A DNA stretch of 64,000 nucleotides, taken from Takakia lepidozioides. Lineage: Eukaryota > Plantae > Bryophyta. The DNA is taken from contig CM060731.1 in NCBI GenBank assembly GCA_030704615.1, positions 96,100,001 to 96,164,000 on the forward strand. The letters run 5' to 3'. The position numbers and the translations under genes were made by a program. The notes beneath the pieces are model-generated. The model saw nothing but the letters and a program-made list of their open reading frames with translations, ran no database searches and was not told the DNA's origin. Of the stretch, positions 1 to 64,000 are shown piece by piece. Positions within the stretch are counted from its first letter, which is position 1, and the number at the start of each line of letters is the position of its first letter.

Positions 1-116
1 CCCAGTGAACAGCCGAAGCTCCAAGTTGGCCCGGCGGCCAGGTTGGGAGTTAGGCGCGCGCATCAAGCTAGCAACTATGACTTAATGGGGAGCTTACCGA
101 AGTGAGGTGCGCGACA
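1..116 (+). repeat. 3' end of a family-A (chromovirus) LTR; 3' LTR or solo LTR running off the window edge
   Basis: Matches the LTR end at about 2750-2868 (…AGCTTACCGAAGTGAGGTGCGCGACA) and has no PBS after it. Confidence 0.92.
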
Positions 117-228
117 AGAGAGGTCTTTCCTGTTCATGCCATTCTGTTGGCATACACCGCACATGATCACTTGAAGTGTGTGATCCACTCTTGGATCCAC
201 CATTTTTTTTCTTCATTATTACTGTAGG

Positions 229-1745
229 ATCCCTCTACAAAATGAAAAATGAATGGACCCCTTGGTACACAAGAGTTCTGCAAACAAGGGACTGTGTTGA
301 GTGCAAGCTTTGTTGGAATAAATTGCATTATCGCAAAGATCGGATGCTGACTCATTTGGGGTACAGGGATTGCAATGGTCGAAACCCTGGGGTGGGTTTA
401 TGCTCAAAAGCATCCATGCGGGTGAAAGCTCATTTCGCGCAATGTGGAGGGGTTGTTTCGGGAGCCATTGGAGGATGGGAACCTCGCAGAAGGCAGCACA
501 CCGAATTGCGGTCAGGAGATTAATCCCCCTCATGCAGAAGCAGCACGTTTGTGTCCGGAAGCACCATTCAGTTGTACGCAATGGGACTCTTGCGAGGTAT
601 CTGGTACATTGGGACAGGGGGGTCGAGATGCAATCACACCACAAAGATACAATAGGATCTCAAAGAAGTACAATCCTGCGACAACAATCCATTTCGGAGG
701 GATTGAATGTGACAGCGAAGAGGGCGTTAGATAAGAAGTGGACAATGTTTTTCTATGTGGCCAACATACCATTCAACGTGGCACGGCTCCCATCGTTTGT
801 TTCAACTGTGAGAACAAATTCGGAGTCAAAATGCACGTACACACCACCTCCTTACAATGCTCTATGTACGGGATTGTTGGAAGAGGCCATGACTGACCTT
901 TCAAAACGAGTAACAGATCGAACCGGGGATTCATTGTGAAAATATGGAAGTACATTATGTGCCGATGGTTGGAGCTCTGTCACAAACCGACCATTATTCA
1001 ACATCATGCTCATATGTCCAGCGGGGGAACAATTTATAAGAGCTATTGACACAACCGGGGAACGGAAGGATGCACGTTACCAGTTTCTGGTGCTATCAAA
1101 AGCTAGTGACTCTGTTGGACCGGAGAAAATTGTGCAAATTTGTACGGACAATACCTCGAACATGAGAAATATGGCCTAGTTATTTTTGGCTCAGTACCCT
1201 CACATGTATTATCAAGGATGTTGTGCTCATATCCTCGACCTACTGTTAGAAGATTGCGGAAAAGAGCAATGGGTGAAAGACCTTGTGAAGCAGGCCAAGT
1301 CTATTGTGAAGTTCATCCGAAACCACCACATGCCTTTGGCAATATATAGGAGGCACGAACCAAAATACAGCCTAAAGAATCCAGGGGAAACTCGGTTTGC
1401 CACCAACTTCCTGATGGTGGACAGGTTGGTGACTGTGAGGTCCGCGCTCGAGCACACTGTTATTGACCCACAGTGGGAAGTCCACGTATGGACGTTGCGG
1501 GACTCTCGGAAGAACAAGTCACTGAGCAAAAGTCGAAAGGTCAGAAAGACCGTTCGATCAGATGATTTCTGGTCCAAGTGCGAGAATTTTGTGCACATGG
1601 TGGAGCCAGCCCTTGTTGTGTTATGGGAGTTCGATGGAAAGAAACCAGTTATGGGAAAGGCATGGTAGCTATTGAGGAACCTTCAGCAACATATATTTTC
1701 ATTGAAAGACCCTCCATTCTCAGTAGATGCAGAGTTGGCGAGAAG
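229..1745 (+). pseudogene. hAT transposase remnant (BED finger + DUF659-type core), 3'-truncated
   Basis: CKLC…HL…C BED-like finger; FFYVANIPFNVA; ADGW and TDN catalytic Asp motifs; CCAHILDLLLED (CxxH); PGETRFAT. Contains stops and frameshifts, and the third catalytic residue and dimerisation domain are absent. Confidence 0.9.
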
Positions 1746-2152
1746 GTTCTTCAACATATTTTAGCCTGTTTTTCCCCATTATCATAGTTGTCCCTAAATT
1801 TCCAGATGGCCGGATTTCAAGCTCGAGATTACCTATGATTCCCTGTGGAAAGATAGCTACAAGAAACCTGCATGGGTAGATGATCAGCTGGAAGCCGCAG
1901 CAGCAGCGGCACAATTGATTAAATCAGACACTGCTAGTGAAGACACCTTCTTCAACACATTTCACCCTGTTTTTCCCTTTTATCAGAATCGGCCCTAAAT
2001 TTCCATGTTGAATTCTGCAAGTTAGCTGGTTGCGTAAAAGCTGTTTTTGTCTTGATTCATGATGGAGGGCTGTACTTCTTGTCGAGCGGCTTTTACTCAC
2101 CCATCCCTTCGCTATCCGAGGTGGAAACTCCAAGATAGAAGAGTTGGATATC

Positions 2153-2868
2153 TGTCGCGGCCCTTTGCCTTGAGGGCAGGGGGGTCGGGACACACGAGGG
2201 GCTGGGGGCAGCGGCAGCGATAGGTATGGGGGGCTGAAGCACCCTTGAGTGCCCAAGGCACTCAGGAAGCGGAGGCGCTCACTAGGTGGAGCCCCGCACA
2301 CCGGGTTGCGGTGGGGTGGCTCCACAAGGGGTGGTGGTAGCTTAGCGGGACTTAGTGGGGGTGGCATAGGACTCACCATGGGGGCGGAGACCTCGTGGTG
2401 GGAGTCGTGGGGAGTCTTGGGACTCATCACGGTCCATAGGGGCCGTGGTGAGTGGGCCAAGACTCACCGCGACTCATCACCGGGAGTCGAGGGTTTTCGT
2501 GGTGGTTCGCCATAAAATGGCATGGCTGGTTGTGAAACCCCCGCGGACAGCTACAGAAGTATATATAAGGGGAGTAGTGACCCCGAGAACGGTGCAAGCC
2601 CGTTGGTGACCAAAAACTAGTGAGTAAGCGAGCGAGCCGGAAAGCGACCAAAGAGTGGGGAGCTGTTCCGGACTGCCATCTACCAAAGGGAATTCTCCTA
2701 GTCCCAAATAGGTGGAGGGTTTAGTGGGAAGCGAAGGGGGACCGTTATGTCCCGGTGAGCAGCCGAAGCTCCAAGTTGGCCCGGGCGGCCAGGTTGGGAG
2801 TCAGGCGCGCGCATCAAAGCGAGTAACTATGACTTGAAGGGGAGCTTACCGAAGTGAGGTGCGCGACA
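2153..2868 (+). repeat. 5' LTR of A1
   Basis: TGTCGCGG…GCGCGACA, nearly identical to 8387-9096. Confidence 0.96.
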
Positions 2869-2870
2869 CT

Positions 2871-2882
2871 TGGTATCAGAGC
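2871..2882 (+). promoter_or_regulatory. Primer binding site (tRNA-iMet) of A1
   Basis: TGGTATCAGAGC, 2 nt after the LTR end. Confidence 0.95.
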
Positions 2883-2923
2883 TTAGAGTTCAGTACGCGA
2901 TCGTCCTTGGGATTGGCCTCATC

Positions 2924-5900
2924 ATGGGGTCGGGCAAGCCAAAGCGAAAGCGGAACGGCCCAAAAGATGATGATCCTGGTGAGCCCGATGGGGGCGACGT
3001 GTCACCGAGGCGGCCGTTTGAGGAAGCGACGCAGGTTTCTGAAAACGAGGCCGCTCAAGAGCGGGAGGAATCCGAGGAGTCGGAGCCCGAGGAATCCGTG
3101 AGAGCTCCGACCGACCAACAGATGCCTCCCATGCCGGCAGCCTTTTGGGAAGGGTTGTTGGCGCAGTTTGGCGGGACGTTGAAAGACGTGTTGAAGGCGG
3201 CTAATGCCACTTCCACTAAGGCAAAGTTTAAGGTGAAGCCTAAGGAACCCGGCACCTTCGAGGGCGTCCGAAATCGGAAGGCACTCAACACCTGGCTCCT
3301 GGAGCTAGAGCAGTACTTCCGGGCGGCCAAGTTGAGTGACGAGGATCGGGTGGAAGTGGCTCCCACCTATTTGAGGGGCTATGCTCAACAATGGTGGCAG
3401 AAACGCCTTCACGACCGAGGCCCAAGCCCGGAAACCTTGAACTGGAGTGGGTTCAAGGAATTGATGAAGAGACAGTTTGTGCCCCTCAACGCGTCCTGGC
3501 TTGCCCGGGACAAGATGAGGAATTTGAAGCAAACAGATGACATTCGGGGGTATGTCCAGGCTTTCAATGTGCTGTTGCTCGAAGTCGCGGACATGGCAGA
3601 ACCAGAAATGGTCTTCAACTTTGTGGCGGGACTGGCCCCATGGGCCAGGCGGAAGTTGGAGGAGAAGCCACCCAAGACTTTGAACGAGGCAATTGAGAGG
3701 GCTGAATGTTTCTCGGATGTCCCTAGGGGTGAGAGACAAGGCCGTACGGAGCTGAACCACAAGAAGACCCGGCGGGAAGGTGACTCTTCCGACCGGAAAA
3801 GAAGTGGGATAGGCCACGCGGCGACAATGGCACGTGGAAATCGAAGGGAGGGCCTTCACACGTCAAGGCGGCACCCGGTGCTTCGAAAGGAAAAGCGGGT
3901 GGAGCGGCTTATGGCGGACAGAAGGCGACCTTTGATGGAGTGTGTTTCAATTGCGGGGAGCCCGGGCACATGGCCAAGAAGTGCACAAAACCTCGACAAT
4001 TGAACATGACTCGGGCAACCACGGAGCTGTCGGAAGATACCATCAGTCGCTTGGTGGAAGCGGTGGTCGCCAGGACTTGCAAGGTAGGCAACTATTCTTG
4101 TGAGTTGTATCAGGAAACTGGCGCCCTGCGTAAAGGGAGTCAGTTATTGTTCGTGGATGGGATAATATCCGGAACTAACGTGTCGTTGTTGGTGGACACA
4201 GGAGCGTCGCACTCCTTCATGACGCCGGCGGCGGCGCGAAAGTTGGGACTCCCGACAAGTGACGTGGGGGCCTCTATTGAGGTGCGTTCTGCCAAAGGAG
4301 AACCACAGTTGGCGACAAGGTTGGCGTTTGATGTTCCTCTTCAACTGGGGAGTTGGGAGGGACGTGAGAACTTCACCATCTGCGAGATCGATGGAGTGGA
4401 TCTCATTTTGGGGATGACCTTTTTGAGCAAATCCGGAGCGGTCATAGATGGCCGCAAGAGAGTAGTCACGCTGCCATGTGGGAATGGTGGCGAGGTCTTA
4501 CGAGTGTCGAAACGCCCAAATCCGTGGGAGGGCGAATAAACCTTCTGTCAGCAAGAGAGTGGGCCGTGGAGGAGGCACACGACCCCAGTTTTTGCTTTAC
4601 ATTAGAGAAGTGAAGGGAGAAGGCGATGGGGAGCCGAGCCCAGATTGGATCAAGGGGATTTTGGAGAAATACCAGGATGTGATGCCGGAGGATTTACCAA
4701 GCGGCTTGCCACCGCGAAGAGGAGTTGACCACAAGATTGAGGTGATACCGGGATCGGAACCGCCTGCCAAGGCACCCTACCGGTTGAGCCACAGGGAGTT
4801 GGTCGAGCTGAAGACTCAGCTCAAGGATCTAATGTCAAAGGGGTACATCCGGCCGAGTAAGTCACCTTACGGAGCCCCGGTGCTATTCGCAGACAAGAAG
4901 GATGGGACGCTGCGGATGTGTGTCGATTACAGGGCTCTGAATAAGGTGACTATCAAAAACCGGTACCCTTTGCCAAGGATCGACGACCTCTTCGATCGGT
5001 TGGCAGGAGCGAAGTATTTCAGCCGGATCGACTTGCGCTCCGGCTATCACCAAATTCGGGTGGCGGAAGGAGATGAGGAGAAGACCGCGTGCAGGACAAG
5101 GTATGGTTCATATGAGTTCTTGGTGATGCCTTTTGGGCTCACCAATGCACCAGCGACCTTTAGCACGCTGATGAACAGCCTTTTCCAGGAGTGGTTGGAT
5201 GACTTTGTGATCGTGTACATCGACGACATCTTGGTGTACTCGAAAACAAAGGAGGAGCACCTGGAGCACCTCAAAAGGGTGTTCCAAAAGTTGCAGGAAG
5301 GGAAGCTGTACGCCAAAGCTTCAAAGTGCGAATTCGGGGTCACGAAAGTGGAGTTCTTGGGGCATGTGATTACACAGGATGGGATCAAAATGGATGACAG
5401 AAAGGTGAGGGCGATCTTGGACTGGGAGCCTCCGACTTCGGTCCCGGGAGTGCGATCCTTCCTAGGACTCGCCTCCTATTACCGGAAGTATGTGAGAAAT
5501 TTTGCCAAGATTGCGGGGCCGCTGTCAGACCTTCTGTGTAAATCTAAAGTCTGGGCATGGAACACCTTTTGTGGCCAAGCTTTTGCTGAATTGAAGCAGC
5601 GGATGGCGGAAGCTCCAGTCTTGAAAATCCCGGAGTTCGATCGTCCGTTCGAGATACATACAGATGCGTCGGACTTCGCAATTGGGGGTGTACTGATGCA
5701 AGATGGACGTCCAGTGGCTTACGAAAGTAAGAAACTGAATGAAGTGGAGCGACGGTGGCCGACGCACGAGAAAGAGATGAAGGCGGTGGTGCATTGTCTT
5801 GAGCTTTGGCGCCACTATGTTGGTTCCAACCCAGTGAAGGTGTTCACGGACAATGTCACGGTGAAGTATTTTGCCACGCAGCCCAAGTTGTCCCCAAAAC

Positions 5901-7480
5901 AACTTAGGTGGCAAGATACTTTGGCGGTGTTCGACGTGGATATCCAGTACAAACCGGGACGAGACAACGTGGTGGCCGATGCTTTAAGTAGAAAGCACAG
6001 CTCTTGTTGGTGTACAAGGGCGAGACGGCGCTCCAAAGGAAGATCCGGAAGGCTTGCCGGAAGGATGAGCTGGCGAAGTCCGTGATGCAGGACTTGAGGA
6101 TGGGGGTTAAATCGCAGTTCCACTTGCAAAATGGACTGCTCCGGTATAAGCAAAAACGTCTCTACGTGCCGAAGGGAGGGATCAGAGATAGCCTCTTGAG
6201 AGAATGCCATGATAGCCCGCTTGCGGGCCACGGCGGAGCCAAGCGCACTGCGGCACTCTTGAAGAAAGAGTATTTCTGGCCCAAACTGAGGGAGGAGGCA
6301 GAGGAGTATGTCAAGACATGCACCACATGCCAACAAAACCGGAGCGAGTACAAAAAGCAAGCGGGGCTGTTACAACCCTTGCCGATTCCAGAGGGGACTT
6401 GGGAAAGCGTCTCGATGGATTTCATGACTGCTATGCCGTTGTCAAAAGGATTCGATGCAATCATGGTGGTGGTAGATAGGTTCAGTAAAATGGGCCATTT
6501 CATCCCCACCAAGGAGACGGCAACGGCGCAGGAGACATGGCGACTTTACTTCGCCCACGTCTTAAAGCATCATGGACTCCCGAAGGATATTGTCTCGGAC
6601 CGCGATCCAAAGTTTACGAGTAAATTCTGGAGAGCACTTTGGAAGAAGATGGGGACGAGGCTGAAGATGAGCACCGCCTTCCGACCTACGACCGACGGCC
6701 AAACAGAAAGGGTGAATTCCGTAGTGAAGCAGATCTTGCGGAATTACGTGTCGGCAGACCAAACAGACTGGGTGGAACACTTAGACGCGGCAGAGTTCTG
6801 TTATAATAACACAGAACACTCCGCAACGGGAGTTTCCCCTTTCGTATTGGTCTATGGAAAAGCACCTCTGGTGCCGACAAGTTGGGCCGCCCAGGACGTT
6901 GAGGAACCGGCAGTAGCGGCGGTATTGGAAGAACGCGAGCGTTTGTTGAAGCTCGCAAAGTACAATATTGCCAAAGCTAGGAAACGGTATGAAAGGCAGA
7001 CGAATCGGAAGCGGAGGGAAGTGAAGTTTGAGGCAGGCACAGAGGTCTGGTTGAACATCAAGAATTTGACTACCTCCGGAAGTGAGTCCGAAGTTCGTAC
7101 CTCCGTATGCGGGACCCTTTCGCATTCGGAAGGTTATGAATGAGGATGTGTATGAATTGGAGCTGCCGGCAAACAGCAAGGTGCACCCAGTATTCCATGT
7201 CTCCTTTTTGAAGCCTTACTTCAAAGATGAAGCGCGTCCGAATCGGCATCAAGTGTTGCGTCCGCCACCTATGCTGTTGGATCATGAAAATGAACCTGAG
7301 TACGAGGTGGAGGCAATACTTAAGTCGAGGAGGTTCAGGAACCGAGAAACGGAGTATCTCGTCAAATGGAAGGGCTATCATCATGTGGAGGCATCTTGGG
7401 TGCGTGCCTCAGAAATGGGAAACGCATCCGAGGCGGTTGCAGCTTTCGAAGGGCGACCTCAAAAGCGGAAGAAGCGTTGA
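2924..7480 (+). CDS. gag-pol polyprotein of A1 (several 1-bp frameshifts)
   Basis: [14 protein letters not shown] knuckle; LVDTGA protease; YIDD RT; TDAS RNase H; HHCC and SMDF/SDRD/TER integrase; C-terminal chromodomain EYEVEAIL…YLVKWKGY…SW. Confidence 0.93.
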
Positions 7481-8386
7481 TGGGGACATCAACCTTGGAG
7501 CGTGGGGGAGGAAATGCATGCTTAGCCCGGCTTAGCTAGCTTAGGAATCCGATTACAAAAACTTGTATTGTACAAAAATTTGTTATAAAGGAAATGGGTT
7601 CCAAATGTTGTGCGTCCTATTTTGTTTGGAATGGTGATGCATGGTATGGTTGGCTAGTGTGTAGAATGCATGCTAGCTTATAAAAATGGGAGAGATAAAT
7701 TGGGTTAATCGTGTATTTGCGTAGTGCCGAAATCGGGTGACCCCCATCCAAGGGGCAAGGAAACTTGCGACTTCTTTGGGAGTTCACGTGCTAGTGCGCA
7801 CCTGGCGTGTGCGCGTACTATAACTGCGCTACCGAGGGGGTTGCCTTGTAGTGTGGGCTAACGCGGAAGCTACGTGCTTCCGTTCACGTACTATAATCGT
7901 GTAGCCTCGGGACGAAGTCGTAGTGCGGCTTCTGCGTGTTCCCGTACCTCAGGCTAGCATTCCAAGGCGGACCCAATTGCAGTGATTGGGGCGCACGGTT
8001 GGTTCAAGGCTATCTTCCTAGTCAAAGAGGGTTCCAGGTGAACCCTTGCTCAAGGTGATGCCAAAAGCGGCCTCATGAGCGATCGCAAGCAATGTTGTTG
8101 CAGTAAGGCGATTCGATCCTCGGGGAGGATCGTTCCTTGGCCTTGAAGTAGGCCAAGAAGAGTGCACTGGGAGGAGCTGGAGAGGCTCCACCCTTGGCCG
8201 GGACTTGGAGGAAGTCGGCCGAACTAGCTAGTGGAGAGTAGAGTCAAGTGTGGGGTTTGGTTCTTTGCCATGGGATGCCATGGTACGGAAACGAACTCCT
8301 TGATGTGGGACGCCACAACTTGGATGTTCGTTTCTACAAAATGGACAAGTCGATGAGGACATCGACTCCCTGTTGGTAGGGGTGTA

Positions 8387-9096
8387 TGTCGCGGCCCTTT
8401 GCCTTGAGGGCAGGGGGGTCGGGACACACGAGGGGCTGGGGGCAGCGGCAGCGATAGGTATGGGGGGGCTGAAGCACCCTTGAGTGCCCAAGGCACTCAG
8501 GGAAGCGGAGGCGCTCACTAGGTGGAGCCCCGCACACCGGGTTGCGGTGGGGGTGGCTCCACAAGGGGTGGTGGTAGCTTAGCGGGACTTAGTGGGGGTG
8601 GCATAGGACTCACCATGGGGGCGGAGACCTCGTGGTGGGAGTCGTGGGGAGTCTTGGGACTCATCACGGTCCATAGGGGCCGTGGTGAGTGGGCCAAGAC
8701 TCACCGCGACTCATCACCGGGAGTCGAGGGTTTTCGTGGTGGTTCGCCATAAAATGGCATGGCTGGTTGTGAAACCCCCGCGGACAGCTACAGAAGTATA
8801 TATAAGGGGAGTAGTGACCCCGAGAACGGTGCAAGCCCGTTGGTGACCAAAAACTAGTGAGTAAGCGAGCGAGCCGGAAAGCGACCAAAGAGTGGGGAGC
8901 TGTTCCGGACTGCCATCTACCAAAGGGAATTCTCTTAGTCCCAAATAGGTGGAGGGTGTAGTGGGAAGCGAAGGGGGACCGTTATGTCCCGGTGAGCAGC
9001 CGAAGCTCCAAGTTGGCCCGGTTGGGAGTCAGGCGCGCGCATCAAAGCGAGTAACTATGACTTGAAGGGGAGCTTACGGAAGTGAGGTGCGCGACA
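8387..9096 (+). repeat. 3' LTR of A1 (PPT GGTAGGGGTGTA at 8375-8386)
   Basis: Direct repeat of 2153-2868 followed by the TSD. Confidence 0.96.
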
Positions 9097-11149
9097 ATAT
9101 CTCTAAGCACTCAGCCCGCTCAGAACAATCAGTCATGACCAACAGCTAGTGAATCATGGTTGTGCTTCCTATTTGTATTTCTTCTTGCCTTCATGTTAGC
9201 AATTTACCTTACTGTGTATACTAAAGCATCAGATTGCTTCAGTATCTACCAGGTTCCATTCACTCATCCATTCATTCCACAACTTCACTCATGTGTCTCT
9301 ACACAGTGTGATTGTATTAGATTATGATTTATCAAGTATCAGGCCAATGCCATGGTGTCTCTAATCTGCCCTACAATATCACTATAGCTTTGCATGTAAC
9401 AAACATCTACTGTTCATCTTTCCTCCTTCACCGTGCTCTCCATCCTTGCTTACCCGTTTTTGCACTCCGCCTGATCTCCTCTCAAGCACTTCACAAGAAG
9501 CGCTCCCCGTGAAGTGATCCCCTACCTGGTGCTGCTATGCCTAATCTACCTGCAAGCTGTTCCAACCGCCTAACTAACTAACTGTCACCCCTGAAGTAAC
9601 ACGTTCCCTCTGCAGATGTCGTTCCCACACAGTAGTTCCCTGCTAATGATAACCGTTCCCTCCGTGCGCTGTGACGGGCTGTGCCAAACTGTGTTGGGCT
9701 GTGATTGTGCCGAGCTGTGATTGGCTATGTAAAGCCCCTTTCAATTTGTAATGAGAGCTCGGTCTAGGTGGATGGGCAACTCAGATCTGCCATGGACTGC
9801 AGGCCCACTAGTTTGACCATTCAGGGTTCATGTCTTCTTGACCTTACCTCTCGTTTTTATCCATCTCTCATCACCCTTTCTCCCTCTTTCACTTTTTCTT
9901 TCTCTCACTCTCTTTTTCTCCTTTGTGTGTGATTCCCTCACTTTTCCACAACAACACGTCTACGATGCAATGCAATGCACATCCAGCCAGGCATCCAGTG
10001 CATCCATCATTGAAGTCAACCTTGGTCACACAAGAGATAATCTGCCCCTCTGTTAGTCTTTTTCTCTCTCTCTTTCCAGTGACTGGTCCTTGCACTACCT
10101 TTCCCCAAGTGTATCCTGTTTGGTCAAGGTGCTTCACTACCCTTCTACAGATCTCAAATCACACCCCCTGTCAGCTCTCTTTTTCTCCTCAACTGCGAAC
10201 TTCAGTCATTCATATGTTTGGAACACCTCTACAAATCAGATCCACACCCCAAAACAGTATTGACCTTCCTTCCCATCCACATCATCCCTTCTCAAGGATC
10301 TAGCATCCAGGGCCGCCTTGTTTTGCTGGCTGAAGACACAAAAATAAGGAAAAGGAACACAACAACAGCAACCATCCTAACCCTGAGATGAGATATCCCT
10401 GTCCCCTCTCATTTTCCTAATGACAGTGAAACAACAGGTGCATCCATCTCCACATCATCCTGGTTTGAATTCCAGTGCCTCCATTCCATTCTCCAAAAGC
10501 TCTCCACTCCTCACATTTTTGTCCCTTTCTATAGAAACAAGAGACAGTTCCAAAAACTTCACACAATCATTCCTAAGTGCCCAAAAAAGGAAGCCGACAC
10601 TCTTCGAACTTATCTGTCTTATACTCATTGAAGCGGTGGGTCTGCCTGTCAAGAAGGCACCTTGTCATCTCCCTCGTCAGCCATTTCCGACGTCTCTTCT
10701 TATCGTGATTCCAGTCCTCATTAAGGCATGCAGCGTAGCTACGGCGTGAGCCCAGCCCCGTGAGCCTGGGAGCTGAGCTCACGTTTAGGGTGCAAAGCGT
10801 GAGCTGAGCTCACGCTTCAAGGAAGCGTGAGCGGCACAAATTTGCTGGAGAAGCAGGTCCTATAGGCGAGGATAGCAAGAAGAGGGCCTATTACCGTGGA
10901 CAAAACAAAGGGGGCCACCATGCACCATGTCTACAATGCCTGCACAAAAAGAGCAATATGAAAATATGGCAGAATAGAGCTCAGAATGATTGACACACTC
11001 TATTTCAATTCACAGATAGACGCTTACAATGAATGGCATGTGCATTTGCCCTGGTTCCGGGAACGAAATGTATGTGTTTGTCCTAAATGCAAAGTCTTCA
11101 CACGGTAACCTTGAAACCAGTATGGGAAGTGGGCATGGCTCGTATATGT

Positions 11150-14100
11150 TCAAAGAGAATTTGGCTGAGCCCTACGTGAGGTGTCCCACTGCAGAAGGGT
11201 GATGACTTCTCCGTAGCCTAGTGTGGCTTGGTGAATGAATTGGTCTCTCTTACCGTCGCAACACATAATTACAAGGTATATGTAATATTGATGCTTGCAG
11301 GGGACCCACTTCCCTCTCATGCCGAGAGCGCCCTCACGCATCGTTACAAAATCCGGACAAGTGCAAGTAGGGAAATTCCCCACGGTAACCTGATATTCTT
11401 TGCCATGAAGAATTGAGCCAATAGACAGCACTGTGTAAATCCGTCCATACCCCGGGGCAGGGACTTCGGTGATACGAGCCACCCGAGCCTGCAAAATTCT
11501 AGCCGATTCCATCTTGCATTCGTGATCTGCACCCGAAGCGACACGACGCACTGTTTTTCCATCTCTTTTTGTTGGGTGGGAGTCGGCACCGGGTGGAGGC
11601 ATTGCCGGAGCTTGTGGCACATCTGTGCCGACAGTGCACAAGGGCACCACTCGGGATCGTGCAAGACAAAACCCTCCCTCCTCCAGCATGCTTATCTCGG
11701 TTGTTGACAGCGACGTCCCAAGTTTCACAGGCCAAATTGCGGGGGGAGGGGGTTTCATTATCACCGAAGGACAAACTGTTCCCTTGACGCATCGTGCCAT
11801 ATCGTCTGGGCAGAACCAGAACTTGTGGTCCTTTGACTCCCCACTATGATAAGGTCGGAACAACCCTGTGAATGTTGGAGCTGGAGTCCCCCTGGAGCCT
11901 TTGCATATTTTTGATTTGCATTTCTTGAAAGAGGGGGTCCGAATTGCCATGCAAGCAACTCTAGATCCTGGTGGGGTGCGTTCTATATGCCACTCACTAT
12001 CAATGCAATCAGATTCCTGCACCATGGCCACCACCTCCTCCAATGGGATTCCTGCTGCTGTGCTTGCATGTTCTGCACCTGCTCCACAGGAGGAGGACCC
12101 ACCTGGGAAGGGGCCGGCACAGGACTTAGTCTGCACTGGAGACACCTTTGGCACAGAGAAATTGACCCTGTCTGGGCGATGGGAATCTCCATCTGAACCT
12201 GGAAGAGTGTTCAATTTCCTTTTGCATGATCCAAATCTTTCCTCGCCTTCCAAATGAGGGAGCCTGGATTGCAATGGGGAGCCTTCAGTGCACTTGTTCA
12301 GAGCTTTGGCCATCTTGGATGGGTCTCCAGACCTACTCGCAGCCCTTAGCATCAACAAAGTCGAACGGGGCCCTTGCCTCCACCCCGTCCCATCAGAAAA
12401 TTGCGGTACCTGGTTTGTTGTGTGAGTGCCCGCACCATGTCATCAGCAGTGGCCACATACAAGTCACGACTTGCTTTGGTAGATTGCTGCATCCAGGAGT
12501 CTCCGCCAAATTACAGGATGGCATGTCGGCCAAGTCCTCCAAGGACATTTCTTGCATGAGGCATTGCATGGAAATGTGAGGAACGAAAGGAAATGGAAGA
12601 GGTTCTTCAAGCGACAATCCAAGAACCCCAAATGAAGAGGCATGTTGCAAAATTTCTGATTTTGGGATTCGAGAGGCTTACCGTCGTCATGAAAGCTCCC
12701 CACTGTCTGTATCTGAAGTGCCAGAAAACCAACCAGTCCTCCAACTCCTTCAGGTGGATACCAGTAGCAGCACCAGAGGAGAACCACCAAGCCCGGATTG
12801 CTTGGTAAGTGCTCTCAGCTTCTCCCATTGAGTTGGCATTTTTGTACTTGAGACAGAGCCTTCTGTGCTCCAACTGAAGGTCAGGGCGAATGCACCGCTT
12901 TGTATGACGTGCCAGAGATTGACTCCAATGGAAGAGGCATGTGCGCTCCCTATTTTCCATTGGGACCTTAGGATCCCCCGAACCAAACACGCGTCGCACT
13001 GCATTGAAATTTGCCTGTGCACTATCAGCCATGAAGCCCGCAAAATTTGTCTTCTGTATTCCGTTGCGCTGCATGACGGCCAGGAGCGAATTCCACATGA
13101 GCATCTGGGATTCAGTGTCCTCCGACTGCATATCACAAATTGCTATTGAGAGCACACATTGGTACGCTGGATCATACACATGGCACGCCATGGTTGTCCA
13201 ACCCTTGACCCGTTTGCAGTGATCAAACATCAACCAACATTTAGCCAAATCTCCTCCAGGTTGCATTCGGCGGACAATGCTAACACCACTGCCTTCGCCC
13301 ACTGCGGACATCTTGAACAAATAAACCTTGGATGAGCCCTGGCCAGGGAAGATACTGTTTTGAATGAATTCATAGCGACTTCTCCGTTTGAGGTCCATAA
13401 TGTTGTCCATGAACCCAGCATTGCCTGTGCCGACTCTGAGTGCATTCACCTGGTTTCGAATATTGGGAGAGCTCAACACGGAGAAATGGTCCATCACTGC
13501 ATCAAGCGAATCTGCATCCAGCATTGGCTGTGTCGAGTCCCCTTCACCCAATATGTGTTTTTCCAGGAAAGCCTTGCTAGCTGCAAGCGCTATAGCAGAA
13601 GGTGTTGCAGAAGGGGCATTGTGGAACTCCTACTTCAGCAGATTTCTAGCGATGTCCACGCTATCCCTACAACTTCCTTTGGACACAGGATGCTCGTGTG
13701 CACCCATATGAATGCAGGCACGAGTCATTGTTTTGCACCGGTGTGCCACCTGGTACATACGAGCGTGGCACACAGAAACACAGGACGGGGAAAGTTTGCA
13801 GAACCTGCACACAAAAGTATTGGTCTTGGGAGGGGCAAGTCCTGGGGTGAAAGGATTCAATGGCACACCTTCCCACTCACTCTCGTTTGGTTGAGCGTTG
13901 TTTCTCAGGCGAGGGCAAGTTATATTCAGGCACTTGCAATGCCCAACGCAAACCGACCTTCGAAATTTCAATCCAATGTCGTTGTGGATGTTTGACGTTT
14001 TTGTCCTGCACCAAGGGTGTCCGTCATGTTTCTTGTCCATGTCCTGCAGAAGCCCAGCCAGTCCATTGGAAGACGTGGGAGGGTTGAGCTCAAACAAGAT

Positions 14101-14645
14101 GTCCCCATCAAACTCTGCTGGCACGTATTGAACCCGCTGCACACGAAGGGACTCCCAATCAACAAAACGCAGCTCGCTCTTGCACCCAGGCACCCCTGCG
14201 AGGGCTTTCAATTTTGGAATGACACTTGTTATCTCTTGCGATTCGGATTCATCCAAGAATGGAGTCTGCACTGGCGGAGGAATCTCAGAAACATCCTCCG
14301 AGGACGAGTCTGAAAGAGTCACGAATGTAGTGGATGTGCTCACCTCTTTTTTCACATGAACTGTGCCCTTCTGCTGCACGCCGATGCTGCAGTTCCAGGG
14401 GTAATGACTGATCCTGCTGATTGTCTTCTCTCTTTTCCAAGGACACGGTATGTGCCTGGAAGGACTCTCCACTTCCTTCCACACTCGCCAACCAATGGTT
14501 TCTCCAAATGTCCAGAATCCAAATTCCCATCCTCGTCGTACACCTCCTTTTGAACAAGCAGAGAACCCAATTCCAGTGGGAACACTGTAACCAGCTCATC
14601 CTCATGAACAACTGCAAACCCATCGTCGTCTGCAGTGGCAGTCAT
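11150..14645 (-). pseudogene. MULE transposase, subfamily M1 (GCM-like + DDE + Cys domain + SWIM), disrupted
   Basis: DGHPWCRTKT…C.GHCKC…C..C…HMGAHEHP; MFDH, FMAD, CLFHW and NLAE Mutator DDE motifs; CTCPDF…CKH SWIM. In-frame stop at 13630, frameshifts, intron at about 12552-12681. The element end is probably near 10731. Confidence 0.85.
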
Positions 14646-15575
14646 TGGAAGACTACCTGCATTGGAATGAAATGTGCTAGTCTATCTCTGTCCTTGGACT
14701 TGTTTTCCTACGCTGACCAAAACTTTCGATTCACAACGGAATCCCCGATTTGATAGCCCGCAATTCTGGAAAGGGGATCCACCACAAAAAAATTGAGGTC
14801 AACAAGGGTAGCAGTAACCCAAAGGCTGCGGTCGATGCATCAGAAGGATGCAAGAATGACATGCACTGAACTTCGGAGATAACCACGCTGAGAGACACCA
14901 ACTAGAAAAACTGTTTTCAAATAAAGAAGGCCACAAGAAGCCGTGCTGTTTTTGGATGAAAAACAAACCCTGAACATGACATGAAACCATCCTTTATGGA
15001 AAGACGGCAAAAACCCTGGAGAGCAGTAAACAGGAAGACCCCGAATGTAATGAGGTCGTGCCGTGCCAGAAGAGCACAGCACAAACACTGACACTCCAAG
15101 AGTCACCTCGCACGGATGTGTGCAACACAAGATCATTTTCCGACACAACCTTTATACCGAATGACCCCATGGCGACGATGACGGCAAAATGCACAGCACA
15201 GGGCAGGCAGTACGAAACACGTGGATGCATATGTGAAGCACAACATTTATGGGGAATCTGCAAGAACTACTCCAAATTGAACTAGCATTAGATTTGTGCG
15301 GCACTTCCGAATTTGAAACCATTCCAGAAGGCCGCCATATATTGGCAGGCGGCGAAGTACATCTGACATATATCACAAGTACATGCAACGTATGCACATA
15401 TTTTCTGGCACTTTATTTCTTGAATAATACAAAGACGCCGAAATGGATGAATTCCGTTCGCACACAATAACAACACCCGCATCCAAATACGGTTGACAAT
15501 GTCCTATTTTGATTTTGGTTACATGCAATAGCAACCCTTGTTGCAAACGTCAAACTGGAGAGCTCTAGAGGCATC

Positions 15576-15975
15576 GTGGGGAGCCCTTGTTTCCAGCGGA
15601 GGAGGAAGAGAAGGAAATCATTGTACTTCACGAGCTCTAGAAACAGGAATAGAGCCAGATATAGAATGAGGATGGAAAGAGTGGCCGAAGAGGAAAAGGC
15701 GGAAGAAGAGGGCAAAGAGACAAGTTCGGCGATGGAAGAGCAGGAATCCGGGGAAGACCAGCAGCCTGCCATAGTTCCAAGAACAGATGAGGAGGACACT
15801 GCATCCGAGGGAGAGGCAGACGCCGAAGATGATGTTGACGCTGGCCTCACGAAGAACCTAATAGTGGAAGAGAGGATGGGGGAGATGCTCCAGAACACGA
15901 GAGGCGTGGAGAGCAGTCCGAAGCGCAAAGGGTCCCCGGCGATTGGGGAGTCTTCTGGAGCAGCCAAAAAAAAGG
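15576..15975 (+). CDS. Putative acidic first exon of an accessory gene divergent from the M1 transposase
   Basis: E/D-rich ORF with an NLS-like PKRK…KKK ending at a possible AAG|GT donor. The rest is lost in the gap and no domain was recognised. Confidence 0.35.
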
Positions 15976-16323
15976 TTCAATCTTTGGAACCCATCTTTGT
16001 GCTTCATTTGCTGATGTGAACCCAAGTTGAGATTCTATGTTGATATGAACATAGACTGCACACGGCATCTCTGCAGGTTGCATCAACCGCGAACAAGAAG
16101 CTCAAAAAGTGTAGCCAAAACGGCCAAATTGGGCACTGTTTGAGCACACCTTGTCTTTGTTTTTCCCCTGTGAAATTCGGCAATACAGGGCAGGTCTCGG
16201 AGGTTCAATCATCAGTTGCATGGCAGCTCAAACAGTGTGCGTTGCCGCACACTGTTTGAGCTGCCATGTCATTGCACTTGTCATCTGAAAATTGGCCACA
16301 TAGGGTTCGATTTCGTGGTTGAA

Positions 16324-16823
16324 NNNNNNNNNNNNNNNNNNNNNNNNNNNNNNNNNNNNNNNNNNNNNNNNNNNNNNNNNNNNNNNNNNNNNNNNNNNNN
16401 NNNNNNNNNNNNNNNNNNNNNNNNNNNNNNNNNNNNNNNNNNNNNNNNNNNNNNNNNNNNNNNNNNNNNNNNNNNNNNNNNNNNNNNNNNNNNNNNNNNN
16501 NNNNNNNNNNNNNNNNNNNNNNNNNNNNNNNNNNNNNNNNNNNNNNNNNNNNNNNNNNNNNNNNNNNNNNNNNNNNNNNNNNNNNNNNNNNNNNNNNNNN
16601 NNNNNNNNNNNNNNNNNNNNNNNNNNNNNNNNNNNNNNNNNNNNNNNNNNNNNNNNNNNNNNNNNNNNNNNNNNNNNNNNNNNNNNNNNNNNNNNNNNNN
16701 NNNNNNNNNNNNNNNNNNNNNNNNNNNNNNNNNNNNNNNNNNNNNNNNNNNNNNNNNNNNNNNNNNNNNNNNNNNNNNNNNNNNNNNNNNNNNNNNNNNN
16801 NNNNNNNNNNNNNNNNNNNNNNN
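16324..16823. other. Assembly gap (500 N)
   Basis: Run of N. Confidence 1.
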
Positions 16824-17019
16824 CTTTCGCAGCTTTGCCTTCATCTCTGTGAGAAGCTTCGGATTTTCTGCTGCATCAAGTGTGACCTCCTGCTACAGAT
16901 CCTATCAAAGAATTTTCTGGTGTTGTAAAGAAAATTGCAACTGTTGTCCAATTCAGCCTTGGAAATTCTACTAGTAATACATGAAAGGTGAGAATCCAGT
17001 GGAAGCATGGACACCATTC
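16824..17019 (-). mobile_element. Fragment of family-B gypsy integrase
   Basis: Aligns with about 45722-45915 (…HASTGFSPF… region), with small indels. Confidence 0.85.
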
Positions 17020-17068
17020 GGGGGTTCTGCTATTTCATGAGCGGCATGAGCAGAGCGGCATGAGCATG
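17020..17068 (+). repeat. Left TIR of M2
   Basis: TGCTATTTCATGAGC core followed by CATGAGC reiterations, inverted relative to 31205-31244. Confidence 0.8.
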
Positions 17069-17249
17069 CGCGGAAAAAAAAAAAGCATGAGCAGACCATT
17101 GTGAGTCCACGGAAATAGGGTTAGGAGGCACGGAAATAGGGTCATGTGAAGTTGGAATGTGGCACCAGTGGACTTGAAATGCAACATTTTATTGCAAATT
17201 TTGTGGCAAGCCACGTCTATACAAGTGTGTTCTAACTGTCATAATGCCG

Positions 17250-20200
17250 GAATGGGCACTACTCTCCTACACCCCCGCGAGGAACTTGCCCCACCTTCTT
17301 CCTCATCCCCTCATCCCCTCATCATCCGAGCTCTGTGATGCATCAGTTCCACTATGCCTCTCAAAAATCCGTCCTCATCCTTGGGGACTGTCCACTCACC
17401 TCCTGGGAATCTTCTGCGTCTTCTCCCCACTTTTCTCAGCAGAATCCAACACAAATCTACGAGCCCGACGGGCTCTAATAGCTGCTGCCTCCTCCCTCAT
17501 CTTCATTTTCTTGAGGCTTGCCTCGTCTAAAATCTGCTGTACACGACTACGTTCGGAACACCTCCTAATGGACACCGAAGCAAGCCGGGCAGCATAAGTA
17601 GGAAGGATGTACTCCCTTTCTGGACTAGGCATGAAATCCCCCCCCAGGAACTCCGGTGTAGAAGTCCCTCGACAGTACTGGCATCCTACAGTAAGAACAA
17701 AATCCACTTCAAGAATGTCAATACCAGCACAAGCAGAAATGGTTTTCAATGAAATAAGAGAGCGGAGGGAGGTGCCTCACAAATCTGGAGGCAACTTACA
17801 ATGCCACCACTCACTCGTAAACCGGGGCTCCTCGGCCTCGATCCCAACTTCCTCCCCCTGCTCCTTCTCGGATTTTTCCTCATCCTCCGAGGATGCCTCT
17901 TCCTCTTTCGGCAGACGTTCAGCCGCTGCAAGTTCCGAGTTGTGGAGGGCAGTATCTGGCTCGAAGGCGAACACATGCCTGTCGGACAACGTCCCTGCCC
18001 ACATTGAAGCACCTGAGGAACAAAGCGGGCGGTTAATAGCTTGCGGCATGCAATTGCAATGGGGCCAGGGGACAAACTGAGCACGTGAAGGCTTACCCGT
18101 GCCGCATGTGAGGTCCAGAATCCGCCCTTGGACATCGAGCACGTCTCCATGAGGGTTTGGATGAAAGCAGGGCTCCGGGTCCGGCTGTACCGCCACGGTT
18201 TGCCTGTCTTTGTGTCCTTCGGCATACTAGAGTGGGGCACATAGTTGTAGAGGACATCGTAGGTTACAGGGTCCACAGCGGCATCAACAAGACGACCGTC
18301 GTTGCGGAATTTGAACGTAGACCCTCTCTTCACAAAGCAATATGCCTCAAACACCAATGTCTGCACATCCAACAAAGAAGGGATCAATTCCAGGGTCTAC
18401 TTAACATACACCACAATATGAAGTGAATGCAATAGATTGATAACTTACACTTTGGCCCTCTGTTCGCAACCCCTGCGTACTGATGCAGAACCATTTTCTG
18501 AGGAGGACGGGGTGACACTTTTCGGTGTCCACCTTGCCACCGCATTCTCTGTGGTCTTCCCTCTCGTGGCAAGGACAACCACACATCCACCGTCATCCAA
18601 GAGCATCCCCGCCAGCCCAAACCCGGCTTTCCAGTAGTCCTCAGTAAACCTGTTCCAGGTGGGCACACCATCCAGGCCCTCCAGCAGCTCCCCATCTGGA
18701 ATGTCGAGGAGAATCATGTCGCAAGCTCTCTCCACCTCCAACCCCCCCCCCCCCGAGTGCTCTGCAATTCGTGCTCACAGCCGTGAAGAATTCCATCATG
18801 GCTTCAAAACCAGGGGTGTCTTTAGGCTCTGTACCGCAGCCCTCTTCTTGGCTTTCCCCTTCTGCTCCGCCAGAGACTTGTTGTGTGCCACCTTCTTCGC
18901 CCTGGCAGCGAGAGCGTCAAGGAAGCTCTCATTGACGCATTGGATGATGGTTGGAGGTTCTAGCTTTGGCCTGTGCGTAAACGTCACCGCCGAATACCGC
19001 CGTGTAGGCTCGCCCTCAAATGCCAACTTCTTGGCAGAGCCAGTCCCACTCCGAACTGACTTGGGAACCCGGACGACCGGTGACTGGGTAGGAGCAACAG
19101 CAGTCGCAGGACCTTGAACAAAATCGGCGTCGGAGTCACTCTCTTGGGTCCCCTCCTGCGCCTCCTCCGATGCCCCGATGGTTTTCTTCTTTTTGGGTGT
19201 TACTGCAGTCACCTGTTTCCTTGTCCTTTTCCTTTGACCTTTACTCTTCTCATGCAATTTCTCCTGAATTCCTGCCTGAGCAAGCTCTGCCGCTTTCCTG
19301 GAGTTCGCAAGCGCTTTTGCCTCTTTTGCACCCAACGGAGGCAGCGGAGCCCGTTTCGTCGGAATTCAGCATCCAGCTTCAATTGAAACTCGGATGGGTC
19401 GAGCGAGCCGGGCGGAAGGTCCACATACAAGGGCAATCACGCAAATGTTCCAGATGCCACTCCTTCACAATATCGTCAGTGTACATGGAGTCAGCCCCAG
19501 GGTTCCTCCATGCCAGGAAGAATGGTGGCTCGAAAGACAGATGACCTTTCTCCAAAGGGAGAACTTACAGTACCTGCATTCATGAAAAACACAATGAGGT
19601 CCGAAAATGGCTAAGTCCCTGAACGGCAATAGGGCCTACAACTGGAATATGGCGCCGAATTTCCACCAGGGCCACCCAGTCTAGGGACTTAGCCCGAAAA
19701 TGGCTAAGTCCCTGAACGGCAATAGGGCCTGGAACTGGAAAATGGCGCCGAATTTCCATTTCAGGGCCAGCCAGTCTAGGGACTTAGCCCGAAAATGGCT
19801 AAGTCCCTGGACGGCAATAGGGCCTAGAACTGGAAACGGCGCCGAATTTCCAGTTCCGGGCCAGCCACACTAGGGACTTAGCCGAAAATGGCTAAGTCCC
19901 TGAACGGCAATAGGGCCTAAAACTGGAATATGGCGCCGAATTTCCACTTCAGGCCAGCCAGTCTAGGGACTTAGCCGAAAATGGCTAAGTCCCTGAACGG
20001 CAATAGGGCCTGGAACTGGAAAATGGCGCCGAATTTCCAGTTCAGGGCCAGCCAGTCTAGGGACTTAGCCCGAAAATGGCTAAGTCCCTGGACGGCAATA
20101 GGGCCTAGAACTGGAAAACGGCGCCGAATTTCCAGTTCGGGCCAGCCACACTAGGGACTTAGGCCGAAAATGGCTAAGTCCCTGAACGGCAATAGGGCCT

Positions 20201-23200
20201 AAAACTGGAATATGGCGCCGAATTTCCACTTCAGGGCCAGCCAGTCTAGGGACTTAGGCCGAAAATGGCTAAGTCCCTGAACGGCAATAGGGCTTGGAAC
20301 TGGAAAATGGCGCCGAATTTCCAGTTCCGGGCCAGCCAGTCTAGGGACTTAGCCATTTTCGGAGCCCTGACTGGAAATTCGGCGCCATTTTCCCTAACAC
20401 CACTTGAGGCCTCTAACATCCTGAAATGCCAGGACTTGAAAGAAAGGCAGCGCGTATGTACCTGTACAGAAGGCGCATTGCTGCTTTGTCCGCGTTCGGC
20501 TGGTCGGTGAACTCGTGGCTCCGGCGAGCATCTGCTATCTCCCGAAAGAATAGGTTGGTTTTGTAGAGCAGAAAGTACCTCGTCACATAGTCACGTAGGC
20601 TCTCTGCTGCAGGAGATATCTCCATCTTGAACTGATGTGCTTGTGTGTCCAGCTGCTCTTGCGCATTCGTCGTCACCTGTGGAGATTGTCCATCAGATCG
20701 CTTTCCTCAAAAAATACAATGAATCCACCCCCTACTAGAGTAGAAGCCCCAAACGAAGCGTGGGGAAGTACCTGAAACCACCATGTCATGCGGTTCATCC
20801 ACATGTCGAATGTGGGGTCAGAGAGTTTGTCCGGTTTGGGGAAGCTCCACATGTCCCTGGTACTTTGGGAACCATTCCAGATTTGGAGCCACCGGGTCTG
20901 TCCAACCACCCAGCATATTCGTAAGCGCCAAACACCACAAAAAGGAGTTGTTGCCACCACAATTTGTTAAGAATGTATCACCTTTTCTGTTGCATCCACA
21001 CAGGATGTGGCTAGACGATGGAGCTTCTCCAATGTCATCGTGGGCTTCAGAGCGCGAGAGTAGTGCTTCCCCACCTCCACCAGAAAGTCGGCACCAAGGG
21101 CGGGATCAGCTATGGCCACGTACTTTACCATCCGCGACTTGTACTTTATGCGGGCCCTCACCTCCGCAGCTTTGACATACGATTCGAGTTCCGGGAGGGT
21201 TGGATTCTTCTCCTCTGACTCCATGTAGAACCTCCGCGCATGTGCCAAATCCTGCTGTATTTCGTCTGTCAAGAATGCGCACATAAGATTAGAGATCCTG
21301 CTCAACACAATTTCTTCTATTGGGGAGGAGAGACAGATTAGCTCAACAAAACTGTCAGGAGCTTTACCCGAAAATGTAGTCCACATGGCGTCGACGCTCA
21401 GCCTATACCACGTTCTGTCTGCCTTTGCCTCCGACTTGCGCAGGAGGTCGGCACTGAGGGAATTGGCAAACTCTTGCACCCCTGCTTCCCGACATCCTTC
21501 ACTCGGAAGAGCATATGGGACAAGTTGGTGGCAATGAAGGCATTCTCAGTCACCCTGCAGTGCCACATTTCCATCAAACAATACTGAAATGGGAATTTTC
21601 ATCATATATGAGGATTCGCAATGAAATGACTTCCAAATTCAAAGTCCAAAAGCGAGAGGGGTTGTAGCTTACGAGTTGATGTCGGCCATTGCAGCTTTGA
21701 GAGACTGCGATCTTTGGGCCCCGCAACCTTCAGCACAACACAATCAACGGCGAAATGCCAATCGAGATCGTTGGGGTGGGCTTGGGCAATGTGCTCCATC
21801 CATGCCAGGAGGCGATGATTGCCGTCCCACACGTAGAACATCTTACCGGACATGTGCTGGAAAAGAGGATCACTAGCAATCGATCTCTCGAACTCCTCAT
21901 TTCGCGTTTGCCAATGGGGACCCCATTTGTCCACCTCATCGGAAGTGTGGGCACGGGAAGCTCCGTGGTCGTTCTCAATGGAAACGTAAAAGGCGGCAGA
22001 CCCCATTCGATATCCATCCCGGAAAGAGAATTTCAGCTTGTCGATATCGCCTGGGAGGGCAAGGTCTCACCACCTGCAATGACACCAAGCGGCAAAGGGG
22101 AATTCGAAGCTTGGCCGGGTACACCATGCCCCCAGCACCCTGCCAATGTTGCTGTGGGTTGCCTCCAACATCTTGGCAGCGGCCAACTTCATATCCGCCT
22201 CAGACATGACGTCTGCTGAGAGGGGTTTTCCGGCAGCCCACCAGGACCGCCAAATCCAGCCTGTATGCTCCGGTTTGGGGCCTGGGGATGTCCGGGAGGA
22301 TGTCATCCTGGTCAGAAAGCTCCCTGTCGTCCTCCTCAACAGGGTCAGCCACCTGCGAAACCACCTCCAGCACTCTCGTCGTCTCTACTGCCCTCTCCCT
22401 GGCTTCACCTCGAACTTGCATAATCCGTGCTCTTTCAGGTGTTCTTTCCTCTCCTCCACTCTCCACCGTATGGGTAATTGCGGGGGCTGCTCTTGCCCGC
22501 GATGGTCTAACCGGTGTGCTACTGCCTCTCTGTGGTGTCTTGTAGGGATCCACCGTCTCTGTGGGTCCCTCGCTTACATTGGCATCTGTCATTTGGGCAC
22601 CCCTGGCCTCTTCAGCTGCCTTTTGTCTTTCCTCCTGGCTAGCATTCTGTCTCGTCTGTTCTTTTGCCCTCTCTTTTGCCCTCTCACGGGCTTTCTGTTT
22701 CTTACTAGGGCTAGCAGCAGGGGAGCCCTCCAGGACGACCACCTTTGATTGAGGCGAACTGACACCCTCGCGCGCACTGCTCACTCCCCCTCCGCAGCCC
22801 GTGACTGCTCTCTCGCCGGGGATTGCATGTGCTTAGCTTTCTTCTTTTTCTTTGCGTGGGCGGGCCCTACTGCATGTGCATGAACAACCTCCATTGCCCG
22901 ATCTGCTGTCCTCATGTCCTCACGCCCTTCACCTGCCATGCCGCCTGTACCAACCTCCCCAATGCCTACTCTGTCGTAATCTCGTTGCAAGTCCTCCCGT
23001 CCACCAACAAAAGGTTTAAGTTTGCCCTCTCGCCCCAAGTTCGGCGATTCAAACATGCGATGAGTTGGAGCTGTCGATGATACCACCAGCGTGCCGGGCT
23101 CGTCGTCACTCTGTCATTGACAAAAATCGTGAAAACCAACATCGGTGCAAAAAGCAGCATCGCAACGAGTAGCGCAACCACCATAGCAACAATCATGTAG

Positions 23201-23830
23201 CAAAAATGAAAACATAACAAGTTTAGGAAGTATGGAGAGCCATGCAACAACAATGAAAACAAATGCAACCATTGCCTAAGAATGACATGCACAAGCAGCC
23301 TTCTCCAGAGCTGCCGGATTTGCACACGCATTGCAAACAATCTAAGGTTCACTCAACTATCTAAAGTTCACTCATACAGCAAAGCCAGGATGAAGATGCA
23401 AAAACAAAGCGAGGTAACAAAGCGAAAGCAAAAAATAAATCGAACAAACCGAAAGCAGAAGTGGCTTGCCTGAGAGTACTCGGCTTCAGTTGGCGCAGGT
23501 TGTGAGCAAGACACTGGAATCTCCTGCTGGAGCTTCAGTTTGGCCATGCGAGAGATTGGCCGTCGTCCGTAGTACAGAGCTTTCAACTTCCGCCGCGGTC
23601 TGGATGTGAGGTCTCTCTCAGGAGAGCCACGCCCTTCAGGCGGCATAAGTCCCAGCCAAAAAGATCTCCTTTTTGGGGGTACATGCCTGGAATACCATGT
23701 TAAGCCAAGTTTAGCATGAGATTTAGGGTACGTGTCCAGGAAGCCATGCGTCGCCAGCCCGAATAATAACCGACGGCCGTCGACATTTATTGCCCAACTG
23801 CGCAATTAAATGTCGGATGAAGCCCTCCAT
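17250..23830 (-). CDS. Multi-exon cargo gene: ParB/Srx-like domain + helical/K-rich linker + beta-class N6/N4 DNA-methyltransferase-like domain (frameshifted as assembled; ends approximate)
   Basis: FYVWDGNHRLLAW (DGNHR at 21812-21826); DMILLDIPDG (18691-18720)…LLDDGGCVVV; spliced ILDLTCGT|GASMWAGTLSDRHVFAFEPD. GT-AG introns at 18013-18096, 19574-20461 and 21555-21672, plus a probable GC-AG intron at about 23111-23469. Confidence 0.7.
19600..20363. repeat. Tandem array of 8 x ~94-bp self-complementary units inside a cargo-gene intron
   Basis: Unit CCGAAAATGGCTAAGTCCCT…ATGGCGCCGAATTTCCA…AGGGACTTAG. The array is closed by a perfect 21-bp inverted end. Confidence 0.95.
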
Positions 23831-23869
23831 GTCGGATGAAAATCGACGTAAACAGTCCCGGAATTTCCA

Positions 23870-26620
23870 ACGTAGAGGTAATTCGGAGCGCTGCACGATG
23901 GAATTCCGGCGCCGGATTTCCATCAGCGGAGGAAGGGCGGCGCTGGAAATTTCCCTCACGCAGGTAATTCGGAAGCGCGCGGATGGAAATCCGGCGACGA
24001 ATTTCCATCCAGCCAGGTAGGGCGGCGCTGGAAATTTCCCTCACGCAGGTAATTCGGAAGCGCGCGGATGGAAATCCGGCGACGAATTTCCATCCAGCCA
24101 GGTAGGGCGGCGCTGGAAATTTCCCTCAAGCAGGTAATTCGGAAGCGCGCGGATGGAAATCCGGCGACGAATTTCCATCCAGCCAGGTAGGGCGGCGCTG
24201 GAAATTTCCCTCACGCAGGTAATTCGGAAGCGCGCGGATGGAAATCCGGCGACGAATTTCCATCCAGCCAGGTAGGGCGGCGCTGGAAATTTCCCTCACG
24301 CAGGTAATTCGGAAGCGCTCGAATGGAAATCCGGCGCCGAATTTCCATCCAGCCAGGTAGGGCGGCGCTGGAAATTTCCCTCAAGCAGGTAATTCGGAAG
24401 CGCTCGGATGGAAATCCGGCGCCGAATTTCCATCCGCGGAGAAAGGTCGGCGCGCCGAATTTCCCTCACGCAGGTAATTCGGAAGCGCGCGGATGGAAAT
24501 CCGGCGCCGAATTTCCATCCAACCAGGTAGTGCGGCACTGGAAATTTCCCTGAAGCAGGTAATTCGGAAGCGCGCGGATGGAAATCCGGCGCCGAATTTC
24601 CATCCAGCCAGGTAGGGCGGCGCTGGAAATTTCCCTCAAGCAGGTAATTCGGAAGCGCTCGGATGGAAATCCGGCGCCGAATTTCCATCCAACCAGGTAG
24701 TGCGGCGCTGGAAATTTCCCTGAAGCAGGTAATTCGGAAGCGCGCGGATAGAAATCCGGCGCCGAATTTCCATCTAGCCAGGTAGGGCGGCGCTGGAAAT
24801 TTCCCTCAAGCAGGTAATTCGGAAGCGCTCGGATGGAAATCCGGCGCCGAATTTCCATCCGCGGAGGTAGGGCGGCGCGCCGAATTTCCCTCACGCAAGT
24901 AATTCGGTGCCGAATTTCCATCATGCAGGTAATTCGAATACCGGATGAATGGAAATTCCTGCAGGTAAGTGGAATCCCGGATAAATGAAAATTCGGCGCC
25001 GAATTTCCATCCTGCAGGTAATTCGAATCCCGGATGAATGGAAATTCGGCGCCGAATTTCCATCTAGCAGGTGATTCGAATCCCGGATGAATGGAAATTC
25101 GGCGCCGAATTTCCATCCAGCAGGTAAGTCGGATCGGTGCCGTTTGGATATTCGGCGCCGAATTTCCATTCGCCAAGTATTTCTGAGCGAGGAATTACCT
25201 TCGTGCAGGTAATTCCCAGATGAGAATTACCTTCCTGCAGGTAATTCGTCGATCAGAATTACCTTCGTGCAGGTAATTCTGGACGAGGAATTAACATCCT
25301 ACCGGCATCGATTGGAATTACCTGCAGGAAGGTAATTCTCATCTGGAAATTACCTGCACGAAGGTAATTCTGAGCGATGAAATACATGGCGAATGGAAAT
25401 TCGGCGCCGAATATCCATACGCCATCGATCCGACTTACCTGCTGGATGGAAATTCGGCGCCGAATTTCCATTTATCCGGGATTCCACTTACCTGCTGGAT
25501 GGAAATTCGGCGCCGAATCTCCATCCATCCGAGATTCCACTTACCTGCTGGATGGAAATTCGGCGCCGAATTTACATTCATCCGGTATTCGAATTACCTG
25601 CAGGATGGAAATTCGGCGCCGAATCTCCATCCATTCGAGATTCCACTTACCTGCTGGATGGAAATTCGGCGCCGAATTTCCATTCATCTGGTATTCGAGT
25701 TACCTGCAGGATGGAAATTCGGCGCCGAATTTCCATTTATCTGAGATTCCACTTACCTGCTGGATGGAAATTTCGGCGCCGAATTTCCATTCATCCGGGA
25801 TTTGAATTACCTGCAGGATGGAAATTCGGCGCCGAATCTCCATCCATCCGGGATTCCACTTACCTGCTGGATGGAAATTCGGCGCCGAATCTCCATCCAT
25901 CCGGGATTCCACTTACCTGCTGGATGGAAATTCGGCGCCGAATTTCCATCCGGGGGATGGTCTCTGTTGGAGAGGTGCCGCCTCTCCGCCGCTCTGTTGG
26001 ATATTCGGTGCCGAATTTCCGTCCCGGGGGTTGAAATATGACGGCCAGGTGCCGACCTCTCCCTTCTCCCCGACTACATTGGAACGGCCCCGAATTGAAA
26101 TTCGGCGCCGTTTTCCCATCTGGGGAGGTTTTTATGTCGGCCAGTTTTCGGTCTGACCCCCCAACAAGACTTCCTTTGGGGGGGCCCGGATGGAAATTCG
26201 GCGCCGAATCTCCATCCAGGGGATGTTCTCTGTCGCACACTCGCCGGCCTCTGCGCCCGAGGCGACTTCATCCGGGCGTCCCCTGTTCGATATTCGGTGC
26301 CGAATTTCCGTACGGGGGTTGAAATGTGACGGCCAAGTGCAGGCCACTCCCCCCTCCCCGACTGCATCCGAACCGCCCCGGATGGAAATTCGGCGCCGTT
26401 TTTCCATCTGGGGATGTTTTTATGCCGTCCAGTTTTCGGCCTGACCCCCCGACACGACTCCCTTTGGGGGGCCCGGATGGAAATTCGGCGCCGAATCTCC
26501 ATCCAGGGGATATTCTCTGTCGCACACACTCCGGCCTCTGCGCCCGAGGCGACTTCATCCGGGCTTCCTCTGTTGGATATTGGGTGCCGAATTTCCATTC
26601 GGGGGTAGTAATGTGACGGC
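23870..26620. repeat. Central compound repeat: ~12 x 85-bp units, ~53-57-bp units mirrored about ~25290, then ~2.5 x 266-287-bp units
   Basis: 85-bp period measured at 23942/24027/24112. All unit types carry GGAAAT(T/C)CGGCG(C/A)CGAATTTCC. Confidence 0.95.
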
Positions 26621-26901
26621 ACGGTGCCGGCTTCTCCCCTTCAGCCGTCATCATCCGGACGGCCCCCCACTTTCTGGCTGCATACCGTTGGCAGTTATTG
26701 CGCAAAGACGAGGGGCCGCATTCCGGAGACAAGGTTCATTAACACTCTGACTGTGGATTTTTGAGATAGTTGGCTCCCTGGATTTGGATCAGGCTTCGTC
26801 GCTCGGACAAATCGGCATCGCATTCATTCCCATCGCTGCACCCCCTTCTACCAGGGAGCTTCCCCGCATGCCATCCTGGCAGTCTTGTGTGCACATCTCC
26901 C

Positions 26902-29900
26902 ATGGCGGAAAACCCGAGCGCTACAGTGTACTGCCCTCCTCACGAGCATAGAGCTTCATTTCCGTGCAGAGGGGACACCTGCCGGGTGATGGAGAAATAT
27001 CTGTGCGTTCGATACCACCTGAAACCGGGGTCGGTTTTTTTGGAGGAGGAAAGGAAGGACTCAAACGGCCTTGTTGTCGAGAGTATTGTTGTGCTCCACG
27101 ATGATTTCGGCGATGGTAGGGAATGGCGAGTTCCACCATCGGACAACGTCATATACAAGGCTGTTGGGGACTTCATTTGCCCGCCAAATGCACCGTCTAT
27201 CCTGGCGCCTTCCACGAAACAATCCGCGAATCAGAGAGTGGGTACCTCAAAGAGAGAAGTCCGCAACGAAGTAAATCCAGAGCCGAACCCATCCATGAAG
27301 ACGACCGAGAACCGGGTTGTTCACAACCTGTCCGACTCAGACGAGGTCATGGAAGTTCCGAGGTCGTCCTGGAGATCAGGCAAGTCCTCAATGGACGTCA
27401 GTGGAGGAGGGAGTCATATTCCCAGCACGAGCACCGCAGTTCGATCTATTCTAGAAATTCTGCGAGGGCTTCACCTAGAAGGACACCGGTCGGAGCTGGC
27501 CGGGCTGGACTACAGCAAGTTCGCAATTAAATCGGTTACATGCCTTCCCGCCGACGTCGACGGTAATATCTTCTTTGAGTTCCCTCCTCGGGCGGACTAC
27601 TCGAGGGCGTCCGGAATGTTGACAGATATGGATAGAAAACATGACGGTCATCCTTGGTGCGTTACCAAAACCACCAGCATGAAGATGCTTGATGGTGTGC
27701 GGGTGCGCTACGTTGTTTGTGCGGGCGCGTTGCGGTGTTTCTCCCCAACTTGCTTCCACTTTAAATCCAGAGGTCACAGGAACGAGACCGATTGGACAGG
27801 CACAGCTCACCAACCATTTCGAGCTCAGGAGAAGGTTCCGAACTCCACATTTAAGTGTGCGCATTGCAAAGAACCACCACACTGCATGTCTGTTTGTAAT
27901 GCCAAGCAGTTCTATGTGTTGCACCGTTTCCCTGACCTCACCCGAGCTTGCATACACGTTGGTTCCCATTGTCACAAATTGGCGAGGGGGAACTCGCGGG
28001 AGGCTGCCCACGAAGCAGAGCAACTCGTTCAGGAGGAGGTTAAGTTGAGACCGGGTGCCAAACCCAAACAGATACAGCTCCAAGCCGCCCATAAGATGGC
28101 ATTGGCCAGAATTATGTCGGAAGACGGCTCCGATAGAGTTCCTCTCGACGAGAAGGAAATGGAGGCATTGCTGGAGTCGGTGTCCCACGTATGTTCACCG
28201 AATGTCCGAAACCACATTGTCTCATGCAAACAGAAAATTGGGCGTGGCTCGGATATGCACTCCATTTTGGAGGTGAAGCGACGATGTGGATATGACTACA
28301 TTCATGGAAGTAGGTTTCCAGGACAAGGGACTGAGGCATATCGTTGTTTCGTATTCAAAATGTCCACGTGTGGACCTGGCAGTGGCGTCAAACTGGTCGA
28401 CAGGATGACGAGTGGGAACTTGTCAAACAGTTGGGTCATGTTCGACCATATCAAGCGAATTACAAATCACCAGTGGGTGACAATGGGTGCACATGTCTAC
28501 GACACCCACTGCAGGATGCTAACGACAATTGCTATTTGTGAGATGAAAGGAGAGGACACACAATTGGAGATGCTTCTTTGGCAGGGAATAAACGAACAGA
28601 TGGCCAAGGCGGGATTGCCCCCTCCCAATTTCCGTGGTTTCATGGCGGACAACGCACAAGCAAATTGGGCTGCCATCCGAAGGGTGTACGGGCAAGACCC
28701 CAATGTTCCCATGGAAGGCAAGGAGAGATCTTGTGGGTTCCATTTTCTGCAGAGCCTTTCGCAGTACACAACCAGGCTCGTGGCGCCAGATTTCAGAGAG
28801 GAGCACCGTTCCATGTGCCTTGCGTGGAAGCGCGCTCCCACCTTGGATGATGCAGAGACACAGTTTGCATGCATACGGGCTTGGTGGACATCGTCAGGTG
28901 CTGTAAGGAAATCAGACGAAGGAGCAATGGTCAGTTGGCTAGCATGGTGGCATTATCGTTTCCTCCAGTTCGGCGACTATATGCGGGAGGTGAGTTGCAC
29001 GAATTCGCGTCCCGTTGGATATTATTCTTGGCCATATTTGTAACTTGCTTGTAACCTCAACATGTGCTTGTGCAGGAAATGTGTCTCGCCTCCGACACCG
29101 ACATGCCCACGACAAACATGGCCGAATCAGTGCACTCTTCCTGGCGTGCCTCCTCTGCGGCGCATCTGGTGGACATCCTCACTGCCACAACGGAGGACAT
29201 TGTGAGGTCAATTATGCAGCAATGCAGGTACAACGAGTTCTTGAAAGGGAAACAGTGGGGCTTGGGGCCGGACAGGCAGGAAATGCTGATGCGGACTGCC
29301 TCCAGATCGAAGAATCCTCGGAAGTGGGCGGCGGCCTTGCGAGAGGGCCTTCGGGACACGCCATTGCTGCGAAGAGGCCAACATTTGGAAGGAGATGTTC
29401 ATACCCGTCCAGTGAGACGAAGACTTGACGAGGCACCTGGCGGAGAAGAGGATTCATGGCGAGCTGACAAGAATATTCGCACGCTCCCTCGTGGTCCGGT
29501 GATGTTGTCCGAGGAGGTCTTGTCGAGCACCGGAAGTCCTGCACGTTCAAGATCGCCATCTCCTTTGAGCACAGGGCGCGTGCCCCGGCAACATAACGAG
29601 CCATCTGTAGTAAAGCAATACAACATTCCCATTGTGGAGACAAGAGTGTCGGAGTCACAGTGGAGAATTGCGAGGACATTGCCGGCATTTCGAGGGAAGT
29701 GTTGCGCCATCCGGGTGGATACGAGAGCACGCTGTGGTGAGATGATTCGGAGGAACCCACACGGTGTTGTACCTGCACCTTGTTTCAGCGGCAGATTTTT
29801 GACTCCCACATTTGCTCACGCCACAACGCAGACATTTTGGTTCTGTAGGCACGACATAATGACCTGTGTATTTGGCAAGCCCAAGTACGGGATTCAGGGA

Positions 29901-30494
29901 ATGCCGGAGCCTCCGGGCGTCTGGCCTGTTGCACCGGGTTGCAGCCTCTCTCAGAATGAGGCGGATGCTCTATCTGCAGCAGGATTTCGAATGGTGCAAC
30001 GCACAGACATCCCGGCCCACGCATTTCCGGTTCCTCAGACCCAGCCATTGCAGACTGCTCGGTCCAGTAGAGACGGATTGGACAATTCTGCACATCCCAC
30101 AATGCGATTCGGAAGAGTGAAGAGACGACACCCTCCCAACAAGTTGAATGAGACTCGGATTGCCAATGCTCTTGGGATGGCTTGCACTATTCAGAGCTCC
30201 GTGGACGTACCCCCACCCGGCCTTGGGCGTGTGTATCGGATGGCAACGGCCGGCTCAGCTGTACGCGACGATGTATACACAATTACGATTGGAGTGGAGC
30301 CGACTTGCAACTGTACGGACTTCTCGTTGATGGAAGCAAAGAAGGGTTCGAAGTATTATCCGTGCAAGCATCTGTATTACATTTACCTGAAGAGGTTGAG
30401 GATGAACGTGACTATTGATGACTTTATTCATGCACCGGCGTTGAGCGTGAACGAGCTGCACAAACTCCTCCTTAGGGATTCCAGAAATCATTGA
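26902..30494 (+). CDS. Intact two-exon MULE transposase of M2 (26902-28989 + 29076-30494, ~1168 aa)
   Basis: Open exons joined in phase by an 86-bp GTGAG…TGCAG intron. GCM-like DGHPWC…HVGSHCH; MFDH, FMAD, CGFHF, TNMAESVH; SWIM CNCTDF…PCKH. Confidence 0.9.
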
Positions 30495-30649
30495 TGGGGC
30501 AAACGGAATCCTCCATATGGATATTTTCAAATGCATTTTGCTGTATCAGACTTTTTTTTGCAGTGTAATGAAATGCACCCCAAAACTCCTGGAATGAGGC
30601 AATATTCCATTCAAACTGAGATCCAACAGAAGCAGTTGTGGGGCCATTT

Positions 30650-31010
30650 CTGGAAAAATGGCGCCGAATTTCTCTTTTTGGGGCCGAAAACTCGCTAAGT
30701 CCCAACATGCACTGGTACCTGTGTTTGGGAAAATGGCGCCGAATTTCTCTTTTTGGGGCCGAAAACTGGCTAAGTCCCAACATGCACTGGTACCGTGTCT
30801 GGAAAAATGGCGTCGAATTTCTCTTTTTTGGGCCGAAAACTGGTTAAGTCCGAACATGCACTGGAAAAATGGCGCCGAATTACCTGTCATGAGGGGACCT
30901 ATAGCCGTGGAATTCGGCACCATTTTTCGCCAGAGAGACCTATTGCCGCGAAATACGTCGCCGTTTTTTCAGGTTACGGACCCTATTACCGCGAAATTCG
31001 GCGCCATATT
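30650..31010. repeat. Right subterminal ~75-bp repeats of M2
   Basis: Three units with ATGGCGCCGAATTTC and GCTAAGTCCC plus degenerate copies. Confidence 0.9.
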
Positions 31011-31204
31011 TGCACATGTCGCTGGGAATTGGCATGAGCGGAAGACGAAATTTCATGAGCACAACTGTCAAAAGTGCAATTTTTCCTTCAAGGGGCCGAA
31101 TAATATATTTGTTTTTCCTGACACATTGCATTAAATTATTGTTTTTTATTGTTTTTTATTTTTGAAATTTGTACTTCTGCTCATGAAAACCGATTGTGTT
31201 ACTA

Positions 31205-31244
31205 CTCTGCTCATGCCGCTCATGCTCATGAAATAGCAAACCTC
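31205..31244 (-). repeat. Right TIR of M2
   Basis: Reverse complement GAGGTTTGCTATTTCATGAGCATGAGCGGCATGAGC, the same as the start at 39507. Confidence 0.88.
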
Positions 31245-31338
31245 TAAACTTATAGTGGCTGGTTCTTCTAGGATTTCCATTTCTCCCTCTCTTTCCTCAT
31301 AGAAATGTGGTGGGTAACTGTTTGTTTCACCCTCAATT

Positions 31339-34300
31339 TGTCGCGCACCTCACTTCGGTAAGCTCCCCCCTCAAGTCATAGTTACTCGCTTGATGCGCGT
31401 GCCTAACTCCCAACCTGGCCGCCGGGCCAACTTGGAGCTCCGGCTGCTCACCGGGGCATAACGGTCCCCCTTTGATCTCCCAAAGAACCCTCCAATGCTT
31501 TGGAACCAGCGGAATTCCCTTTGGTAGTTGGCAGTCCAGAACAGCTCCCCACTTTTTGGTCGCTTTCCGGCTCGTTCGCTTACTCACTAGTTTTTGGGCA
31601 CCAACGGGCTTGCACCGTTCTCGGGGTTACTACTCCCTATATATACACTTGTAGCTGTCCGCGGGGGTTTCACAAACAACCATGCCATTTTATGGCGAAC
31701 CACCACGAACACCCTCGACTCCCGGTGATGAGTCGCGGTGAGTCTTGGCCCACCCACCACGGCCCCTATGGACCGTGATGAGTCCCAAGACTCCCCACGA
31801 CTCCCACCACGAGGTCTCCGCCCCAAGGTAAGTCCTATGCCACCCCCACTAAGTCCCGCTAAGCTACCACCACCCCTTGTGGAGCCACCCCCACCGCAAC
31901 CCGGTGTGCGGGGCTCCACCTAGTGAGCGCCTCCGCCTCATTGAGTGCTTTGGGCACTCAAGGGTGCTTCAGCCCCCCATACCTATCGCTGCCACTGCCC
32001 CCACCACAGGGGCAGCCCCTCTTGTGTCCCGACCCCTGCCCTCAAGGCAAAGGGCCGCGACACACACCCCTACCAACAGGGTGTCGATGTCCTCATCGGC
32101 TTGTCCATTTTGTGGAAACGAACATCCAAGTTGTGGCGTCCCACATCAAGGAGTTTGTTTCCATACCATGGCGTCCCATGGCAAAGAACCAAACCCCACA
32201 CTTGACTCTACTCTCCACTAGCTAGTTCGGCCGACTTCCTCCAAGTCCGGGCCAAGGGTGGAGCCTCTCAAGCTCCTCCCAGTGCACTCTTCTTGGCCTA
32301 CCTCAAGGCCAAGGAACGATCCTCCCCGAGGATCGAATCGCCTTACTGCAATAACATTGCTTGCGACCGCTCATGATGCCGCTTTTGGCATCACCTTGAG
32401 CAAGGGTTCACCTCGAACCCTCTTTGACTAGGAAGATAACCTTGAACCAACCGCGCGCCCCAATCACTACAATTGGGTCCGCCTTGGAATGCTGGCCTGA
32501 GGTACAGGAACACGCCGAAGCCGCACTACGACTTCGTCCCGAGGCTACACGATTATAGTACGTGAACGGAAGCACGTAGCTTCCGCGTTAGCCCGCACTA
32601 CAAGGCAACCCCCTCGGTAGCGCAGTTATAGTATGTGCACGCGCCAGGTGCGCACTAGCACGTGAACTCCTAAAGAATGCCCAAGTTTCCTTGCCCCTTT
32701 GGATGGAAGTCACCCGATTTCGGCACTGCGCAAACACACGATTAACCCAATTTACCTCTCCCACTTTTGTAAGCTAGCATGCATTCTACACACTAGCCAA
32801 CCACACCATGCATCACCATTCCAAACAAAATAGGACGCACAACATTTGGAACCCATTTCCTTTATAACAAATTTTTGTACAATACAAGTTTTTGCAATCG
32901 GATTCCTAAGCTAGCTAAGCCGGGCTAAGCATGCATTTCCTCCCCCACGCTCCAAGGTTGATGTCCCCATCAACGCTTCTTCCGTTTTTGAGGTCGCCCT
33001 TCGAAAATTGCAACCGCCTCGGATGCGTTTCCCATTTCTGAGGCACGCACCCAAGATGCCTCCACATGATGATAGCCCTTCCATTTGACGAGATACTCCG
33101 TTTCTCGGTTCTTGAACCTCCTCGACTTAAGTACTGCCTCTACCTCATACTCAGGTTCACTTTCATGATCCAACAGCACAGGTGGCGGACGCAACACTTG
33201 ATGCTGATTCGGACGCACTTCATCTTTGAAGTAAGGCTTCAAAAGGGAGACATGGAATACTAGATGCACCTTGCTGTTTGCCGGCAGCTCCAATTCATAC
33301 ACATCCTCATTCATAACCTTCCGGATGCGAAAGGGTCCCGCATACGGAGGTACGAACTTTGGATTCACTTCCGGAGGTAGTCGGAAATTCTTGATGTTCA
33401 ACCAGACCTCCGTGCCTGCCTCAAACTTCACTTCCCTCCGCTTCCGATTCGCCTGCCTTTCATACCGTTTCCTAGCTTTGGCAATGTTGTACTTTGCGAG
33501 CTTCAACAAACGCTCGCGTTCTTCCAGTACCGCCGCTACTGCCGGTTCCTCAACGTCCTGGGCGGCCCAACTTGTCGGCACCAGAGGTGCTTTTCCATAG
33601 ACCAATACGAAAGGGGAAACTCCCGTTGCGGAGTGTTCTGTGTTATTATAACAGAACTCTGCCGCGGCTAAGTGTTCCACCCAGTCTGTTTGGTCTGCCG
33701 ACACGTAATTCCGCAAGATCTGCTTCACTACGGAATTCACTCTTTCCGTTTGGCCGTCGGTCGTAGGTCGGAAGGCGGTGCTCATCTTCAGCCTTGTCCC
33801 CATCTTCTTCCAAAGTGCCCTCCAAAATTTACTCGTAAACTTTGGATCGCGGTCCGAGACAATATCCTTTGGGACTCCATGATGCTTTAAGACGTGGGCG
33901 AAGTAAAGTCGCCCTGTCTCCTGCGCCGTTGCTGTCTCCTTGGTGGGGATGAAATGGCCCATTTTACTGAACCTATCCACCACCACCATGATTGCATCAA
34001 ATCCTTTTGACAGCGGCATAGCAGTCATGAAATCCATCGAGACGCTTTCCCAAGTCCCCTCTGGAATCGGCAAGGGTTGTAACAGCCCCGCTTGTTTTTT
34101 GTACTCGCTCCGGTTTTGTTGGCATGTGGTGCATGTCTTGACATACTCCTCTACCTCCTCCCTCAGTTTGGGCCAGAAATACTCTTTCTTCAAGAGTGTC
34201 GCAGTGCGCTTGGCTCCGCCGTGGCCCGTAAGCGGGCTATCATGGCATTCTCTCAAGAGGCTATCTCTGATCCCTCCCTTCGGCACGTAGAGACGCTTTT

Positions 34301-37300
34301 GCTTATACCGGAGCAGTCCATTTTGCAAGTGGAACTGCGATTTAACCCCCATCCTCAAGTCCTGCATTACGGACTTCGCCAGCTCATCCTTCCGGCAAGC
34401 CTTCTGGATCTTCCTTTGGAGCGCCGTCTCGCCCCTGTACACCAACAACAGTTGCTGCTTTCTACTTAAAGCATCGGCCACCACGTTGTCCCGTCCCGGT
34501 TTGTACTGGATATCCACGTCGAACACCGCCAAAGTATCTTGCCACCTAAGTTGTTTTGGGGACAACTTGGGCTGCGTGGCAAAATACTTCACCGTGACAT
34601 TGTCCGTGAACACCTTCACTGGGTTGGAACCAACATAGTGGCGCCAAAGCTCAAGACAGTGCACCACCGCCTTCATCTCTTTCTCGTGCGTCGGCCACCG
34701 TCGCTCCATTTCATTCAGTTTCTTACTGTCGTAAGCCACTGGACGACCATCTTGCATCAGTACACCCCCAATCGCGAAGTCCGACGCATCTGTATGAATC
34801 TCGAACGGACGATTGAACTCCGGGATTTTCAAGACTGGAGCTTCCGCCATCCGCTGCTTCAATGCAGCAAAAGCTTGGCCACAAAAGGTGTTCCATGCCC
34901 AGACTTTGGACTTACACAGAAGGTCTGACAGTGGCCCCGCGATCTTGGCGAAATTTCTCACATACTTCCGGTAATAGGAGGCGAGTCCTAGGAAGGATCG
35001 CACTCCTGGGACCGAAATCGGAGGCTCCCAGTCCAAGATTGCCCTCACCTTCCTGTCATCCATTCTGATCCCAACCTGTGTAATCACATGCCCCATGAAC
35101 TCCACTTTTGTGACCCCAAATTTGCACTTTGAAGCTTTGGCATACAGCCTCCCTTCCCGCAATTTCTAGAACACCCTTTTGAGGTGCTCCAGGTGCTCCT
35201 CCTTTGTTTCGAATACACCAAGATGTCGTTGATGTACACGATCACAAAGTCATCCAACCACTCCTGGAAAAGGCTGTTCATCAGCGTGCTAAAAGTCGCG
35301 GGAGCGTTGGTGAGTCCAAAAGGCATCACCAAGAACTCATATGAACCATATCTTGTCTTGCACGCGGTCTTCTCCTCATCTCCTTCCGCCACTCGAATTT
35401 GATGATAGCCGGAGCGCAGATCGATCCGGCTGAAATACTTCGCTCCTGCCAACCGATCGAAAAGGTCGTCGATCCTTGGCAAAGGGTACCGGTTTTTGAT
35501 AGTCATCTTATTCAAAGCCCTGTAATCGACACACATCCGTAGCGTCCCATCCTTTTTGTCTGCGAATAGCACCGGGGCTCCGTAAGGTGATTTACTCGGC
35601 CGGATGTACCCCTTTGACATTAGATCTTTGAGCTGAGTCTTCAGCTCGACCAACTCTTTGTGGCTCAACCGGTAGGGCACCTTGGCAGGCGGTTCCGATC
35701 CCGGTATCACCTCAATCTTGTGGTCAACTCCTCTTCGCGATGGCAAACCGCTTGGTAAATCCTCCGGCATCACATCCTGGTATTTCTCCAAAATCCCCTT
35801 GATCCAATCTGGGCTCGGCTCCCCATCGCCTTCTCCCTTCACTTCTCTAATATAGAGCAAAAACTGGGGCTCGTGTGCCTCCTCCACGGCCCACTCCCTT
35901 GCTGACAGGAGGTTTATTCACCCTCCCACGGGTTTGGGCGTTTCCGACACTTGTAAGACCTCGCCACCATTCCCACATGGCAGCGTGACTACTCTCTTGC
36001 GGCCATCTATGACCGCTCCGGATTTGCTCAAAAAGGTTATCCCCAAAATGAGATCCACTCCATTGATCTCGCAGATGGTGAAGTTCTCACGTCCCTCCCA
36101 ACTCCCCAGTTGAAGAGGAACATCAAACGCCAACCTTGTCGCCAATTGCGGTTCTCCTTTGGCAGAACGCACCTCAATAGAGGCCCCCACGTCCCTTGTC
36201 GGGAGTCCCAGCTTTTGTGCCGTTGCCGGTGTCATGAAGGAGTGCAACGCTCCTGTGTCCACCAACAACGACATGTTAGTTCCGGATATTATCCCATCCA
36301 CCAACAATAACTGACTCCCTTTACGTAAGGCACCAGTTTCCTGATACAACTCACAAGAAAATTTGCCTACCTTGCAAGTCCTGGCGACCACCGCTTCCAC
36401 CAAGCGACTGATGATATCTTCCGACAGCTCTGTGGTCGCCCGAGTCATGTTCAATTGCCGGGGCTTCGTGCACTTCTTGGCCATGTTCCCGGGCTCCCCG
36501 CAATTGAAACACACTCCATCAAAGGTCGCATTTTGTCCGCCATAGGCCGCTCCACCCGCTTTTCCTTTCGAAGCACCGGGTGCCGCCTTGACTTGTGAAG
36601 GCCCTCCCTTTGATTTCCACGTGCCATTGTCGCCGCGTGGCCTATCCCACTTCTTTTCCGGTCAGAAGGAGTCAACTTCCCTCCGGGGCTTCTTGTGGTT
36701 CAGCTCCGTACGGCCTTGTCTTTCACCCTTAGGGACATCCGAGAAACATTCAGCCCTCTCAATTGCCACGTTCAAAGTCTTAGGTGGCTTCTCCTCCAAC
36801 TTCTGCCTGGCCCGTGGGGCCAGTCCCGCCACAAAGTTGAAGACCATTTCAGGTTCTGCCATGTCCGCGACTTCGAGCAACAACACATTGAAGGCTTGGA
36901 CATATCCCCGAATGTCATCTGTTTGCTTCAAATTCCTCATCTTGTCTCGGGCGAGCCAGGACGCGTTGAGGGGCACAAACTGCCTCTTCATCAATTCCTT
37001 GAACCCACTCCAGTTCAAGGTTTCCGGGCTTGGACCTCGGTCATGAAGGCGTTTCTGCCACCATTGTTGAGCATAGCCCCTCAAATAGGTGGGAGCCACT
37101 TCCACCCGATCCTCGTCACTGAACTTGGCCGCCCGGAAGTACTGCTCTAGCCCCAAGAGCCAGGTGTTGAGTGCCTTCCGATTTTCGGACGCCCTCGAAG
37201 GTGCCGGGTTCCTTAGGCTTCACCTTAAACTTTGCCTTAGTGGAAGTGGCATTAGCCGCCTTCAACACGTCTTTCAACATCCCGCCAAATTGCGCCAACA

Positions 37301-38307
37301 ACCCTTCCCAAAAGGCTGCCGGCATGGGAGGCATCTGTTGGTCGGTCGGAGCTCTCAGGGATTCCTCAGGCTCTGACTCCTCAGATTCCTCCCGCTCTTG
37401 AGCGGCCGCGTTTTCGGAAACATGCATCGCTTCCTCAAACGGCCGCCTCGGTGACACGTCGCCAACGGGCTCACCTGGATCATCATCTTTTGGGCCGTTC
37501 CGCTTTCGCTTTGGCTTGCCCGACCCCATGATGAGGCCAATCCCAAGGACGATCGCGTACTGAACTCTAAGCTCTGATACCAAGTGTCGCGCACCTCACT
37601 TCAATAAGCCCCCCCCCCCCCCCCCCAAGTCATAGTTACTCGCTTGATGCGCGTGCCTAACTCCCAACCTGGCTGCCGGGCCAACTTGGAGCTCCTGCTG
37701 CTCACCGGGGCATAACAGTCCCCCTTTGATCTCCCAAAGAACCCTCCAACGCTTTGGAACCAGCGGAATTCCCTTTGGTCCGGAACAGCTCCCCACTCTT
37801 TGGTCGCTTTCCGGTTCGCTCGCTTACTCATTAGTTTTTGGGCACCAACGGGCTTGCACCGTTCTCGGGGTTACTACTCCCTATATATACTTATGTAGCT
37901 GTCCGCCGGGGTTTCACAAACAACCATGCCATTTTATGGCGAACCACCACGAATACCCTCGACTCCCGGTGATGAGTCGCGGTGAGTCTTGGCCCACCCA
38001 CCACGGCCCCTATGGACCGTGATGAGTCCCAAGACTCCCCACGACTCCCACCACGAGGTCTCCGCCCCAGGGTGAGTCCTATGTCACCCCCACTAAGTCC
38101 CGCTAAGCTACCACCACCCCTTGTGGAGCCACCCCCACCGCAACCCGGTGTGCGGGGCTCCACCTAGTGAGCGCCTCCGCCTCCTTGAGTGCTTTGGGCA
38201 CTCAAGGGTGCTTCAGCCCCCCATACCTATCGCTGCCACTGCCCCCACCAGAGGGGCAGCCCCTCTTGTGTCCCGACCCCTTGCCCTCAAGGCAAAGGGC
38301 CGCGACA
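31339..38307 (-). mobile_element. Full-length chromovirus copy A2
   Basis: LTRs at 37585-38307 (5') and 31339-32062 (3'); TSD CAATT (31334-31338 / 38308-38312); PBS at 37571-37582. The LTR pair is more diverged than in A1. Confidence 0.96.
32970..37529 (-). pseudogene. gag-pol of A2 with CGA>TGA stops and frameshifts
   Basis: Collinear with A1. RT YIDD is mutated to YIND; the RH-INT-chromodomain stretch (730 aa) is open. Confidence 0.92.
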
Positions 38308-39506
38308 CAATTGGTGTTGCTGTTACTACACCACAACAAATACCTTTTAAACAACTTAGGCCTTCCAGTTGCATTTCTGCAACCTGCTCCCACTCTGGGT
38401 GTGCAGCAAACAGGGTAGCTTCCTGCTCCTCATCAAGTCCTTTTCTCCAGTCATACTCTCTGACTCCTTGAGGTCTTCTCACAGCAGGTAGTCTACTAGA
38501 TTTCTTAGTGGTGATTTGTATCTTGCGCTTCCCATTATGCACAGTTAGTAACTGGGAACTCCAGTCATGGAATACCCTGGCCTGTTTCAGCCATGGTCGA
38601 CCCAACAATAAGGAGTAAGCTTCCATGACATCATCCATTTTCAATACAGTCACTGTGATTTTAAAGATCATCTTTTGAATCTGTATCTTAACTCCTCTTA
38701 TCAAGCCTAATGGCTGAACACTTCTTTGATCCGCCATTGTTAGTGTGAATGGGGCTGGTTTCATGTTACTTAGACCAAGCTTCTGCCTTAATTGGTCTGT
38801 CATGATATTCACTCCAGAGCCTCCATCTATCAGTACATCAGTCAAGTCTGTGCTTCCAATTCTCAATTGGATTACTGGCATAGAATCATCAAAGTCCATG
38901 ACTGTTTCTCGCCCTTCTGGCTTCACAGAATAGCTTGTCACCTTGCTGTTCAGGTTTGTGTTCCCTGTCACATGGGCAATCTGATTGATTGCTTGATACA
39001 GCCTGTGCCTACAATGAGGTGCCACAGCCAATAGCTGTCCAATGGTAATCTCCGCTTTGGACTGGCATATTACTTCAGCCAAAGTCCCTTCATTACCCTG
39101 CACTTGTGCAGCTTCTTTCTTCACTTCATCTTCTCTTTCAGAATCAGAGGAATCTGCCATAGGGATATCAGTACTCTTCTGCATTTCCCTTATGGTATCA
39201 GCCACTTCCTTGTGCAGTTCCTTCTCATCTCTCCAAGCCTCATCATCTTCAGGCACATCACTGCCATCTTCATTATCATCATCATCCTCATCTACTGGAG
39301 GTATTAGTTTAGCTTTGCTTCTGGTTACTATCATCGTACTCACTTCTGGTACAAAACATGGCCTAACCATGTGAGCTGCCACCACTGGGCCCTCATTCAC
39401 AGGAGCTCTTATCTCATTCTGGTGTCTGATCCAAAATGAACAGGCTGCCTTGCGATGTCATGCCTGATTACAATAGTAACACAGTTCTTCACCAGTGGGT
39501 CCTCGC

Positions 39507-42500
39507 GAGGTTTGCTATTTCATGAGCATGAGCGGCATGAGCGGCATGAGCGGAGTAGTAAGACAATCGGTTTTCATGAGCAGAAGTACAAATTTCGAAA
39601 ATAAAAAACAATAAAAACAATATTTTAATGCAATGTGTCAGGAAAAACAAATATATTATTCGGCCCCTTGAAGGGAAACTTGCAGTTTTGACAGTTGTGC
39701 TCATGATATTTCGTCTTCCGCTCATGCCAATTCCCAGCGACATGTGCAAATATGGCGCCGAATTTCGCGGTAATAGGGTCCGTAACTTGAAAAAACGGCG
39801 ACGTATTTCGCGGTAATAGGTCTCTCTGGCGAAAAATGGTGCCGAATTCCGCGGCTATAGGTCCCCTCATGACAGGTAATTCGGCACCATTTTTCTAGTG
39901 CATGTTCGGACTTAGCCAGTTTTCGGCGCAAAATAGGAAAATTCGGCGCCATTTTTCCAGACACTGTACCAGTGCATGTTGGGACTTAGCCAGTTTTCGG
40001 CCCAAAAAAGAGAAATTCGGCGCCATTTTTCCAGACACGGTACCAGTGCATGTTGGGACTTAGCCAGTTTTCGGCCCAAAAAAGAGAAATTCGGCACCAT
40101 TTTCCCAGACACAGGTACCAGTGCATGTTGGGACTTAGCCAGTTTTCGGCCCCAAAAAGAGAAATTCGGCGCCATTTTTCCAGAAATGGCCCCACAACTG
40201 CTTCTGTTGGATCTCAGTTTGAATGGAATATTGCCTCATTCCAGGAGTTTTGGGGTGCATTTCATTACACTGCAAAAAAAAGTCTGATACAGCAAAATGC
40301 AATTGAAAATATCCATATGGAGGATTCCCTTTGCCCCATCAATGATTTCTGGAATCCCTAAGGAGGAGTTTGTGCAGCTCGTTCACGCTCAACGCCGGTG
40401 CATGAATAAAGTCATCAATAGTCACGTTCATCCTCAACCTCTTCAGGTAAATGTAATACAGATGCTTGCACGGATAATACTTCGAACCCTTCTTTGCTTC
40501 CATCAACGAGAAGTCCGTACAATTGCAAGTCGGCTCCACTCCAATCGTAATTGTGTATACATCGTCGCGTACAACCGAGCCGGCCGTTGCCATCCGATAC
40601 ACACGCCCAAGGCCGGGTGGGGGTACGTCCACGGAGCTCTGAATAGTGCAAGCCATCCCAAGAGCATTGGCAATCCGAGTCTCATTCAACTTGTTGGGAG
40701 GGTGTCGTCTCTTCACTCTTCCGAATCGCATTGTGGGATGTGCAGAATTGTCCAATCCGTCTCTACTGGACCGAGCAGTCTGCAATGGCTGGGTCTGAGG
40801 AACCGGAAATGCGTGGGCCGGGATGTCTGTGCGTTGCACCATTCGAAATCCTGCTGCAGATAGAGCATCCGCCTCATTCTGAGAGAGACTGCAACCCGGT
40901 GCAACAGGCCAGACGCCCGGAGGCTCCGGCATTCCCTGAATCCCGTACTTGGGCTTGCCAAATACACAGGTCATTATGTCGTGCCTACAGAACCAAAATG
41001 TTTGCGTTGTGGCGTGAGCAAATGTGGGAGTCAAAAATCTGCCGCTGAAATAAGGTGCAGGTACTGCACCGTGTGGGTTCCTCCGAATCATCTCACCACA
41101 GCGTGCTCTCGTATCCACCCGGATGGCGCAGCACTTCCCTTGAAATGCCGGCAATGTCCTCACAATTCTCCACTGTGACTCCGACACTCTTGTCTCCACA
41201 ATGGGAATGTTGTATTGCTTTACTACAGATGGCTCGTTATGTTGCCGGGGCACGCGCCTTGTGCTCGAAGGAGATGGCGATCTTGAACGTGCAGGACTTG
41301 CGGTGCTCGACGAGACCTCCTCGAGCAACATCACCGGACCACGAGGGAGCGTGCGAATATTCTTGTCAGCTCGCCATGAATCCTCTTCTCCGCCAGGTGC
41401 CTCGTCAAGTCTTCGTCTCACTGGACGGGTATGAACATCTCCTTCCAAATGTTGGCATCTTCGCAGCAATGGCGTGTCCCGAAGGCCCTCTCGCAAGGCC
41501 GCCGCCCACTTCCAAGGATTCTTCAATCTAGAGGCAGTCCGCATCAGCATTTCCTGCCTGTCCGGCCCCAAGCCCCACTGTTTCCCTTTCAAGAACTCGT
41601 TGTACCTGCATTGCTGCATAATTGACCTCACAATGTCCTCCGTTGTGGCAGTGAGGATGTCCACCAGATGCGCCGCAGAGGAGGCACGTCAGGAAGAGTG
41701 CACTGATTCGGCCATGTTTGTCGTGGGCATGTCGGTGTTGGAGTCGAGACACATTTCCTGCACAAGCACATGTTGAGGTTACAAGCAAGTTACAAATATG
41801 GCCAAGAATAATATTCAACGGGACGCGAATTCGTGCAACTCACCTCCCGCATATAGTCGCCGAACTGGAGGAAACGATAATGCCACCATGCTAGCCAACT
41901 GACCATTGCTCCCTCGTCTGATTCCTTACAGCACCTGACGATGTCCACCAAGCCCGTATGCATGCAAACTGTGTCTCTGCATCATCCAAGGTGGGAGCGC
42001 GCTTCCACGCAAGGCACATGGAACGGTGCTCCTATCTGAAATCTGGCGCCATGAGCCTGGTTGTGTACTGCGAAAGGCTCTGCAGAAAATGGAACCCACA
42101 AGATCTCTCCTTGCCTTCCATGGGAACATTGGGGTCTTGCCCGTACACCCTTCGGATGGCAGCCCAATTTGCTTGTGCATTGTCCGCCATGAAACCACGG
42201 AAATTGGGAGGGGGCAATCCCGCCTTGGCCATCTGTTCGTTTATTCCCTGCCAAAGAAGCATCTCCGATTGTGTGTCCTCTCCTTTCATCTCACAAATAG
42301 CAATTGTCATTAGCATCCTGCAGTGGGTGTCGTAGACATGTGCACCCATTGTCACCCACTGGTGATTTGTAATTCGCTTGATATGGTCGAACATGACCCA
42401 ACTGTTTGACAAGTTCCCACTCGTCATCCTGTCGACCAGTTCGACGCCGCTGCCAGGTCTACACGTGGACATTTTGAATACGAAACAACGATCTGCCTTA

Positions 42501-43183
42501 GTCCCTTGTCCTGGAAACCTACTTCCATGAATGTAGTCATATCCACATCGTCACTTCACCTCCAGAATGGAGTGCATATCCGAGCCACGCCCAATTTTCT
42601 ATTTGCATGAGACAATGTGGTTTCGGACATTCGGTGAACATACATGGGACACCGACTCCAGCAATGCCTCCATTTCCTTCTCGTCGAGAGGAACTCTATC
42701 GGAGCCGTCTTCCGACATAATTCTAGCCAATGCCATCTTATGGGCGGCTTGGAGCTGTATCTGTTTGGGTTTGGCACCCGGTCTCAACTTAACCTCCTCC
42801 TGAACGAGCTGCTCTGCTTCGTGGGCAGCCTCTCGCGAGTTCCCCCTCGCCAATTTGTGACAATGGGAACCAACGTGTATGCAAGCTCGGGTGAGGTCAG
42901 GGAAACGGTGCAACACATAGAACTGCTTGGCATTACAAATAGACATGCAGTGTGGTGGTTCTTTGCAATGCGCACACTTAAATGTGGAGTTCGGAACCTT
43001 CTCCTGAGCTCGAAATGGTTGGTGAGCTGTGCCTGTCCAATCGGTCTCGTTCCTGTGACCTCTGGATTTAAAGTGGAAGCAAGTTGGGGAGAAACACCGC
43101 AACGCGCCCGCACAAACAACGTAGTGCACCCGCACACCATCGAGCATCTTCATGCTGGTGGTTTTGGTAACGCACCAAGGATG
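39507..43183 (-). mobile_element. Second, truncated M2 copy (right TIR, subterminal repeats, 3' part of transposase)
   Basis: Near-identical inverted copy of about 27649-31244. Transposase pseudogene at 40339-43183 with stops at 42032, about 42551 and 42599, and an intron at 41758-41843. Cut in the DGH|PWC motif by a family-B LTR. Confidence 0.93.
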
Positions 43184-45368
43184 TGTAGTGTGAAAAGAAG
43201 GGGCGTGAATCCCCTTCTGTATAATTCTAATTGTGCTCCCCTCCATTGATTGCGGAGCAAGAGGAAAGAAGCGTTCTTTCTAATCTGTCCAACTGTCGTC
43301 ACTTGGCTGTGGGTTTCCCTTAGCTCCTCCGTGATCAGAGTTCAAGCAATCCTCATCCACGCCGCAGCGGAAGGGAAGACATGGATGGGGAGTCAATTTG
43401 TTGTTCACTCTTGGTTCTACCTTTTACACAACATCCCCTATCAGCAGGTACAGCACCAGCTATGCTGGTGCGATGTATTCAGTGATGCAAATCAGCCCAA
43501 TGGCAGCGGTGAACACGATCCTTTATGTGAAGCCCACTTGAGCAGTGACAGGTCAAAAATCCCCTTTTTGTAGTGGTGACACAGATTTAGGAGGAGGCAG
43601 CTCAGATCTTCATGGTCTGCAGTGGCACTGGTTTCTTTCAGGTTTTCTTCATCTTATCTCCCCAAATTGGCCAAACCCCCCCTTCCAACAGCCCTTTTGA
43701 TTTGCAGCTCTCTCCTCACCCAAATCCCATTTTTCACTCTCTCTCTTTCTTTTTCCTTTTTGTCTGTTTCACTATCTCTGTCTATGTCCCCAGGTTCCCC
43801 ACTATTTCACAGCAGCAGATCTGTCATGTAATGTGAATGCACACGCTGCTAGGCATCCAGTGCGGCCAGCCTTGAAGTCATCCTCGGTCTCTCAAGACAC
43901 AACCATCCCATCCATCAGTCTCTCTCTCTTTCTCTCTCTCTTGTCCCTTTTTCCAATGACCCATCGCTCAAACAGCTCTCATCTCTTTTGTCAGACTTCA
44001 ACCCAAATACCCCAACATCCCTCTTTTCCCTTCAACTGTGGAACACAGTTGTTCAGATCCTGATCCCATAGTGAAATCACCTTATCCTTTCCATGTTTTT
44101 TTGCAACTCCAGCTAACCATCATTGATCTCTCCAAACAAACAAGCCAGATCTACATTGGTTCCAGGTTATCACTACACACGGCAGCATGGTGTCCAGGTT
44201 TATGACACTGAATCAAAATGCAAGAATGAAGACAACAGTGACCATTCTGAATTCAGTGACGAACAGGCTCTCTCTTTCTCTCTCTCTTCACTTATTTCTC
44301 TCACTGTCATCACAACATCAGGTGCATCCATCCTTTCCACGTTCTGGTCTGAAGTCCAGAGTCTCCATTCCCATTTCAAAAACTTTTTCTTGTCACATGT
44401 CTCTACCTTTTCTCTTCTGCCAAGATGGCAGTCCTAAATCTACCAAAGCAATTTCTAAGTCTTGGCAAAAAGAAGCCTCTGTTCATCGACTTATCTGTTT
44501 TTATCCACTAGTGAAGCGGCGGGTCTGCCTGTCAAGGTGGCACCTTGCCATCGCCCGTCAGCAGCCACTTCAACCCTTTCTCTTTGTCTTGATTCCAGAC
44601 CTTATGACGCCATGATGGCTCCCCTTCTTCACTTGGACCATCCTGTGGCCTGACAACCAGATTACGCTATGCAATTCTTCCTCTCGAATTGGCCTGGTCC
44701 TATAACAAGGAGACACAAAGCAGCTAGAAGCTTAATGACAGAGAACCTGAGATACCATACAGCCAGAACTCCACATGCTTTACCTCCCCCCCATTGATTG
44801 TGTCCAGACTCTCTTCCCTGTGCTTTCAGCAGCTGGCCTTTTCCTTGCTTGCTCATCTGCCCATAACTATCATCTTCAAGGCACTGGCGGCAGTGGTGGT
44901 GCGCCGCTTTCCTTACATGCTTCTATCTCTTGGAATTGATCATCACTACGAGAGAGGCGGCACCGCTTCTTTCTACACAGAATACCAAGCAGAGGCGTCT
45001 TAATGCCGCTTCCTAAGCCAAGCAAGATCCCACCGCGCAGGTACAACCTCCTAACACAGGCTGCCCTGCCGACACCACTGCTTGCAACAGCCGCTACGAG
45101 CCATCCGTCATCTTCCTCTTCGTTTTTCTCAACCCGCGATCTTTTAGGTCAAGAACCAGTGATGAAAACGTTCATCGCATGGATGAAAATGTGTACCGTC
45201 ATGACTTAGCCATTTTCTCCTGGCAAAGCATAAGTTCAGTGCGCTCATGAAATTACCTCATGAAGGGATACATCCTTTCTGCAGTTGGGATGACGGGCAC
45301 TCCGTCATAGTGATGTAGGTCGTAATGGTAAACATATGTAATGTTCTGTCCCCTGCATTCACACTACA
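43184..45368 (-). repeat. 3' LTR of family B (2185 bp)
   Basis: 11-bp terminal inverted repeat TGTAGTGTGAA…TTCACACTACA, with the PPT just outside. Confidence 0.88.
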
Positions 45369-45388
45369 TATGTAGTGTGTCTCCCTTT

Positions 45389-48300
45389 TTAAGTGTCAGG
45401 GTCCTCACTGACCACCTTCACTAGCTGATCACACACTGGTGGTACGAAGGGTTTCAAGTCCCTCCTACTTCTTGTCCATTCCTTGTTTGCCCCATCTCTT
45501 AGCCTGCATCTGCGTGCAGCTTCCCCTGTCCTTGTGGTGTTTCCTGCATCTTTGTACCCCAAAAAGTCATAAGGTCCCTCCCATGGAGATGTCATGGAAG
45601 ATCTCTTTCCAGGCCTCAACATCATAACCTTGCTGTTTTCCATCAACTTGCAGTAGGTATGCCCAGTTTGATGCCTCCTTTCATAATCCCTTGCCTGCTG
45701 CCGCTGCCCTTTCTTCACACTTTTTCGCAGCTTTGCCTTCATCTCTGTGAGAAGCTGGATTTTCTGCTGCATCATAAGTGTGACCTCTGCTACAGATCCA
45801 TCAGAATTTACTGGTGTTGTAAGAAAATGCAACCTGTTGTCAATTCCCAGCCTTGGAATTCTACCAGTAAGTACCTAAAAAGGTGAGAATCCAGTGGAAG
45901 CATGGACACCCATTCTGTAACCAAACAGGGCCTTATAGAGATTCTGATCCCATTCAGTGTCGTTTCCAACTCCTAGGGTGGTGATGCTCTGTTTGAGAGA
46001 CTTAATGACCCTTTCCACCATACCGTTACACTGAGGCCAGTAGGGGGCGCTATGCTCCCTCTTTATACCGTATTCGTGGCATGTATCTTCAAACTCACCT
46101 CCCCACTCTGTGCCATTGTCAGTGAGCAACGTATGTGGGCAGCTATACCTGTCAATTACTTCTTCCTCAAGAAAGCGGGCAGCAAGGGCTGCTGTATGAT
46201 CTGCCACTGGTGCAGCTTCTATCCATTTTGAGAAGTGATCGATTGCCACCAGAAAGTACTGATTGCCCCTGCTGGTTATAGGTAATGGTCCTGCCGTGTC
46301 AATTGCAACTCTGAAAAACAGATCTACTACTGGAATGCTGTGAAGTTTTGAGCTACCTGAGCGCAACACTCCGTTCTGTTTGGCCATCTGACATTTACCA
46401 TAGCCCTTGAGAACTTTCCTGATGAGTTTTGTTCTATCATGCCAGAAATAATGTCGGCATATCTCCTCTTGAGTTCTTCTGACTCCAAAGTGGCCAGTGG
46501 CTTCATGTACTTCACTGATTATTGCCCCTCTATCAGTTCTTGGTGGAACTACCCTTCCATCAAAGTAGACCTCACCTTTGAGATAGGAGTACTGCCTTGC
46601 CCGCCTCTTGGCTCTCGTGCTCTCCTCTTTTGTCAGGTAGTCATTGACTTCTCCAAAACATAAGAGGTGCATGACTTCCACATCATCAAGCACATCAGGT
46701 TGCCTTTCCTCCTTAACAGCTGCTGTATGCTGGTCAGAGCTGATGAGAGAGCTTTTCCCCCATCTTTCAGCCTCACGTAATAATGACATCTGAGTAGCTT
46801 TGGTGGGTGCGGTCCATGGTACCCAGTCCCCTTCATCAATCTTGTTGCAAGAAGAAGTGTCTGGTTCTGAACCACTTGTTCCATCACTGTCTGAAGAACA
46901 AAACGTCTTGGTGGAACACTCACCCCCCATGTTTTCCTTGGCTGGGCATTCTGATGAGGAAGTCACCCGCGTTCTTCTTGTAGTTGGAGTGCTTGTCAAG
47001 TCTTGAAGGAATGGTGTCTCTTGCAAGCTTCCCTTTTCATTGTTCGATCTCTCTTCCACAAGTTCACAGGCTGGATGTACCTCGCTCAGCTCCTTATCAC
47101 GAGCACGAGATCCTCGGGTAATACATGGATGGTGGGACAAGAGGGCATCAGATGCTCCCTTTCCTTGTTGCTGATTGCAGTAGCCTCTTTCCTTCCTGCA
47201 CCCTTATCCTTCCAAATACCCTCCCTTACCAGATTGACAGAGCTTGATTGATCAATACCCTTTCCTTGTTTTTTTGTAGCAAAAGTCTGTGCAGCAAAAG
47301 TCACCCTCTTTCCTTCTCCATCTGGCATTATGCCTGGTTTCAGTTCTCCCTTCAATATGCCATGATCCTTGGTCAACATTCTACCTGTGGAAGGTCTTAC
47401 TATGCCCGGAACGAACTCAAATGAAAAGTCACCAAGTAAGTCTATGCCTATGTGGTGCTCTGAGTACAGCCACCAATATGGATCTAGATCTGTTTCCAAA
47501 GAAAAATGACTTCCCAACAGTATTTTCTTGAAGTGCCAAAGGCCCCATACACATGCATAGTACTCTTCTCTTTTGCAAATCATCTCCCCTTTTTCACTGC
47601 TATACCCTACTTGCCTATGAGCTTCTTCTCTCAACTCCTCCTTACCCTCCTTAAATTGAAATAACGAAGCATTGATGGCACCCCTATCCCAAGCTAGCTT
47701 AAGAAGATAGGCTCCATCCCTCTTTCTCCCTTCTCTTTTCTGACTGTACAGAGAAGTAGAGTATACCTCGATTTCCTCGGTTTCCTCAGCTGGTCCCACT
47801 GGATACCTGCTTAGTGCATCTACGTTAGCATGCCTAGCACCTGCTCTGTGAACAATTTTAAACTCAAAATCTTGTAACATCATGATCCATCTACCCCTGC
47901 GTCCATATGCGTCACTTACCGTTGCCAACCACTCCAGTGGTTTGTGATCAGTCCTGATTACAAAAGGGGTTCCATACAGGTACTGCCGAAAGTGTAATAC
48001 TCCCCACACCAGGGCATAGCATTCACCTTCCATAGGGTGATATTTGCGCTGAGCATCAGATAGTACCTTACTGGCGTATGCAATGACCCTCTCCTTTTTA
48101 TACTCCTTTTGTGACAAGACTGCCCCTACTCCTTTGATGGACCAATCAACATCCAAGACGAATGGTCTTGAGAAATCTGGTCTTGCCAGGATGGGAGCAG
48201 TTACCAACTTCACCTGTAAGGCAGAAAAGGCGTTTTGTGCCTCTGCACTCCAGATAAACTTCACATCTTTTTTGGTTAGAGTGAACAACGGTACTGCCAC

Positions 48301-50664
48301 TCCAGCATATCCTTTGACATAGGGCCTATAATATCCTGTCATGCCTAAGTAGCTTTTGAGAGCAGTGTGGTTTTTTGGCAAGGGAAACCTTTCAATAGCA
48401 GCTATCTTATCTGGATCAGGCCACGTTCCCTCTTCAGAGATCACATGCCCAAGGAATACCAACTGTAAGTTGGCAAAGTAACACTTGTCCGGATTGAGCC
48501 TAAGATTGGCCTTTCTAACCTTGCTCAATACTCTCTTTATATGTCCCACGTGATCTCCCCAGTCCTTGCTATGGATATTGACGTCATCTACAAAAACTTT
48601 AGCGCAATCTTTGATTTCTTCCTTGAGAACCCTATTCATCGTTCTCTGAAAGGTAGCAGTGGCATTTTTTAGCCCGAATGGCATGACTAGCCATTCATAC
48701 AATCCCTTCTTTGTGATCACTGCTGTTTTGCCTATGTCTCGGTCGTCCATTTTGATCTGCCAAAAACCAGATTGTAAATCCAGCGCAGAAAACCACTTGG
48801 CTTTCCCCAACTGGTTTAAAACATCCTGAATCAATGGCATAGGGTAAGAGTCCCTTCTGGTTAAACGGTTTACTAGCCTAAAATCACCACAAAACCGCTT
48901 GGATCCATCCTTTTTTGGTGGAAGGGTAACTGGACACGACCATTCTGAGCTACTCTCTCTCATCTTGCCTTGTGAGATCAAAGTCTCAATTTGTCCTTGG
49001 ACCTCGTCTTCCTCCCATTCTGATAGGCGGCTGGGACGACTTCTGCAAGGGGGAAAACCTTGTGTGTCAATTGTGTGTTCCACCTCACTGCAGTATCCCA
49101 AGTCAGCCTTGCTAAGAGCAAAGCATTCCTGGTTTGCTTTCAGCTCTTGTTCCAGCTCTATCCTATGTTCTGGGGCCAGTTCTGGGTTGATGTGCAGTCT
49201 GGATTTCAGACTTCTCCAACGACTCTCCATTTCTTCCTCTTGACTGGGTTCCCAATTTTTTTTTTTCACCTGGCTTACAAAGTTAGCCATTCTCTGTCCT
49301 TCCTCTTGTGTGACAACCTGATTCCAATCATGGAAGTCATCCTCTATTTCTAGGTTGTTGTTCCCTAGTTCACCATTCCAAGCTTTCTGGTAAGCTTCCT
49401 GTATTATGGCAGCAGCCATGCTCTTATGGGTCTCTTCCTGAAGGAGTTCAGACATCCCTTGGTCCTCGAACAAGTCCTCCCCTAGGTTGACCTCGTCTAT
49501 TATTTCCTCAACATCCCTCAGTGCTGTTTCTACCTCCTTACTCTCCTCAGAGCCTCCCATCTCCTCATCTTTATCAGATTTAGAGGTGTCAGAACCTGAG
49601 GATGCTTCCTCCGTGTCCTCATATTCTTCCTCTGGTTTTCTTTTCTTCTCCCACAAGCCTAGGTACTGTTCATCTGACGTCAGGGTTAAGACATTACCTG
49701 CTGACGTACTGCTTGCATATCTCATTCTACTCTCAACCCCTCTATGGTAGGCTGTTTTGGTAACTGCAGGCTCATTATAATTGATGGTGTGCAAAGGGAA
49801 GTGAGCAAAATCCTTTCCTGGCCCATAGCGTACGCGAATTGTTTCAGCTTCGGTGTCCACTACAGCGCCAAACTTTTTGAGAAAGTCTAATCCCAGCAGC
49901 ATGTGATATGTATCCGTGTTCACCACCATAAAGGACAAACGATTGGTCAGTTCTCCTACTTTGACCTTGATGTCCTCAAGTCTGCCCATTGCAGTCTCAA
50001 GAGCACCTGAGGCTACTCTGTAATTTACATCCTTACTAGTAATGACAGATCCCATCAAACCAAGATCCCTGACTGTACTAGCTGATATTACAGAAAGCAT
50101 GGCACCAGTGTCAATCTGGCCTAATACTTGGTAATCTCCCATTGTAATCATTACATGAAGCGCTTTAACCTTACCTGTATAAGCATACAAGATCGTGGGC
50201 TCAGCGTGTGCTGAGTACAAAGGCCTTGGTACATCCTTCACAACTTCTACACTGTGAGTTGTCTCCCTTTGTTGGACCATTGCTCTTTCCACCACTTTGA
50301 CCAGCCCTTTTAATTTGTCTAGCTCTCCGGGCACAGTCATGATCAGGTCCATGGGTGACAACGATATTCTCCCTTTGTAGAAGTGGTTCAAGATTCTGGA
50401 TTTTGTACCTCCTTCTATAGCATTCTTGAAATTGTTCTTTGGGTAGATTTCACTCTTGGTCTTGCTTGGCTGTTCACTGCTCTCACTATTCCTTTCTGGT
50501 GACCCTGTAGGTTCAACAATCGGACTCTGGACAGGTATGCGTGTCCTTGGAAGTCTGACTTCATTGATACTATTTCGTGACATCAGATCTGTCATCTCTG
50601 CGAGTACATCATCCTCATCATCATAGAACACATCTACAAAGTTAGTTCCCGGAGTTCCCATCAT
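45389..50664 (-). CDS. Family-B pol (PR-RT-RH-INT), interrupted near 47100 (frameshift) and 45875 (in-frame stop)
   Basis: IDTGA; LDLQSGFWQ; FVDD; DVDWS…TDHKPL…DALS; HEATGHFG; IDTAGP/TDNG/VERV. Confidence 0.92.
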
Positions 50665-51500
50665 AGTCTAGTTTTTCTACTGCACTCACTCTCCGTATGC
50701 CCGAGTAGCTTGCAAAAGTTGCATCTCACACCACACATTTCCGTGGAATGCCCGAACCGGTGACATTTGTCACACTTAGCTGGGGTTCTTCCTTCAGGAC
50801 AATATGCAGCTATGTGACCTTCTTTGTGACAAACATTACAAAGGCGAACACGAGGTGGTGTTCTAGATCCCGAGCTTTCTCCTATGACTGGTCCCCTATC
50901 AAAGTACTTCTGTAGGGTAGTGTTCAGCTGATCAAGTCTTCTGTCCACAGGGTTAACAAACACAACTGACTCATCTATATCATCTCCTTCCAATGGCTCT
51001 AGAGGTATTTCCCCTAACTTTCCCAGGCCCCTTTCAATCTCAATGGCTGTGTCAAGTGCTTCCTCTACATCAAGGAAGCGCCTGCCCAGCATTACTCTTG
51101 CTATTTCTGGTCTGAAACCTGCTGCAAATCTACGCCTCTGTTCCAAATCAGACGCCCCACTTCTTATAAATAACCGGTTCAACCTATCGAAGTATGTTTG
51201 AACCCTTTGTCTACTCTCCTGTTTAATGGTATCCATTCTTAGCCTAATTTCTGCCAAGTCAACGATACCAAACTTGGCTGAAATTGCTGCCCTAAAGTCC
51301 ACCCAGTTGTTTGGTCTAGGGTTTTGTTTACGGTACCATTCATCAGCCTTGGCTCTCAGGTTGAGCCTTGCTACCTTGAAAGTTTTGTCCTCATTCAAAT
51401 CCCTGACATCTGCCTCCATCTGAATCCTCTCCAGCCAGTCATTTACATCCTCACTATTCCTACCATGATAAGGCGCATCTATGCTGGTTGGACTGGTCAT
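50661..51500 (-). CDS. Family-B gag with three CCHC knuckles
   Basis: Capsid-like W..R…LRAKADEWY…W.DF…F; CNVC…H…C, CDKC…H…C, CNFC…H…C. Confidence 0.9.
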   Translation of the reverse strand: MTSPTSIDAPYHGRNSEDVNDWLERIQMEADVRDLNEDKTFKVARLNLRAKADEWYRKQNPRPNNWVDFRAAISAKFGIVDLAEIRLRMDTIKQESRQRVQTYFDRLNRLFIRSGASDLEQRRRFAAGFRPEIARVMLGRRFLDVEEALDTAIEIERGLGKLGEIPLEPLEGDDIDESVVFVNPVDRRLDQLNTTLQKYFDRGPVIGESSGSRTPPRVRLCNVCHKEGHIAAYCPEGRTPAKCDKCHRFGHSTEMCGVRCNFCKLLGHTESECSRKTRL

Positions 51501-51571
51501 CCTTCTATTCTCTAGTCAAAGTTCAAACTGTTTCAACACCTAATTCTGACTCTAATTTTCCTGCAACTCCC

Positions 51572-51895
51572 TTAATGTTGACCTCTATACCACTCCCACT
51601 GTCCATTTCGCAACATCTCTACTCTACCTCCCCATGTCACCTCTCGTGCCATGGTATTTATCTTCACCCACCTTCCTAACTCTCTTATCCAAAGTGCTAT
51701 GGTTGTTCTTCCACCAGTATGTATCACTCTAAGACATAAATCACCATTCGCTATTCTCCAAGCAGGGTTGAAGAAGTACAAACAAGGGTCTGCGTGTGCA
51801 TTTGGTGTGCGTCTGCTGAAGCAAATCAGCACATCTCCAATGCTTGGTTCATCAGGAATCAGTGTGTGGTCTCTTCCTTCCATCAAACCATCCAA
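51572..51895 (-). CDS. Extra 107-aa ORF between PBS and gag of family B, unknown function
   Basis: ATG-initiated, sense strand, fills the leader; no domain recognised. Confidence 0.45.
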   Translation of the reverse strand: MDGLMEGRDHTLIPDEPSIGDVLICFSRRTPNAHADPCLYFFNPAWRIANGDLCLRVIHTGGRTTIALWIRELGRWVKINTMAREVTWGGRVEMLRNGQWEWYRGQH

Positions 51896-52366
51896 TACCA
51901 GTCAAGATCCCTAGCTAGTAGAAATCAAGATTTAACAACGTAGCTCTGATACCAAAAGAAGGGGCGTGAATCCCCTTCTGTATAATTCTAATTGTGCTCC
52001 CCTCCATTGATTGCGGAGCAAGAGGAAAGAAGCGTTCTTTCTAATCTGTCCAACTGTCGTCACTTGGCTGTGGGTTTCCCTTAGCTCCTCCGTGATCAGA
52101 GTTCAAGCAATCCTCATCCACGCCGCAGCGGAAGGGAAGACATGGATGGGGAGTCAATTTGTTGTTCACTCTTGGTTCTACCTTTTACACAACATCCCCT
52201 ATCAGCAGGTACAGCACCAGCTATGCTGGTGCGATGTATTCAGTGATGCAAATCAGCCCAATGGCAGCGGTGAACACGATCCTTTATGTGAAGCCCACTT
52301 GAGCAGTGACAGGTCAAAAATCCCCTTTTTGTAGTGGTGACACAGATTTAGGAGGAGGCAGCTCAG

Positions 52367-55300
52367 GTCCAACAAAGTCTAGTCCCCATTTCTGAAATGG
52401 TTCCGTAGGCATTGTAGGATGCAAAGACATTTTCCCAGATCTCTGCAAAGGTCCCAGCCTCTGACATTCATCACAACTCTGACAATACTTGTGTACATCT
52501 TTGAACAAAGTAGGCCACCAGTAACCTGCATGTAGTATCTTCCTACTGGTAGTCTCTTCTCCAAAATGACCTCCAGCCACTCCTTTATGAACTTCCTCCA
52601 AAACTTTATTTACTTCATGGTGGTACAAGCATCGTTTTAGTACTCCATCAGGTCCTAGCTTATACATTCTGCTTCCTACCATAGTATAAGGTAAAGCTTT
52701 GATAGCGATTCTCTTCCTCTGCTCCTTACCATAACTAGGTGGGCACTGACCATGAGCAAGGTAGTATCTGATTGGCCACTGCCAATCTAACCAGTCATCT
52801 GCACTTCCCAGCACCTCCACTGCAAATAGACTCGCATCTGGTAATTGATCATCTATTCCTGTGGCTGGTTCTCCTGTTGATAACCGTGACAAGTGATCCG
52901 CCACAAGATGCAGTCTCCCAGGCTTGTAAACAACCTTGAACTCAAACTCGTGCAAGATTATCAACCATCTTGCTATTCTTCCGCTTATCAGAGGTTTATT
53001 TACCAGGTATATCAGAGCCTGGTGATCCACATAGAACATAAACTTCTTGCCCAACAGGTAATGCCTGAATTTCTTCACTGCATAGATCATTGCCAATGCT
53101 TCTCTTTCCGTTGTGCTATAGTTCCTTTCAGCACTGTTCATCAACCTGCTAGCATAGTACACAGGTGAATCTATATTTCCTGTAACATTCTGGGCTAACA
53201 CCGCTCCCAACGCTTCTCCTGATGCATCGCAGTGAACATGAAATACTACATGCCAGTGAGGGTTAATCAGCACAGGTGTAGTTGTTACTGACAGTGTAAG
53301 TTCCTCAAACGCCTGTTGACATTCAGCTGTCCAGGCAAACACTGCATCTTTCTTCAGTAGCTTGCTCAATGGTGCTGCTATTTGTGCATACCTTTTGACA
53401 AATCTTCTGTAATAACTGGTTTGCCCAAGGAATCTCCTTAGACTCTTAACATTCACTGGTGGTGGAGAGGCTTTAATGGCCTCTGTCTTCCCGGGATCCA
53501 CAAGAAGTCCCCTCTTACACACAATGTGTCCCAGAAGCACCCCTGAGTTCACACAGAAAGTACACTTATCTGGATTCAGGCCCAGACCTCTCATCCTGCA
53601 TCTGGCCAGACATAACTCCAATTTAAAAAGTGCTCATTCTTAGAGCTGTACACACTGAAATCATCCAAGAATACCTGCATGAAATCATCCAGATACTCAT
53701 GAAAAGATTCACTTATCACTCTCTGAAAGGTCGTTGGTGCATTACAAAGTCCAAAGGGCATGACTTTGTATGCATAAGCCCCCAGTCTGTGATGAAAGCT
53801 GTTTTTCCTTGGTCTTCTTCTGCCACTTGCACTTGATTATAACCACTGAAACCATCCATGAATGAGTACATCTCATGGCCTGCCACAGTGTCTAATACTG
53901 CTTCTGTGAATGGCAAAGGGAAAGGATCTTTCTTCGTACAAGCATTCAGCTTCTTGTAGTTCACACAAACTCTTAGTTTACCATTCTTCTTGGGAACTAT
54001 CACAATGGGTGACAACCAAGTTGTATACTCTATTGGATATATAAACTTAGCCTCAGCCAACTTCTTGATCTCTTCTCCAACCTTCTGTGCGTAGTTGGGA
54101 TTCATTCTATACCTTGCCTGCTTGATTGGTACTGACCCTGGTTCCAGTTCAATCTTATGCTGACAGACTTCAGGTGGTATTCCTTTTAGATCCTCATAGC
54201 TCCAAGCAAATACATCTCTGTATTTGATGAACAAGCTTTTAGCTTCTTCAAAGAATTCCGGCTCCAAATCAGCTCCTACTTTCACCATCCTCGGTTCCTC
54301 TTTAGTTCCCACATTCACTTCCCTCACCTGCTCATCAGCTGTGATTGTCCAACCAGTCACCACTTCATCCTGTAAGCTCACAGTGGCTGGTTCTTCTAGG
54401 ATTTCTATTTCTCCTTCTCTTTCTTCATAGAAATGTGATGGGTAAATGCTGGTTTCCTCTTCAGTTGGTGTTACTGTCACTACACCACAGCAGATACCTC
54501 TCAAACAACTTAGGCTTTCCAGCCGCATCTTTGCAACCTGCTCCCACTCTGGGTGTGCAGCAAATAGGGTAGCTTCTTGTTCCTCATCCAGTCCTCCTTT
54601 CCAGTCATACTCTCTGACTCCTCGAGGTCTTCTTGTAGCAGGTAATCTACTAGATTTCTTTGTGGTAATTTGTATCTCGTGTATCCCATTATGCACGGTT
54701 AGTAACTGAGAATTCCAGTCATGGAATACCCTGGCCTGTTTCAGCCACGGACGTCCCAATAATAAGGAGTAAGCCTCCATGACTTCATCCATCTTCAACA
54801 CAGTTACTGTGATCATAAAGATCATCTTCTGTATCTGTATCTTAACTCCTCTTATCAATCCCAATGGCTGTACACTTCTTTGATCTGCCATTGTTATTGT
54901 AAATGGGGCTGGTTTCATGTTACTTAGACCAAGCTTCTTCCTTAATTGGTCTGTCATGATATTCACTCCAGAACCTCCATCTATCAGTACATCAGTTAGT
55001 TCTGTGCTTCCAATTCTCAATTGGATTACTGACATAGAATCATCAAAGTCCATGACTGTTTCTCGCCCTTCCGGCTTCACATTATAACTGGTCACCTTGC
55101 TGTTCAGGTCTGTGTTTCCTGTCTCCTGGGCAATTTGATTGATTGCTTGATACAGCCTGTGCCTACAATAAGGTGCCACAGCTAATAGCTGTCCAATGGT
55201 AATCTCTGCTTTGGTTTGGCATATTACTTCAGCCAAAGTCTCTTCATTACTTTGCATGTCTGCATCTTCTTTCTTCCTTTCATCCTCACTCCCTTCTTCT

Positions 55301-57546
55301 TCTCCATCAGAATCAGAGGAATCTGCCACAGGAATATCAGTACTCTTCTGCATTTCCCTTATGATATCTGCCACTTCTTTGTGCAGTTCCTTCTCATCTC
55401 TCCAAGTCTCTTCATCTTCAGGCATATCATTGCCACCTTCATTATCATCTTCTTCCTCTACTACTGGAGGTATTAGTTTGGCTTTACTTCTTGTTACTAT
55501 CATTGTACTTACTTCTGGTACAACACATGGCCTAACCATGTGAGCTGCCACCACTGGGCCCTCATTCACAGGAGCTCTCATCTCATTCTGGTGTCTAATC
55601 CAGAATGCACAGGCTGCCCTGCGATGTCCTGGCTGATTACAATAGTAACATAGTTCTTCACCATTGGGTCCTCGCCCTTGGTCTATTCTTGGATTATTTC
55701 TATAATCCTGATTCCCGGGCTGGTAATTCCCCCTTGGATTACCCTGATAGTTGCCTCTGGAATTTCCTTGGTAATTTCCTCTTGAATTACCTCTCCCTTC
55801 CATGCCATTGTTATAACCACCAGACCTACCATAGTGGTCCTGATCATTGTTTCTTCTTGGCTGGGGCTGCACCTGATGCACCCTTACTTGCCTAGGTTCT
55901 CTTGCAGCTGTCCTTCTGTTATAGTAACAATTCTCAGTAGAATGGTTATCCATTTTACAGATAGTACAGTGTTTCTCCTTCATGTGGCATTCTGTGGTGG
56001 TATGGCCTTCATTCTGGCACTTTGCACACCATACACCCTTCCTCCAATGTGTTGCAGCCTCTGTGGCATACTTCTTCAAGATTTCTTCCAATCTTTTTTC
56101 ATAGTTATCCCTCTTCAACTTCTCCTTTCTCTTACTCTTCCTTTTTAGTTCTTGCTCTTCTTCTTCATCTGACTCATCCTCAGAGTCCTCATCATCCCTT
56201 TTCTCTCTCCTGAGCATTCCCAATTGCTCAATTCTGTTTGCAGTTTCAAATGCCTCCTCCACTGTATTATGGGGTAACATATCCACTTTCTTTTGCAACT
56301 CTGGTCTTAGTCCACTCACAAACCAAGTCTTCTATAAACCGGGTGCTGGTACTGCAGCCAGCTTTTTCATCATCAATTCCATCTTTTCCATATACTCCTC
56401 AACAGTTTCATGCTTCTTTTGCTTTAACTGTTGTAAACTTCCATACATTTCATCTTCAGTTTTACTTGTCCTGAACCTATTTCGAAATGCTGTATTCAAG
56501 CCATTCCAGGTTAGGAAATGATTATCAGGGAATCTTGCATACCATTCACTTGCTTTCTTGATAAGTGAACAAGGAAACAATCTCATCTTGGCATCATCGC
56601 CATTCTCATTGTTCACTATACACATGTGCTCAAATTGGCTAATGTGTACATCGGGATCCCCTTTTCCGGAATATATTGGAAAGGGTGGTTTTGCCCGTGT
56701 TGGTTGTAACGCCATCTGTGGCCCTTCCTTCTGCCCACTGACAGGTGCTGGCACCCTTGCTGGTGCTGGTCCTTCTAGACCTGTTGTTTTTGTGGTGGAT
56801 CTTCCACCAAGTGGTGGCCCTTGAGCACTCCCTGCTTCTTGCCCCACGATATTCACAGTATTCCCAGCTTCAGTTGCACTACTTCCCACACTCCCTGCCC
56901 CCCCAGAGCCAGATCCAGGCAGCCCGCCTGATCCCCCTGAGCCGACACCTTCGTTGGCCTGTGATCCAAGTGCTCCACTTGATCCAGGTCCAACGGGTTG
57001 GGATGTCCTGGTTGTAGTCTCAACCTCAGCTGTTGGGTCTACTTCTTCATATTCTTCCTCTTCCAATTTCTTCTCTCTGTTTTCATCCTCCAAGTTCTGC
57101 CCTTGGGTTTCTTCTTCACTCATGTAACTCAACTGTAATGGTGTTGGAGAGTCTGAACTCTCCGTTGGCTCTGCCACATCCTCTTCTCCTTCTTCACCTT
57201 CCGCTTCAGAAACTGGAGTTCCTGCTTTTGGTGTTCCATGCCAACTCTTATCAAAGATTTCTGTCAATTCTTTTATCCAGGGATGTACCTCAGATCTTTC
57301 ACCTTGTGATTGATCTTCTTCCTGTACCAATTCCCTTAATCTTTCTTGCAAAGAAACAGAAGGAGTGGCATCCAACTCTAGTTCTTCCGGTATGGGTGAT
57401 GTACTCTTTGATCTTAATGGTGTGAGAGGTCCAGATGATTCCCCTATGTCTATTCCTCTCTCCCAAAGATATGGATAATTAGCTTTCAGATAGCTTTCTC
57501 TTTTTACTGAATATCTCTGGCGTCTAGCTTCTCTTTCATCACTCAT
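52367..57546 (-). pseudogene. Family-C gag-pol (single frame with TAG at 56332 and frameshifts near 53630-53790)
   Basis: Three CCHC knuckles; LIDGGSG; LRVCVNYKKLN; MDGFSGYNQ; HCDASG; GGHFG…CQSCDEC…WGLDFVGP, then truncation. Confidence 0.92.
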
Positions 57547-57567
57547 GTCCCATGTCTTTCATTTCTT

Positions 57568-58130
57568 TTAATGTGGCAATAACCAAAACTCTCTTCTGTA
57601 ATATCTCTCGTATATGCCTGGGTTTCTTTCAAGCTTCAATGCACCCTTGGCTATACTTGAAGTCTCCGTTACCATATAACCATATGGCAAACAAGTCTGG
57701 AAAGCTGTTCTTGGTGTGAGTTTGATCCACAAAATATCCTTTGGAATCCAATTCTTTACCAGTACGAGCTCTTCATGCATATGAGTATAAACATTCACCT
57801 TTCTTTCTTCCCAGCCTTCAAACTCTACTCGCTTAATGGATAGCAATGCTATCACATAAACCAACGTTGGTAACCAACGTGCTCTTCCTCTACAGGCTAC
57901 CTGATAAATCTTTATCACTCCTTTCTCCAGACCCTATTCCGGATCAGCATCATGCACTCGCTTAAGAATATTTTCTTTACAACCGTCTGGCAATTCCAAG
58001 AACCTTTGAAACAATTGTTTGGACAATCTTTCTTCCTTCGTTCCACAGGGAATTTGATTCGCTTCAAATTCTTTAATGGTCCAACCACCATGATCCCACC
58101 AGATGCCTGTCACATCTGGTTGTTCATTAC
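57568..58130 (-). CDS. Extra 5' ORF (~185 codons, one in-frame TAG at 57934) ahead of family-C gag
   Basis: The 57934-58130 and 57568-57918 ORFs share one frame, separated by a single stop. Confidence 0.45.
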
Positions 58131-58829
58131 TCAGTTCCCCAGTATGGTCGCCAAATGTCGCGCGGCTTTTACTCACCCATCCCTTCGCTATCCGAGGCGG
58201 AAACTCCAAGATAGAAGAGTTGGAAATCTCTAAGTACTCAGCCCGTGCAGAACAATCAGTCATGACCTACAACTAGTGTATCATGGGGGTGTTTCCTATT
58301 TGTTTCCCTTTTGGCATTCATGTTAGCTACCTTACCATTGATAATTAAGTATCAGTTTGCTTTATCAATCTATTGGATTCCATCAACTCATCCATTCATT
58401 CCACAGCTTCACTCAGATCTCTCTACACAGTGTGATTGTATCGTATAAGTATCCGATTATGATTTATCATGTATCAGGCCGAAGCCATTGTGTCTCTAAT
58501 CTGCTCTACAATATCACTACAGTTTTTCATATAGAAAGCATCTACTAATCATCTCTCCTCCTTCACCGTGCTCTCCATCTTTGCTTCCGTTCTTACTCTC
58601 CGCCCGTTCCTCTCTCTTGCATGACCAAGAAGTCCTCCCCCACCAGTGCCTCCAAGAATAATCCCCCCAAAAAGCCCCCTACTCAGTCCTTGCTTCTCCC
58701 TTTATCTTCCTACCCGTGGCTCTAACCGTTTCCCTCACTAACCGTCGTCCGTGAACTAACATGTTCCATTTGCAGGTGTTGTTCCCCACAGTCGTTCCCT
58801 GTCCTGCTCTCCGTTCCCTATGATCGTGA

Positions 58830-59056
58830 CAGCTGTGTCAAGCTGTGACTGGCTGTGTGAAACTATGACGGGCTGTGATTGGCTGTGTGACTGTGTTTGG
58901 CTGTGTCGGGCTGTGACTGGCTGTGTGGCTGTGTTGGCTGTGATGGCTGTGTCGGGCTGTGACGAGCTGTGCTGACTGTGTCTGGCTGTGTCGGCTGTGA
59001 CGACTATGACGGCTGTGACGGGCTGTGTTGGCTGTGTCGGCTGTGACGGGCTGTGT
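58830..59056. repeat. (GGCTGTG[T/A]N)n 9-10-bp minisatellite inside the family-C LTR
   Basis: Visible reiteration; a shorter version occurs at about 9665-9730. Confidence 0.9.
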
Positions 59057-59209
59057 AACCCCCCTCTACAGTGCGCTGCTGTCACCCCTAAGGCTCCTGT
59101 TGGTCTCAAGTTGTGCAAAAATTAAGGGTACCCTACAGATCCCGTATAAGTGTCTAAGTCCCAGACAGTCCTCTAACAGAAACATGCAATGGGGATGAAG
59201 AGCACTTAC

Positions 59210-60780
59210 TCATAAAAGACGGGGACAATAAGAGCGTGAATGCCAGAAACCATCAAATTCCGAAAACGTGTCTTCTTCCATGTTCTTATGGACTCACCTG
59301 TACTACCATACTTCTTACAATGCTCTCAAAGTCCCAGCCAAGTAAAGGAATGCAAAGCTACATATTTACACGTTACATGGTAGGGAAGAGATAAGCCCTT
59401 CCAGGTAATCCAAAAATCTACCATTCTATAACTAGTCCAACCCCTTGGACGTTGAAGATTATCCATGTCTTCCAGGCGCAAAGGCACCTGCATAGCTGGA
59501 AAATTTGTGAAGAACCACACATCAGTGCTTCTATTGTTGTCTTGTCCATGCCGCCTCCTGCAAATAAATACGGAATCCCCCGAATTGCATGAATGTTACA
59601 TGATTTTTGCCTTATATTCAATTGGGTGGTAACGCCAAATTATAGTTGGACCAGACCTTTCATTCAGGCACGTTAGTAAGGAAAACACAGGCACTGTACA
59701 TGATCCACCCACCGTGCACACCCCTAAACCACACCATCATATATAAATGGTATGCCAATATATGCATTACAACCTTGTCTACTGTTTAGTAATAGAAACA
59801 AGAAGAAGGTTACTAGTATGAACTTGTTTATTTTCAGGTTTTGGCTGCCTCCCCTACACAATAACATGATCCAAACTATACCATGTAAATGGAAGAAAAG
59901 AGGGGTTGATTGCGATGTTGAACTCACACTACGTCCTCCATGGCCTTATGCAAGCTGTGAACATAGAGCATGGACTACAGGATTAATTTGCTGCAGTGAA
60001 TGGATGTCCTTCACAAAATGAAGTCTCAACACAGCAAACAGAAAAATCAGGTGATGTGAATGAGTAAGGCAGTACCTGGTACATGGTGGTTTTGGATCTC
60101 CTCCCCGAGTCTTCCGAACCTTGATGCTTTGTGCATCCTCCAATGCCAATTGAGCCTCTTTGGCTGATGCTGGTGGAGAGGAGGCTGTCAGGGGCTCAGT
60201 AGGTGTCGTGCGCACAATTTGTTGGGCAAAAGTTGGAGGATCTGGTGCAACAACCTGTGAACTGTTTAACGCCATCTCCATTTGTGTCATAGCCCCTGGC
60301 AAGTCCATATGAGAGAGATCATTGTCGTACCCACTTTGGTTGTTGAAAGGCAGGGATGTTGAGTTCGGGCCTTCATCACACCGCAAGGCCGCTGTAAATA
60401 CATCAGGGGGAGCTGCAGCAGTTCCCAGATTGACTTCTTCACGCACCACATGCACTTCCGCAGATGGCTCAGTTTGGGGATGCAGGTGTTCAAGCACAGT
60501 GACTAGAGTGGGGTTTGAATTGTCACAAGCCAGTAGCTGCTCTTCAACAAACATGGCAACATGTGTATCACAAGAAGCATGGTCTTTTGTCCCATGTGGA
60601 TGACCCTGGATAGTGCGCTCCACTCGTTGCCACATATCAACCTGCCCATCCTCATGTGTAGGTTGTACCATGCCAATGATAGTTTGTCCACTTCGCACAC
60701 ACTGGTCCACAATGCCCGCAAGCTGTTCCGGGCCAGGGCTGTGGCTTCATGTATGGCAGCATTCATGAATGTATATTGAG
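59210..60780 (-). pseudogene. Ulp1-like (peptidase C48) accessory gene remnant divergent from the M3 transposase
   Basis: Exon 59210-59487 (AG/GT bounded) reads VPLRLEDMDNLQRPRGWTSYRMVDFWI…LHSFTW…SIRTWKK…LIVPVFY, matching the N-half of C48 proteases. It has one stop, and the catalytic His exon was not found. Confidence 0.55.
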
Positions 60781-60841
60781 CACCTGGTTGACATTGTAGT
60801 GGTGTGAATGGACAGACATAAAGACTACGAGAAAGTGCATA

Positions 60842-63800
60842 ATGAATTGGGAAAGAGGAACGGAGCGTACCAGGGGAAATGCGCATCCAACCAATCCACA
60901 AATCCTCCCGCTGCCTGAGACAGGTCTGAAATTGATGGAGGGCCGCTTCTCTAGCATCACGAGTGGTGGCCCCACACCACAACGAATGGCTGGATTCAAA
61001 AGTGAGTTGCGAGGAATTGATTGGGAATCTTTGAAGCAGGTGCCTGTGAAGTTCTTGCCAAAGACTTTTGATGGCGATATCCTATTCGAGCTGCCTCCTT
61101 CTCCGCGAGTTGGAGGTGTAACAATCATGATGCATGGAATGGACAAGAAACACGACGGGCACCCGTGGTGCAGAACAAAAACATCCAATATTCAAAATGA
61201 TGACAAGCTTGTTTTCAGGAGAACAGTTTGCAATGGACACCTTAGGTGTGATAATTTGAATTGCAGACACTTTCTTCAGTTTGGGGTTCATAATCAAAGC
61301 GAATGGGAGGGTCTGGCGGAAAATCCATTTCAGCCTGGGACTGCCCTACCACTGGCAAACACTTTCGTCTGCAAATTCTGCAAACTTGTGCCATCCTGCT
61401 TGGCGCTCTGCGGAGCAAGAATGTACTATGTTGTCCACCGTTTGAAAACAATGAAAGAGCTTGTGTGCATTTCGGATTCCATAACCATCCTGTCTTGAGG
61501 GGGATTACAGGGAGAGTGTTGAGACAGTATCGAGGTTGATTAAACAGGAGTTCGGGAGAAACCCATCCGCACATCTGCAATTGCTCTTGGCGCAAGCAAG
61601 TCCTTCTTGGAAAGCCATATTTTGAGTGAAGGGGATTCTGTGGGGACTAAACTGACGGTCCAGCATTGGACCTGGTCATGGATCATTTCTCCACTTTGAG
61701 TTCACCTAACATTCGGCATTAGGTCAATGCATTAAGAATGGGCTCTGGTATCAGATGCTACATAGACAACATTTTGGAGTTGAAACGAGTGAGCAAGTAT
61801 GATTACATCCAGGACAATGTATTCCCAGGTCATTGAAGAGGCGGTTGTCCCAAACAAGACAGAAAATGGACGGGCGTCAACTGTATTGGTTGGTCTACGT
61901 CCCATCAAAGTTTTTCTTTTCAAAATGTCGACTGTTGGGGAGGGCAGTGGGGTTAGCCTCGTGAAGCGGATGCAGAAGACTGGGGACTTGCAGAACTGTT
62001 TTCTTATGTTTGATCATGTGAAACGAGTGAAGGATTGGACGACAATGGCTTGTCATGTCTACAATCCAGTTTACCAACGAGTTATGACAATTGCAGTTTG
62101 TGACATGCAATCCGAGGATATGGAATCCCAGAAGCTCATGTGGAATTCCCTGATACGTGTCATGGGCTGCCATCTCCAAATTTCGCAGGTTTCATGGCAG
62201 ATAGTGCTCAAGCAAATTTCAATGCTGTTCGTATTGTCTTCGGATCGGGCGACCCAAAAGTGCCAATGCGAGGAAGAGAGCGTACATGTCTATTCCATTG
62301 GACACAATCTTTGGAAAAACATACAAAGTCGGACATCAAACCAGAGATGCAGACTCAACACCGTAAATTGTGCAAAGAGTACAAAGATGCTAGAACAATG
62401 AAGGAGGCGGACACTTTGTTCCAGACAATTCGTGTTTGGTGGTTCTTTTATGGAGCTGCATCACTTGAGAGTATGAGAGCATTGGAAGATTGGCTGGCGT
62501 TTTGGCACTTCCGGTATAGACAGTGGGGAGCAGCCATGGCAGTGATACGAGGCTTATATTTCTTGCTTTATTCATACATTTACTTTCCATTTTATTGTCT
62601 CCTCGCTTTCTTTATGTTGTTTCATGTTTACTGTTTTGAAGTGTGGTTCTCCACTTTGTAGAACATGTCCATTGAGGAAATGACGGACATACCATCTTGC
62701 AATTTGGCAGAAACTGTGCACAACGCATGGTTGCAGCAGTCTGGGAAACGAGGTCGGGATTTGTATGTGGCAACAACAGATGATTTGATACGTGCCTTGC
62801 AACAACAAACCCAATACCGTGATTTCTTGCGAGGTGGGGTTGGTGGCAAGGGTTCGGACAAATGGGAGTTGATGTTGCATGCTGCAAACAGATCTGGGGA
62901 TCCAATCAAGATAGCACGGGCGGTGAGCATGTATGCCCAGGGAACGCCACTTGTTTCTAGAGTTCCACATGTTGAAGGGGAGGAGAGATTCGGCTCTTGT
63001 AAGAGGAAATTGAACACTCCACCTGGTTCGGATTCCGATTCGCACAGGGCAGACCGTGATAACTTCTCGAAGCCTCGTGTTCCCCTGCATGACAGCTCCA
63101 TGTCAGGAACCTCCATTGTGGAGGAACCTCCAACACGACGTCAAGCTCCAGCATCAAACAGTGCCACTGAAATGGTGCAGGAGAGAAACAACCCCTTTGA
63201 TGTGCTTGAGTCCGCATGCCCCGACCACGTTTGGCACATAGAACGCACAAGTGTAGGGTCTCGTGTGAAATGTACAGCGATCAAGGCAATTAATTTCGAG
63301 CAGTGCACTTCATCTATATCCAGAGGTGGTGCCCGAACTCCTGCTCCGACTTTCACGGGTTTGATGCGTCCATACGGTCAACCAGAAGCCAAGAACCACA
63401 AGTTCTGGTTCTGCGCAGATGATTGTGCCAGATGTGTGCATGGAACTGTGCGTCCTTCCGTAGTGATGAAGCCATCTCCTCCAACCGTTTGGCCCGTGAG
63501 GGTGGGAACACATCTCAGATTTCAGGAGATTGAAATGCTGGAGGAGGCAGGTTTTTTCCTTGCGAGACAACCCCAACTCCATGCATGTGCTACTACTTCT
63601 GCGTCCTCCCGGGTCCCCCCGGCAAATCCTGACTTGTGGCCAGCCAAACGAGATGGAAAGCTCGTTCGGCGTTTCCCTCCAACCGCTGAACACTTTGGCA
63701 AAGTGGAGTCCGCAAGAATGCTCCAAGCTCGTGTTGGAAGCACCACGGAAGTACCCGATCCAGGATATGGTCGGGTATTCACAATCATCACTTCCACATC

Positions 63801-64000
63801 TGCTGTTCATGACAGGACCTACGACATCACGGTTTCCAATTTCCCCAATTGCACATGTCCTGATTTTGTGAATATGCTATCAACCAGTTTGGGCAAGAGA
63901 GGTAAATTTATACCCTGCAAACATTTGTATTTCATATTTTTGAAGAGGATGGTTTGCGATCCCAAACGTGACAACTTCATTCACTAGGCCACTATGAGTT
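60842..64000 (+). pseudogene. MULE transposase subfamily M3 (closest to M1), disrupted, runs off the window
   Basis: DGHPWCRTKT GCM-like region; MFDH, FMAD, CLFHW, NLAETVH; SWIM CTCPDF…PCKH; intron at 62542-62661; stops and frameshifts. Confidence 0.88.

What the first reader, a model, noticed from the sequence alone, without database searches (positions are those of the whole stretch)
43184..52366. Gypsy element with a relocated attachment site: signature of integration through a circular intermediate
Seen (element strand): the 3' LTR ends CCCCTTCTTTT-CACACTACA|host, but the otherwise identical 5' LTR stops at CCCCTTCTTT and runs straight into the PBS TGGTATCAGAGC with no CA end. The missing 9 nt lie right after the PPT: AAAAAGGGAGA-CACACTACA-TA-TGTAGTGTG, a perfect 20-bp palindrome at 45360-45379. 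Known: linear cDNA ends are set by the PPT and PBS, and each end normally carries its own att. Inference: reverse transcription here gives a cDNA with both att sites at the left end and none at the right. Joining the ends and cutting at the central TA reproduces the observed genomic 3' end to the base. This suggests that circularisation, or an equivalent end-to-end template jump, followed by integrase cleavage is required, which is not the standard LTR pathway.
Basis: partly seen in the sequence, partly recalled or inferred. Interest (0 to 1): 0.85.

Follow-up and report, generated by a model that had tools for sequence, protein, structure and literature searches.

The report
Gypsy retrotransposon with relocated end site
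This plant (bryophyte-type) Gypsy retrotransposon, like its relatives in mosses, keeps the sequence of its right integration end next to the polypurine tract and not before the primer-binding site, so the inserted copy cannot arise from an ordinary linear cDNA and the two cDNA ends must first be joined and then cut at a small palindrome.

Summary
The element lies on the minus strand.

- **3' LTR:** it ends ...CCCCTTCTTTT-CACACTACA at the host border (43184).
- **5' LTR remnant:** 413 bp, 100% identical to the 3' LTR. It runs straight into the tRNA-iMet primer-binding site with no CA end.
- **After the PPT:** the missing 9 nt sit there inside a perfect 20-bp palindrome (45360-45379).

This is a lineage trait, not a one-off. 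I found the same layout in relatives from other genomes (gag 41-46%, RT 53-63% identical). One complete copy (L020) is ATAG | TGTAG...CTTTTT | PBS ... PPT-GGTTACA-TA-TGTAG...CTTTTT-GGTTACA | ATAG, with a 4-bp target duplication. Two copia elements and a distant gypsy in the same window are conventional.

Because U5 is copied from the 5' LTR, the terminal 9 nt can only come from the copy beside the PPT. The U5 end must therefore be joined to the cDNA's left end and then cut at CA^TA. A 2-LTR circle cut by integrase is the simplest route. That route is inferred, not shown.

This copy is 5'-truncated and fused to another gypsy's integrase, and its pol is broken. The scan noted the same logic before on other DNA of this genome. 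The literature has one figure-legend remark (Klebsormidium, 2018).

The parts
43184..43192 (-). B2: terminal 9 nt CACACTACA of the 3' LTR (the right attachment end), at the host border
   Evidence: Empty-site contigs break at 43183|43184.
43193..45368 (-). A2: body of the 3' LTR (2176 bp). It starts TGTAGTGTGAATGC at 45368 and ends CCCCTTCTTTT at 43193.
   Evidence: One Logan contig (X2 record 6) leaves the reference exactly at 45368; unitigs start at 43193.
45369..45370 (-). Central TA of the palindrome, the proposed staggered cut site (CA^TA on both strands)
   Evidence: The same ACA-TA-TGT core is found in relatives.
45371..45379 (-). B1: CACACTACA directly after the PPT, the only copy of the right end that is present in the RNA
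45360..45379 (.). Perfect 20-bp palindrome (B1-TA-start of A2). It looks like a pre-formed LTR-LTR circle junction.
   Evidence: 0 expected by chance. As RNA it folds into an 8-bp hairpin, z = -3.7.
45380..45390 (-). Polypurine tract AAAAAGGGAGA, overlapping the TAA stop of the last pol ORF
45389..45832 (-). C-terminal pol piece (147 aa, no Pfam domain, no chromodomain)
   Evidence: Relatives were found with it.
45875..47140 (-). Integrase piece (zinc-binding H2C2 domain plus DDE core). It is separated from the next piece by an in-frame stop and from the RT piece by a frame change.
47086..50664 (-). Protease, reverse transcriptase and RNase H ORF (1192 aa)
50661..51500 (-). gag ORF (279 aa) with a CCHC zinc knuckle. 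It matches no Pfam family and is 41-46% identical to the gag of relatives.
51943..51954 (-). Primer-binding site TGGTATCAGAGC (tRNA-iMet type), directly abutting U5
51955..52366 (-). A1: remnant of the 5' LTR (its last 412-413 bp, 100% identical to the 3' LTR). It has no CACACTACA at its end.
52366..52367 (.). Breakpoint: the truncated 5' LTR is fused to integrase codons (...KWGLDFVGP) of an unrelated, conventional gypsy element (Y, 52367 to about 58160)
39507..43183 (.). Host flank: a copy of a Mutator-like element (98% identical to 27649-31244, inverted) into which the gypsy element inserted
   Evidence: The empty site is seen in Logan contigs.

Best explanation
This is a Ty3/gypsy LTR retrotransposon (gag-PR-RT-RH-IN, tRNA-iMet PBS, PPT). 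It belongs to a bryophyte-associated lineage whose right attachment end has been moved.

Write the LTR body as A and the short block ending in CA as B (9 nt here, 5-7 nt in relatives). Integrated copies then read: TSD-A-PBS-internal-PPT-B-TA-A-B-TSD.

Reverse transcription as set by the PPT and PBS gives a linear cDNA B-TA-A ... PPT-B-TA-A. Its right end (a pyrimidine tract ending ...CTTTT) has no CA, and its left end carries both inverted end sequences as a palindrome.

To give the observed insertion, the U5 end must be joined to the left end. The simplest route is blunt ligation into a 2-LTR circle. The integrase then cuts the junction palindrome after CA on both strands (CA^TA). This yields a linear molecule TG...CA with 2-nt 5' overhangs, which is inserted with a 4-bp target duplication.

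**Shown:** the layout, its heritability across a lineage, the TSD, and the impossibility of the standard route.
**Inferred:** the ligated circle, and cleavage by the element's own integrase.

The copy in the window is young (LTR remnant 100% identical) but defective. Its 5' LTR is truncated and fused to another element, and pol has one frame change and one stop.
For: **Element type**
- Pfam domains in gypsy order.

**Layout in the window copy**
- Both junctions and the palindrome.
- The host border of B2 is fixed by empty-site contigs from 3 runs of 2 samples.
- Contigs of independent samples cover the PPT-palindrome-LTR start. Summed depth in that bin is 5-10 times that of neighbouring bins, and no well-supported contig lacks the 11 nt.

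**Relatives**
- L020, a complete element: ATAG|TGTAGTGTGAA...CTCTCTTTT|TGGTATCAGGGC ... AAGAAGGGAGG-GGTTACA-TA-TGTAGTG...CTCTTTTT-GGTTACA|ATAG.
- L009 (NCBI assembly GCA_965154135.1): U5|PBS without B; PPT-GTTACA-TA-TGTAG; 3' end TTTTTT-GTTACA|host.
- L018: PPT-GGTTACA-TA-TGTGAC and 3' end CTTTT-GGTTACA|host.
- L022 and L023: LTR-collapsed contigs reading PPT-B-xA-A...U5|PBS, with no B before the PBS.
- L011 (Ceratodon purpureus) and L010: PPT-xxACA-TA-TGTGAC.

**Controls in the same window**
- Two copia elements and gypsy Y have LTR...ACA-2nt-TGG and PPT-2nt-TG.

**Enzymatic precedent**
- PFV and HIV-1 integrases cut palindromic LTR-LTR junctions (PMC1180852, PMC1905944).
Against: - No circle-junction read, eccDNA or linear-end data: the laid contigs list no U5|B-TA-A joint (contigs drop rare forms).
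- A 2-LTR circle holds two identical palindromes. Nothing here shows why only the junction copy would be cut.
- Blunt ligation is normally a minor, imprecise side path.
- The left end and TSD are missing in the window copy. Only one relative (L020) has both ends.
- The 5' LTR/PBS junction of this family itself was seen in one copy only; support for it comes from relatives.
- In L009 the T run before B2 is one base longer than predicted.
Confidence: 0.65

Rival explanations
1. Same layout and the same need to join U5 to B, but the join is made by reverse transcriptase. On reaching the 5' end of the minus strand, the plus strand jumps end-to-end onto the 3' end of the minus strand (the left end) and copies B-TA. 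This resembles the circularising template switch of caulimoviruses and hepadnaviruses. The result is a linear or open-circular DNA whose right end is A-B-TA, and integrase then does ordinary 3' processing.
For: The integrated structure is explained equally well. The U5|B2 joins seen are precise to within 0-1 nt in four elements, which would be unusual for end-joining. Circularising template switches are established for the sister group that uses the same tRNA-iMet PBS (my knowledge).
Against: No terminal redundancy or microhomology between the U5 end (...CTTTT) and the sequence at or before B that could guide a jump. The left end would still need an 11-nt endonucleolytic trim. No data on cDNA ends.
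Confidence: 0.22
2. One-off rearrangement or assembly artefact of a conventional element: a 9-bp deletion at the LTR/PBS border plus an 11-bp insertion after the PPT.
For: The locus is rearranged (truncated 5' LTR fused to another element). Only one copy of this family is in the window.
Against: It needs two exact indels in a copy whose LTR remnant has no substitution. The same two junctions occur in relatives from other genomes, including a TSD-flanked copy. Independent runs carry the palindrome next to the PPT.
Confidence: 0.02
3. Standard linear integration, with the terminal block coming from elsewhere: from the target site, or from copying the first bases of the tRNA/PBS at the right end.
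For: In L020 and L018 the block GGTTACA resembles the PBS start TGGTATCA (5-6 of 8 bases), and the boundary is ambiguous by up to 3 nt.
Against: In the window copy CACACTACA is unlike the PBS and matches B1 at 9/9. In every element B2 equals B1 exactly (6-9 nt) and fits B1 better than the PBS. Empty-site contigs show the block is not host DNA.
Confidence: 0.02
4. Integration or amplification from multimeric or tandem cDNA or tandem genomic arrays (A-int-B-TA-A-int-...), cut or recombined so that one unit plus an extra LTR is retained.
For: Tandem units would also contain the U5... no, only A|PBS and PPT-B-TA-A joints; the idea is considered because LTR-collapsed 'circular' contigs exist (L022, L023).
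Against: Tandem units do not contain a U5|B joint, so they cannot supply the observed right end. The collapsed contigs are ordinary assembly products of two LTRs.
Confidence: 0.03

Closest known systems
KnitGypsy-Dnmt3 of Klebsormidium nitens (de Mendoza et al. 2018, PMC5890265, Fig. 4c legend)
   Same: A DDE-integrase Gypsy element whose repeats are laid out A-coding-B-A-B 'as in a DIRS retrotransposon'. This is the only published remark on such a layout in a Gypsy element that I could find.
   Different: No Dnmt3 domain here. B is only 9 nt (5-7 nt in relatives), so the element passes for a normal LTR element. The paper gives no mechanism, ends or TSD. Phylogenetic relation was not tested.
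PAT/Ngaro/DIRS-type tyrosine-recombinase retrotransposons with split direct repeats (A1-B1-A2-B2)
   Same: Same repeat logic: the RNA is not terminally complete, and a joined (circular) cDNA restores the unit.
   Different: Those elements encode a tyrosine recombinase and make no target duplication. This one encodes a DDE integrase, and its relative has a 4-bp TSD.
Cleavage of the palindromic LTR-LTR junction of 2-LTR circles by retroviral integrases (PFV: PMC1180852; HIV-1: PMC1905944), and the older circle-junction model of integration
   Same: A CA-NN-TG palindrome formed by the two LTR ends is cut after CA on both strands, giving 3'-processed ends. The sequence after the PPT here is exactly such a junction.
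   Different: In retroviruses each linear end carries its own att site, and the circle is at most a side route. Here the linear right end has no att site, so a junction would be obligatory. There is no biochemical evidence here.
Conventional Ty3/gypsy and Ty1/copia elements (for example the two copia and gypsy Y in this window)
   Same: Same genes, the same tRNA-iMet PBS, a PPT, TG...CA ends of the integrated copy, and a short TSD.
   Different: Conventional elements have LTR...CA-2nt-PBS and PPT-2nt-TG...LTR. Here the right inverted repeat plus its 2 nt lie after the PPT.
Caulimoviridae (plant pararetroviruses)
   Same: Sister group of gypsy elements, the same tRNA-iMet PBS, and circular DNA made by RT template switches (my knowledge).
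   Different: They have no integrase and no LTRs. The element here has both.

Membership tests
Ty3/gypsy (Metaviridae) LTR retrotransposon | gag plus pol with the domain order PR-RT-RNaseH-IN | tested here: met
   Pfam hits in that order on the minus strand. CCHC knuckle in gag.
Ty3/gypsy (Metaviridae) LTR retrotransposon | Direct long terminal repeats, with a PBS after the 5' LTR and a PPT before the 3' LTR | tested here: met
   413-bp remnant 100% identical to the 3' LTR. PBS at 51943-51954. PPT at 45380-45390.
Ty3/gypsy (Metaviridae) LTR retrotransposon | Both LTRs complete and identical at insertion, each ending in the CA inverted repeat (as standard reverse transcription produces) | tested here: not met
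   The 5' LTR lacks the terminal 9 nt and the 3' LTR is preceded by an extra copy. The same holds in L020 and L009.
Ty3/gypsy (Metaviridae) LTR retrotransposon | 4-5 bp target-site duplication | tested here: inconclusive
   Not visible in the window copy because the left end is lost. The relative L020 has ATAG on both sides.
Split-direct-repeat retrotransposons (DIRS order: PAT/Ngaro type) | Repeat layout A1 ... B1-A2-B2 | tested here: met
   A ... PPT-B-TA-A-B, with B = 9 nt
Split-direct-repeat retrotransposons (DIRS order: PAT/Ngaro type) | Tyrosine recombinase in place of a DDE integrase | tested here: not met
   rve plus Integrase_H2C2 found; no phage-integrase domain
Split-direct-repeat retrotransposons (DIRS order: PAT/Ngaro type) | No target-site duplication | tested here: not met
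   4-bp TSD in the relative L020
Gypsy elements with DIRS-like repeats (KnitGypsy-Dnmt3 type) | A-coding-B-A-B layout in an integrase-bearing Gypsy element | tested here: met
   Paper legend read.
Gypsy elements with DIRS-like repeats (KnitGypsy-Dnmt3 type) | Dnmt3 domain in pol; shared ancestry with the Klebsormidium elements | tested here: not met
   No DNMT domain in any ORF. Ancestry was not tested, as no sequence of those elements was at hand.
Integration through a cut LTR-LTR circle junction | Palindromic CA-NN-TG junction made of the two end sequences | tested here: met
   CACACTACA-TA-TGTAGTGTG at 45360-45379. ACA-TA-TGT in relatives.
Integration through a cut LTR-LTR circle junction | Existence of the U5|B joint in extrachromosomal DNA and its cleavage by the integrase | not testable with these tools
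   Only Logan contigs were available, and no such joint is listed.

The most novel reading that the evidence does not exclude
A whole lineage of DDE-integrase LTR retrotransposons in bryophytes uses the joined LTR-LTR junction (a 2-LTR circle or its RT-made equivalent) as the obligatory integration substrate. The linear cDNA, the universal substrate of retroviruses and LTR elements, is a dead end until its ends are joined. The length of the relocated block varies from 5 nt to hundreds of nt among lineages of the same genome.
Probability: 0.5. Interest if true: 0.9.

Novelty: new variant of a known kind. Interest (0 to 1): 0.77.

Why it matters
All textbook models hold that integrase acts on the two ends of a linear cDNA, each with its own att site, and that 2-LTR circles are dead-end by-products. 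Here is a natural, high-copy lineage whose inserted structure cannot be produced that way.

- **An old question becomes testable.** Can a circle junction be a real integration substrate? A plant system would allow eccDNA sequencing, cDNA end mapping and integrase assays on a 20-bp palindrome.
- **TE annotation is affected.** LTR finders that expect two identical TG...CA LTRs will misplace the borders by 9-11 nt and miss the asymmetry.
- **It links two groups.** It bridges DDE-integrase elements and the split-repeat tyrosine-recombinase elements.
- **It makes predictions.** Expected by-products are one-LTR insertions ending PPT-B, and solo A-B units with TSDs that did not arise by recombination.

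Tried and rejected
- **Other copies in the window:** none. Only a 70-74% similar LTR fragment at 9933-10730.
- **Exact 20-mer in JGI metagenomes:** four chance hits, unrelated.
- **gag against the protein collection:** no hit.
- **Whole pol:** only 28-41% relatives. Their contigs either had no DNA or no LTR pair (L005-L007).
- **L011 (Ceratodon), L012-L017, L010, L008:** fragments. The PPT side is readable but the 3' end is not definable.
- **IMG/VR scans with RT and IN alignments:** only L022 and L023, which are LTR-collapsed contigs without host borders.
- **Logan contigs:** short unitigs, with no raw reads. They cannot show RNA ends, circle junctions or copy number, and most loose ends were not listed.
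- **Rejected ideas:**
  - B2 derived from the PBS (the window copy contradicts it).
  - A jump of RT across a U5-tract/PPT stem (it would delete the pyrimidine tract, which is retained).
  - Cohesive pairing of the PPT primer with the U5 tract (wrong polarity for a head-to-tail circle).
- **Not done:**
  - No chromodomain or other Pfam domain was found in the C-terminal pol piece, so I could not name the gypsy clade.
  - No complex or structure prediction was run, as none would bear on the claim.

Full report
**1. What is there**

The stretch is a Ty3/gypsy element on the minus strand. Its ORFs, from 5' to 3':
- gag, 50661-51500, with a CCHC knuckle.
- Protease, RT and RNase H, 47086-50664.
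- Integrase, 45875-47140.
- A 147-aa C-terminal piece, 45389-45832.

Pol is in three pieces. There is one frame change near 47086-47140 and one in-frame stop between 45832 and 45875, so this copy is not autonomous.

The 3' LTR spans 43184-45368. Of the 5' LTR only the last 413 bp remain (51954-52366). They are 100% identical to 43193-43605. At 52366|52367 they abut integrase codons (...KWGLDFVGP) of a different gypsy element, Y. Y shares only 28-37% of its pol residues with this element. The left end and the target duplication of this copy are therefore lost.

**2.

On the element strand the sequence reads as follows:
- PPT AAAAAGGGAGA (45390-45380), then CACACTACA (45379-45371), then TA, then TGTAGTGTGAATGC... 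at the LTR start (45368).
- The 3' LTR ends ...CCCCTTCTTTT-CACACTACA at 43184.
- The 5' remnant ends ...CCCCTTCTTT and runs into TGGTATCAGAGC.

The 20-bp palindrome is unique in the window, with none expected by chance.

The host border is independently fixed. The flank 39507-43183 is a copy of a Mutator-like element, 98% identical to 27649-31244. Logan contigs of three runs (two samples) carry the uninterrupted version. They leave the window exactly at 43183|43184 and continue with the sequence found at 27630-27648. So CACACTACA is element DNA, not host DNA.

A nuance on 'to the base'. The 3' LTR has four T before CACAC. The 5' side has three T plus the T of TGG. The fit is therefore exact if the first PBS base belongs to the cDNA end. 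That is what retention of the tRNA's terminal rA gives in HIV-1 (my knowledge).

**3. Is it a one-off? Evidence from reads**

Only contigs (short unitigs) were available, not raw reads. They show:
- Unitigs that begin at 43193, the branch point between ...CACACTACA and the PBS.
- Two contigs of another study (X6) with foreign sequence abutting 43184.
- One diverged contig (X2 record 6) that follows the LTR start up to 45368 and then leaves it, as a 5' LTR border would.
- Several contigs across the PPT-palindrome-LTR start, from different samples. Summed depth in that bin is 5-10 times that of its neighbours, and no well-supported contig lacks the 11 nt.

This argues against an assembly artefact and for many copies that share the palindrome.

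**4. Is it a one-off? Evidence from relatives**

gag and whole-pol searches gave nothing close. The C-terminal pol piece and an RT piece did find relatives, and I fetched their contigs. lines up the junctions.

- **L020 (= L021):** a moss-like metagenome contig; gag 41% and RT 56% identical; LTRs 95.6% identical. It holds a complete element:
  - left flank ...GTCATAG | TGTAGTGTGAAATT...
  - ...CCCTCTCTTTT | TGGTATCAGGGC (the PBS, with no CA end before it)
  - ...AAGAAGGGAGG-GGTTACA-TA-TGTAGTGC...
  - ...CCCTCTCTTTTT-GGTTACA | ATAGGAC.
  - So it has a 4-bp target duplication ATAG, a start TGTAGTGTGAA like the window element, and the short block only after the PPT and at the very end.
- **L009:** NCBI assembly GCA_965154135.1; gag 43%, RT 53%. 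It reads U5 ...CTTTCCTTTT | TGGTATCAGAGC; PPT-GTTACA-TA-TGTAGCC; 3' end ...CCTTTTTT-GTTACA | CTATG. Its 5' LTR lacks the first 109 nt.
- **L018:** PPT-GGTTACA-TA-TGTGACC and 3' end ...CTCTTTT-GGTTACA | CTAG. The 5' part is missing.
- **L022 and L023:** IMG/VR contigs that are LTR-collapsed. They read PPT-TGACA-TA-TGTAAC ... CCCTCTTCTTT|TAGTATCAGAG and PPT-TTACA-GA-TGTGAC ... CTTTCTTT|TGGTATCAGAGC. Again no block precedes the PBS.
- **L011 (Ceratodon purpureus) and L010:** both show PPT-xxACA-TA-TGTGAC.

By contrast, two copia elements in the window (2153-9096 with TSD ATATC; 31339-38307 with TSD AATTG) and gypsy Y are conventional. They have LTR...GCGCGACA-CT/TT-TGG... and PPT-TA-TGTCGCGG.

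The relocated end is therefore a heritable trait of a lineage (RT 53-63% identical to the window element). It is not an accident of this locus.

**5. Why the standard pathway fails**

In standard reverse transcription both daughter U5 copies are templated by the parental 5' R-U5. Both daughter U3 starts are templated by the sequence after the parental PPT. This is established for retroviruses and LTR elements.

With this layout the linear cDNA is B-TA-A-PBS...PPT-B-TA-A. Its right end is a pyrimidine tract without CA. The only template for the terminal block of the integrated copy is the PPT-adjacent one.

In each of the four elements with a readable right end, the terminal block equals the PPT-adjacent block exactly (9, 7, 6 and 7 nt). 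In the window copy it is unlike the PBS, which rules out a tRNA-derived end. Some step must therefore join the U5 end to the cDNA's left end. A cut after CA on both strands of the B-TA-A palindrome then gives TG...CA ends with 2-nt 5' overhangs, and a 4-bp TSD follows.

**6. How the joint is made is not shown**

- **Blunt ligation into a 2-LTR circle** is the simplest route. It has enzymatic precedent: PFV and HIV-1 integrases cut palindromic LTR-LTR junctions (PMC1180852, PMC1905944).
- **An RT end-to-end jump** would give the same product. The joins are precise to within 0-1 nt, which suits it. I found no terminal redundancy to guide it.

An open problem for both routes is that the internal PPT-adjacent palindrome is identical to the junction one. 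Only the outer flank differs (purine tract versus pyrimidine tract), and that may be what the integrase reads. If both were cut, one-LTR units and free A-B units would result. These are testable by-products.

The U5|B2 joint is never inherited. Its variability among copies is therefore a direct readout of the joining mechanism.

**7. Known or new**

The library search found no paper on split or permuted LTRs in integrase-bearing elements. [quoted passage not shown]

The scan itself has met the logic before on other DNA of this genome. Follow-ups s1-447756, s1-446157 and s1-469576 describe long-B permuted LTRs around a CAGCTG palindrome in a clade of algae, mosses and liverworts. First-reader notes s1-476350, s1-474064, s1-460834 and s1-488572 describe the same miniature signature elsewhere. 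I did not see their sequences.

What I add:
- A minimal-B lineage (5-9 nt, ACA-TA-TGT core) that passes for a normal LTR element.
- Independent confirmation in other genomes, including a TSD-flanked copy.
- Conventional controls in the same window.

**8. Limits**

- One family copy in the window, and it is 5'-truncated.
- One complete relative.
- No raw reads, no RNA ends, no circle junctions.
- The gypsy clade could not be named: no chromodomain or other domain in the C-terminal piece.

Noticed in passing
window 52366|52367: The 5' LTR of the element is cut down to its last 413 bp and fused in-line to the start of the integrase core (...KWGLDFVGP) of an unrelated conventional gypsy element (Y, 52367 to about 58160; PBS TGGCGACCATAC after ...GCGCGACA-TT). 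This could be a deletion, a recombination or a chimeric cDNA; I did not resolve which.
   Followed up: partly
window 43193-43205 and 51955-51967; L020 6738-6750; L009 5346-5358; L022 153-164; L023 935-946; L018 6240-6251: In all six elements of the lineage U5 ends in an 11-13 nt polypyrimidine tract (CCCTCT(T)CTTTT-like) directly before the PBS. It is roughly the reverse complement of the element's own PPT. It may be the flank that lets the integrase tell the junction palindrome from the internal one, or an RNA 5'-3' pairing.
   Followed up: no
L020 13863-13866, L009 12395-12398, L018 6259-6262: The 3' flanks of three relatives begin ATAG, CTAT and CTAG, which hints at a target preference for a TA-centred site. 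The window copy's flank is CATC.
   Followed up: no
window 39507-43183 versus 27649-31244: Two inverted copies (98% identical) of the end of a large Mutator-like element. The gypsy element sits in one of them. Logan depth for this flank is far higher than for the gypsy LTR, so it is a very abundant repeat.
   Followed up: partly
window 2153-9096 (+) and 31339-38307 (-): Two copia elements of one family with conventional ends (TGTCGCGG...GCGCGACA, PBS after CT, 5-bp TSDs ATATC and AATTG). The first one interrupts an LTR of the Y-like family (2080-2152 and 9097-10730).
   Followed up: partly
window 9933-10730 and 9099-9730: An LTR fragment is a mosaic. One part is 70-74% similar to the LTR of the element studied (43795-44614). 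The neighbouring part is 74% similar to the 5' LTR region of the conventional gypsy Y (58226-58888). Either LTR segments are shared between lineages with different end layouts, or the fragment is a recombinant LTR.
   Followed up: no
L018 300-530: The relative in L018 is 5'-truncated next to plant-type telomere-like repeats (CCCTAAA variants).
   Followed up: no
L022 1-123 / 7079-7201; L023 1-98 / 7723-7820: Two IMG/VR 'viral genomes' with terminal overlaps are LTR-collapsed assemblies of retrotransposons of this lineage. They are not circular viruses.
   Followed up: yes
window 16324-16823: A 500-N assembly gap. Next to it, 16825-17019 is 89% similar to the C-terminal pol region of the element (45723-45915), so a second copy of the family may be hidden by the gap.
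   Followed up: no
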